From Paraspadella gotoi (lineage: Eukaryota; Animalia; Chaetognatha): 64,000 bases of DNA. Below the pieces are notes generated by a model, which saw only the letters and a list, made by a program, of their open reading frames with translations, ran no database searches and had not been told where the DNA came from. Below are positions 1-64,000 of this stretch, piece by piece. The stretch is from assembly GCA_051294375.1 (NCBI GenBank), contig CM119264.1:27291340-27355339 (forward strand). The letters are read 5' to 3'. The first letter of the stretch is position 1; each line of letters opens with the position of its first letter. The position numbers and the translations under genes are program-made.

Positions 1-3000
1 GAATGACATTTTTCATCTGTTATTTTTAATAATTTTTTTTTCCTTTAAACAGCAAAGGCGCTTCTTCGAAGGCTCCTCCATTTTATCAGTGCATCTACAA
101 TTGCCTCTCCGGAATAAAGATCGGAAACCTTCGAGCGGTGGAGGAGTTCGAAGGAGTGGCGATCCAGTCTCTCTTGGAAGATGTCAAGGCCTCGTCTCAT
201 AGCATTCACTCGGTCAATCCCATCTTGACCAAAGCTAAAACATTCATGGTAATGGAACGATAGTGTTTTTCCAATTTTTCTTTTATTTTAATTTGTACGT
301 TTCTTGGTGCAGGATATTTGCGAGCTACGTCGTTTGGCAATTGATCCCACGACGACGCCTTTGGAGTGGCGTTCCCTCGCCACAGCTTGGAAGGCGGACT
401 GCGATTCCCTTCGGCGTCAAGACTTTTCAGTGGCCGACAAAATTATCGCCGTCAGGCTGGCCTGTTCCGATGCGGTTGAGAGGATCGTCGAGTCGTCCTT
501 TTCTGACTCTCGCGAGAATTTTTCTAATTCGTGGCGCCGAGAGAAGTTGAAACTAGTCTTCGATCTCTGCAAAATCTCTCGAGATCAGGGATGGCATCAC
601 GCGTCGAAAGGAGCCTTCGCCAGGCTTGGCCAGATGCTTGAGGAGGATCAAGGGGCGAGCCTTGTCCCTTACTGGGAGTTGGAGGAGCCTTCTCTCTATT
701 GGGAAATGGGGGAAGAGGAAAAGGCTAAGTTTTTGTTAAGAAGAGTCATCGAGGGAGAGACGAAGAGCCAATCTACGCGACTCGTCGTCCCCCTGGCGCT
801 GAACACGATGGGAGCCTGGCTTTCCGAAAGTAATATGGCGAGGTAAGTCTGGTTCATTCGCGGTTTCGCTTTAGTTTTCCTCAATTGTCGAATCTCTTTC
901 TTAGTTCCACGACGATCAACGACGACTATCTGCAACGCTCCGTGGATATGTTAAAGCAGACCTCGGCACTCTACGAATCAAAGTCGGACAAAGAAATCCT
1001 CAGTCGCATCCACTTGACCGTGGCCAAGTTCGCCGACGCAGAGTATCAGAGTATCAAGGATTACATGGAGAGCAGTCTCTACGCGGAGAAGCGACAGATC
1101 ATGTCCGAACAAGAGGCAGAACTAGAGGGGTTGATACCCTTGCGCGGCTCGCTCGGAAAAGGTAAACTGAAATCGGCAAATGTACTCATCTGCTGATTTT
1201 TAGATTCTATCGACCAATATTTTTTGTTCTCCTCTTTGGGCAGACGATCAAAAATACCTGACTATCATGAAGAGGACCCGCGACCAAGACGCGAAGGCCG
1301 ACGACCGAATGATCAAGAGGCGCCGCGAGTTTCTGGCTAAAGCGTTGGAGCATTTTCTCGTCGCCCTCAAGCTCAACGCCTCCGTTTCCGATATCGATCC
1401 CAATATTTTTCGAGTTCTCACTCTTTGGTTCGACAATGCGGATTTGAAGGAGGTGAATCACTTTAACAGACATATTAGGGAAAATAAAGTGACGTAGGTA
1501 CGCATTAAACCGAAAAACTATGTAATAACGAAGTCAGAAACAAAAATTTAACGAGTAAAGTTCAGTACTACAATATGTAAATAAAATTATAGCTTTAATC
1601 TCATTTTAGATCACATTCAAACATCATTTTTTACATTCCTCTCAAGATAACGGAACTGGTCCTCAATCTCGGCAAGGAGATTCCGCCGCACGCCTTCCTT
1701 CCCGTGGTGACTCAGATGGCGACTCGGCTCGGCGACGCGGAGGGCAGCGGGGATGCAGAGGCCGCTTTTCAAAATGCACTCAAGAGAATCCTTGCCCGCG
1801 TTTGCAAGTATTGTCATTCAGTATTGCAACAGTCAGATTATGCCAATCGCTGAATAATATTTCGACTTCACAGGGTTCATCCCCACCATACCATGTACGC
1901 TTTATTCGCTCTCGTCAACGCCAACAAAGAAGAGGAAAAGGTTGGGAATGGCGCCTCTGGCGGCTCCGCCCCTTCAAACGATGACAGAGCTCGGCTCAGG
2001 ACTCAATCGGCCAAACTCATTTTGGAACATTTGATGATGAAGGGATTGGAAAAGGAGGTAAAAATACAGCTTGGATATTTGGATCATTGACTCACAATGA
2101 GACTGTTCGCTGAATCCAGGTGACGCAAACGTCGAGAATCTGCGACGCGGTGATCGAGGCCGCCTACATCCCTGTCGCTAAGCAAAAGGACCGCGCCATG
2201 AAGTTCCCTTCGTCGGCTAAGATCCTCCAACTGCTCGACTTGGAAGTGCCTGTCCCCATTGCCTCGCTTCCCGTGAGGACGGACGGAAGGTGAGCGGATT
2301 CGACGTTTACTTATAACAATGATAATTATATTTAATAATTTAGCAATTTTATGTACAGGTATTCGTGCTCAGACTTCCCATCCCTCGTCTCCTTCGAACC
2401 CGAATACAAAATCGCAGGCGGCGTCAACGTGCCCAAGATCATCCATTGTCTCGGCTCCGACGGAAAGCGCTACAAGATGCTCGTCAAGGGCAACGACGAC
2501 CTGCGGCAGGACGCTGTTATGCAGCAGGTCTTTGCCCTCGTCAACCGAATTCTTGTCGGCAACGACCGCGCCCTTCGACGTCGCCTCCGAATGCGCACTT
2601 ACAAGATCATTCCCACCACGGCGTCTTCGGGGCTACTCGAGTTTTGTCAGGGTACCATGCCTTTGGGTGCTTACCTAACCGACGAAAACGGCGGCGGCGC
2701 CCACGCTAGGTATCACCCCGAGGCTTTGCACTGGAAGGAGTGTCGCAAGAAGATGATGGAGGTTGAGAGAAAGTCGAGCGAAGTGAAGCTCGCAGTCTTT
2801 CAGGACATTTGCCGACAATTTCCTCCGGTGTTTTCACACTTTTTCTGGGAAAAGTTTAAAGATCCCTCTGTTTGGTAAGAAAAGATTTTGAAATGACTTC
2901 TAGATAAAAATAAGCAGCGTAGAGATGAGAAGATTGTTCTTTCCAGGTTCGAGAGACGATTGAGTTACACCCGAAGCGTGGCCACCGGCTCCATTGTTGG

Positions 3001-4529
3001 CTACGTCCTCGGCCTCGGCGACCGACATCTCACCAACATTCTCGTCGACTGCCAAACGGCGGAACTCGTACACATCGACTTTGGAATTGCCTTTGATCAG
3101 GTGCTGTTTAATATCGCTCGTGTAATACACTGCAATGTGATTCGTGTAGTCGGGCATTGCCTAGGTTCACCCCGCTATAAGCATGACTCTTTCAGGTGTG
3201 ACCCGGTGGCTCATTGAGTAAAGCCATCAGCTCATGACACTAGGTACCGGGTTCAATCCCAACCCGGTACCTACCCTGCGGGAAGAGTGAGGACGGCCGT
3301 AAGCCGCCTTGGGGGGATGGCAAACCCTCAAGCCTGGTTCCAAGCCCAGGACCCGTTCCATGTCTGCTAGAGGGGGTTATAGAAGTTACGGATAGTCATC
3401 TTCTGCCCACTTAGCGCCTTATCCACACTGGTGAGCCCATCCTGTCGAGCGTATTCCAACCTTCTGATTCCAGGCCCATGGACGTGCCGAAGATTGCTCC
3501 CCTCCCTCCACTGGAAGCAGTGTAGGGTGGGTTACAATCTGGGGGCATGTAGTCGGGCATTGCCTAGGTTCACCCCGCCTATAAGCATGACTCTTTCAGG
3601 TGTGACCCGGTGGCTCATTGAGTAAAGCCATCAGCTCATGACCACTAGGTACCGGGTTCAATCCCAACCCGGTACCTACCCTGCGGGAAGAGTGAGGACG
3701 GCCGTAAGCCGCCTTGGGGGATGGCAAACCCTCAAGCCTGGTTCCAAGCCCAGGACCCGTTCCATGTCTGCTAGAGGGGGTTTAAAGTTTACGGATAGTC
3801 ATCTTCTGCCCACTTAGCGCCTTATCCACATTCGATGAATTATTAAAATAGGGTCGCATTCTACCCGTTCCCGAGACGATCCCATTCCGACTCACGCGCG
3901 ACATTTTAGATCCCATGGGAATCAGTGGAGTCGATGGAGTCTTCACCCGATGTGCCGAGATCGTCCTCGGCGCCATGCGGGAGGGCCAGGTGGGCTAAAT
4001 CTTTAAATCGAGGTCAATCTGTGTAGAGAGGGAGAGATTTCCTCCCCCCTCATTTGGCATCGTTTTCTTTTGTCACCAGGGTGCGATCCGGTCGATCCTC
4101 GATGTCATCCTTCACGATCCGATGTCTTCTTGGACTCTTTCTCCGGCCAAAAGGCTGCAGATTCAAAAAGTGAACCGCGTAGCGCTGAGATGAACTTTTC
4201 ATTATAGTTACATATAAAATGTAATTTTAAAATCTTATTCCCATTTTTGTTTTTTCCCCCAGGATCGCCTGGAAGACCGAGAAGAAGCCGGCGTTGCTTC
4301 AACGACGACCTCTCGTTTGCCGATTGGCGTCTCCACTGCTTCTGGCGCCAACACCCTTGCCAAACGCGTTCTATCCGAACTCTCTCAAAAGCTCTCCGGT
4401 CACGTGGGCGGTGCGCGCGTCATGGGGCGTGGTCTGAGCGTCGAGGGTCAGGTCAAGCACCTCATACAAGAGGCCACGGATCCTGTCAAGTTATCCGCTC
4501 TTTTTCACGGGTGGAAGCCTTTCGCATAA
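1..4529 (+). CDS. ATM: Serine/threonine kinase ATM, 3' portion (FAT, PI3K-like kinase, FATC); multi-exon, 5' end outside window
   Basis: Exon translations [75 protein letters not shown]|[17 protein letters not shown] and the C-terminal [35 protein letters not shown] match ATM rather than ATR; GT-AG introns. Confidence 0.96.
3207..3260 (+). promoter_or_regulatory. tRNA-like internal Pol III promoter (A box/B box) in LTR, repeated in the second LTR
   Basis: TGGCTCATTGAG (A-box-like, 3207) and GGTTCAATCCC (B-box, 3250-3260) at tRNA-like spacing. Confidence 0.65.
3278..3356 (+). ncRNA. Twister ribozyme, type P5 permutation (LTR A copy 1)
   Basis: gcggg(P5)..agt GA gga(T1') cggccg(P1) T^AA gcc(P2) GCC ttggggg..ccctcaa(P3) G cctgg(P4) T tcc(T1) AA GC ccagg(P4') a cccgt(P5'); predicted cleavage 3300/3301. 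P2 is short and has one mismatch. Confidence 0.82.
3683..3760 (+). ncRNA. Twister ribozyme, type P5 (LTR A copy 2)
   Basis: Same motif as 3278-3356; predicted cleavage 3705/3706. Confidence 0.82.
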
Positions 4530-4846
4530 AATCTTGGATGCTAATAATTGTTTTTATCTTAATTCAGATTAATCAGATTAATTTTTGACGCTAATTTAAA
4601 TCTGTGATGTTCAAAGAACAGTGTTAGTTTGTTTATCGATTATGTATCGGTTCTGCCATTGGCAAATTGTTATGATTTACTAAATTACCAGAGAATTGTT
4701 ATTCGCTGACTGCAAAGGTATTTTTGTTTGGATTATTATTAACTCGCTGTTAAGTTATGTATGTTTTTAATTCCTTTTATTTTAATCGATAAGCGATTTC
4801 CACAAGTTCGTATCTCAAATTGATAAACATTCTGTTGATATTAACT

Positions 4847-5599
4847 ATGGATAACGAGATACTGGAACCCTCGTTGTTCACCGTCAAGGCACTGGCGATT
4901 CTCGACCAGGACGGAAAGAGAATCCTGGCAAAGTATTACGACGAAACGTTCCCGACCGTCAAAGAACAGAAGGACTTTGAAAAGAAGCTCTTCACCAAAA
5001 CCCACCGCGCTAATGCCGAGATCATCATGTTGGAAGGTTGGTCGGCGATGGGCAATCTTGTAGAGCAATTAGTAATAATACTTATGGAAATGGACGGGGG
5101 TATAGAAGCGAGATAGCCGCAGATATCCTCGACTCTCGCTCCTCACTCCTCAGGCATGACGATCGTGTACCGGAGCAACGTGGACGTTTTCTTCTACATC
5201 ATGGGCAGTCAGCAGGAGAACGAACTCATCCTAGTTTCCGTCCTCAACTGCCTCTTCGACACCCTCACCCAAATCCTCAGGAAAAACGTGGAGAAGCGAT
5301 CGATCATGGACAACCTCGATGCTGTCTTTCTCGCGGTGAGGAATCGAGAGACTGACTACAAGAGTCTAGAGGAATTAAAAACATATTAAAAATAATTATA
5401 ATAATAAAGGGGAGAAATTTTCTTAAAACTCCAGGTGGACGAAATGATCGACGCTGGGATGTTAATGGAGTCTGACCCGACTTGCGTCGCCTCCCGATCC
5501 GTGACTCGCTCCACGGAGGAAGTCCCCTTGGGAGAGCAGACGGTCGCCCAGGTGCTGGCCACCGCCAAGGAGCAAATCAAATGGTCCTTGCTTAAATGA
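4847..5599 (+). CDS. COPZ1: Coatomer subunit zeta (3 exons: ~4847-5036, 5154-5335, 5435-5599)
   Basis: [32 protein letters not shown]...[22 protein letters not shown]...[21 protein letters not shown]. Confidence 0.96.
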
Positions 5600-5868
5600 A
5601 TCTGTTTTTTCGGACGAAGGGGAAAATACGGACCCACGACCACAACTGGACCGGTTTTTGAGTATTTTTTTTAGCCGTTATTTCCTGTCCATTTATAGCT
5701 TCGTTTTTGTGTCTGCATCTTTACACATTCCTTGCTAAGTCAAAACGTTGCATTTCTCAATCTTTATATTTGAGGGTTCTATTTTAAAATTCGGAAACGA
5801 GAACCAAACCCTTTGATGTTATCGAAAGAAGCTCTTCTGAAAATATAACGAAAAAAAAACTTGGAACA

Positions 5869-7774
5869 ATGATGAGCAAATTTAAAATACCGAAGAAAAT
5901 GGGCGCCTCCAAATCGACCTACGGTCAAAACGGCGCGAAGAAACTTTACCACAAGGGCGCTGCGTCTCATTTTCCTCGTCACTCGCTCAAAACACATTCT
6001 AAAAACGCCGATCGAGATCCCAATTACTTGCCCTTTCCGGCTTACAGGGGTGGCGGTGGGGATAAGTCGCAAAAGCATGAGCACGGTGAGACGAAGCATG
6101 GTGAATATCGGCATGAGAGGGAGGGCGTTTATTAACCAACCTCAATTCAGCCTACGAAGATCTGTACGAAAACGTGGAACTTGAGCAACAGTTTCTGCTG
6201 CGACTTCCGGTTCCCGCGGCGGCGAGTTTAAAAGCGGCGCTGCAGTCGGAGGCACCGAACATCAAGGACAGACTCGGCATCGAGTTCGCATCCGACCTGC
6301 GGAAGGCGAACGTTAGGTCAGTAGCTCTTAAAGCATTTATGGAGGTCCATGCTTTCAAGACCAGGAATGTTGCTTCAGAAAATGCCGAAAATTTGACCGG
6401 GATATTCTATCCATGTACCCAATTCTAGATGGGACGGCTACATTTATCCAGCGCGTTTTCAAAATCTCCCCTGCGTGGTAGAATCCTACAAGACGATCGA
6501 CAACAAGACTTGCTATAAAACGGCGGATCTGTCTGGCATCCTTACTTGTCGCCCGACGGACGACTTCAGTCCGCCGCAGTCCGAAGACGAGACGGGCAAG
6601 GAAGGTGCTACCCCGGAGGAGATTGCCAAGCGAAAGGAGAAGCAGGAGAAGAAGCATTACAACCTCAACCACGGCATCACGCCGCCTTTGAAGAATGTCC
6701 GCAAGCGAAGATTTCGCAAAGTCTTGAAGAAGAAATACGAAACGGCGCCGGAAATAGAGAAAGAGGTGTGTCGGGGGAAAAAAAGGGAGAACTCGCGTTG
6801 ATTGAATAAAATTAGATTGAAATCTACAGTAAATCTACTGTATTCGAAACCCCGACTTAGTTTGTTATGGATTATGCAATAAAAAATTCATTGTGAACAA
6901 AAACAAGTGTACAAGCGGCCCTTGATTATTCATTCGCCAGGTAAGGCGTCTCTTTCGAATGGACAACGAAGCCTTCAACGTTTCTTGGGAGTTGGTCCCC
7001 GAGGGAGACGCGGTCCCCGCCGCAGCCGACAAAGCTAAAAACGATGCAGGTAAAATTTTTAGGCGAGTTAGTGAAAAAGTCGAAAAAATAATTTTACACA
7101 TTTCCTTTTTATCAAGCAGGCATCGCCGGAGACTCTGCGGCCGCGGGTCCCTCATCCGCTGTGCAGATCGAAGACATATTCGGAGGTCAAGTCAGTTCGT
7201 CAGAGTCGGAGGAAGAGTGGGAAGAGGGAAGAGCCAGGTAAGATTACTGCCTTTTAGGTTAAAATTTATAAGAGATAGTGTGGGTTCTCGATAGTTGTAC
7301 ATGTATATATATATATATACAGAAACAAATCAATGGAGAAGCTCGAAACCACCGCAGAAACGGGGAACCGCGTCGGAGGGGAAGAGGAAGAGGATGAGGT
7401 GGAGAGGATGGACGCGTCTCAGTCGTCGGAAGCCGCCGTCAGCGCCGAGGAATTACAGGTAAGAGAAAGATAATGGCTTCTTACCTCAACTTTTCCTTTT
7501 CATCCAAAAAAATGTATTCGTTTAATTTTTTACGTTATTTTCACGATCTTCCCTCTTTTAGGAAGCCTTACGAGCCCGCGACCGCGTGGACACAGTCCGC
7601 CGAGAATTAGAGGATTTACGAAGGCGGCGTCGGAAGCAAGAGTCGGAGATCGAAGGCCTCGAGAACCCCATCCTCAAGGGTCGTCTCACCGCCGAGCTCA
7701 AGCGGATGCAGGACGAGGAGGCCGCCAAGGAGGCAGAGTACCAAGAGTTGGACGCCGCGTTGGGAGAATACTGA
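5869..7774 (+). CDS. TAF7: TFIID subunit 7 (multi-exon; start approximate)
   Basis: ELEQQFLLRLP, LPCVVESYKTIDNKTCYKTADLSGIL, HGITPPLKNVRKRRFRK..EIEKEV|RLFRMDNEA, C-terminal coiled coil ENPILKGRL. Confidence 0.95.
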
Positions 7775-7992
7775 CGCTCTTTATCATTGAATTCATGATG
7801 ATCATTCACACTCCCTCAATCCCTCATTTATGCCTGGAGAGGACGACGTTTAATATTTAATTTTTAGTCGCGGATAGTTATTTTTATTTCCGTGTATATT
7901 CTTGTACTAAATTCGCTGTTACCTTGACTAGATGCTTATTTGTATCGAGAGCCTATAATCGGACGCGAGTTGCTCATCTCATTTCACCAACA

Positions 7993-10900
7993 ATGTCGTC
8001 CCTTCGATGGACCAATTTGACCTTTCCTTGTTTGAGATGTCTCGCCGATCATCCTCTCTTGCCCCTCCCCGCAAACTTTCCAAAATGGTCTGATGCCGCC
8101 ACCGCTCGCGCCTTTAAATTAAGGACAGACCGAAGCTACTCCACGAAGCCCGGCGTCGCCCCGGGCGCCGATAATCGAGAAACTCCCTCGTCCGATTCGA
8201 GCGGCAATGACTCACAAAAACAAAAGGCCAGCGGCGGAGACGGACCCACGGAGGGCGCAGAGGAAAATGAGGAACTCGGAGATAAGGGCGAGGACAGGCC
8301 TTTCAAGGCGACCATGCGAGACTTCAAACCCAAGAGGTTCGACGACGTGCCCGGTGAAATCTTGGATATGATCCTTCCGCCCGTTAGAGATGAGCGTCTT
8401 TCCAAAATTTTCAGGTTTGTTCGCCGTCGTGATTGAGTTCTGAATTTTTCAGACGTCTGCCATTTGTTTTTTGTTGCGCAGCGGGTAATCGCGGTCGGTC
8501 GGTCAGTCTGTTTGTTGGTGGAACACCACTTACGTTTTAAATACTCATAATTTAGCTATTACTGCATCAATTTAATACTTGGCAGCAAGTCAATATGTCA
8601 AAGGGACCATCAGGTGCAGTCATGAGTTTTCCCGACAATATTTTCAATATTATATTATTATATTATGGCAACGGGAGGATAGCGTTACCGGCGCGGGGTA
8701 TCTCACAACTGGCGTAGGGGCTGCGGACCCTCAGTGACCGCCTCCTGTCACTGGCATGTTTATACGGCACGTCACATTTAAGCCAGAACCGGGATACCCA
8801 GGATTGAACCCGGGACGCACGGATGGAATGAGATGATTTAGCCTGCTCAGCCATTGAGCCGAGGCTGAGGCAGACAGCAGTGAGGCAGCTTTAAGTCTTG
8901 CTGCCACAGGATTAAGGGTTGCACTTAGGTAATATTTTTGCCCTGATTAACTGAGCAAAGTGATTCTGAAATTGCCTAGGTAAAGAAATGATTTTCTTAA
9001 TTAATATAGCCAATTTCTGAATCAAAATATTTTGCTTATATCAATTTTAAAGACAAATAAAACAATATATTTTATTTTATTGTTTTAATTTTGTCATCAA
9101 CTATATTTTCAATTTGTTATTACTATATTTTAAGCCCAAAAATACTTTTCCCAGATGGTATGAATATGATTATCAATAGTAGCATGGCATTAAGTCTGTA
9201 ATCTACTTGGCTACTACCAGAACCAGAACCAATAAAATTATTAAGGAAGATTAATTCATTGATATTAATTAATTAATTAATTAATTAACAGATAGTAAAG
9301 AAATTAGTAATAACAATTAGGATGCATACATTTAAAGAGATTTGCAATGTACGTAATTCAGTTGTATCCTGATATGATTGACAAGATTAAAACCTCGATC
9401 AAAGATTAATTAACAATGTACCCAAGACTCAAGTCGCACAAAATATTTTGTATCTTATTAAGAATGGCAAAGCTTACTAGAAATTCTTTGCAGAATATGA
9501 TATGGATTACTCAATACCTCCCAAGTGATTATATTAAATTCGAGCTCAATATAGAAAGTAAATATCTATGGATATAATTTCAAATATTGTGTTGTTTCTT
9601 TCTTTTGTTGTGTTTTTTTAGATTTGGAGAGAAAAAGAATTTCTTTAACAACAACGACTTTATTTATGATTAAGGCAGTGATTTCTATTCGGTATTTTCA
9701 AACATAGATTGAAATTATATAACTATTATTTCTTTTTTTTCCACTGATTAATATAAAACACGCTTCATTTAAAAAAACGGTTGGCTATAGTTATTTTCTC
9801 TTTATACCATCGAACTCACTGGTGAATTTCTATGCTTTCAAAATAGGTAAGACATAATTTTTTTACCTTAAGATGAAACTAAAACGATTTTTCATGGTAA
9901 GGCAACTTTTAAAGATTAAATTGTCGTCAGATCTATCACGTTTTTTAGAATATACTACAGATTAAGGCAAAAAAACGGCACGCTATATTTTAAAACTTTT
10001 TTCCATTTTTTCCACTATTTTTTCTCTCTTGAACCTTCTCTCTGTCCTCTCTTTTTCCTCTTTCTCTCTGTCTTTCTCTCCTCTTCTCCGACTTTTCTGT
10101 CTTCATATTTTTCTGTGTCATCCATTCTTTCTTCCTTTACCTTTATTTCTCTCTCTCTATCTCTGCTTTTCTTCCCCTCTCTGATCTTCTTTTTCTTCCT
10201 CTTTCTTATCTTTTCTTTCTCTTAATTGTTTTCGTTTTCCCCTTCTCCCCATATATTAATTTTTCACTCTTTTCTCTTCCTAACAACTTTTTTTTCACAC
10301 TGCTCTCCTTCTCTTATTTTTTTTTATTCTCACTCATTTTTTTGCATTTATATCATACTGGATGTATAAAAATCTTTAAAATGTATTGTAAGAAAAAAAT
10401 CTTGGTAGCGTATGATTTTATTCAAAGTGTTGGTTGCCCAGACTTTTTGCGGAAATTTTTTCCGCAAAAAACCTGTCGATTGAGAGGAAAAAAATTACTG
10501 ACGCTTTCCATTACCATTAAAAGAATGCGGTTTTTTTTAATTCGTTAACTTAGTATATTTCTCATCTATTAAAAATATAAAATAAGTAAAAACCGAGTTT
10601 TAGTTCAAATAAAACGCACCTCACAATCCTCACAATTAAAAGTTGATTAAAAATTTAATTTCTGCAAAACTATTAATTTTTTTTGCCTAATTTTTTAGGT
10701 ACCAGAAGCACCGTTGAAAGGGAATATTTGATTAGATTTGGGAACTTTTGAAGTATTTTCGTTAACAAATTGTATAAATGTAAAAATGTAATTTTTTTAC
10801 TAGTCAATTTAAAATTAATTCATAGGCAAACAATGGGATGAACCAACGGCAAATGAACCCATCAGTGGTAAAGAGATTAAGAATTACCGAAATCCGGAGT

Positions 10901-13900
10901 AAAAATTTTTCTTCAATGATCTTGACGTTCAAATCTCAAGACAAAAAGTCAAAATGGACAAAATGGACATAATTTTTTTTTATTAAAAGTTGCAAAAAAT
11001 TATATCGATCTTGATTAGAGAAAAGCAGCAGATGATTTAATTAATCCGTAGTCAGCCCACTTTGTCTTAGGGTTCAAATTTAATCAATTCTGTTGATAAT
11101 ATTTCTAGCAATATTGCAAAAAAGTGGTTTTTTTTGCGATTCCTCGTAGAAATCACTGCCTTAAACATACATGTTTCGACTTAATTTGCAAATCTTCATC
11201 AGTGCTTATTTAATTTTGATGATACATAATTTTTTGTTTCACAAGTAACAGTGAGAAGGATGGAGGGAAAGAGAGAGAGAGAGAGAGAGAGAAGAAATAA
11301 ATGTTTTCTAACAAAGAATAAAAAAGGACAGTGGTCAGTTTTGAGGATAGGGTAAGTTTGAGCAGAGAGAGAGAAGGTGGTGAGGAAAAGAAATTAAAAT
11401 TTTGCAGAGAGAGAGAGAGAGAAGAGAGATGCAGAGGTCAAACATTAGATCAATACATTATGCATCTTATACATCTTATACAATATTCATCTTTCTTTCT
11501 CTCTGCCAAATTTCAATTTCTTTTCCTCACCACCTCTTTTCTCTCTGCCTCAAACTTACCCTATCCTCAAAGCTGACCACTAAGGAGTAGTGAAAGTTAC
11601 ATACAAAATTCTAAAAGTCAATTATGAACAACATACCATCAGTGAACATTAATTTGTAAAAAAAACTAATTTTATATTTTTTAATTTTGCAGTAGGCTAT
11701 ATTTATATATAGTACTATCCTTATAAAATCGAAAAATTCAAAATAGGCTTTTCTTAATTTAATTGCAGATTTGAATTCCTCGTCAAAAGTTGATAAAAGA
11801 AAATATAAATCATTTTTAAAAATTCTTTCATTAAGTGGGTTAAAAATTTAAAAAAACTATAATTAATATATAAAAGGTTAATTTTTAGCTTAAAATATAA
11901 CTTTTTCTAATTTTTGACCCACTTAATGAAGGTTTTCAAAAAGAGGTAATTATTTTTATAATCACTTTTTATAATGAACTCAAATCTGCAAAAAAATATT
12001 AGAAAAACTGTTTTGAAATTTTAATATTTATTGGTTTAGTACTAGTATAAATATGGCCTACTGCGTAAATTGTAAAATTTATTATAATTTTTTTTACATT
12101 AGTATAATGTTGTTCGTTCCTCACTTTTAGAATTTTAATTAAAGTTAAATTAGAATTTTACTACGCCTTACTGACCACTGTCATTTTTTTAATTCTTTGT
12201 TGAAAACATTTATTTCTCTCTCTCTCTCTCTCTCTTTCTCTCCATCCCTTTCACTGTTTACTTGTGAAACAAAAAATTATGTACTATCAAAACTAAATTT
12301 GCACTGATAAAGACTTTCAAATTAAATCGAAACATGTATGTTTAATCATAATAAAAAACATTGTTGTTAAATTTTTTTTCCCCTAAAAATCCAAAAAAGT
12401 TTTTCTTCTATTTTTTCATCATTAACAAAGATTTTAACTCAAAATAAAAAATGACATCTTTGAACATTCTGAAAAATGTTTATCTTAATTAAAAACAACT
12501 ATATAATGGACTCCAACCCCTGTCACCAAACTTGGTTAAATCTGAATAAATATTTTTAGCTATTAATTTTATTTTACAAAAAAATTATTTTGTCTTTCAT
12601 TGAAAATATTCTAAAAATATTTGGGCTAAAACCAATTGAATTTCAATGTTGAGCAAATTAAAGTTTTAAATTTGATAAAGATTTTGTTTAAAAATAAATA
12701 CCGAAAAATATCCTATTTTGTAATTTTTTTTAATTTTAAATTTAATTTAATATTATTTGGTTTTAAATTATTGAAGAAAATATTTTCCTTTTAAATCTTA
12801 GCTAGCGGTAGCCGACCAAATTCAAATTTTAATGGGAACAGCATTAAACTAATCCATTATTGGTATTAATTATTGTGTTAAAATATTTTTTTGCAAAAAT
12901 TCCGAACCATGAGTAATTCGCTAATTAATATTATTATAATGCTATATAATGTCAAAAATTTTTTTTGGATATTTTAAGTTTTTTTAATTGATTCTGATAG
13001 AGCTTAAAAAGTTAAGCAAAAAATATAATTACAACTTTTTTAAAATTTTGATGTTTTATTGCTAAAATTAGTAAAAACTGTTAAAATCATCGGATGATGA
13101 TGATGATGATTTTTTAAGGTTTTTCTCAATTTAAACCCACTTATATCAAAATATTGGAAAAGAATTATACTTTGTGTAGATAACTTTTCATAAGCTATTT
13201 GAATCTGCTTTTAAAATAAAAAATTCAAAAAAAATTTTTGACATTTCCTATCTATAAATAAATATTAAAAAATTAATTACTAATGCTTCTTGCCATTTTA
13301 GAAAATTTTGCTCCATTGAAAGTTTCTCAGAAATGTATGAAGTTTCATTTGGAAAGGTTCCCAAATCAAACTTCTGACCCACCCATTGACGAAGTTTGGC
13401 TCTATCTTAGCAAATTAGATCATAAGTTTGTCAGTTATATCTTAGTTTTTAAGCTCCTTTCCTCAATTAAAAATTGCCTACTTTTATTCAGTTAACTACT
13501 AGGTAAACCAAAAATTGTCTATTACCTATTTAAGAAAAAAATTTTGCCTAAGTTCACCCCTTACACAGGATCCCCCACCAGACTTCTCCACAGGGGCCTC
13601 AATCCTGAGGAGATGTCTGAGAGAAGGTTTTGATCTCATTGCCATAGTGAGAGCGAGCGGGCGAGCAAGTCTGGAGCGTTACCAGAGAAGTAGGGCATAG
13701 GCGTGATATGCATACCCTAAGCGACTGAAGCGTGGGCGCACGGTGCGCAGCGGTTGCGTGTTCGAGAGTAGGGCTCACCACTTATGGCAACGGGAGGATA
13801 CCTGTGATACCCGGGGCGCGGGTATCTCACCAACTGGCGTAGGGGCTGCGACACCCTCAGTGACCGCCTCCTGTCACTGGCATGTTTATACCGGCACCGT

Positions 13901-16900
13901 CACATTTAAGCCAGAACCGGGATACCCAGGGATTGAACCCGGGACGCACGGATGGAATGAGATGATTTAGCCTGCTCAGCCATTGAGACGAGGGCTGAGA
14001 CGGACAGCAGTGAGGCAGCTTAAGTCTTGCTGCCACAGGATTAAGGGGTGTGGAAATTCTTAGGCGTAATATTTTGCCTGTATTAACTGAGCCAAAGTGA
14101 TTCTGAAATTGCCTAGCGTAAGAATGATTTTTCCTTAATTAATATAGGCAATTTCTGACATCTTTTTTCTCTAAGTACTCAGAGATGGCGGCACATGCTT
14201 TTGTGACCTCGCCCGTTGGAAATACTGTCATTTCTGTCACTATTGTTGCTGTAAGCTAGTAAGTTGTAAGCCGTAAGTTAGTCCCATTAGAGCTGGACCT
14301 CCCTTTACAATGTACAATGTACATATTGTGGCGGTATATTCACACCGCCTCACGTCCTCCATCGTTCAGCCAAATCCATTGGCTCAGAGGGGGAACGCAC
14401 CATCCCAGGCGTAGTGTTCCGTCCACAGTCCTAACGACTTCCCTCTGCGTTGGCAAAACGAGACCGTCCCAGGGTAACCGCGCCAGTGACTGGAGGCGTC
14501 ACTGAGGGTCGGAAGCCCCCAAAGCCAACAGTGAGATGGCCCATCCCAATGGGCATCACAGGCAACCCGGCTGTTGCCATAATATACATTTTGAGTTGAT
14601 GAAGCCTCGAAACGACTCATTTTATTATAATCGTTCAGACAGGGCAGGACGTTAAGTTTTATCCGGATATATATTATCCGTAGTATATTAACTAAAATAA
14701 CCAAATAACAATTAAACGTATTAACTTTTTAAACACGTAACATATGGTTCATACTTGTGTAGTCACGTGATCATCGGAAAAAATGTCCTTATGGTCATTG
14801 CGTCGCAACATCTGGATCGAGACCCGCTTAAAACAATTATTGACTCATAAGTCAAACGCACATTTTAGGGGTTGTAACGTCATGAACGAGGGCACTTGGA
14901 CCATCGAGTATTCTCGTCGTCAATGGCAGGATTTGAAATATTTGTACGGAGATGATCGAGACATCGGTGGACTTGCGGTAAATTTATAAGTGGGACCCAA
15001 ATGAAAAAAGGCTTTCAAAAATTGGTAAAATATAACGCGAATTTTTTTCCCTTACTTTAGTTTATTTCACTTATTTTTACAAATCGTCTCATTTCAATCA
15101 AAACCATTTCCTTCGTCTCCCCCTCCCCCCCCCTCTTCTACCCCACCGTCTTCTCCATCGCCAGGGTTCGTCAATTCACCCACGAGAGTTCTGGATGAGA
15201 CTTCTCCGCGATCCCGTCGTCTTGACGCCCGCATCCTTCGACTATTGGAGGGAAAAGAAAGACGTGGATATTTGCAGGGTGAAGTTCAGATGGATGTTGG
15301 ACTAGGGGAGGCAGTGGTTGAAAAGGATGGAGCTGTTAGTGGTGTCTGTTAATGTGTTACCACGTCGTTTATTGTAATATGAATTGTAAAAACTACAAAC
15401 CTATTTTTCCATTTCCGCTACTCGCTCTTCATTTTTCGCCAAGGCAAATAGTTCTCACTAAAATGTCAGTCACTCTATAGGGATCGCAGTTTGACGAGGG
15501 TCGTCGATCCTCCAGGAATCCAAACCCTTTATCTTCCACCTGATACAATTATTCAAGAGAGAAAAAAAAATCCCGAATTTGATTTGATGGAACCGTTAAT
15601 AGTTACAGCACGCAAATGGTCTAACCATTCGTGGGATCCTGACGGACGCAGTTCTGTCGGCGACCCCAGCGCTGAAATTCTCTATCGACGACGTCTCGTG
15701 TTTTCCTGTCAAACGTCTGAGGTTGTCTTCGCCTCCTTTGGGGTCGTAGGCCTTGATATGCGCAGAATGGCGGTCTTTCAGCGCCTCGATTGCCTTCCAA
15801 ATAACCTACCGAGATAAAAATTTATAATTTTTTTTCCCGATACAACTCTGAGTTCACTGTTTTACCTGACCAATCTGGGTCTACTCGCCTCTTTTCCACC
15901 TTCCGTCCGCATAGCGTCAGTGCTGAAGTTACAGTGACATCCAGCTCCGTTCCAGTCGCCCTCCACAGGTTTGGGATCCAACGATACAACGACCCCGTAG
16001 TCCTCAGCGACGCGCTCGAGCAGGAACCGCGAGAACCAGAGTTGGTCGGCGGCCTCCACGCCCACCGTGGGGCCGATCTGGTACTCTGCCTGCGCCGGCA
16101 TCACTTCCATATTGGTCCCGCCAATGTCGATTTCGCAATAGAGGCACGCCCTGAAAGTGGACATACGGGGCTCTTGAGTAACTTAACCAAACATAACAAC
16201 AACCTCTTCTTATTGTTATGGCTTTTACAGTTAAAGCCTTTGTTTTTACATTTGTTTTATCTATTTAATTTAGATCTATCATTATAAATTTCGCTTTTAT
16301 CTCGCCAGACGGACGAATGCTCGACTTGGGCGAGATGTTAATTCGTTTCTGCTTCTTTTGACCGTAGTCGTCATTGTCATCGTCGTCGTCATGTTGTGTA
16401 ACCATAAGAAGCTGAGAATTTAGATATGAAATTGGTACAACCAATATAAAAATCATCCATTCATTTAATAAATAAGCTATCTTGCCCCTGACTTTGGACA
16501 GGCTTTGGTGGTTTAAGGCCTCCATTACTCTTGCAAGATAATGACATAGCAGGTCCTGCAAGCTTTCAATCAAGACTTTCTCAACGTCTCGTTTATTCAC
16601 TTCCAGAGTACCTGGCTTCCCTATCAATGAAGTTATATAATATTTAAAGAATGTTTCAATTGTATGAAAAGACCACTCCTTAAGTATTAGATCGGGGAAT
16701 ACTTATTGTACTCCGCACTAGCATCAAAATACAAAGAGCCGAATTTTATGAAATTGGTACAACCAATATAAAAAATTATACCATTCATTTAATAAATTAG
16801 CTATCTTGCCCCTGACTTTGGACCGGCTTTGGTTTCTCATCATTGAGGGCTTTTAAATTGTTATGTTTTATATTCCTACACTCATGTTTGTTTTATTTAC

Positions 16901-19900
16901 AAAACAATTTTTATATATAAACGAGTTCAGCTCTGCAGCGGCTGTCCAGTTTCTCTCTTTTTCTTTCATCTCTCTTTTAATTATACGTCGCTCTTTTTTC
17001 TGTCTTTTTTCTGATTCTTTTAAAAACGAGTTCGCTCTGCAGCGGCTGTCCTGCGGTTGTCCAGCTTCTCTCTTTCTCTCTCTCTCACTCATACATGTAT
17101 TTGTTTGTTTTTATTTATAATGAATGAATCGCGTCAATGAATGATTATCATCGGATCAATGTATGATTATCATCGGATCAATGAATGACTATCATCGGAT
17201 CAATGAATAACTATCATCACATCAATCCTTTGGTTATTATCGCATCAATATATGGTTATCATCGCATCAATATTTGGATATCATTGCATCAATAATCAAT
17301 TACTATTACATTAATCATTCAATTATTATTAGCTCAATTAATCAATTACTATTATATCAATCAATCAATCAATCAATTACTATTAAATCAATCAATCAAT
17401 TACTTTCCGCAAAATTTTTATTTTCAATAAGAAAGAACTGCGATCGGAATTCTAAGATGAATTGAAAGCGTAAGTCAGGTTCGGTGAAAATCATTAATAG
17501 TAAAAACGTTCTCTCAAAGGGATGTTGTATTGTTTTATTGCTAGTCAACTCGTCCCATTTTAAGGAAACTTCAAAATTATTATATTCCTATCATTTTTTT
17601 CAAATGCATACAAGAACATATTCAAAAAGTTTATGGCTTCATTAGTCATGACCATCCCCTACCTGTAATGCGCCTCCGAAATATCACGCCCCTCTATTTT
17701 TCCGGCGCCCACACCACAGTAAAACGGACCTTGCCTGGCCGGAAAACCAGCGGGTTTTGGCCACCCATACGGCCAGCCATCCACGTCAAGCATAGTGTAC
17801 TCTTGCTCTGTGGCATGTAAAAAACCAATTAGTGCAAACTGCATAATGCATATAGTATCTTTCTTCTTAAATTAACTAGCCAGAAGTTTGTCTGGATATC
17901 CTAAAAGCAACAAGGTTTTATTAAAAAATAAATTGATGTATATTAAAAAGTATTTCATTATGAGATATTGTTTTTGTAAAGATATAAGATAATGATATCA
18001 ACCGTTTAGGTTCCTTACCCAGCCCGAACCATGGATTTTGGTCCTTGATTGCCTCCATCGCATCATTACAACTCTTTCGATGATTCGTCGAGGCAGGATT
18101 TCCGTCACCCTTGAGGGACTCGCACAAAACTATCTTGTTGGCGCCCCCTCGGAACGGATCTGTCATCGTCCAAAAGAAAAGGACCAATGTTTTGTTCTCT
18201 CAAGTGTTCTCTCATTTTACTCCTTCGGTTCTTTTTCCTAATTTTTTTGTTGCTAATTTCTGTTATACAATTCTACATTTGCAGTCCTTCATGCCAAGCA
18301 CTAATCCAAGTTTGTGTCTCAAACTATGTTGCCAAGACCCCACGTGTTGTACCTCTAAACATTCGGATTGGTTTCAGTTTCATGTCACTGTTTCCGCCTT
18401 CACTCTGTAAGGGAAAACAAAATTTTGGTTTGCCCAGCAAAACAACTTTTATTCTATGTATTCAATTTGATCGAGTCGTATTAGTCAACAACCTGATATG
18501 TAGATGACCCATCGTAGCTCCACAAGATGCAGTCCTCGACCCGATCCGGTTCCTTGGCGACGGTCATCGTTTTCTCACGCATATTCACGCCCGTTCCGTC
18601 GATCCACACGTAGGAAACTTGTATGCGATTTTTTGGCTGCGGCAGCGACATATAAGTGGTAGTGATGCCGCTGCGGTACCACGTGTTGCGAACTTGCTGA
18701 GACGAAAGCGACGTCTGTCGCAAAATGGACGCCTGGATCCAAGAATGGGGGCAGCGAGAGTTGTTCCCGGTCGACCTCTCGTCGGACAGAAAGGTTTTAT
18801 TAACCTGGTCTAGTAGCTTCTCCAGTTGACCGTTAGCCCGAAGCCTTTTTATTCCTTGTCCTATGACTTTAGCCATTTCATTTGAGTTTCGAGCATGAAG
18901 TTAAAACTAAGAGGGACGAAACTCAAAATTGATTTAATAATTAAAAAAAATTGTTATTATCGAAAATAAAATAAAAAAAAATTGTTTAAACGCTTAAGTA
19001 GGATTTTTAAAATTATGAAGTACGTACGATTTGTATGTCTGTTGTAGGTTTTTTTTGTTCTGAATTAATCTTGTTGCATTCTAATATAATTTGATTTTTT
19101 ATTGACCGAACGTTATAGTGTGGACTTTTCGGATTAAATCCTAATGATAAAAAGTCCAATTTTTTTCTGAAAATTCACGGGCAATATTGTCTTGGTTTGA
19201 GCTAGAAAAGAATGCTTTGGAAGTTAAGCTTTATGATTAATGGGTTTTTAGGACTTGTGAAGGTGTGAAGGTCGGAGATTTTTGACGAGTGCCTGAGAAT
19301 TCTCATTCTTAATAAACACGAAACGGAATTGAATTAGCGCTTTTGCGAGATAAGCAAGAGAGCGACGAATTTAAAGAGAGAGAATCGAAACTATTGATCT
19401 TGACACGAGCTCTTATATTGCAGGATTTTTCACATTAAGCCTTACATTTATTATGTAGAAATTAAATTTAAAAGTATATTTAATTAGATATTTCCTTTAT
19501 AGAAGTTTAGTCGGGTTAATTTATTTTCGTATTTAAGTACATAATCATAATTTAGAAAAGCGAATAATAAATAAAAATGCTTACAAAACGAGCAACAATT
19601 TTACTGTTACTCGAGAACCTGACTTTTTATTCTCTTTTAAATTTAAAGCGGTTTCAAGTCTACGATGTTGATCTACAACGGTCAATGGGAGCCGAGTTGA
19701 TGTGCGCTCGCTTCGTGGCCAGCTTCGGCGGCAAAGTCAAGTTCCACGGTTTCAAGGACTGGTTCGACCACACAAACTACAGACGACTGCCTAGAGCTTA
19801 CAAACCTGAGTTTGTTTGTGAGGTAGCTGCGGTTATAAATATTCATAATTATTATAAAGTAAGAGATATTTTGTCAATAAATCGATATCATTATAGGCGA

Positions 19901-20973
19901 TCGATTTATCTGGAACTCCGCTTTTCTACGAGGGAATGAAGTTTTTGATGTTCCTTAAAGACTTACGCTACCTTAATTTATCCAAATGTACGGCCTTGGA
20001 CGAATGGGCCATAGCCAGGATCTACCCGTTAAGGTACAAATTCGTTAAAAGATTTTTAATCGTTTCAAAATTTTCACGATCGAGGCTCGCGCTTAATCAG
20101 TTTATGGCATAAACGTACTTTGGGAATCTATTTCTTTTATTTTAAGGGATACGCTGGTTCACTTAAACCTGTCCGGTTGTGAGAGAATCACGGAACGGGG
20201 AATTATCTCTCTTTGGAAATTTCGCAATCTTCGACACCTTGTCCTCCAAGACATGAATCACGTGAGTCGGTCGCCCGCTAGCAAATTTCCTCATTTCCAA
20301 ATTTGTTTTTAAGTGAGAATTAATTTCATTTTAATTTAGATTAAAAACCTTCCGTTGGTGGCGATGGAGTTGGAGGGGTTCATGCCTAACTGTTTCATCA
20401 GCGGCTTCGAGTACGATAAAAAGCCAGAGCCCGACTTCGGGATTAGCGAGGATCTCTTCGAAGCCGACCATTCGTGGAAAGCTGAATGCGGAGGCGACAT
20501 TGCCAAGATGGATGTAAATCAGGCTGAAGGAGGGATCATTACTAGTATTAAAAAATTGTTGTATAATAGCCTCGTTATATGTTTAATCTCAAATGATGGT
20601 CAATTTATTGGGTGTAAATATTCACTGAGAGTGTCTCGTTGTGTCAAAAGGTATTTTGCCGATCATAAAGTGTGGGAGCCACGTCTCCTGGTCATGAATG
20701 GGATCCATTGATTGTTTGATTGATGACTTTCTCTGTCGAGAACGAAAACCCTTCTTTCTTTATTGGTCCCTGCAGTACGAAAAATTCTGGAACTTGGATA
20801 ATAAAGGCTTCGACGCCGACAACATGAAGAACTACGTCTGGCGCAATCGGCCCTACATCAACGACCACGACGACCTCATCAAAGAGGCCACGGACGCCGC
20901 GGGTTGGTGGTGGAGAATCCTCACTGTAAATCTTTGGGGACCGCCACGGAAGATGCCCACGAGAAGAGTCTAA
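7993..20973 (+). CDS. DMAC2: Distal membrane-arm assembly complex 2 / ATP synthase subunit s-like LRR protein (exons ~7993-8414, 14869-14977, 19649-19822, 19898-20032, 20147-20261, 20340-20513, 20776-20973)
   Basis: Mitochondrial-transit-like N-terminus; [62 protein letters not shown] motifs. Splice phases are consistent across exon1(phase 2)-exon2(phase 0)-exon3. The joining of the first two exons is inferred. Confidence 0.75.
8709..8786 (-). ncRNA. Twister ribozyme, type P5 (LTR B copy 1)
   Basis: Minus strand: ctggc..atgt GA cg(t) gccgta T^AA acat GCC agtgac..gtcact G aggg T ccg cA GC ccct ac gccag; slightly degenerate in T1/P1. Confidence 0.72.
9674..11160. mobile_element. Non-autonomous TTAA-targeting DNA transposon (Kolobok-like termini)
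   Basis: 14-bp perfect TIR GGCAGTGATTTCTA / TAGAAATCACTGCC flanked by TTAA (9670-9673, 11161-11164); the empty site with a single TTAA is visible in the paralogous arm near 12342. Confidence 0.85.
11162..11208 (-). ncRNA. Minimal type I hammerhead ribozyme (PLE-type)
   Basis: Minus strand: taagca CTGATGA a gattt gcaaatt aagtc GAAA catGTA^ tgttta; 6-bp stem I, 5-bp stem II, palindromic ACATGT stem III. Confidence 0.82.
11581..12170. mobile_element. hAT-type MITE (~590 bp, long imperfect palindrome)
   Basis: Ends TAAGGAGTAGT / ACTACGCCTTA; 8-bp TSD CTGACCAC (11573-11580, 12171-12178). Confidence 0.88.
12301..12342 (+). ncRNA. Degenerate hammerhead copy (core CTGATAA, G8A; likely inactive)
   Basis: gca CTGATAA a gactt tcaaatt aaatc GAAA catGTA tgtt; inverted paralog of 11162-11208. 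Confidence 0.6.
13834..13914 (-). ncRNA. Twister ribozyme, type P5 (LTR B copy 2)
   Basis: Minus strand: ctggc..atgt GA cgg tgccggta T^AA acat GCC agtgac..gtcact G aggg T gtcg cA GC ccct ac gccag. Confidence 0.72.
14327..14581 (+). mobile_element. Solo LTR of twister-LTR family (variant C)
   Basis: TGTGGC...GCCATA termini as in variant B, flanked by ATAT at 14323-14326 and 14582-14585; A-box-like TGGCTCAGAGG; contains the twister fold. Confidence 0.75.
14449..14529 (+). ncRNA. Twister ribozyme, type P5, partly decayed (solo LTR C)
   Basis: gttggc..cga GA ccg tcccaggg T^AA ccgc GCC agtgac..gtcact G aggg T cgg AA GC cccc aaa gccaac; T1 and P5 covary relative to A and B; P2 is mismatched. Confidence 0.72.
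15429..18876 (-). CDS. GLUL: Glutamine synthetase (GSII), ~7 exons, N-terminal extension suggests mitochondrial form
   Basis: [113 protein letters not shown]. Confidence 0.96.
16426..16625. repeat. Dispersed ~200-bp repeat family (also ~16748-16833, 26311-26483, 44409-44479, inverted fragment 45973-45998)
   Basis: Shared core CCATTCATTTAATAAATAAGCTATCTTGCCCCTGACTTTGGACAGGCTTT. Confidence 0.8.
17133..17403. repeat. 22-bp minisatellite decaying into (ATCA)n
   Basis: Repeats of TCAATGAATGATTATCATCGGA followed by ATCA runs, in a GS intron. Confidence 0.8.
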
Positions 20974-21245
20974 ACATTTATTTACAACATGTCATACTTT
21001 TCGGATTTTCGGAGATTGATAACATGAAATCCCTCAGCTCCCCTTCGTTACCGATTACGTATAACTCGGTGCCATTTCTTATCATTTTTGACGACCGACC
21101 TCCCCCAATATAACTTTTTTGTTTTTCTTGCGAAGAGGTTGATTTAATCGCAACTTATTAAGATGACTATTTATTTCTTAAATATTTTCGATTCGCAGTT
21201 CCAGTCCAAAATAATTTGCCTACTAGCTTGATCACTTTAACCAAA

Positions 21246-24200
21246 ATGGAAAAAGATCAACCTCAAACTGCACCAACCGTAGCCGCCAGCGCCGTCGGAA
21301 TTTCTGGCGAGACGGCGACAGCGGCGTCGTCGGGGACGAGAAACACGGCGCCGAACTCGATAAAGAATTACATCGGTTTCGAAGACGTCGTCGTCGAAAG
21401 GGCGAGGTGAGTTGGAGTAGGTTAAGATAAAAAGGAGTTGGTTTTGTTTTTAAATTCGTTCTAATGCATATCTTTACCTAACCTGTCATTCCAAAAACCT
21501 CACTTTCATCTTCACTTAACTATATCGTCTCCCTCGAATCAAAAAAGGCCGACGAAGAAGTTGACCCTCGTGGCTCAGTTCGACGACCTCGTCCGCCGGA
21601 CCGACTGGTTGGTCACGGAAGACGAAGAGACGCGGCGCTTGATATCCTTGCTGCGTCAACAGGATGACGCGAGGCGGGTGTGGCTGCGTCTTGAGACGGA
21701 TCACTCGTGCTGCGCAGAAAGAGCCGAGGCGTTGCAGCAGGAATGCCGGGCGATGGAGACGCGACTCAAACACGCCCGCAACCAGATCGCCCTCGAGATG
21801 GAGCGGCGTCGATCGGCGGAGCGGCGTCGGGCGGCGGTGGAGCGTCAGGTGGCTGAAGTGAGGGCGCTGCTGGTGGTCGGGGGAGCGGAGGAGGATGAGG
21901 AGGGGACGGCGGAGACGTCGAGAAAAGTGGACAGGCACTCCATCCTCAAGACGCTGGAGAGAACTGAGTGAGTTGAAGGATGATGGGGGATGTGGGGAGA
22001 GAGATTTTTTAAATATCAGTTGATGTTGAAAGCACAATTTGATAAAAGAGAATGCTTTTACCCACCCTAAAAACAAAAACAAAAACAAAAAAAAAACCAC
22101 AAAATAATTTCCTCTTCTCATACAATACACTATTACACATACATATACGTACATACATATACGTATACATTATAATAATAATAATAACTTTATCGATTTT
22201 CCCATCCTAACGATAGTTTCGGCACGCGCTCGCACTTCGTCGCTCCTCCTTCGCTACCGACGACTACCGATTCCGCGTCCAGATCCGGCGCCGAACTTCA
22301 CACGGGCCAAGGAGGCGCTCCGCCGGTGCGGACGCCGCGGCGTCATCTGCATCACAAGGTCTCGGTAAGTGCGAAAGGAGCGTATAGCAGACGAGGAAGC
22401 TGTTACCAGTTGGAATATGTTAAATATAATGTCTTATCAATATTAATTTATTATCAGATCGACGAATCTTGCAACTCGATTTTGGACGACGACATCTCTT
22501 ATGACAAAACCGAAGACGATCTCGAGACGAAGGCTCCCGCCGTCATAGACGACGACGACGAAGAGGACGACGACAAAGGAGGAGGCTTCGTCACTTTGCG
22601 GAGAAGCAAGCCGGCGGGAAAGGGAAGGAAGGGCGAGAGAAAGTCGAGAGAAAGGCGGGGAAAGAGAAGCTCTAATGAGACGTCGCTAGTGAAAAAAGTC
22701 AGTGAACTATAACATTTCTGTTTTATTTTTGTAATTAAAACTATAGCATGTAAATAAACCCTGAACGACTTTTTCCTCTTTGCTCAGATTTTGAAACGAG
22801 GACAAATCTCCGTCCACGAAGGAGAAGCGCTAGTGACGCAAGCGGCGCTCGTCAAAGACGCCGGATCTGGCTTTGCCGCCGCCTTCGAGATCTCCACCGT
22901 TCCGGCTTCGGGTCTCGGCGCCGCCGCCTCAGTCGGCGTCAGCTCCGACGCTCGCCCATCCGCTTTGTTGGGGACAAATGAGAACGGCGGAGTCAATGGA
23001 GACACAGGTGATGAAAATAAAACGCTATCTACTATTCACTTTGTCATTCTGTCGGTCCCCCACCAAAATCTTGTCGGTAAGTTACATGTCAAATTGTTAG
23101 AGACAAATTCGTGCGGACATCGAATTATGAAAAATTATGCAAAAAAAATCGGTGTTCTTCCGTCCGTCCGTCTGTCCCTCCTTAGCTTTGAACGCCAATT
23201 ACTCATGAATGGATAGATGGATTAAGATGAAATTGTGTGTGTAGCAGATCGTAGTGTAAGTATCGTACAAAAATTCTTAGTCAATTATCAACAACTACAA
23301 CATACCATCAGTGAACATTAATTAGTAAATAAAAAAAATTAATTTTATAACACAATTATGTGTTTTATTTTTTATATATTTATATATGAAAATTTGCAAA
23401 ATTACACTATCTTACATTTTTATATTTTATGAATGTTAGTCATTGTATATATTTTTTCGTTTTGTTGTTCATAAGATTAGCAGATTCAAAAAACGAAAGT
23501 TTTTAATATTTTTACAACAATTTTATTACAAATTATTGGACGTGTTTCGACTCTTGTTTTGTTCAAGTCTTCATCAGCATTTGACAGTTATAATTTTTCA
23601 CAATCATAAAGTTGAGGAGAGAGAGAGAGTGAGAGAGAGAGAGAGTTTCCAACAAAGAATTGAGAAAGGACAGTGGTCAGATTTTAGGACAGGTGAAAGT
23701 AAGGACAGGAAAAAGGGGAAATAAGTTGATTTTTGTGAAATAGTGAAAATGAAAGAGAGAGAGAGAGAGAAACAATACATTTTGAGATGTACAATAAGGC
23801 GTAGTGAAAGTTACGTATGGAAATTCTAAAAGTAAATTATGAACAACATACCATCAGTAAACATTAATTTGTAAAAAAAAATTATTTTATGTTTTTTAAT
23901 TTTCGCAGTAGGCTATATTTATATATAGTACTATCCTTATAAAATCGAAAAATTTCAAAATAGGTTTTTCTTAATTTTGATTGCAGATTTGAATTCCTCG
24001 TCAAAAGTTGATAAAAGAAAATATTAATTATTTTTAAAAATTCTTTAAGTGGGTTAAAAATTAAAAAAACTATATTTAATATATAAAAAGTTAATTTTCA
24101 GCTTAAAATATAGCTTTTTTTAATTTTTGACCCACTTAATGAAGGAATTTTTCAAAAAGGGTTATATTTCTTTTTATCAACTTTTTATGACGAATCCAAA

Positions 24201-27200
24201 TCTACAAAAAAAACTTTAAAAAAACTGTTTTGAAATTTTAACATTTATTGAATTAGTACTAGTATAAATATGGCCTACTGCGTAAATTGTAAAATTTATT
24301 ATAAATTTTTTTTATATATATATGTTCATTAGTATAATGTTGTTCGTTCCTCACTTTTAGAATTTTAATTAAAGTTAAATTTAGAAATTTTATTACGCCT
24401 TAATGTACAACAAAGATAAATGAATCAGTAAACTAAAGGAATAATAGTAACAGATTCGATTCGAGCTTCTTCCAAGCTACAATTCACTCATCAAGTTGGC
24501 GGTGGAATACCTTACACCACCCCAACCGCACGGGGATTCCCCTGTCCCCACTCAACGGGTCAGGCGGAGGCCTCTCAGCAGGCAATGGACGTCCAATGCC
24601 TCTGAGGCCTATAGCAACTTGGTGCGACCCTTCTCGCACTGAGCATCGACTGAAACGGCAGCTGCAGGAGGAAGGAGAGGAGTCTGTATCACCTGCACCC
24701 AAGCAGTCAAGAACAGGCAACCGCCCACCTCACCGGCAGGTGAGAGGGCAGTTGGCAAGCCTATCAGGCAAAATACATATTCGAGTGGCACTCGGCATCT
24801 TCCCAAGTGGATCACTGCCCGATCCCAGGGTGTCAAACTTTATAAAAATATCTTCTCAGCCTTTGACAGGTCAATGACCCAATCACATTGTCAATGTCCC
24901 CAATTTCCCCGGCCGGGGGGGGGCAGCTCAATTTAAGCTTCTTTCTTAACTTAATTTTTCTCTAAATCTCTACTTATCTATCCCTCACTACTACAATTAA
25001 TCAATTTCACTTATACTTCATTAGTTAAATCAATTATTTCTTTTGTTACTATTATTCCTTTAGTTTACTGATTCATTTATCTTTGTTGTACATTTCAAAA
25101 TGTGTTGTTTCTCTCTCTCTCCCTCTCTTCATTTTCACCATTTCACAAAAATCAACTTATTTCCCCTTTTTCCTGTCCTTACTTTCACCTGTCCTAAAAT
25201 CTTACCACTGTCCTTTCTCAATTCTTTGTTGGAAACTCTCTCTCTCTCTCTCTACTTTATGATTGTGAAAAATTGTCAAATGATTGTAAAAAACTGTCAA
25301 ATGCTGATGAAGACTCGAACAAAACAAGAGTCGAAACATGTCCAATAATTTGTAATAAAATTGTTTTAAAAATATTAAAAACTTTCGTTTTTCGAATCTG
25401 CTAATTTTATGAATTTTTTCCTATTTGATCTATATTATTTAATTATATATATATTACTTTTTTTTTAAATTGTTTGCTTATTATATCTAATAACTCATTT
25501 TGGGATTCATATATATTATTCTTATAAAATCGAAAAAAATTAAAATAGACTTTTCTTAATTTTGTTTGCAGATTTGAATTCCTCGTCAAAAGTTTATAAT
25601 GAAAGAATTTTAAAAAATTTATATTTTCTTTTAATTCTTTTAATTAATTATTATTAATTTTTACTATTTTAAAGATAGTTATTGCACCAGTTTCTATGAA
25701 ATTTGATAGATTCAACATTTTTTTTGGCATTTGAAAAAGGCTGGTTAAACTCGCCGAAACTCTAAAATTCTGAACGTTATTTGATTAGTCTTAGAGAAAT
25801 GAGATTATCTAAAATTTATCAAAACTTGGAAGCAATCATTAATCATGTATTTATCCGTTCAAATGCGAAAACATTTTTTTTTTCTAAATAAAAAGAAAGT
25901 GTCAGAAGTGGGATTCGAACCCACGCCCGCATACGCGGACCAGAAGTCTCTACTGCCTACATCGGCAAAGCTCAACGCTTGAGTCTGGCGCCTTAGACCG
26001 CTCGGCCATTCTGACAATTAAGCTGAGAGCAAGCTCAATTCGATCATAAACAAGTCAGGAGTTCGATACGAGCCTTTTACTTTGATTTGGACTTTGAGAG
26101 AGAACGAGAGAGAACGATCGGTCTTCCTTTAAATCCCGATCTTTTGTTTGTTTTCGATAAATTATATAAATTTAGAGGGTACAAATAAGACAAATTTGAG
26201 CTTTGATTACAAGGTCCGGAAAAATTAATTTCTTAAATTGCTAATATTAATTCTTCCGGAAAAAGAAAATATCTGGAACAACATTTTTTTTTCTAAAATG
26301 TTATAGAATTATCCATTCATTTAATAAATAAGCTTATTTTCCCCTGACTTTGGACAGGCTTTGATGGTTTAAGGTCTCCATCTCTCTTACAAGATAATGA
26401 CATAGCAGGTCCCTGCAAGCTTTCAATCAAGACTCTCACACAGTCTCGTTTACTCGCTTCCAGAATACCTGGCTTCTCTATCATTCTAGATTTCCTTTAT
26501 CCTTTAATTTCTTCAATTTTCGTCAGCCGACGGTCTTCATCAGCAATCGCCGTCTACTTCTTCGCCGAGCAGCGGCAGCACTGGTCTTCGTCAACCTCCG
26601 TCGCCGCTTTACCATCGCCTCGTCGCCCGGTCCAACGCCGCCTCTGTTGCCTCTGCCACTCAAGCCGAGTCGCCCAAGAAATCCTCCGTTTCAAGCAAGA
26701 GGGCGCCGAAAACGGAGCAGAGGGCGCCGTCGGCTCGCCGACCAGAAGCGACAACGGAGGCGGCTGAAGCGACCGAAGTGACTTCACCGTACAAACAGTC
26801 CGTAGTCGCGGACGTGCACTTTCAGGAAAGGTGATTTGCTCGACTTGGTTTGCCTTGGTTTTGTTCTCTTATTATGGAAAGATTATATTCCTTTTTTTTT
26901 CCAGCCCCACCATAAGCTTTCGCGGCGCCAAGGTCTCTCCCCCGCGCCCTCCTCAACCTCCGCCGAATTATCAACCCTCTTCTTCCGCCGCTGATAACAA
27001 CCACGCCTCTATCGCTCCAGCCACCGCCCTTCGTAGTTCCGGTTCGGCGGCGTCAAAGGAAGAGAAGGCGGCGCCATTGGAGACGCAGTCGGCGCCGGTC
27101 GCAATAGGCAAAGGGTGAGGTTCTCTGGATGACAAATTTTGTCGGGTGAGTTGATCGTCTAGTCGGGAAAAATATTTTTTAGGAGGAAGGATGGCGAATA

Positions 27201-29674
27201 TTCGGACAACCACGTTTATTCAAGAGTGAAGAGAAAGTCGAAGCGGTCCGGAAATAAGTCAAAGGTTTGTTAGTTGCGCCTACGTATGCCAACCATCGAT
27301 TTTCACGTCATATCCTCCCCCGGATATTTTTTAGAGTCGCGTTCCTCTCACTACTCACGGTCTGGGTGCCGCTCACAGTGAACCCGCCTCGAAAGATTTG
27401 GCTGACGCCAGGTCTAGAACGACCTCCGATCTCAATGTCGGAAGGAGCGACCTCAAACACGACGATGAATTCGGTAGTTCGGGCTAAAACATTTCTTTTG
27501 TGTTCTTTGATTATTTACAGAGGAGGATTTAGCTTGCTGTCCCATTCTCCTCTTCCTCTTCTTTCCTCCTCCTTCTATGTCTAGCGATATATTCTCTAGT
27601 TATATACTATTTATATACTATTATTTTCCCTCTATTTCCTCACGTCTTCAATACTCCTCAGGATTTATATAACTACTACTACGATTACCTGTTGCATTTA
27701 ATTTCTTAAAGATTCACCGGAAGACGCCGTCAGTCGTGGACTTTACGACGGAAGTTGCGACGTGGTTATCGGCACCGCCCGAGGTTCCGTTCGTGGCGCC
27801 GGCGAAGTGCCGCCCCCGGAGGAACCGCGCCGCTCGCTGTTCGAAGAAGAAGACGGCGACGAAGGCTCCGGTTCCGTTGATTCCTTTTTCGGCGTCGCAT
27901 CTTCGTCGTCCTGCAAAGGTGGGAGAAAGATGGAGCGGAGGTGGGACGACTGCATTGACTAGATTGGACGATTAAATGTTTATAAAGATCATTAATCAAT
28001 TCAGTTAAAACTGATCGACGCGTCGACGCCCCTTCCGATAAATATACATCGAGATACGTCTTTAACGCGGACGATAAATTCGACGCCTGTAAAAACATCG
28101 CCTTCGTCGGCCGAGCGATCGGACCCGACAAGGAAGAGACTCGTCCCAAGTTGGTCTACGGAGATCGAGGCGACGATCGAATGTCGAAGGTGACTACGAC
28201 GACGTCGGAGACGACTCTGGTAAGTCGATTATATCTAATATATATTATTGTTATTTAAACTGCAGTTTCAGTTATTAAAACCCCTAACGATGTCTAAATA
28301 TCTTTCTTCTAGCTCCTCTCCCCCGTCCACCGCGCGGGTCTCCGCAAGCCCCACACGTTCGAGGCTCGCGTCGTCGTTAAGATGGACTCTTGCATCGCCT
28401 GCGGAAAACGCATCGCCTTCGGCAAGATGGCGTCCAAGTGCGTTGCTTGTCGGTCCATGGCGCATCCTGAGTGCCGCCCTCTGGTTCCGTTGCCTTGCAT
28501 TCCTGCGGTGAGTCTTTCAAGAAATATCATCATTCATATTTAAAGTTTAATTGTTTATATTATTTGCTCATTGATTCCCACGCAGCCTTTGACGCCGAAA
28601 CATCTAATGAAAGGAACTTTGGAGGAGTTCGTGCCTCCCTATCGACCCATGATTCCCGCCGTCGTCGTCCACTGCGTTCAGGAAATCGAAAGCAGAGGAT
28701 TAAACGAACAGGGTAAGTTTCTGTTTTTACGAAAAGGCTTATCATTTTTGCTATAACATTGTTAAAACAATTTGTTTCTCGTTCCGCTACCCGCATCCAC
28801 TTCACGACCAGGCCTTTACCGCATTCCTGGCTCGGAAGCGGTTGTGAAGGAGCTGCTGGAAAAGTTTCTCCGCGGGCGAGGATCTCCGAAACTCTGTCGC
28901 TACGACGACATCCACGTCATCGCATCTTGCATCAAGCATTTTCTGAGAAAGCTCAAGGTGAGATGTCCCAGCGACAGCAGACCCTGAACTATTAAGCTCT
29001 GAATGATTTTTATAGCATTGTAACTTATGTTAACTCAGGAACCTTTAGTTACTCACGCCCTTTGGGGATGGTTCGTACAAGCGGCCGAGGAATTTAAAAA
29101 AGGAAAAACGGATGACGCCTACGCCATTCTCGCCAAGTAAGTTTTAATTCTGTTTTATATGAATTTTCAAATAATATGCTATTAAAACATTTCATTCTTT
29201 TAGAGCCGTGTCTAATCTTCCTCCCGCTAACGTGGATACTCTCTCCTTTATCATCCTGCATCTCGTGAGAATTTCACAGACGCCGTGTTGTAAAATGCCC
29301 GTTCAAAATCTCGCAAAGGTATAAATTAATCAATCACCGAATTCTACTCGCTTGATCGTTTAATGTAATGAATCTCTTTAGGTTTTTGGCCCAACTCTAA
29401 TTGGATATTCATCTCCGGAACCGGAGGCTATCCAAATGTTGCATGAACCGAGAAAACAAATTGACGTAAGATGCTAATCAGATTTTTTAAAAGGATTTCT
29501 AGTTTTTATAACATAAAATTTCTATTTTTTTAGGTTTTGGAGTTAATGATGTCCGGCGTGCCTGTAGAGTATTGGGAGAGCGTAATCGGCTCCAGCAGTG
29601 GGGCCGCTTCTCGTCGCCATGACAACAAAAAGTGGGATCAACCGGGCCACCCATTTCTCTTCGGACCGAGATGA
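21246..29674 (+). CDS. RACGAP1: Rac GTPase-activating protein 1 (MgcRacGAP/CYK-4), multi-exon
   Basis: N-terminal LVAQFDDL..ETRLKHARNQIALEMERRR coiled coil, DISYDKTEDDL, C1 domain HTF..CIACGKRIAFGKMASKCVACRSMAHPEC, RhoGAP IPAVVVHCVQEIESRGLNEQ|GLYRIPG..KMPVQNLAKVFGPTLIGYS. Confidence 0.94.
23537..23579 (-). ncRNA. Minimal type I hammerhead ribozyme (PLE-type)
   Basis: Minus strand: tg CTGATGA a gactt gaacaaaacaa gagtc GAAA cacGTC^ ca. Confidence 0.72.
23795..24402. mobile_element. hAT-type MITE, same family as 11581-12170
   Basis: Ends TAAGGCGTAGT / ATTACGCCTTA; 8-bp TSD ATGTACAA (23787-23794, 24403-24410); empty site present in the opposite arm near 25086. Confidence 0.9.
25302..25344 (+). 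ncRNA. Minimal type I hammerhead ribozyme (PLE-type)
   Basis: tg CTGATGA a gactc gaacaaaacaa gagtc GAAA catGTC^ ca; predicted cleavage after 25342; stem I only 2 bp. Confidence 0.75.
25900..26015 (-). tRNA. tRNA-Leu(CAA) with a 32-nt intron (25946-25977)
   Basis: Minus strand GTCAGAATGGCCGAGCGGTCTAAGGCGCCAGACTCAAG-[intron]-TTCTGGTCCGCGTATGCGGGCGTGGGTTCGAATCCCACTTCTGACA; long variable arm; T-run terminator downstream. Confidence 0.96.
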
Positions 29675-29927
29675 ATCCTATATAAAACGCGACTCTCAGA
29701 ATTTTTTATTTTCTATCTCCTACGTTTTGCTTTTCTAACAAATGAGACATTTAGTTTTGACTTTTTTCCTATAATAAAAACGTTCGTTTCTACAGATGAC
29801 GCGTATAATATAAAAACATAAAAGACGCAATAAATAACAATCAATATCGATGAATACAAATTCGATACAATGAAAAAATTAAAAAGACCGTAACCCCCAT
29901 CACGAAACCCGAAAGGAAAACACGATT

Positions 29928-32900
29928 TTACTCCATATAAATGTCCTCGGTAACGGCGAAGCTTCTCTCTTTCCCGCACTCGCTCTCCTCCCACGCGCGC
30001 GCCATCGACTCGGCCAATTCGTTGGCGTCGTCCCGCGTCAAAAACACGTGCGCCACGAAACGCGCGTCCAGGGAAAATTCGTCGACAGTCGGATCGACGC
30101 CACCGACGGCGCCGTAGCGGCGTCCCGTGTCGGATCCGAGAGAAGCGGCGCGGGGGCTAGGGTGGGCGTGGGCGGATAAAGGAGGCGACGCGTCCTGGGC
30201 GGACCAGTCACCGCGTTCGTTGTTGTTGTTGTCGTCCTCGTCGTCGTCTCTCTCGACTCGGACGACGAAAGCGAAAAGGGTTTCGATCGAAGGGTGACAC
30301 CCGAAGAGGCGAACGTCGCTGAAAGGGAAGAAAACGTCGGCGTTTGGCCGATTCATGGGCGTGGACAAAGCCTTGTCCGACGGAGCTTCGCCCGACGAGT
30401 GGTTGCCCGACGAGGACGAGAGAGAGCCCGACCGGCGGATGGAGCGACGGACGGACGGACGAGACAACGTTCCTCGGGAATCCTCTGCGGCGTGGTTGTT
30501 GTTGTTATTGAATAGTCTCGAGACGCTGCTCGCGACTCTTTTAAAGCGCCGCATCTCTTTGACTCGGATTCGAAGTCCCTCCTCCTGTATCTCCATGTAG
30601 CTGGAGGTTTTGAAGCGCGGCCGTTGGCGAGAAGCGAGACGGTCAAGGGCCACCTAATATTTTGGAGCAGGGGGGGAGAAGGAAGGAAGAAATAAAAATA
30701 GAGGTTGGTGGTTTGTGTGAGAACCGAAACTTCCATTTGCTTTATTTTTCTTGGCTCTCTGTCTCACCTCTCTCATGGCCGCGACGAGGACGTCCTCGTC
30801 CTTCTCGCACTCGATGACCGTCGACCCGAAATAATCCGCCTTAAAGCGTCGAGACTTGAAACGCGATTTGGTAGAAGACGACGCCCCCGACAGGAGGCTC
30901 GAAGCCGAGACCACGCTTCGTAGAGAGGCGCCGCTGAATTGCTGCTTGATAGTCTGGAGCTTGTTCGCGGGAGGCTGGTTATGTTCGTGGGTGAACAGGG
31001 AGTCCGCGTGGGAATATTCCTTGCGGACTGCGTAGGCGGACGGGAAGATTCCGTGCGAACCTGATGTAATTACCGAGAAGTTATAAGTTTTAACAATTCT
31101 CGTTCAGAATGCGCTAGAATCGAAGCCACCATACAATCGTCAAGGATGCGTTAATCTTATTATTAAGTGTTACGCTCGCTCCCGGCAGCCCAACCGCATT
31201 TTTACAGTGCACCCTTTAGCGACAGACGCAGATGACGAAGCCGCGCTTATGATTTGCTTTTGATTGACTTCCCTTTCTCACAATCCCATAATACATTTCT
31301 AGACAATCTCGTACGACTCACCCGTCCTAAGATTCGTCCCTTCCATCCACGAGTCGGCGGGGTCTTCCCGCTCCACCAATAGTTCGTCCCCGGATAGAAA
31401 CTCCACCTGTCGAATATCGGGTTTATTTTGATTGCTCTTAAAAAAGTCATACTTTTCTAGATGACGGCCAGCTTTGATGGTCCCTGGTTATTTTCAAACG
31501 GAACTCACCTCGTCGTGGTGTCGAGCGTTGAAGTGGGCGACGGCGATGTGCGTTGCCTTCGGCGCCGAGAGAAATTCGTAGGAAGACGCCGACGTTAGAT
31601 TGGACATGCTCGTCGACGCTGAAGCCAGTCGAGCCGAGGACGATCTTTAATATTTTAATTAATTTACTTAGTATTTAATCAAAGAGGCATTAAAAAGAGA
31701 TTCTATTTTAAAAATCCAATAACACCTGTTCCACAATCGATGCGCCGGAAAATACGCCCTCCTTCCCCTTCGCGCGAACGAATCCTCTGCCCCCGCTGTC
31801 GTGGTGGTCGACTGCGAACACCCGTCCAACGCCTCCAGCGCCAACGAACACGAAGAGAGAGACAAGTGAGAGAAGTTTCCGGCGGCGACGTCCGGAAAGC
31901 GCCGGACGGTGGCCGGAGCGAAGAGGTCGGCGCCGGGACCGCGTTTCGACGGCGACAAGGGGGGACCTCGAGTCGGTGAGACGGGATGATGCACCGAGGG
32001 CGGGCGGGTGCCGAGAGCGCCGAGTGGCTTATCCGCGGCGCCGGCGGATCGGCGGCGTTTGTCTCGTCCCGGCGGCGTCGTCTCTTTTCGACCATTGAGG
32101 ACGGAACCGCCGGCGCCGAACATCTTGCGAATGACGCGCTGGAAGAAGGCAGCTGAAGGCGTCGTCATTTTGGAACTGACAAATCGAAAAATAAGATATT
32201 GTGGCCATAATATCAATAAATTTAATAAACGAAATAGAAAAGCTAAGACTCTTTATGCTCACTTGGAATTTCTCGTCGATTGCTTGGAGCTCTCCTGGGC
32301 AGCGTCGCGTCGCCGCCTCTTGGTTGGAAAGGCTGAGCTGCGAGGGCTGTCGCCGTCGACCATATTATCGGACGTTCGAAGAAGACCTTTGGACACTCCC
32401 ACCTTGTTGAAGGAGAGTTCGAGGGTGTCCGAGAACATGCGAGGACATGGGTCATTGTTTTCCTCGTCGTCCTCGAACATCCTCGATATCCATGAGAGGC
32501 CGGCGTCGAGATTATCTTCGCCGTTCGTCCCTTCGGCGTTGGATTCGAGGACGTCGACTTCTTCGTTGACGATACCGGAAGTTGTGTCGTCGTCGTCGTC
32601 AAAAACGTCGTCGTTATCGTCGTCGTCCTCGCCCATTATCTTCGTCAGATCGAGAGTTTCGTCGAAAAAGTCTTCATCGACGTCTTGTTGAGGCGTGGCC
32701 GAATTCGGACGTTTGAGGGGAGTGGAAGAGTCTGGGATGTAAACAAAAATTATTTTAGTACGTAAATTTATTTATTTTTATTAAAAGTATTACTAAAATA
32801 GTAAAATTAAACTATCTCAATTGAAGTGAGCCACTAGTTACTCTGCTACAATCATCATCAAATTGATTGAACAATGAACAATGTTCATTGAACAATGTTC

Positions 32901-33308
32901 ATTGAACATCTTACCAACTGGTTCTTCGTTTTCTGCAACCAATTTTGACTGAGACAACGTGGCGGTCGAAGCTGCAACGAAATCAATTGCTTTGTCGGAA
33001 CTGGAGCCAGAGCCGGATCTCGAGGCGTCGCCGTTTAAGTCGACGCCGAAGTCGTTTCCGTTGCTTAGACCAGAATCTACGAAGTCTCTGCAGCGAATAA
33101 ACGAAACCGGGGAGCTGCCGGGGTCAGAATCAGCGCCGTCGAAAGTCCAGGCGGCGTCGTTGGAGGATGACGCCGTAGATTCGTTGGCGGAAGCTTGGCG
33201 TCGGAGCGGCGTTGCGTCGTGAACGAGCCGAAGCACCAAATCGGTGGGCAAGGCACCGGGAAGGGTTCCCGACGACATTCTTGGTCGTAGTGATGTTTGG
33301 ATTGACAA
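29928..33308 (-). CDS. MAPK8IP1: JNK-interacting protein 1-like scaffold (SH3 + PTB); 5' end uncertain
   Basis: Spliced SH3 THIAVAHFNARHHDE|VEFLSGDELLVEREDPADSWMEGTNLRT|GSHGIFPSAYA, PTB RFKADYFGS..FGCHP..FAFV, and C-terminus TEDIYME* matching the JIP1 kinesin-light-chain-binding tail (TEDIYLE). Confidence 0.9.
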
Positions 33309-33967
33309 TTGTTAACGATTTCAGCAATGATCTTAAGTTATTAGCATTTTTAAGGGGAGAATCTGATTAGGATCCATTAGGAGTCCGAGAGTGGGCGAGA
33401 ATCCGAGACCAAAAGGAAAGACAAAGGGACGCTCTTCCCGAAATATCGTCCCTTTTTGGTGCAAAGATAATCCAATTCTTTTCTCTGGGACGATAATTTG
33501 GAGGCAGATTAGAAGAAAGCTGAGGCAGATGAGAGATGCTCTCTCCGTCGCCGAATTACGAAGACGATCCTTTTCGCATAGACGACAAATTCGATCGTCG
33601 ATTTCCCTCTCGCTTTCGTTTCGATCGTTCGATCGATCGCGGAAGTGTTTCCAAGGAAAAACGCAAGGGGAGGTCTTATTTTCAAAGATCCAACGATTTG
33701 TTTGCAAAGAAGAGTTTTCCTCGATTTGTTTTCGCAGGAGGAGGATCGAGCGTGGGAGAGAACGAGGGAAGAGCGAAATTATCGTCGTCGTCTTTCTTGA
33801 AGTCGTCGTTGGAATCTTGAAAAGGAAACGAGGAAAAAAAAATGATGGATGTTGAGACGTCGTGTTCGCGATTTCTCGATTCGTCATGAAAAGGAAAAAA
33901 AAAAGAGTAGGGGAAGAGGGACGTGAAAGGGTTTATGTTCGAACGTCGTTCTCACTCATTGTGCGTT

Positions 33968-33968
<1 letters not shown>

Positions 33969-34013
<45 letters not shown>
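33969..34013. repeat. (GT)n(GA)n compound microsatellite in the divergent JIP1/RABGGTA intergenic region
   Basis: gtgtgtgt...gagagaga run. Confidence 0.9.
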
Positions 34014-34016
<3 letters not shown>

Positions 34017-34410
34017 GGCGATCATTCATTGTCGGGGCATAATCCTCCCGCCGCGGCCCTTTTTGACCTGTCCATTGGCCGTCCTTCGCAGCGGTGGGTC
34101 GGTGAAGAGAAACGAGGGTCAAAAACGACCTTACCTTTCCGTTGTTCCTTTTGCGGTATGGAAGGACTGGCCGTCGTTGGGGCCGTGGCAGGGGACTTCA
34201 TTTTCTCTTTTCAGAAATAGTTATTTATAAAATGGCATAAGTTGGTAATATTTTATTCCTTGTTTATACGTCGTGGTTATTGTTCATTGACCTTGTTCGC
34301 GTTTTAAAAGCAATATTTTTACTTTGAATACTAAATAGGCTATATATTTTCAAGGATTCTTAAAAAAAAAACACTTTGAAACATCATTGTCTGACTACCG
34401 AAAAAAGAAA

Positions 34411-37400
34411 ATGCATGGACGTTTGAAAGTGAAGACCCCTGCGGAACAGCAGGAAGCGAAAAAACTGGAGAGAGAGAAGAAAATAACGAAATACAAGGAA
34501 GGAATGAAGCAGCTGATAGCCTTAAGGTAAGGCGTTTTTACTTATCCTTCTTTTAGGTAAGGCGTTGCGTATAAACCTTGAACCTTCGATTAGTTTATTT
34601 TTGAGTCACGCGTTCGGGTGGTTGAGTTTAAATGAATCGAAGGCTATAAAAATATAAAAAAAATTAGTTGTCCTCGAAAGCGAGTTCGCGACTTATCCCT
34701 TGTTTGGACCAGTTTCCGTCCCGTTTCCTCTCCCGTCGATTCGTATCCTTGTATTAGTAAAAATGAAAGGAGCTCGTAAACGCTGAAAGGTTAGAAAAAG
34801 GTAAGGCGAAAATGGGGTGAGTTCGCCGCCTCTCAACGGGGAACCGTCGGGGGAAAAACAATAACAACTCCGGTTTCTGTTGTCCTTCGAATCAAGACGT
34901 TTGATCGCTTCCCCTCCCCGTTGCCTTTTAGTTTTCCGGATAAGATAGAAGGTCGGGGCTCACCTGTCGTCCGATCGCGGATTATGGTTGTAATTAGCGT
35001 TTATTTTGTTTCGAAAAAATTCGGAGGTTCATTATATTATTTTGATTTTAAAACTGACTATTTTCCTCAATCTTCATGGATGGTTATTCCGAAAACAGTT
35101 TTAAGTCTTTCTTTAGACTCTCTCGCTCTTTCAATGTTGTGTTTGTTGTTCGTTGTCGTGTCATTTCTGGGGTCAAACCCAAACTGGGCTTTTCCAACTT
35201 TTCTCTCCCTCTATTCTCCCCCTACTATACGGCGGGAAACAAGGAAGAGAAGAAAGAAAAAAAAATAGAACGCGCAAAGTACTTTTACTACAAGTTTTAG
35301 AAAAGACTTAGTAGATAATTTTTTTTAGGAAATAAGAATTAATTTTGCTCCATTTGTGAGTATGCAAAATCTTTTCCACTATGATAACCTAGAGCAAAGT
35401 TTAACATGGTGAAGATCAGAAACCAAATGAGTTCCTGATGCGATGGTCGAGAGTTCGATCCCGCCGTTTCGCGGTTTCTTGAGAAAGTTTATCTTCGCTT
35501 CCTCAGAAGTCGTAAAAATCAGTTTTGCTTACACGGAAGTTATGAGTTACGCTTTTTTTTATTTTGTTTCTTTTGTTAACTTATGAATATTTCGTCTGTT
35601 AATTTTCCACCCATTGTATTCATATGATCATTAGTTAATACGCAATAAAAAACACCACCCCCTCCCTCTCTCCACCCCAAGAGGTTGCTCCGAACCCGAG
35701 TCGATGAAAGCGACGATGCAGTTGACGGGCGCGTTGTTGACGGCCAACTCCGACTTGTACACCCTGTGGAATCAGCGCAAAGAGATTTTCCAGCGAATGG
35801 AGGAGACGAGCGACGAAGAGCAGGTTCCTTTCATTTCTTGGCAATGTCAATGGCATGGAAGCGGACAGACCCATCGATCAAAATAATAGTAGTAGATAAA
35901 ACATTTTGCTGCGAAAATTTTATTTTGCGTCGTTGCCAATAACCCAACGTATATTTGTTGGGCGGAATTCCGAATGAGTAATTGACACCTCAGCGCGTTG
36001 AATAGAAAGAGGAAAAAAATGTGTTGCCAGTTTGGTCACGAGGTCGAGATAAAAAAAAACGGATCATTGGAATTTTAAAAGCGGCCGACAGAGAATTGCC
36101 TGCGAAATTCGATGGAATTTGAGTGGCCAATTTAAAATGTGGCCAGTTAAAATCATAATTAGCTTTTTAAAAAATAAATTCTTGTTTTCTTGAAAATTAA
36201 AGTGGTTGTTTTGAGCTGATAGGAAACAAATATTTCGTAAAAATGTATTCTGTGAACGTTCCTTTTCTGCCCCCCCCCCAAAAAAAAAACAAAAGATCCA
36301 ATCCCTCTACACGACTGAATTGGACTTCATCGAGGCGACTCTGGTCAACAACCCCAAGTCTTACTGCCTCTGGGAGCATCGAGTGTTTTGCATGCGGCGT
36401 ATGCCCGAGCCCAACTGGACGAGGGAGTTGAGGCTCACCTCCAAATTTCTCGAATACGACGAGCGGAATTTCCACTGTTGGGATTATCGCCGCTTCGTCG
36501 TCGCCGCTTCGCCCAAGGTCATAACGCAAGGACAAAAATGGAATTTTGTGGACGTGATTTTTATCATATCTTTCTTATTAATTACAGTCGGCTTCGGCAG
36601 AGGACGAACTCAATTTCACTTTCGACAAAATTAGTAACAACTTCTCAAACTACAGTTCCTGGCACTACCGGTGCGTAGCTTGTCTCTCGCCGATGTCCTT
36701 CAGCGACTGGCGTTGCCCAGGCTTCGTAAAGATATAAGATTTTTCCTGTTGTTTTCTTTAGATCGAAGCTTCTTCCTCTTGTCTATCCCGACGACGACTG
36801 TTTACATGGCATCAAAGAGAAGGCGTTGTTACAGGTGATCACTCGGACAAAAAAAAAACACTTCTTTTAATGATGCTGGTCTTAGTCGCTTCTCTCTTTC
36901 CCCCACTCCGCTTAAACTAATTCTTCTCCAGGAGTTCGAGCACACTATGAATGCGGTCTTCACGGACCCCAACGATCAAAGCGCTTGGTTCTATCACCGC
37001 TGGCTCTTAGGGCGGAAGGACCGACCCGACGAGGTCGACCTCATTTCCGTCGCCCGTGTCGGGAGGCGGCGCGGCGGTCTTGATGGCGGGCCTGTCGGGG
37101 ACGCCCTCGAAGCGGGACCCGGAAGGGCTGTCCTGGTCTTTTCGAAACCCGTCAAGTGAGAGAAACTCGGGCAACAATTAAGCGCCGGAAGATTTTTTTG
37201 ACAATTCCCTCGAGTTAAAAATTAGCCATTGTTATTCGTTTGTAACTAGGCTCAAATCAACTTATCCGATAATAAGTATTAATGATGGTGTTTGGTTCAA
37301 CTGACATAGTAAAACGTAAACGTAAAACGTAAAAAAAACGTTTTTTATTTAATAAGTAAAGCTATCTTTCCTCCCGAATTGGCTATTATTTATCAACAAC

Positions 37401-38911
37401 AACAATTTTTTTTCAGAGTCGGCGATTCGGTTGTGGTCAAAGTAAGTGTGGATGGCGTGATCGTTTCCCCCTCGAACCTTAACTTTGCCACGCCCTCCTC
37501 CAACAAACACAGCAACATTTGGTTCTGCGACATTCCCGGCTCTTACATCGACGAGGGTGAGTTAGAAAAACAAAAGCCAATTTAGATTTAGAAGAAAGAA
37601 CGGGTCCCCTAGATTATATGGTCAAATTACTTTCATCTCAGCCTCTCCGCACGAGATCTCCTTCGAGACAGAGTTTGTAGCCTCGTCTCAAGGCGCTCAG
37701 AGTTCATTGACGCTCCCGCCAGGCGTCGTGGGCGTCACGTATCGTCGTTACAAAGAGACGTTAAGGGGAAAGACGACGCTCTTTCGCCATGAGTTAAGGT
37801 GAGTCTAAGCTAAGGGTGGAGGTTGACAGAAGGAAACCCGGATTGTAATAATCGCGACGTCATTATTGAACTCATTTATTCTTTTTTTTCAGCGCAGCGC
37901 AACACAAAATCCTGGTGGCCGAGATGGAATCCTGTCAACAGCTTTTGGAATTGGAGCCGGGAAACAAATGGACACTGCTCACTCTAATACATCTAACCAG
38001 GTTTGTATTTTCTCCCAACATGGAGTCATTTGATTTCATTAGTCGACTTCCTTTATCACAAGCTCATTTCCCCTCCCCCCCTCCCTAAGAGCTCTGGATC
38101 CGCTCGCTCATCAAACTGCGATTTTGAGTTATATCGATCAACTGTTAAAGGTTGATCCGGCTCGAGAGGGGTTCTATTGGGACTTTAGGTAAATCTTCTC
38201 TGTCGCCCAGAAAAGAAACGCTCATGTGAATGTTTTTCTTACTCTTTCCCATTATATCGAAAGGTCAAAGTATTTGATGGAGAACGCCGTCGAAAAGCTT
38301 CCGGTGAGACAGGATATTCTCGACGAAGACTCCAGTGTCAGGTGGGCACATCTTTAGTTTGGACTTTTAAAAGCTCGCTTATACACTCACGCGTCATTTT
38401 TTTGGGCCTTACCCCTCAGCTCCTCGGATCACCCCGCCCCCTCGACCGTCGACCTCTCCGCCTCCGCCCTCACCTCAGTCTACCACGCCCTCTATCTGAC
38501 GGGATCGCCCTCTGTCGATCTCTCTCGCAACCGACTCCGCCACGTCGAAGCATTGGCTCAGTTTCAAAACGTGGCTCGCCTCGATCTTGCCAGAAACGAG
38601 ATCCGCTCTTGCGAAGGTGACGGGGCGTTTTCGAATAGTCACTGTCTCTGTCTTCTTTTTCACCATTCGGTCAGTATTGCCATTTTAACCATTTCCACAC
38701 CATTTATTCCCCAGGGCTTCAATTTCTGCCGGCGCTGAAGGAACTAGACTTGAGTAACAACGACCTGCGAACTCTCGATTCATTGTCGTCGCTTAAAGGA
38801 TGCGAGAACTTGACTATTTTGACATTGACTGGAAATCCGGTGACGAAAGACTCGGAACTTACCGAATGGATTCGAGTCCATCTCCCAGGGGTGGAGTGCC
38901 GATTAGCATAA
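34411..38911 (+). CDS. RABGGTA: Geranylgeranyl transferase type-2 subunit alpha (PPTA repeats, Ig-like, LRR)
   Basis: [77 protein letters not shown]-terminal LRRs. Confidence 0.96.
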
Positions 38912-39789
38912 CGCCACAGCCCCACAGCCAAGGGGTGTAATAGTAACGGTCGAGTCTTGAAGTACCATCATAAGGTTCAAGTGTCGTGAGTACATCTCAC
39001 GAGAGGACCAAAGTTGCCTCCGAACAGAGGCGGACCACTCAAGGCCCGACATTCGTCGTTTTCGGTTAACTTCGCCCAAAATCACCTCCAATGAATCACA
39101 ACGATTCAAAATACTTTTTCTGCGTTATCTGTGATTTTATAGCTCAATATTCTATTTTACAAAAAAAAAACACGAGAAAACTTGAGTTGTCAAGTTTTAA
39201 TATTTTTTTAAATAAAAACACGAAAGCGCGAACGTGCACAAACTTTTTCAAGAGTTAAAAAATAAATAATTAAGTGCTTACCTAATCTTTTAAAATTTCA
39301 TTGTTTCCAATAAATTTATTTTTAAAAAATGACAAATCGCTTTTGTTTAAAAAAAAACGCCATTAAAAACTAATAAAAAATCAAAAATTCAAGCGACCAT
39401 TTGTGATGTCAAAATACAATCACTACGCGAAGCCATTTAGTAAAATATAAACGAGATTTATATCTAGAATCAGCTACGAGTCGAACAAATCTTTATAAAA
39501 TTATATTTTGTATGAAGCGATTTAGCCAGTTCGATGCGATGCATACAAAAATACTGTCTTTTCAAAAGCACCCGGAAGACTTAACAAAAGATTCACCTTC
39601 CCTTCACCTCCTTACCCGATTGCAAACTTAAGTTGAGCCACTACTGAGCGAGGATATATAATAGTAGACGTGAGGCAGTGTAAATAGAGGAAAAGTTGAG
39701 GACAGAGGAAGAAAGACAGTTTTGATTCCGATGTCTATAGTATAATAAATATCACTTGAAAAATTTCTAATACGACATTGACAAATACC

Positions 39790-40387
39790 TAAGGAGTAGG
39801 GTGAAGTGAAAGTTTGGAATCAAAATTTAGCAGTTATATCTTGAAAACTATCATATTAATGAATACTAATCTATAATTATTTTTTTTTTTTATAAATATA
39901 GTAGCCCAGTCAGCTTATTTTATATATAGTATTACCCTTATATAAGGTTAAAATTTCAAATTTTTTTTTTTTGGAATTCTGAGAACAGATTCTGATTCCT
40001 CGTTAAAAGTTAATATAAGAAAGTATAAATCTTTTTCAAAAATTATGTCATTAAGTAGGTTAAAATTACAAAAAACTACATTTTTAAGCTAGAAATTTAA
40101 AATCGGTGTCATAAATATAGTTTTTATATTTTTAAAAAAGAATTATACTTTCTTATAATAACTTTTTGCAAGGAATCCAAATCCGATCTTAAAATTAAAA
40201 AATTTGCATTTTGAAATTTTAGCCTATTATATACTTATTACTATGTATAAATATAGCTCACTGGTGCCCACTAATGTATAAAATAAAAAAATTAATTTAC
40301 CAAAATATTTTTATTAGCTTTTATGTTCATGTTTTATATGTTAAATTTTAATTTTCTAAAATTTTATCATTTTCACATCACTCTACT
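39790..40387. mobile_element. Diverged relative of the 590-bp hAT-type MITE
   Basis: Starts TAAGGAGTAG; shares CAGATT..ATTCCTCGT.AAAAGTT and ATTAAGT.GGTTAAAA blocks; palindromic; right end truncated, no TSD. Confidence 0.65.
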
Positions 40388-40820
40388 AAGGAGTCTACTA
40401 TGAAACTGGAAGCCGGCTCGATTTTTTGGGAGAAAAGATCAATAGTAATAAACTGGAGTTTGCACTCAAAAGCCGATTTGCGCTATGAAAAAAAAACGTT
40501 AAGGCGTCACAGAGAGAATATTTAACTTTGGCAAAAACCCGCTTTAATCAGTAATTTGCGTGAAAGCCCGCATAGCTGACTATTCGCATGCCCGATCCGA
40601 CGCCCATCGCGAAATTTTAGCTAATTGAGACTTTTATTAAGGTTCGGCCTGAAATGAGCTGACCCTAATCACGCGACGCTTTTTTATTCACTGCGCATCT
40701 CGGCCCTTGAATTATTTCGGCGGAACACATCAAAATGTAGAATTAGAATTATTTGATAGATATTATGACTACGACTATTTTATGCTTCTTAGTGCTGGAG
40801 GCTCCCTTCTACGAGGAGTT

Positions 40821-43094
40821 TCAACGAATGCTGCGCCTGTCCAAAGTGTCGTTTCGATATTCTCTGATGATCTTTTCCACGCTTTCCGCCGTAAGAGTAT
40901 CGACGGCCTTAAAGAGATTGTCGGCAATTTATTTTTAGCAGCTTAATTTTTATTTAGAGTGCAACCGGATTTTAACCTCTTTGACGACGTGTATCTTTTG
41001 CCCGGGGATGTCGAGCAAGATGACGAGGTTTTCCGGCTCGTCCTCCAAGTTGCAAAAGTCGCGAATGGAGGAGCATATGTCGTCCTCGCCGCCCCAGAAA
41101 AAGTATATCTCCTTCTTGGAGATGCCTTTCGCGTACTCGATCTCTGCTTGAGGCTAACGGGGGTGTGGGGAAAGGGGATTGAGATTGTGTTGGGGCTTCC
41201 GACCCTTTTTAGAACTTCCCCAGAACTTTAGACTTTGCCATTGACTCACTGTCATGATGGATTTGGCGTGCCCAATTTTATCCTCGCTCCCATCCGTGAA
41301 GACGATGATGCAAGGACTGTCATTGATAACGTGGGCCATCGACTGATCGAAATTACGGGTCGTTAGTGAAATTAAGCAGGGTCATCGACTTTCCAAACAG
41401 ACAGTACAAAAACTGTCACCTCGTCCAACTCCTCGATGGGTTGTGGCCTCCAGGGAAATTTTTCGCCGTTTGGGTCTTTAGTCACGGCTGATCGTCCGTC
41501 GTTGGTTATAACTTGACCTTCCTCGTCTAAAATGACCAGGTGAGGTATGCCATTCACTTCCATCAACTGATGAAAAAAAAAGGGGTGAGGAAAGGTATAA
41601 TTATTTCTTAAATCCATAATATTCGAAATTTGACAAATATTTTTAGTTACATTTGAGAGTTCTTGTTGTCTTTTGTCTTGAAAAGGAAGGGCTTTCCAAG
41701 GCATTTCGTTGAGATATTCCTATTAAGAAACGATATTTTAAATCCCCTTTTTTGTAAACTTATTACAATTTCCACCCGGCGACGAACCTTAAATTCACTG
41801 GGGCTGTTGTCGCCCGAACAAAAAATGACCTCGAAGTTCTTCCCATCGGCGACCAACTTTTCGTACGTCTTTACGAGTAAAGGCGTGAATGCCCTGCGGA
41901 ATCAAGTTCGCCACTTGCTCGGTCATCATTTTTGTAAACATTTTAGAGAAATTAAAATTGAATAGAGTGGCGACCTGCACGGCGGGCACCAGTGGGCCGA
42001 AAAGTAGAGGCCCGTCACTTTTCCCGCCAAAGCCTCGCTGACTGTGAAATTCCCGCCGCTTTTGTCCGTCAACGCCCCATCGTTTTCGGCCAAGATCTGA
42101 AATTCGATAAAGCAATGGAGAATTAATTATGTTTGTTGTTCTCTTAAGTCATATTATCAGATTGGTACTTGAAGAGCATTAAAAGGTTTCGCTTGAATTG
42201 TGCTCATCAAAAAATGCCTAACTCGTAGACGTATAGTGGCGTTTAACATAGGAAAGGGACTTCTCTTGTTTTGTTTAATTTTTAGCATCAATTAGTACGT
42301 TCGTTAGGTATGTTCATTCAGTACGGCAAGGAAAATTACACATGAATTACACTGGCTGGCTGAATTATTATCATTACTTATTAGCTATAATAAATTTATT
42401 AGATACCAAACTACAATTTTTTATTAATAGAACATTAAAAAAACGAAAATATTTTTTTTATTTGGCCCCTCGTGTGCCTCCGCCTAATCATTCGTTGTCC
42501 CCAACCTGATTCGGCTGCTTCAGCCTCCAAGGAAAGTTCTTTCCCTCCTTGTCGTTGGTGATGACGGACCGGCCGTTCTTGTTGATGACGTTTCCCGTCG
42601 CCGCGTCCAAAAGAATCAGCGTGGGAATTCCCGTCACCTGCGTCAATGCGCGAGAGATAAAGTTAGGAGAATATGGCGCCGCGGCGTCTTTCATGTCACC
42701 GGCACCCGACCTTGAATTTCGAGGTGAGTTTAGCCTTGATGTCCCTGGCTTCATAGGGCAGAGCGTGGAAGGTCATTGACCCATAGTACTCTTGAAAGCT
42801 GTCGAGGTCGCGGTCCGAGCTGACGAATACCAGGTCGAACTTTGACCCATTTTCCGTCTTTTTGAAGTCAGTGTAGAACGTTGACAACTGTACGGGGGAA
42901 ACAATATAAATATTAATTGGAGACGGATTACTATAATTTATCAATATACTCACCACTGGAGTGAACGCTCGACACGGTGGGCACCAGTGAGCCGAGAAGT
43001 AAAGCCCCACGACGTGATCGTCGCCTCCTACGATCGATGACGTGGGGACTGTTTCGCTATTTTTGAGGAGGTTGGGTCCGAGCAGACTTTCCAT
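40821..43094 (-). CDS. NXN: Nucleoredoxin (two WCPPC thioredoxin domains plus C-terminal domain)
   Basis: VGLYFSAHWCPPCRAFTP and GLYFSAHWCPPCRAFTP, VFVSSDR, GIPTLILLD, FPWRP. Confidence 0.94.
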
Positions 43095-43561
43095 TTCCGC
43101 CTTTTTACGAGGATTGCAGAGAGATCCGAGTCCGTCAGATATTGGAAGTGGTACCGGTTTGTTTGTCGTTATTTTTCCGTTCTGGACCGGTATCGAGCTG
43201 ATATTTCGAACGGTTTTACTGATCTAATTTAACCGCTGAAAATAAAAAAAATTAATAGAAAACAGAGAAAAAACTCTGAAGCCATTTAGAAGTTTTCGAA
43301 TAAAGCCGATACGAGGAAAAAAGTTTAAAAAAACGAATAAGCGATTGCGTGAGTCGAATCGGAAAAACGAGAGAAAAAACTTTACAACCGTCCCGAGCTC
43401 GGAAAAAAAAGTGAGCAATTTTTTTCCCCATCACGCGAAAGAGAATTAAAAACTGAACTACTATCACAATGTAGAGGTGTTGGGCGTTTGTGCCCACCCA
43501 GAGAAAGACGTTGGATTTTCCCTGGACAGTGAGCCGGCTACTGTTTATTCTTCCCAATTAG

Positions 43562-44924
43562 TCAATCACATTGTGCGGGCCAAGCTTTCGCTTCGAGGTC
43601 TGCTTTGGCAAGGCCCTCCAGGAGCGGAACATCAAACACCACCGGCGGGTTGCAGGGATTGTAGAGAATATCGCAGGTAGAAGCGTTAATGTACGTCGTT
43701 TGCCCGTCGTTCCAGCATCCGTAGTCCTGTGGAGAAAATCATTAGCTTTCTTAATCCACGATAAGACGTTTCAAGATTTAATAGTTTTCCAAAAAGTTAG
43801 TTCGACTTCGTTGCACACTTCGGTTTACTCATCAAACAAGAGATTCTCTTTAAATAATAAAAGAAAAACAGGGAAAAAAGGCTTTCAAAGAACAAAACGG
43901 TTGAAAGTTACACAGATCAGCCCCTCAAATGTATCCTCCCTTCTCTGACTCACTTCGTGAATATGACCGAAAACGTGATAGGCAGGCTTCACCCTCCGCC
44001 GCACGGTCTCGAGCAGTTCGACGCAACCAACACGATTACCACCCTTCACTTTATCCCCAAACCCCAAGGGTGGTCCGTGGGTGACCAAAATATCCGTTTC
44101 TTCGGGAATCGCGTCCCATTTTTTCAGGATCGTCGCGCCTCTGACAAGGTTGAAGGCCCAACCTCCGAAGACAGGTTGCCAGGGCGATCCCCAAATCCGG
44201 ACTCCACCGATTTCGACGCCAGAGTCTTCGAGGTAGATGGCGTTGGTTATGAGGGTTCGCGGATCACTCGGGGGCGGGGAAGATTGATCGGAGGGTTGGG
44301 CCAATTGGCGAAGAAGGTCAAAGTTGATAGTGGGCTTGCCGTCCACGGACGCGCGTCCAATACTGAGTTCGTGATTGCCTGCCGTTTTGGTTAATAATAA
44401 TGGTAATAATGAAATTGGGACAACCAAAATAAAAATTATCCATTCATTTAATAAATAAGCTATCTTGCCCGACTTTGGAATATTAGTAATAACTTGCAAA
44501 CAAACCGGCGATCACGACGACGAATTTGTGCGGCAAAGAACCCAGGAAGTTGTTAAACCTTTTGATTTCGTCAATTTTGCCGACGTTCGTGAAGTCGCCG
44601 GCGTGAAGGAAGACGTCTCCGGGCGGAATCCCGAAATCTCTGTGCCAGCTCTGCGCTCCGTAACGGGTCTCCCTGGAGTTCAGTAAGAAATGGTCACAAA
44701 GTAAAAATCTGAATCCGACGATTGAAAACCGACTTGTTATGCGTGTCGCTCATGACAACGAATCTCAGTCTGTCTGGGTGGACGGGAGTATCCAGGTCGA
44801 GAGGCTCGACGGCCTTCTTCCCGACTTTCCGCTTTATCAACCGCCAAACAGTTGAGGGATATTCTGTTTCAGGGTGAGGCGAAATTGCCGAAGAGGCTTT
44901 AGTCCTTAGCGAAGTGGCCATCAC
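43562..44924 (-). CDS. MPPED2: Metallophosphoesterase MPPED/239FB family
   Basis: RFVVMSDTH, GDVFLHAGDFT, AGNHELS, WGSPWQP, LVTHGPPLG, HVFGHIHE, YINASTC..PVVFD. Paralog assignment (MPPED1/2) is not resolvable. Confidence 0.9.
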
Positions 44925-45184
44925 AGTTTTGCAGTTATTGTAAAATGAATAAATAAGCTAGGAAAATTTCATTATAAATTAAAAGTTCTAAATAGAGAAT
45001 AATTTAAAAAACGCAATTTTGTTCGTTTTGTATGAATTTGAGGGAAGAGAAAGTTAAACAGCCTTCCGGATAAACGGATTACTGAGCATCTTAAGTTAGA
45101 CGGTCAAAAACACCCAATAGGACGAATATAATTTGTGCAATCAATTTTTATTGGAATGTGAGCTGTGCTTTCTTCAAAATACGA

Positions 45185-48100
45185 TCAGAAAACCGCTAAA
45201 ACCCTTTGATTCGGGCATACGGTGGCATTCATTGACGATATTGGTAAAATTCCAACGCAGCACTGTGTTTTCGGTGGCGTCATCTTGATAGCCTTGATCC
45301 CAACGACGCGGACGTCCACCCAACTGGCCTTTAGGAAGTCGGCCGAAGACACCACGGCGAACTTGGGGTAATGAACGGCGGGCACGAAGACTTCAGTGGG
45401 GGCGGTGACGGCAGAGTTGAGCTCGAACACAAACTTGGTTCTTAGAGTATTTGGATCAAATTCGAAGGATAAGGGAACGCCTGGAATTTAATATAAGATA
45501 ATTTAATATAATTATATAATTAAATTTAAATAATTTTTTTGAATTGTAGATAGCAGACTGTCATATTAATTCTTAAGTGATTATTAATAAATATATATAA
45601 AAATATGCTGATTATATTTAATAATAGTATTAATTAAGAAATATTTTTATGGTAAACAGAATTTTAATAAATATGAATATTATATTTTCTGAATAAAAGT
45701 GAAAAAAGTGTCAAAACTTCATTTTATTAGAAAATAATAATTATTAACATTTATATAAATTAGTAATACATAAAAAATCGAAGTGCATCTTTAGTACATC
45801 TTTTTGCTGCACTAACTTGTCTTTTGGGCTAAAAATAAATTTTGATGTTTAGATAAAATAATTGACTTAATTTAATAAAATGTTAAGGTGTTTAATTAAG
45901 CTTAGCTTATTTTATTTTTTTAGTTTAAATTTCAAATAGTCTTTCTAAAGGGAGGAAACCTTATGTCAAAATAGCCTGTCCAGAGTCGGGGGCAAGATGC
46001 CTAATTACAGTCCTGTGAAAAAAAAAGAGGACACTCTTCAACTCCAAGTTGTGCTCATTTTACGCACATATAGTAGAAAAGTTTTTATTTTTATTTTAAA
46101 CAACGAATTTATTTAACATAAAAAACTGACATGTTTCGGCTTCAATGTAAGCCTTCATCAGAGCAAAAGTAAATTGAATTGTGAAACAAATATTTTCTCA
46201 GAGTTTGAAGTTTAGAGAGAGAGAGAGAGAGAGAAAAAGAGATTAAAGTTTCCAACAAAGAATTGAGACAGTGGTAGACTGAGAATAGGTTAAGGCTCAG
46301 GACAAGTGAGTGAAGGAGAGTGAAAGAGAAACGAAAATTTGATCAGATTGCCAAAGTACAGTGAAATACATTTAGCAATGTAAAGGAAAAATTATCATTG
46401 AAAAAAGTAAACTGTGAATACATTTAGCAATGTAAAGGAAACATTAATATTGAAAAATAGTAAACTTAAAAATAACAATTAACTAAATTAAGTTTTAGAT
46501 AAAATTAATTTCATTAAATTTAAAACCAAGAACAAACTTTGGCCCGCCTGGCTGTAAGGCAAGAAGAGGGCAGCCGGCAGGCTAAAAAATCCACTTTTTA
46601 GTGGGTTTTTTGTTTTTTTAAGCTTTTTTTTTTGGGAGAATTTTTAATGCCAACCCTGTTACCTGCAGTGGCTCGTGGATACGGTCTAATGAAAACCTTC
46701 ACCATGTTTTCGTTCAGTTTCCGCTTGGCAAAGTCACTGTAGAATTCTTTTCCGCCCAGTCCATTGGACCACACTGTCCACGATTGAAGATACTGATCGG
46801 CAGTTTTAAGAGTAAAGTCTACACTTTCCCGGCAAGAATCCTTGTTGGCGTTCAATTGGCAGGCACAAAATTCAGTGAGAAACGTTCCCCCTTGAAGACG
46901 AAAAGGCCTCATTTAGTCCCAAGAACATACCAAGTACATACGATTAATAAAAATTTCCAATACCTCCCAATGCTTTTCTGTCATTTTGTACAGTCTTGAA
47001 GGAATCCGGTCCAACCACTTCGTTGCAGATGGTTCTGTACAAGGGACTCAACGGTTTGTGTTGATCCACTATCGGCCAACAATAGTAATGATAACTCATT
47101 GACGAACGATCCTGGATTTGATACAAAGTTATTTTATATTTATTATAAATGAAAAAAAGAAGAACCAATGAGATTGTCAGCCTACTACCTTATATTCATC
47201 CCCTCCCGGCACGTGGACAAATCCAGTGCCCGTCGATTTTCCCCCCAGCGCGTCTGCCCAAGTGACCGGCTCGTAGAATATAATGGTCTCGTTGTCCGAC
47301 TGCCTGATGCCCTTTTGCACTGCCTCGTAAAAAGGCTGCAGATTTAGGCGTCCCGCGTTGCCGGGCAAGAGAAGGAGCGGGTCCTCGTAGAAATAGCCGG
47401 CGAAGGGCTCGTTGATCAGCTCATAGCCGAGGACGTTGGGGTTCGCGCTGTGAAGTGAAAATCATTTTGAAATGTTTGTTTTGATTGATTAATTGACTGA
47501 TTATTTAATTATTGATTAATTAATTGACTAATTGATGAATTAACTGATTAATTATTTGATTAATTCATACATCTTGCATTTACATTTAATATAAAAGAAG
47601 CATAATCATTAGTGAAACAGGTTTTTTGTTTTTTCCATTTAAACTCATTTCCACTCAAACAATTCCATCGAAACTTGATTTCCAGCTTTCCTACCCACCT
47701 ACAAAATTTCAGGTCAATCGCCCCAACCACTCATGAGCAATTGGTGTTCAAATAGTGAAATATATTTTTTTGTTTCTTCCATTTAAACTCATTTCCACTC
47801 AGACGATTCCTTCGAAACTTCATATCCAGCTCAATCACACACTTCCCTACCCACACACAAAATTTCATTCCAATCCATCCATCCAATCACGAGTAATTGG
47901 TGTTTTTTGCTAAGGTGGGACGGACAGACGGACGGACGGACATCGTTTTTTTTTCATAATTTAACATAATTCGATGTTCTGACATGATATAAGTGACAAG
48001 ATGCCCGACAAAATTGAGGGGGCGGACCGACGGACCGACAAAGTGAATTATAGAGTCGGGATCTGCTAAAAGCAGATCCGACTAAAAATTTATGAATATG

Positions 48101-50142
48101 AATTAGTGTTGTGAAATTATGAAAAAGTAATTTTGTTCAAAAGTGAAGTCGACCATGGATGGCATTAGGGTTACGATAACCGTTAACAGTTAACGGTTAT
48201 TAACGGTTAAAAATAATTTTAACCTAACCGTTAATATATTTATTTTAATTTATTATTTATTTTTATATTTATTTTAACGGTTAAATTCGGTTATTTTTTG
48301 GTATAAAATCTTTGATTTTTTAAAAGAAAAATATTTTTTTCTTGTCCTCTCTTATTCTCCCCTCCTTTTCTCACCATATTTTTTCACCTCTCTCTCTTTT
48401 CCATTTTTTTTCTTCCCTTCCAGTGTTTTTTCTTTTTCTTATTTATTTTCTCCCAATTTTTAAAGTTTTTCCTTACAATTAATTTTATGCATTTATATTA
48501 AAGAATATATTGAAATATAATATATATGCACATGCAAATAGTTAATAATAATAATAATATATCCTATTTTGTTATTTTTTGTTTCACTCTTTAAAACAAA
48601 CAAAGAAGCAAATGAAATAAAACTAAAATGAATGAAAAAATTATTAAAAACAAATAAAATAAATGTAATAAAAAAAATTAATAATAAAAGGAACTAATCT
48701 TAAAATGGCTAACTAAAACTATCCTTCAATCATGATATATTTTTTAATAAAACTGAAAAAATATTTAATAATCAATAAATCTTTGGATCAATCGATCAAT
48801 CAAACATTCAATCAAAAAATTAATATTCATAATTTATATTTATGGTTATGGCTTATGAAAAAATAAAAACAGAAAACAAGCGTTCAAGAAACTAATAACT
48901 AGAAAAATAATGAAGACATATAATGTAAGAAAAACAGAGAGACAAAGAAAAAACAAAGCATAGAATTAGAATTACATTGTGGTTTTTCTTTCTTTGTCCT
49001 TTTATATATTTTTATTATGCTATGAGGCAAAAGAAAAAGTTTTGTAAGTAAGATTATCACGATGCATTATCTGATTAGCTAAATTATCATAGGTAGATTC
49101 AAACTAATTTTTAATTTACTAACTAAAATGTGTACCTATCTATCTGAAATAAAAGATAAAACAGATTCAGGTGCAAGAGTTAAAGATAAAATACCATTAA
49201 ATACTTTAGTTTGATTTAAATAATAATATTTTAAAGTTAAATTATAAAATTAACCGATTTTAACGGTTAACCGTTAAAAATATTAGTTTTAACGGTTAAG
49301 CGAAATTTCTCAAAAATTAACGGTTATCGGAACCCTAGATGGCATGGATCCCATGGGAATAAGTGGAGGGAATATCACAAAGGATAACGGATGATTTTTG
49401 ATGTACTGACCGGTACATCTTAGCCAGAGTGCTCCAATAGTTTACAAAATAGTCCCTGGCTTTAGCCGGTTCGGCGTTGTGGTACAGTTGTTGGAAGTGA
49501 TAAGAAACATCTTCGGCCAAGTATCGCAGGGGCCAAGGATTCAGCGGTCTTTTAAGTGGCGAAGGAAACTTTGCCTTGTGACTGAGTGAAATATTAATAA
49601 CTTTTTTTATTTGTTAATTAATAAATACGCTTTTGTACTAATATTGGGCCTTACTCCATCTTAGCGAGCAACCAATGAGGGATAGCGTCGTAAGAGTCAA
49701 ATTCGCTGGAGAGGCCGTCCTGATGAAAGTCGAGTATTGAAAGAATGCCTCTCTTCCCTAAACCGGCGAGGATGCGATCTTGAATCTTCGCGTACGTTTG
49801 ATTCCATCGCCCCTCCGAAGGTTCGTATCCGGACCTTGAAAGATCCAAGTAATATTTCTCAAAGTTCAGACCTTAGCGTATTTCATGTAATTGATACAAC
49901 CCACCACATCGCGCCCAATCGCATGGCGGTGAATCCAGACTCCTTTAAGAAATCGAGGTGCTTCTCGTCGAGCAACTCCGCGATGTACCATGGCTTCTCC
50001 TTTCGGATGGCGTTGAGGCCGCGAAAGATTCGCGTTCTTCCGGCGCCGTCGATGAACCAACCGTCTTCATTAACTCGAATTTTCGACGCCGACAGTGACG
50101 CCGATGCAGCCAGCGCCGCCAAAATAGTCAATCGGAGGAACT
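45185..50142 (-). CDS. Endoglycoceramidase-like glycoside hydrolase family 5; start codon not located
   Basis: Signal-peptide-like TILAALAASAS, FIDGAGRTRIFRGLN, ILDFHQD, acid/base VLGYELINEPFAG, YHYYC, nucleophile FLTEF, RPYPRATAG, APTEVFVP. Confidence 0.9.
46125..46164 (-). ncRNA. Minimal type I hammerhead ribozyme (PLE-type), third subfamily
   Basis: Minus strand: gct CTGATGA a ggctt acattg aagcc GAAA catGTC^ agt; adjacent 46216-46274 (GA run, TTTCCAACAAAGAATTGAGA) matches the other hammerhead elements. Confidence 0.82.
47590..48086. mobile_element. Helentron/DINE-like non-autonomous repeat (inverted partial copy at ~23033-23285)
   Basis: (GACG/GACA)n microsatellite, internal ~140-bp duplication, terminal hairpin AGTCGGGATCTGCT-AAA-AGCAGATCCGACT; classification is inferred. 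Confidence 0.5.
48166..49337. mobile_element. Non-autonomous hAT-type transposon
   Basis: TIRs TAGGGTTACGATAACCGTTAA / TTAACGGTTATCGGAACCCTA, subterminal AACCG/CGGTT repeats, 8-bp TSD GATGGCAT (48158-48165, 49338-49345). Confidence 0.92.
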
Positions 50143-51461
50143 GAAGCGGGTTGAGGTTGTGGCATTGAATCGTTAAGAAAAATCAAATGAAAAGCGTTTC
50201 TTCCGTAACTGACAAAACCCATCCATTCCATGAATGACGAGTCTGTACAACATCTGTAACTTTAGATTTTAGCACGAGGTAGCGAATGTGCCTTTTGAAG
50301 AGCTTTTACAATAATAGGATAGGGCTGGTGATCTTTGACAATGAATTTTTCGCGGGCACCTTACTAATATATGCATTTCATTCACCTTGCCACTACTTCT
50401 TATAGAGACATTCTTACCATTTTACTGACTCTCACTCTATTTTTCGCGATTGGTACAAAACCTTTTTAACTTCAACATATTTGTTTGCTGTCTGTAGTGT
50501 TACAAGAATACATTAAATAAAACTCACCATTTTGAAGCACTCAAATATTTGAGAGTTTCTTTGTTGTTGTATTTCTTTTATTGAGTAATTAACATAATTT
50601 TTCTTTTCTTTCGTTGGCAGGAAACTAGTCTACCAGTTCCGCCTAAGACGAACCAGTTTGAAAGAATATTTTCGAGTTTTTTTTTATGCAAATTTCCCTG
50701 ATTTTACGGACGGATTTCATTTAAAATAGTCCATAAATCTTATCACAGAAGCTAAGGATTTTTTTCCTTCCAATCAAGGGAAGGACTTGAGTCACGCGAC
50801 CATGATGTCGCGCGGAGCAACGGGTTCGCCGCCCCCGCCGCCTCCGCCGCCTCCGATCCCCAGAACCCAGTCGCCCGCATCGCGACTCGCGACTCCCCGC
50901 TTTGCGCTTTTGTTTATTTCTTGTTTCTCATTTCCGCCGACGATGACAGCGAAAGCGCCCTCCTTTTCCTCTTTATCTCGTCTCCTGGGAGGCGCTTTGA
51001 ATTATCAAAGGCTTTGAAGGATTTTCGGGATGTCGGTGAAAGGCTCTGCCGACGTTTCCGGCAAAGGTCGAGTATCTTGGAAGTCTCGAGAGATGGCGGG
51101 AGCGGAGAGGGTTGTGTCTCTCCTAAAATCGACTGCTTTTTCGTCGTCTGAAGCATGTCTACTGTCCAGCCGATAACTGGGGATGATGTGTGGACGCGCA
51201 ATTTCGTCATTTCTATATTGTTAATGCCATAAAAGCTCATCTCTTGAGTTTTTACACTTATTTAACTAACGGATCACGCGTTTCCACATTTATAATCTTG
51301 TATGTTCTCAACTGATCTTTAATATTGTTCGGTTTCGCTTATTACAGTGAACTCTATCCCCGGGGGAATTGTTACATTCAATTTATACAATTTAGAGTTG
51401 ACGACGAAGCTTGAGGCGCTCCCGATGTCCAGGTCTCGTTCGCCGGGGAGCCACGCCCACG

Positions 51462-54400
51462 ATGGACTTTTCCGACGACGACGACGTCATCGCCGACATC
51501 GACTTCGACGCCATCGAACGCCGGAACGACGAAGCGGCGTTGGAAGGGAGCGCCGCCAAGAGGAGGCGGGTCGACGATGCCGATCTTTCGACGACGTCAT
51601 GGAATCCGACTCTCGACGAGAATGCATCGCCTCCCGCGCAAGATACCAACCAAAGACGATCACCTCAGACAGTAGAGGCCAATCACAAGTGTCTCACCCG
51701 GTCTCTCTCACCATCTCTGCCACACTCTATGATTATCTCACGATGTTCTTCCCTTCCCAACTATTCCCTCCCCTCGGACCTTTTTCCCCTCCATCGCCTC
51801 GACCCCCAGCCCCCCTTGGAGTCGGACAGCGAAGCGGCGCTATTCGGACTCCTCATTTCCTCCGCGACGGCGTTGACGGAACATCGGCTCCGTTTCTTCG
51901 CTCGTTTCTTCCTCTGGCTCCCGTCGTTGTTCCGTGCGCCTGGAATCGCCGATGACGCCGTCGAGAATCCCCATCGAAGGTCCAAGTCGCCGTGGGACCC
52001 AAGGATGAGAACGTTGTCAGAGCGCGCCGGTGTCGTTCTGGAAGGCCTCGACTTTGTGTCGGCGTCTTTGCGAAGACTCTTGACGGAAGATGGCGCCACC
52101 CACTCTGCCACCGACGCCGCTTCTAACGATTGGTCGGAATCCGCCGTCCGCGATCTCCTCAATTTTAGCCGACGACTTCTGCTGACGATGCGATTAAGAG
52201 TCCGACCATTCCTCGGCCGAGACGACAGCAGGTTAGGTGGGTAGTCGGAAGTGAAGAGGCGATTCCTTTGGAGTCCTCCGTCGAACCCTCCTTTGCTTTT
52301 TTACCTCCAGTCGCCCTTCGAGGACGGAGCATTCCATCTTCCTCCTCCATCTCCACTTCCTCATCCTCTGGCGTCTCCTCGACATCGTCTCAATTCTTTC
52401 AGCCAAATACCGACGCTTCGGCCCGGGATTCGATCTGCTCGATGAGAGGCACGAGTTGGCGCTCAGGTGACGAGATGTTTATTTATTCATGTGTCATTCA
52501 TTTGTTATTAAATATCTGACGGCCTCATTCCAGGGATCAATACCTCTATGTTCTGATCGCGGATTCCCTTTTCCTCGTCGGGGAAACGAGCTCTTCATCC
52601 TCTTCCTCCTCTTGGCCATGTTCCTGCTTTGCGAGCCTTTGGCGAAGCCTTTCCCTCTCCTCCTCCTCTTTGTCGGATTCATCGCTCGGTCTCCGCTCAT
52701 CGACGTCTCTCCTCTCGAAATTCATCGACGCCGTCGTTCGCGACAACAACAACAACAACGACGACGATTTAACCGTCGAGTCAGTCAACCGAGTCTCCGA
52801 CGTCGAATCCGGGCGCCGCCTATCGTCCGCCCAGCGTCTCGTTCTTGCCTGGACGGCGTGGATTCGCGTCGCGGAGTGGAGGACGGAAGCTTCGCCGGGC
52901 GACCCTGACGCCCAGTGCGCCGCCGTCGATCTTATTCGACGAATTCTGAACGAGTCGCCGACCGCCGTCGACTTGGTCGAGCTGCTCGAGTCCGTCCTCC
53001 GACTCGGTCGCCAATGGGGCGAGACTTTTGAGACGCTCTCCGTCCTCTGGGAATTCTTCCATCGCGAGTTCAATTCCGACTTTGGCGGAGGCGACGTCGC
53101 CGCCGACTTTATCGGCGTCGCTCGCGGGATGACGAAGCCGGACTCGCCCTTGGAAGCGCTAGAAAGGGTGCGCCGTGCCTTGCAAATGCAAACGGAAGTT
53201 GTGGGCGCGGTCGACGAAATCCAAGTAGTCGGCGTTCGTCGGCGCAACCCGTTCCTGCTCTTTCTGCGTCTACTTGGCGCGACTCTGGAATCGACAAGGC
53301 AGATGGCGGGAGAAACGGTAGCGCAGAAAAAATGGAAGTCGTTCAAGGTGAGACTGCGGTAAAGGAACCTCGTCGCGTAAATATTTATCTTTTTGGTTGT
53401 GTGTATAAGTGAAAAGTCATATAATAAGAAAATTACTCCGAAAATAATAACCTGGTATGGTTGGTAAATAGGAAGGCTATACAAAAGAACAACTTAATTT
53501 TTGGTGCATTCTCTTTTCTCAGGGAAAAATCTACACCAAGTTTCACCCTCGTCGCGTGAAAGAGTTGAACTTGGCGGGATTCGAAAACCTCGTCGATCTC
53601 TTCGTCGCTCTCATCGTCGTCGACGGTGGGGACGGCGCCGAGTACGCCAAGCGCTTCGTGGAGACGGTCAAACCGGTCGTTGATTCGTTGGACGCGGAGA
53701 AGATGGAGATCGTTGTTCGTGGACAGGTTGGTTTAAAGTCGGTTTAAGATTTTCTTTAACTGGTTTTTTTGTAAACTTAATTATTCTTCTTAAATTTAGA
53801 TGGCGTTGCTTCTCTGGCGACGCCCTGACGTTTTTTATGCTACCTCTCCTTCTTCCCTCGCTTGGAAACAAGAGCTCGTCGCTTCACTTTCAACGACGAT
53901 GGACAACCGTTGTCGCGAATACGCCTGCGGCTTTAACCGCTCATCCCCCTCCAACGCCAAACTCACCAACTCGTTCGATGCAAAAAAGCGTTCCGCCTGG
54001 CGGACAATTCGAAACTTCTGCCGATGGACTGGAGAATCATTGGGTGAGAGGTCGCTGGAGGGTCACGTGGCTCGTCGTTTACTTTGTCCCGCCCTGCTTC
54101 GTCTCCTCGGAGAAAAAGCGACTCCGCATGAAACTTCAACCGTTTTGGAGGCTTACTCCGCTGGCGTCGACAATCTCGTGGCCGAGTTAAAGGCTCAGGT
54201 GAATTAGGAGGGAGATTCCAACTAAGAAAAAATTGTTTTGTCTTTTATTAAAAACAATATTATGGTGCGACACCAACAAAAAACTAACCAAATCATGAAC
54301 AATTTATTGCATTGTGCCTCTGACTTTGAAACGATCAAATTTAATTCCATTATCCCAGGTAACCACGACTCGTCCTCCATCTGACCCCCTCTCCGACCTC

Positions 54401-56336
54401 GCATGGCGAGAACTCTGTCCCCGCCTCCTTAAATGGGCCGTGGCAGGCGTCTCGCCTGACTTGAGCGGGTCCACGTCTCGCCTTTCCATGAGCCTCGCCT
54501 GCTTGGCCCGAGTCTCTCCCCCTTCGTCCCCGGTCGTCGTCGCTGAGGCTGGAATTGAACTCAGAGTCCAAAACTCTAACGATCTCGTCCAATTCTTCGT
54601 CGGGGACAAGCGGACGAGCCTCTCCTTGGTAGCCGCCTTCTGGACGCGGCTCGAAGAAGTCGACGAGGGTTTGCTGGGGATCGAGTGCTCGGCGGGGAAG
54701 ATGAGGGATGCTTTGATGTCTGCTTGGTAAGGTGGATGTGAGAAGTGTCTATTGAATGGAAATAATCCTCACCTTTCACCTCCCCGAATAAAAGGTTTCG
54801 CTTCGCCGTGGTGACGCCGCCTCTCTCTCCCTCCTCCTCCGACCTCAAACGTCTGACCCGCATACTCTTCGCCCGCCACGAGTTGGTCCGCCTCATCTGC
54901 AGCGACTCCGCCTCAAACCTGGAATTCTTCACCGCCTCCTCATTCCTCGCCGCCGTCGGAGGCTCTTTTCACCCCGAGGCCGCGTCGGTCCTCGTTTCTT
55001 TGGCTAGGGAGTTTGTTCAGTGGACCGTGACCTTGTTGAAGGGTGAGAGCTTGGTTTTGCGTAATTTCAAATGCTCCAAAAACGGATTTGTTATATAATT
55101 GCATCATCTCTCAGGTCACGATCCCTCGACCATCTCCCTCGTCTACAAAGCCGCTCACCTCTTTCTCGTCCACTGCGGCGCGGCCCTCTTCAATCAGTCC
55201 GACCCCCACTGCCTTTTCGTCGGCGTCGTCAACCGATTCCTTCTCCCCCGCTCCTTCCTCGCCGGCAACGCCCCTCTCCTCCTCCAGCCCGTCCGCGATC
55301 ATCTCCCCCTGTTCCTCTCCGCCATAGGGGCTCAGTTGGCACGGGCAGGAGGGGGTGCCAAGTTTCTCGAGAATAAGGTTCACGCGATGATGAAAGCATG
55401 AGCTTTGTGAATTCCATCCATTTTGATGCTTAAATTAAATGCTTGAATTTAGTTTTGGCTTGTCCAGAGCTGCCCAGGACGTGCCCTATTTTTTCACAGC
55501 TTTAATTAACATTTCGTCTTCCACAGGTCAAAGAGATCGTCTTTTGGCATCTCCATAAACTTCACGACGAAGCCAAAGGCATCGACGCGCATCCCCTGCT
55601 GACGGCGTTGTTCACGACAACAACGGCCCCTCGATCTTCCCTCGACAGAATCGAAGAGCTTATCGTTGCCCACATCTCGAAAACGTGGTTTTCGAAGAAC
55701 AATTCCGATCTCTTCGAAAGGTTGGCTCCGCCCGTATCTCCTCTGCTCCCTCTTTCCTTCTTCCTTCGTTTACTCCGGCGACACCGCGCCGCCGTCGTGG
55801 ATCCCCCCACTCCCACCGGCGCCGCTTCAGTCCGCCGTTTCGTACGAGTCTCGCTAGGGGCGTTGCCGGGTCTCCTCGACGCGCACTTTCAGCGTCTCAC
55901 GTCGGCGGAAGAAGCTCTCGTGGGAGAAGCGATCGAAACGATCGTGCGGGCGACGAGAGACTCCGGGTTTTGTCGTGCGGTGGATCGCGATGTGAGTGAG
56001 TTGAGGCGAGGTCATCTTTTCTATAACTTATTCCGTCTCCCCTTAATCTATATGCAGATCTTCGCCGCCGACGTGGCATCTATCCTCACCGCCTTCGTCT
56101 CCGGCCCCAAATTCGGCAACAGCAACCACGCCGCCTTGCGGGCTTTGGAAAGAGTCACTGGCGCCGGTCCGGAACTGGGCGGCGCTGTAGTGGCGTGCGT
56201 GGCCCGGCGCGTCGAGGCGGTGGAGCGAGCGCGCGGCGTCGGGCTCGATCCCGCGATGCGACGACGGGTGGCGGCGTGGGCGGAGAAATTGGGCGCGGCT
56301 GGTCGGGAGGAGGCAAAGAGATTGAGGACGTTTTAG
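51462..56336 (+). CDS. MMS22L: Protein MMS22-like (multi-exon; start approximate)
   Basis: KWKSFK|GKIYTKFHPRRVKELNLAGFENLVDLFVAL resembles the conserved MMS22L block; also LYHLHFLILWRLL and VYKAAHLFLVHCGAALF..CLFVGVVNRFLLP. Confidence 0.85.
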
Positions 56337-56559
56337 TGAGATTTCCACGAAGAGTCGTTTTTACGGTTTCGCGTTCCGGGAAACTCTTACCTCTAAATTC
56401 TCTTACACTTTCGTGCCCTTATATTTTGTTACCGTTTATTATTTTTTCGAGACTTATCGCTCACTTTTTAACGTTAAACTCGATATGTGACAGTTTTATA
56501 ATTTCATATATCGTTCACTACTTTACAACCTCAACAGCTTTTTCCTAATTTTAATAATA

Positions 56560-59500
56560 ATGGCTGCCTTGAGAGGATTTTTGCACATCCCGAGGACAGT
56601 GATTCGTGAGGCCAAGTCGTCGTCTTCGTCTTCGTCGTTAGGATTCGGTTGCGGCAGAGCAGAAAGTTCGGAAAGGTTCGCCGTCGCAAGCGCCCCAACA
56701 GCCCAGGCCTCTCGCGAGCACCATGCCGATTCCAAGTACGTAGTCGGTCGCTTATATCGTAGATAATGAAGCGATAAAATGTTAATTATTTTTATCTTTA
56801 TGCAGAACCCACCCCCTCCTTGCCGCGTCCGCCCGCCCCACCCCCTTGTCCGTTCACGCTCCATATCGGCTCACCCTCGTCCGCGGCGTAACCACCCAAC
56901 CCCCCGAGAAGCCCAAGTCCTTCATGGAAGGCGTTTTCTACGACATCCGGGAGGGGTTTCGGAAAGACAAAGAGATGAAAGAGAATTTGAAAAAGTTTCG
57001 GGACGAGGCCAAGAAACTGGAGGAGAGTGAATCGCTCCAACAGGTCTGAATATCAGCCAAATCGCAATTCTGGTTTATTGGTATAAAATTTTTTGAATCA
57101 AATCTGTCAAATCAAATTCCCTCAACTTGCATTTTAGAATGGGGGGGGGGGTTTCGATAAGAATCATAATTCCATCCAGAATTACAGATTTCTTATTCGA
57201 AAATTCTTAACGAAAGTAGTTTTTAAAATTTGGAAAATAAAACAGACGTTTCATCACTACGTTTAACTTTAATTTCAGGCCCGAGACAAATTCTCCAAAG
57301 TGCTCGACACTAAAGATTCCGCCCTCAAGGAAAAACTGGACGAGATCAAGGAGAGCGAATTTGTTAAAAAGACGTCCAAGTCGGCAGAAGAACTGAGCGC
57401 CAAGACGACAGAAACCGTCGCGGAGACGGTGAGGCAAACGCAGACTAGAATATGAAATAGTAGAATATGAAAAATTGCAAGATTACTTGTTTTACTAAAT
57501 TAGACTTTAAAATTTTATATTAAAATTATTAAAATTTTTTAATAAATGAAAGAATTTAATAAATTTCACTATATATTAGATTTAATTATATTTTTTATAT
57601 AGAGTATATCCTTTTATAATGAGGGATGTTAGTGTTGTCTTCTGGAAATAGACGGAACAACACAAAGTTAAAAGTTACTTTCTGCCCAATTTTTCTAATT
57701 AGATATTAGACATCATTCTTGTTAAGAAGTCATTTATTGAAAATTTCAAAATATCTAAGTCTGAACAGAAAGGGGTGAAGAGGATTATATGTTACGGGAT
57801 TAAGGTTATTTATGATTCGTTATTGTTGAGGGTTAAGACTACAAAGTAGAATTGTATGTTCTGATAGGGATACATACCGGGGAAAGCTTTTTTAAAAAAG
57901 GGGCGTCCTTATATATTAGATGTAAATTTAATAATCTTATTTGTTATACTTATATTTTAAATAGAATACATTTATTATTTATTTTTTAATATGCTCAGTC
58001 TTACGACCTTTGCTTTCGACGTTGCAATGAATAAATTAATCGACGAGAGTTTTTCCACATTAGTTTTTCACGATACAACTTACCCTCCGTAGGTGAAGAA
58101 CATCTCCGAGTCTACGACCTTCAAGAAAGTCTCAGAGGGCGTCAAGGTCGCGAAAGAAGCCGTCCAGGAAGAATTGAACGACAGCGACCTCTACAACCGG
58201 GGACGAGTCTATCAGGCGCCAATCAAACTGGAGAAGCGCTCCGACAGGCTGCTGCACTCGGCGGCGGCGGTGAGAGAGCCTTTCGTTCTCAACGGCGATC
58301 AACTCTAGCTTCAACTAAGAGCCCTGTTCCCTTCAGGAGAAAACCTTCGAGGCCAACGAGAGCGCGACGGACATGGTGATGCACAAAGACTCGAAATTTG
58401 CTCAGTCGTGGGCGCAGTTCAAGGAGAACAACCAGTACGTCAACAAAATGTTCGAGTTCAAGATGAAGTTCGACGAGTCCGACCACCTCGCCGTCAGGTT
58501 GTAGACGCAGTACCGCCCCATCCGTTTTAGTCAATTTTAAAAATGGGAAATATTTACAAACGAACATCTCTTACGCTCAGAATGTCTCGCGCCGTGACAG
58601 AAAAGATGAGTTCCTTATTCGGCGGACTTTTCTCCAAAACGGAAATGTCCGAAGTCTTGACGGAAATCTGCAAAATGGACCCGGGCTTCGATCCCATCGC
58701 TTTCACCAAGCAATGCCGAGTCGATATCATCCCCAACATTCTGGAAGCCATCATCAGAGGTCAGACACAATGATAGTCTGATGTTGAGGTGTGGATGGAG
58801 TCGACGTCTTCTTCCTGATACCTTTAATTCAATAAAATATTCTTCGGTTCTTGAAATATCTCATTCCGAAACCGACGAAGTTTTTAATTTCAATTTCAAA
58901 TAAGTTTCGGTGATGGAACCCTCGACGTCGCTCTCCATCGCCTCATTTCCCAGAAAAAAGTCTCTTTGTAAGTTTTATTATCTTAAATCTGATTAAAGTT
59001 GTAAATCACTTAAATTACTTACTCCCGAAAATTGTACAATTTTTTTTTTCCCGGTGACTTTACTTCTCTCCTATTAGGATTTTTTTTTTCTTTCTCTATT
59101 ATAAGCATTTTCCCATTACTTTTTATAGAAATTTGCTCCTCTGTCTGCACCCATTAGATCTTCACTTGCATTGCTTTACACAAAATAGCAAATTTTTGTA
59201 TGTTTTAGTCTTACTCTTAATAAACCAGATAGCTGTACAAACAAAGGAACATTTTTAAAAACAAAATAGGAATAAAATTTAGTTTAAGTACATCCACTAG
59301 AGGTTTAATATTTTTTTCTGAAACAAAAAAAGTCCCATTAAAATTTTATAGTATTTTTACCATATTCTATTAGTGGGCTTTACGAAAAAGGAAGCTTTTT
59401 ATAAGATAAAATAATATTTAAAATAAATTTCAGTTGCACCTATTAGATCTTTACTTGCACCTGCTCTTTAATAAAATAGAAATTATTTTTATAAATTTTG

Positions 59501-60272
59501 TTTATCTTAAATCTTTTAAAAATTATTTTATTGATATTTTTTAACAAGTATTTTTTTTTATTCTATTTTATTTTTTTCTATTTCTTATTCTATGTTTTGA
59601 TAAAAGCATTTTAATCATATATTGTAACATTATCATACTTCGAAACAAAAATAATATTGTTTTGATTTATAAAATGATATTAGTGCCACAATTACAGTTC
59701 AGTTTAAGTCCTTGAAAGTGATTTACATGTATTGGCGCAGCCACTGGTTATTATTGTTTTTGTATAACTATAAGTTGAATGTGAATGAAAATGAAAAGAA
59801 AGTAGCACCTCGTTAAATTCTTAAATCTAAATTGGCAGGAAATCTGGAGATCCTCGAAGACTGGTGCCACGAGGCGGCCTTCAACCAATTGGCCGTTCCC
59901 ATCCGATCGGCGCTGGAGCAAAAGCTTCACTTCGATTCTCGCGTCCTCGACATCAGCGACGTTGACATCGTCGCCGCCAAGATGATGGAGCAGGGACCCG
60001 TTCTCGTCATCTCCTTCAACGCCCAACAGATTATAGTGAGGGGGGGGAAGAAGTAATGCTTCACATCATTTTAAGACGGCACGATAATTTTTACCCTCCC
60101 GTTTTAAAAGGTGCTCCGCAACGCCAAATGCGACATCATAGAGGGCGATCCCGATAAGTTGCTGCGAGTGACGTACGTATGGGCCTTGTGTCGCGACCAG
60201 TCGGTGCTTGACTCGACGGCCTGTTGGCGACTCATCGATCTCAGCGCCTCTTCCGCCACCCAGTGGCTCTGA
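56560..60272 (+). CDS. TIMM44: Mitochondrial import inner membrane translocase subunit TIM44
   Basis: KDKEMKENLKKFRDEAKKLEESESLQQ, LFGGLFSKTEMSEVLTEICKMDPGFD, LEILEDWCHEA, KMMEQGPVLVISFNAQQ, YVWALCRDQ..WRLIDLSAS. Confidence 0.97.
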
Positions 60273-61034
60273 GACGGGTCGAGGGTTCGAAAGTGACGAC
60301 ATCCTCGGGTTGGGTGGTTTAATTCTGGGACGGCGACGAGGAACTTGATGGAGGGGGGGGGATAAACCTTCGTGAACCCGGATAATCGGAAAAAAACTTG
60401 TGAAACTGAAAAGTAGAACTGGAATCGACGAAAGCGACGACCTTCGTTTGTCACAAAACGACCAAACTAAAAACTCTCTCCAGAAATTGTTTTTTTAGTC
60501 ACTTATTATATACTATATGAAATATAAAATACTTATATAAAAATATCGAGCTTACCCTATTTTTTTCTTTATTTTGTTTCAGAATTTTGCGCAGCGGATT
60601 TTTTAGGTTTTTTTTTTTGGGTAATGCTGACCGAAGTCTAGCTCCGAATATGAAATAAACAAACAATAATGACAAAGGATCTCGCGTTTTTTTGCGTCTT
60701 TTCTCGTTTTCTCGTCCTAATGTGATCGAAATTGACAAAAGCAGCGAAGGGAGCAAGGAGGCGAACGCTGGTAAGTTCGAATAATACTTACATAATTGAC
60801 TATGACAAATGTAATTTTTGAATGTTATCTGAAAATAGAAAAAAAAACTTAGTTTTTCGTCAGGGAATTTTTATTTTCATCCACGAAATATTTTTTTCGG
60901 TTCAGAGATCGTAACAAATTATTGTAAAGTACAACTTTTGAAATAATAGGGCTTATTATTGAAATTATTCCCCTGGATCTGTGGAAAAGGATTGAGCGAA
61001 CAGAATTCGTTTGGCCAACTTTCCGGCGAGAGAG

Positions 61035-61044
61035 NNNNNNNNNN
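61035..61044. other. Assembly gap (10 N) within a (GA)n microsatellite
   Basis: Run of n flanked by gaga. Confidence 0.99.
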
Positions 61045-61864
61045 AGAGAGAGAGAGATCGCTTTCCTTCCCGCGCGTTTCCTCATCGACGCGGTCGCTCT
61101 CGTCGACAAGGAATTCGAGCGAAACCAAAAAGAAGACGACGAATTCGCATCAATAAGAAAACCCCCCCTCTTCCTTCCATAGATCCAAGAGTTAAAAAAT
61201 AGCTTCGGTGTCATGATTTACTCTATTAGGCTGACATATCAGACATTGTATCGAGCCGATCTGTAAATACTAATTACACTATGAAAAAAAGGTTAATTTT
61301 TATAATTTGCCAATATGCTACGATTTGGCGATTTCATTCGTTATTAAAAAGCAGCCAAAATTAGTTGTGATAAGAGGCGTATTAAGCTTATTTGATTGCA
61401 ATGTTTAAATACAAAAAAAGCTCAGATATAGGAATAAATCATGAACTATAAAGTCAATTTGGCGGTCAATACTACAAAAAAATTTATGATCACAATCGTT
61501 TTGGTTTTTTGGTCGCTTGAGTAGTAAAAAAAAGCTTGGTGTATAATTTATAAATCAATTTTGTATTTATATTGTAGAATATTAATGACTAATATTGTTG
61601 TTAAAAGCAATATTTATTACTGTTCAAGGAAGATTATTTATATTATTTATAACGGAACTCAGAATTGCAAATAGCCAGCTTGAGACTTAATTTGTCTTGC
61701 CTATCTAAAATTTAGTTGGACCGAAATTTTTGTTGTTTCGTGAATTTTTTTGCGAGTAAGATTCTAGTGAACCACTTTTGTGCTTTCTTCACGCCTGTGT
61801 CTGAAATTTAAAATTTGTAATATTTTTATATTTGTATTTTTTATAATACACATGAGGTGCGGCA

Positions 61865-62987
<1,123 letters not shown>

Positions 62988-64000
62988 TGCGGTGAAATAT
63001 ATGAGTTGAATGCTGATTCTACAAAGGTTATTTACTATTTTTAAAAAGTTAGTATCAACTAAATCAAAGTTATTGAGTGATTCAGTATATAACTTCCATT
63101 AGGTTTTCTCTAAAATATGCTCCATTGTTCCTCCCTTTACTTTTTTTTTCAGTTTCTGTTCAAGATTTTTTTTCTGTCATTCCATTTCATCCGAATCAAG
63201 AGTTTATTCTATATCCTGAAATATCATCCTTTCGTTCCCTTTTTTTTTCGCCGGACCTTGATCATGAATTTTTTAACGGGACCCCTCGCGTGTCGGCCAT
63301 TATTTCGGAAACCAGGATTTAAAATTGAGTGAGAGCGAGAGAACTTAAGACGGGATATGTAATGGTTTCTCGGCTACTCGCCCAGGAGACGAACCACCCG
63401 AAAATTTACAACCCGGTCTCGAACTATAGTTTCCGATTTAATTATTTCCTTTCATTAGGCATTTTTTCTCTTTCCATGATAAACATCATGGAAAAGACGA
63501 GATTTTGGTTTTTAAGAAAGAATGAGTCAGTCAAGTGCCACATCCGTCCGCATGCGTGCCTGTCTCTAATCGATGTGGAGGGAGCGCTTCTATAACCCAG
63601 TGGTTATAGATCCATTAACGCGATTACGTAAATTCGATGATGTTACCCAATTTTGTCATTTAGATCGAATCGATTTTAGCGGCGGTGGTGGCGGGGGTGA
63701 AAGGTGTCCCAAAGGGCGTTGCGTTGGCCGTTTTTCGATATGTTGCTCGGAAGCGTCTTTTAGCTAAAGCAAGTCATTAAGATTTTCTCCAATTGAGCAC
63801 ATTTCTTCCCTAACCTTTGACCGAAATCCATAAATCGTAGAACGAAATCCATTCGCGTCCCTTCGCAGCCGCAGACCTCTCCCCTTATTTAACCGTCACC
63901 GTTGAAAAGAAGGAAAAAAAAATTCTCAAGAACGTGTTTACTGTACTTCATAGAGTGGAGTGATGAAAAGATTGAGCGATCGAACATATTTTTTTTTGCT

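Follow-up and report, generated by a model that had tools for sequence, protein, structure and literature searches.

In the accessible text of the reports on plant LTR retrozymes, these are non-coding elements with a ribozyme in each LTR, a PBS, a PPT, 4-bp TSDs, a GC content above 55% and solo LTRs (Cervera, Urbina & de la Pena, 2016, PMC4918200; PMC7761336). According to the same passages their ribozymes are type III hammerheads, their PBS is of the tRNA-Met type and their circles measure 600-1000 nt. Plant LTR retrozymes are said to be without promoters in the available part of PMC7761336, and an LTR promoter is given for one of them in that of PMC9695139. Animal retrozymes are stated to be without LTR, PBS and PPT in the accessible passages of two further sources (PMC7229834; 10.64898/2026.07.22.740005). 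The published split assigns type III hammerheads to plant LTR retrozymes and type I hammerheads to animal non-LTR retrozymes. Helenus TRIMs (TRIMp3; Kojima, 2024, PMC10886601) are, in the available text, non-coding and shorter than 1.3 kb, with two LTRs that contain tRNA-derived A and B boxes, a PBS complementary to the 3' end of a host tRNA, a PPT and solo LTRs; the TSDs of animal Helenus measure 4 bp. Pol III transcription and a Gypsy partner count among their traits. Their mobility by the standard LTR mechanism is argued there, and SINE capture is proposed as the source of such TRIMs. Within the accessible part of that paper a twister is never named and ribozymes occur only in a reference title; a motif look-up in the available part of its supplement (Data S1) returned three passages, all unrelated.

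In this study, we analysed a 64-kb stretch of DNA (the window), in which the five LTR copies counted by the initial annotation come from three insertions, not five. Only A is complete; a DNA element interrupts B, and of C a solo LTR is present. As read from the sequence, the three insertions are miniature non-coding LTR retrotransposons (TRIMs), each LTR of which carries a P5-permuted twister fold. The anatomy is LTR-PBS-PPT-LTR, with a candidate PBS and with short G-runs as PPT candidates. Features in common with Helenus TRIMs are the short non-coding build, the two LTRs, the 4-bp TSDs (A and C), the tRNA-type boxes and the solo LTR; those in common with plant LTR retrozymes are a predicted ribozyme in both LTRs, PBS and PPT candidates, 4-bp TSDs, a solo LTR and a GC content above 55%. 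The GC content is 0.56 (A) and 0.57 (B), and the LTRs end in TG..CA (A) or TG..TA (B and C). ORFs of at least 100 aa are absent from A, the B LTRs and the B internal region, and no reverse transcriptase or integrase family was found among the 34 window ORFs scanned. The PBS candidate previously proposed as common to A and B, TGGTGAGCCC, is a 10-mer starting with TGG that directly follows the 5' LTR in both and occurs exactly twice in the window (3429, plus strand; 13780, minus strand). The ribozyme core positions also agree with those annotated before (A, starts at 3278 and 3683; C, 14449; B, minus strand, 8786-8709 and 13914-13834). The tRNA-type promoter, the palindromic P1, family D and the insertion splitting B, all described below, were absent from that annotation.

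Element A (3145-3830, plus strand, 686 bp) is flanked by the TSD TTCG (3141-3144 and 3831-3834) and lies within an intron of a gene for a PI3K-like kinase, presumably ATM-like, of which an RNA-like run (X9) covers the exons only. Its 5' LTR (3145-3427, 283 bp, TG...CA) carries boxes of the tRNA type, the A box at 3207-3216 and the B box at 3250-3260, followed by the twister fold A1 (3278-3356) with the palindromic P1 CGGCCG (3294-3299) and a predicted cut between 3300 and 3301. The PBS candidate occupies 3429-3438, and a G-rich tract at 3520-3547, 5' of the 3' LTR, is a weak PPT candidate. The 3' LTR (3548-3830) repeats the A box at 3611, the B box at 3655 and the twister (A2, 3683-3760), whose predicted cut between 3705 and 3706 lies 405 nt past that of A1. 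The two LTRs differ by 0 substitutions and 6 gap columns; thus A moved recently, and the earlier description of an old family is only half right. The predicted circle of A folds at a z of about -3.5 against 100 mononucleotide shuffles, a lenient control.

Element B lies on the minus strand. Its 3' LTR (B1, 8664-8908) has a B box at 8810-8801 and a twister fold at 8786-8709 (predicted cut 8762/8761) in which, as assembled, T1' and P1 are each a base short. An AT-rich non-coding element of 4.65 kb with terminal inverted repeats (8913-13563; 19 of the first 22 bases match) is inserted at the PPT/3' LTR junction of B and bounded by the 8-bp duplication CACAGGAT (8905-8912 and 13564-13571). Judged by the length of this duplication we take it to be hAT-like; its only two ORFs of at least 100 aa lie within a pyrimidine-rich stretch. 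The internal region of B (13568-13782) contains the PBS candidate (13780-13771) and a G-rich PPT candidate near 13580-13572, and the 5' LTR (B2, 13783-14037) a B box at 13939 and a twister fold at 13914-13834 (predicted cut 13888/13887) with the self-complementary P1 TGCCGGTA (13896-13889) and a 1-nt insertion in L4. The 5' flank of B is rearranged: at 14034-14158 a third CACAGGAT is followed by about 120 bp of the inverted-repeat element end that also flanks B1, either a tandem-unit remnant or an assembly duplication. A reading of B1 as a solo LTR was rejected, because it has no TSD and the 8-bp duplication accounts for its flank.

Element C was correctly annotated as a solo LTR with the TSD ATAT (14327-14581, plus strand). 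Its A box is at 14380, a B box is not recognisable, and it has a twister fold at 14449-14529 (plus strand) with a predicted cut at 14475/14476; its P1 (14467-14474), TCCCAGGG, is near-palindromic and broken centrally. The TGTGGC..GCCATA ends and the 5' hairpin described as common to B and C were found again. A P1-type reading of C with downstream sequence, as in the Rfam alignment, was rejected, because the T1 partner would be UGG against CGG and the upstream CCG pairs fully.

The LTR fold is best described as a putative twister of the P5 permutation, for which cleavage is predicted. It has in common with type-P5 twisters (Rfam RF02684; in a clan with RF03160) the strand order, U^AA, GA, GC, both pseudoknots, the U-NNN-NA-GY loop and, with imperfections, P2 and P4. 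Where the RF02684 consensus has a P1 hairpin of some 21 nt, the LTR copies have a palindrome of 6-8 nt. Further differences are the P3 of A, B and C, the outer closing helix that every copy has, and the scores below gathering. The catalytic letters (U^AA and the general-base GA) and T2 (GC/GC) are present in all five LTR copies. T1 is perfect in A1, A2 and C, with TCC/GGA (A) and CGG/CCG (C) as annotated before; the T1 then given for B is clean in neither copy, one base short in B1 and in B2 restricted to TCG/CGG, which includes a G-U pair and comes with an insertion of 1 nt in the loop. The earlier pairings of P5 (GCGGG/CCCGT, CTGGC/GCCAG, GTTGGC/GCCAAC) and P3 (TTGGGGG/CCCTCAA versus AGTGAC/GTCACT) stand, and P4 is 3-5 bp in all copies, with AGGG/CCCC and an outer mismatch in C where AGGG/CCCT had been claimed. 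P2, not included before, pairs at 4/4 positions in B and at 2/4 in C, and in A it forms 3 bp that enclose a bulge. In the accessible text of PMC11662667, natural twisters tolerate flaws in P1, P2 and P4, not in pseudoknots or catalytic letters, which is the pattern in these copies; P1 is dispensable there, so a P1 without a stable hairpin marks a variant and does not exclude it from the class. Nearest-neighbour folding, which is pseudoknot-free, recovered P2 in no copy tested and, for B and C, was poor at recovering P4.

A strict descriptor, shaped with knowledge of these copies as well as Rfam letters, finds three of the five (A1, A2, C) and has no match in 40 block-shuffled windows or 3000 shuffled LTRs. 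A relaxed descriptor is non-discriminating, with 7 matches in the real window, 2 of them AT-rich noise, and 69 in 100 shuffled ones. The Rfam twister models match four of the five copies weakly (19-27 bits; B2 unmatched), all below the gathering thresholds of 37.6 and 67.2. The Rfam P5 alignment of A was rejected because it takes the P3 loop as the L1 strand. No hammerhead family was among the Rfam matches over the LTRs.

The compensatory base changes proposed initially are partly borne out, as double changes at alignable positions. Between A and C, all three T1 pairs are changed on both sides; between B and C, one P5, one P2 and one T1 pair are doubly changed, as are two pairs of the 5' hairpin, and the P3 arms are identical. 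P3, P4 and P5 of A differ in length from those of B and C and are unalignable with them; thus only the same fold, not compensatory substitution, is demonstrated there. In a pair count on B1, B2 and C, 4 pairs were double-changed, a number reached by 15 of 500 shuffles (not to be read as a probability). Selection for the twister fold is supported by the catalytic letters in 5/5 copies and the T1 changed on both sides between families, with T2 changed as well in family D, an argument drawn from no more than three to four lineages. Among the 40 of 134 family-A variants listed, the 10 in the core (both twisters) are confined to the P3 loop and the bulged P2' base. That A and B/C form one family of single origin, as first assumed, is not borne out: A has no blastn match to B/C, MAFFT misaligns the copies, with neither A nor D in register with B/C, and a covariance model trained on B1, B2 and C finds A2 in register at E 0.45 and A1 out of register at E 0.19, no new copy, and no match to D.

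Family D appears to be a fourth, non-LTR family in the window with a matching design. Copy D1 (16479-16539, minus strand) has a P5-type twister fold without P3 (Rfam Twister-P5 positions 1-58, 19.7 bits), the P1 palindrome AGGCCT, T1 CCA/TGG and T2 AC/GT; its general-base G is changed to A, and no LTR features were seen at this copy. D3 (26343-26395, minus strand) keeps the general-base G, with a decayed P5, T2 AT/GT and the broken P1 palindrome AGACCT; T2 thus also varies in this family. Two pattern scans of viral contigs gave 0 and 0 matches, the second pattern also missing the copies of the window itself. A metagenome pattern scan gave 14 loci, none with LTR-like direct repeats; in one of them there is a type-P1 twister, which is unrelated. 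The open-access literature searched yielded no LTR or TRIM that carries a twister.

With both strands counted, the B-box pattern has only five sites in the window, in A1, A2, B1, B2 and a genuine tRNA gene near 25921. The LTRs of A and B have both boxes and C an A box only, in each case upstream of the ribozyme. These boxes within LTRs match those described for Helenus (PMC10886601) and place the elements with Helenus TRIMs; a functional tRNA within the LTRs was rejected, as ARAGORN at default finds none, which is also the case for most Helenus in the accessible text of PMC10886601. Helenus consensus LTRs have, in the same text, a short, usually T-rich tail after the tRNA-like part. In contrast, the LTRs studied here continue for 136-167 nt past the B box with the twister fold and without TTTT, which is lacking on the sense strand (not significant alone, as 29% and 37% of shuffles lack it too). 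Since the ribozyme stands where Helenus LTRs mostly have this tail, it probably supplies the RNA ends.

The high genomic abundance proposed earlier draws no support from the local count and is supported for family A by sequencing reads (more than 100 distinct insertion flanks). In run X1, no fewer than 117 contigs have another flank preceding the family-A LTR start, and no fewer than 83 have one past its end; runs were analysed as assembled contigs, and read-level variants and depth cover family A only. In X9, whose RNA nature is a guess from its exon-only cover with two exons joined, 19 contigs continue past the LTR end into different flanking sequence; therefore embedded copies or DNA can account for its signal.

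We consider it somewhat more probable than its rivals together (about 0.58) that these elements are an animal twister-based LTR retrozyme, with a Pol III transcript, cuts in both LTRs, a circle and Gypsy-type copying. Pol III would start just upstream of the A box, at about 3198, and, as no T-run is met, read through the 3' LTR. Both LTR ribozymes would cut and release unit-length RNA, which a host RtcB-type ligase could close into a circle that restores the whole LTR. The circular RNA would then be the template for copying that starts at the PBS, a step already suggested for plant retrozymes; a Gypsy-type partner would do the copying. In this model, as in the accessible accounts of plant LTR retrozymes (PMC4918200; PMC7761336), cuts in both LTRs would leave no terminal repeat. 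The elements would resemble plant LTR retrozymes in their working only and are not classed with them, as no hammerhead is among the Rfam matches over the LTRs; they differ by the twister, the likely animal host, the tRNA-type boxes and a unit of 405-467 nt. Schistosoma SINE-like hammerhead repeats similarly combine a Pol III promoter with a self-cleaving ribozyme that frees unit-length RNA out of longer transcripts, and differ in being tandem non-LTR hammerhead repeats without PBS or PPT (PMC6765202, accessible text). T-variant twisters of Perere-3/RTE are likewise twisters in an animal retrotransposon, which in the available text is non-LTR and protein-coding, with a single ribozyme, placed at the 5' end and not in LTRs, for which the target site provides the missing part of P1 (Liu et al., 2021, PMC8501958).

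The palindromes of P1, at 6-8 nt too short for a normal hairpin, suggest cleavage in pairs. Self-duplex energies are -10.7 (A), -10.9 (B2), -8.4 (C) and -9.1 (D1) kcal/mol, and no stable P1 hairpin exists for A, B2 or C. Five of six inner P1 pairs in A, B2 and C are complementary (chance about 0.006 at 60% GC, with B and C related). D1, noticed afterwards, again has a perfect palindrome, and its Rfam alignment leaves 0 nt for the P1 loop. In contrast, B1 and D3 have lost the palindrome's symmetry, as has C at the centre. Potentially, P1 would pair with the P1 of a second copy, so that the ribozymes in both LTRs of a single transcript may fold as a dimer. The minimal hammerheads of Penelope-like elements have a short stem that is reportedly palindromic. 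By the work of Lunse and colleagues from 2017, these hammerheads reportedly cleave as dimers. In the accessible text of PMC7761336, their vestigial helix is completed by pairing of two ribozymes, as proposed here, and they differ in being hammerheads in pseudo-LTRs. No description of natural twister dimers was found in the open-access literature. As P1 is dispensable in twisters, the dimer is the least secure step and may be unnecessary. It is rather doubtful that the twister is an obligate dimer in an animal LTR retrozyme lineage with a tRNA-derived Pol III promoter; the palindromic P1 would then co-fold the 5' and 3' LTR ribozymes, cutting would wait until both LTRs are transcribed, and exactly one unit-length RNA would be released, circularised and amplified to thousands of genomic copies.

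A less probable rival of the retrozyme reading is an active twister that serves as 3'-end processor only; the productive RNA would be linear, beginning where Pol III initiates in the 5' LTR and ending at the 3' LTR cut. Its terminal repeat of about 100 nt would permit ordinary LTR strand transfer with no circle, and transcripts cut in the 5' LTR would be lost. The geometry does leave a usable repeat (about 3198-3300), the standard LTR mechanism is argued for Helenus in the available part of PMC10886601, and something must make the 3' end where no T-run terminates. However, the LTRs are near-identical, so that the 5' ribozyme would need selective silencing, and folding points, weakly, the opposite way: P5 of A falls from 0.82 without U3 (5' context) to 0.01-0.02 with U3 (3' context), by which the 3' LTR copy could be blocked. 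We regard it as unlikely that the twister is a decaying passenger in an ordinary Helenus TRIM, captured along with a tRNA-headed SINE-like repeat or taken from a Penelope-type terminal repeat, with family D as one potential source of this kind. The damage in B1, B2 and C, the sub-threshold Rfam scores, a twister of matching design outside any LTR and the SINE-capture origin proposed by Kojima (PMC10886601, accessible text) would fit such decay, but T1 is compensated across diverged LTR families, the recent insertion A has intact catalytic letters in both LTRs, and the listed family-A variants (40 of 134) avoid the core. That GC-rich hairpins give the look of a twister by chance, with no such ribozyme behind it, is very improbable: the lack of a gathering-level match and the 0.69 relaxed matches per shuffled window are outweighed by the empty strict-descriptor controls, the twister model matches to four LTR copies and family D, and catalytic letters in the same order and place past the B box in unrelated primary sequences.

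If the twister-based LTR retrozyme reading is true, the element would break both published rules, being an animal element with true LTRs and with another ribozyme class, and it would show that propagation through circles arose a further time in evolution, on another catalyst. It would also offer an answer to how the ends of Pol III-driven TRIM transcripts are set. The palindromic P1 provides a simple test case for natural twister dimers, and A is a young 686-bp copy with two predicted intact ribozymes that is directly assayable.

Twister-ribozyme folds carried by the LTRs of short, non-coding LTR retrotransposons (TRIMs) are a real feature of this gene-dense eukaryotic DNA, which encodes a PI3K-like kinase, a clathrin-adaptor small chain, TAF7, tektin and an MMS22L-like fragment. 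Named TAF7 matches were almost all animal, with a top identity of ~50-53%, and five environmental proteins reached 78-86%; the host is accordingly a probable animal with no near relative among the named matches. The initial annotation had counted five LTR copies; the LTRs are present, and the anatomy of the elements A, B and C resolves them into three separate insertions, not five. A is a complete, intronic element of 686 bp (3145-3830, + strand) with 283-bp TG..CA LTRs and a TTCG duplication. Its PBS candidate, TGGTGAGCCC, starts one base past the 5' LTR, and a G-run precedes the 3' LTR. Its LTRs show 0 substitutions and 6 gap columns, so A is a young insertion; leftover long-read errors may account for the indels, though the unique flanks match short-read contigs exactly. 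B lies on the minus strand and consists of a 5' LTR (14037-13783), the same PBS candidate (TGGTGAGCCC), 215 bp of internal sequence, an inserted 4.65-kb element and a 3' LTR beyond it (8908-8664). Between its two LTRs there are 6 substitutions and 12 gap columns. The insertion (8913-13563), at the PPT/LTR junction, is non-coding and has terminal inverted repeats (TIRs) and an 8-bp TSD. Upstream of the B 5' LTR, the 8-mer occurs a third time, alongside ~120 bp of this TIR end (14034-14158), which points either to an earlier tandem arrangement or to a duplication introduced by assembly. The TIR element holds nested AT-rich fold-back repeats (e.g. 11161-12345), kin to those at 23468-25413 and 39875-40298. 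A large fold-back element with its arms at 23468-23808 and 25044-25413 has a GC-rich centre of ~500 bp (24455-25000), and tandem repeats of 22-23 nt with related AT-rich arrays occur in opposite orientation at 17128-17416 and 47481-47570. C is a solo LTR (14327-14581, + strand) with an ATAT duplication; it is related to B, and blastn of A against B or C gave no match. The LTRs of B and C share a 5' hairpin (8880-8908 and 14010-14037 on the minus strand, 14327-14352 on the plus strand) that lies within U3, before the point where Pol III is predicted to start. Two of its pairs are doubly changed (GGCAGC/GCTGCC versus GGCGGT/ACCGCC).

Parsed by coordinates, all five copies have the strand order P5-P2'-GA-T1'-P1-U^AA-P2-GC-P3-P4-U-T1-NA-GC-P4'-P5' (^, predicted cut), that is, the P5 permutation of the twister with P3 and an outer helix. 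Compensatory base changes had been proposed among the three divergent variants. This was borne out for pseudoknot T1, in which 3 of 3 pairs are altered on both sides between A (UCC/GGA) and C (CGG/CCG). In B, T1 reads CCG/CGG only if its copies are combined, as the 5' LTR copy (B2) alone has UCG/CGG and one additional loop base. P3, P4 and P5 fold alike in A and in B/C, yet their contrasts are unscorable as substitutions because the arms fail to align. By its catalytic letters and pseudoknots, which are common to the type-P5 twister and the LTR copies, the predicted ribozyme is a P5-type twister variant, although two tests of twister class failed: the P1 hairpin is missing, and Rfam twister scores were below gathering. 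A metagenome contig contains an unrelated type-P1 twister (locus L011, 881-941, minus strand; 48 bits, below gathering).

Cutting in both LTRs of an A transcript would yield a 405-nt RNA without a terminal repeat. According to the accessible text of PMC4918200, plant retrozymes solve the loss of the terminal repeat by closing the RNA into a circle and reverse-transcribing that circle, inside which the ribozyme is blocked. We favour this route, with predicted cuts and a circle, for the present element, at a probability of roughly 0.58. In the predicted A circle, or in any fold with U3 preceding, U3 sequesters the 5' arm of the ribozyme. This would fit a blocked circle, yet it raises doubt over the 3' cut, and the folding is weak either way because pseudoknots were ignored and P2 was not recovered. 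A linear route in which the twister processes the 3' end seems unlikely. In the A copy, U3 3186-3193 can pair with the 5' arm at 3281-3288 in a potential 8-bp helix. In the reads, one pair of this helix (3188, 3286) has a minority allele on both sides, and the U3 block may thus differ between subfamilies. A and C have a weak P2. Natural twisters tolerate flaws in P1, P2 and P4, and not in pseudoknots or catalytic positions (PMC11662667, accessible text); therefore the copies in the 5' and 3' LTRs of A (A1, A2) are plausibly active ribozymes, and C is probably a plausible one. That the twister is a dead passenger is less likely still than the linear route. A chance fold is very improbable: a strict descriptor, modelled on the same copies it detects, recovered A1, A2 and C, whereas 40 shuffled windows and 3000 shuffled LTRs yielded no hits. 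Among the B 3' LTR copy (B1), B2 and C only, 92% of cells were paired and 4 of 27 pairs doubly changed, a count matched by 15 of 500 shuffles, a figure which is not a probability.

The LTRs carry tRNA-type boxes upstream of the ribozyme, of which C retains the A box only. Over the whole window, the B-box pattern had five matches: A1, A2, B1, B2 and a true tRNA gene (25900-26015, minus strand; Rfam 50.7 bits), which has a long insert in its anticodon loop and was missed by ARAGORN. We take this gene to be Leu-type with an intron. At 3242-3270, GGTACCGGG and CCCGGTACC pair as a perfect hairpin whose loop contains the B box of A, in place of a tRNA T arm. The tRNA-type boxes fit with Helenus, TRIMs with a tRNA promoter (Kojima 2024), which in animals generate 4-bp TSDs and presumably rely on Gypsy partners (PMC10886601, accessible text). 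All Helenus sequence features that could be tested were recognized in the element. The Helenus consensus sequences examined have a short, mostly T-rich tail after the tRNA-like segment, whereas the A and B LTRs have 136-167 nt after the B box, with no TTTT in the sense strand, an absence that by itself is not significant. The accessible part of the Helenus paper makes no mention of a twister.

Assembled contigs of four sequencing runs were compared with family A only. In run X1, 8480 contigs were placed on A; among loose ends, at least 117 had other flanks before the LTR start, with 45 more displaced by a single base, and 83 had them beyond the LTR end. The alternative flanks were mostly AT-rich. 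Summed depth, which is not a copy number, was mostly 0.2-1.0 million in LTR bins versus ~100 on unique flanks. The comparison points to thousands of copies of family A. Two fully internal bins reached 0.13-0.20 million, below most LTR bins, which is consistent with many solo LTRs. Among 40 of the 134 variants, 10 fell within twister cores, at the P3 loop or a bulged base. Run X9 behaves like RNA, since exons are covered, unique intron parts are not, and two exons are joined; its 604 contigs of the A family could derive from embedded copies or trace DNA.

The P1 sequences are CGGCCG (A), TGCCGGTA (B2) and TCCCAGGG (C). Folding gave no stable P1 hairpin in these three copies, and self-duplex energies were -10.7, -10.9 and -8.4 kcal/mol, respectively. 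In the same copies, 5 of 6 inner P1 pairs are complementary, which a hairpin does not need (chance ~0.006, with B and C non-independent). It is an idea that a palindromic P1 joins two ribozymes as a dimer; against it count that P1 is dispensable in twisters (PMC11662667, accessible text) and that the palindrome is interrupted in B1 and D3 as well as at the centre of C. D, a fourth, non-LTR twister family, was spotted afterwards from a weak Rfam match. It is an AT-rich repeat (35% GC) with a P5-type fold without P3 and a palindromic P1 (16416-16836, 26307-26483, 44409-44479, 45973-46006). In copy 1, P1 is AGGCCT, and the Rfam alignment spans the whole P5 model with zero bases in the P1 loop. 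D adds new pseudoknot pairs (T1 CCA/UGG; T2 AC/GU and AU/GU). D showed no sign of LTR ends, a PBS or tRNA boxes; two copies lie 324 bp apart, the second being partial and starting near the cut site. D may represent a non-LTR retrozyme built on a twister, or else a terminal repeat of the Penelope type.

According to published accounts, animal retrozymes lack an LTR, a PBS and a PPT (PMC7229834; PMC7761336; 10.64898/2026.07.22.740005, accessible text of each). Twisters at RTE 5' ends are the only case of animal retroelement twisters in the literature searched (PMC8501958, accessible part), and Schistosoma repeats combine a Pol III promoter with a hammerhead (PMC6765202, likewise in part). The accessible portions of PMC10085705, PMC12542633, PMC12859917, PMC13570524 and PMC6154101 contain no precedent. 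No twister in LTRs was found in the open-access literature searched; closed papers or supplements may contain one. Plant retrozymes carry a hammerhead, and this element, which has none, is not a member of that group, but it probably works like them.
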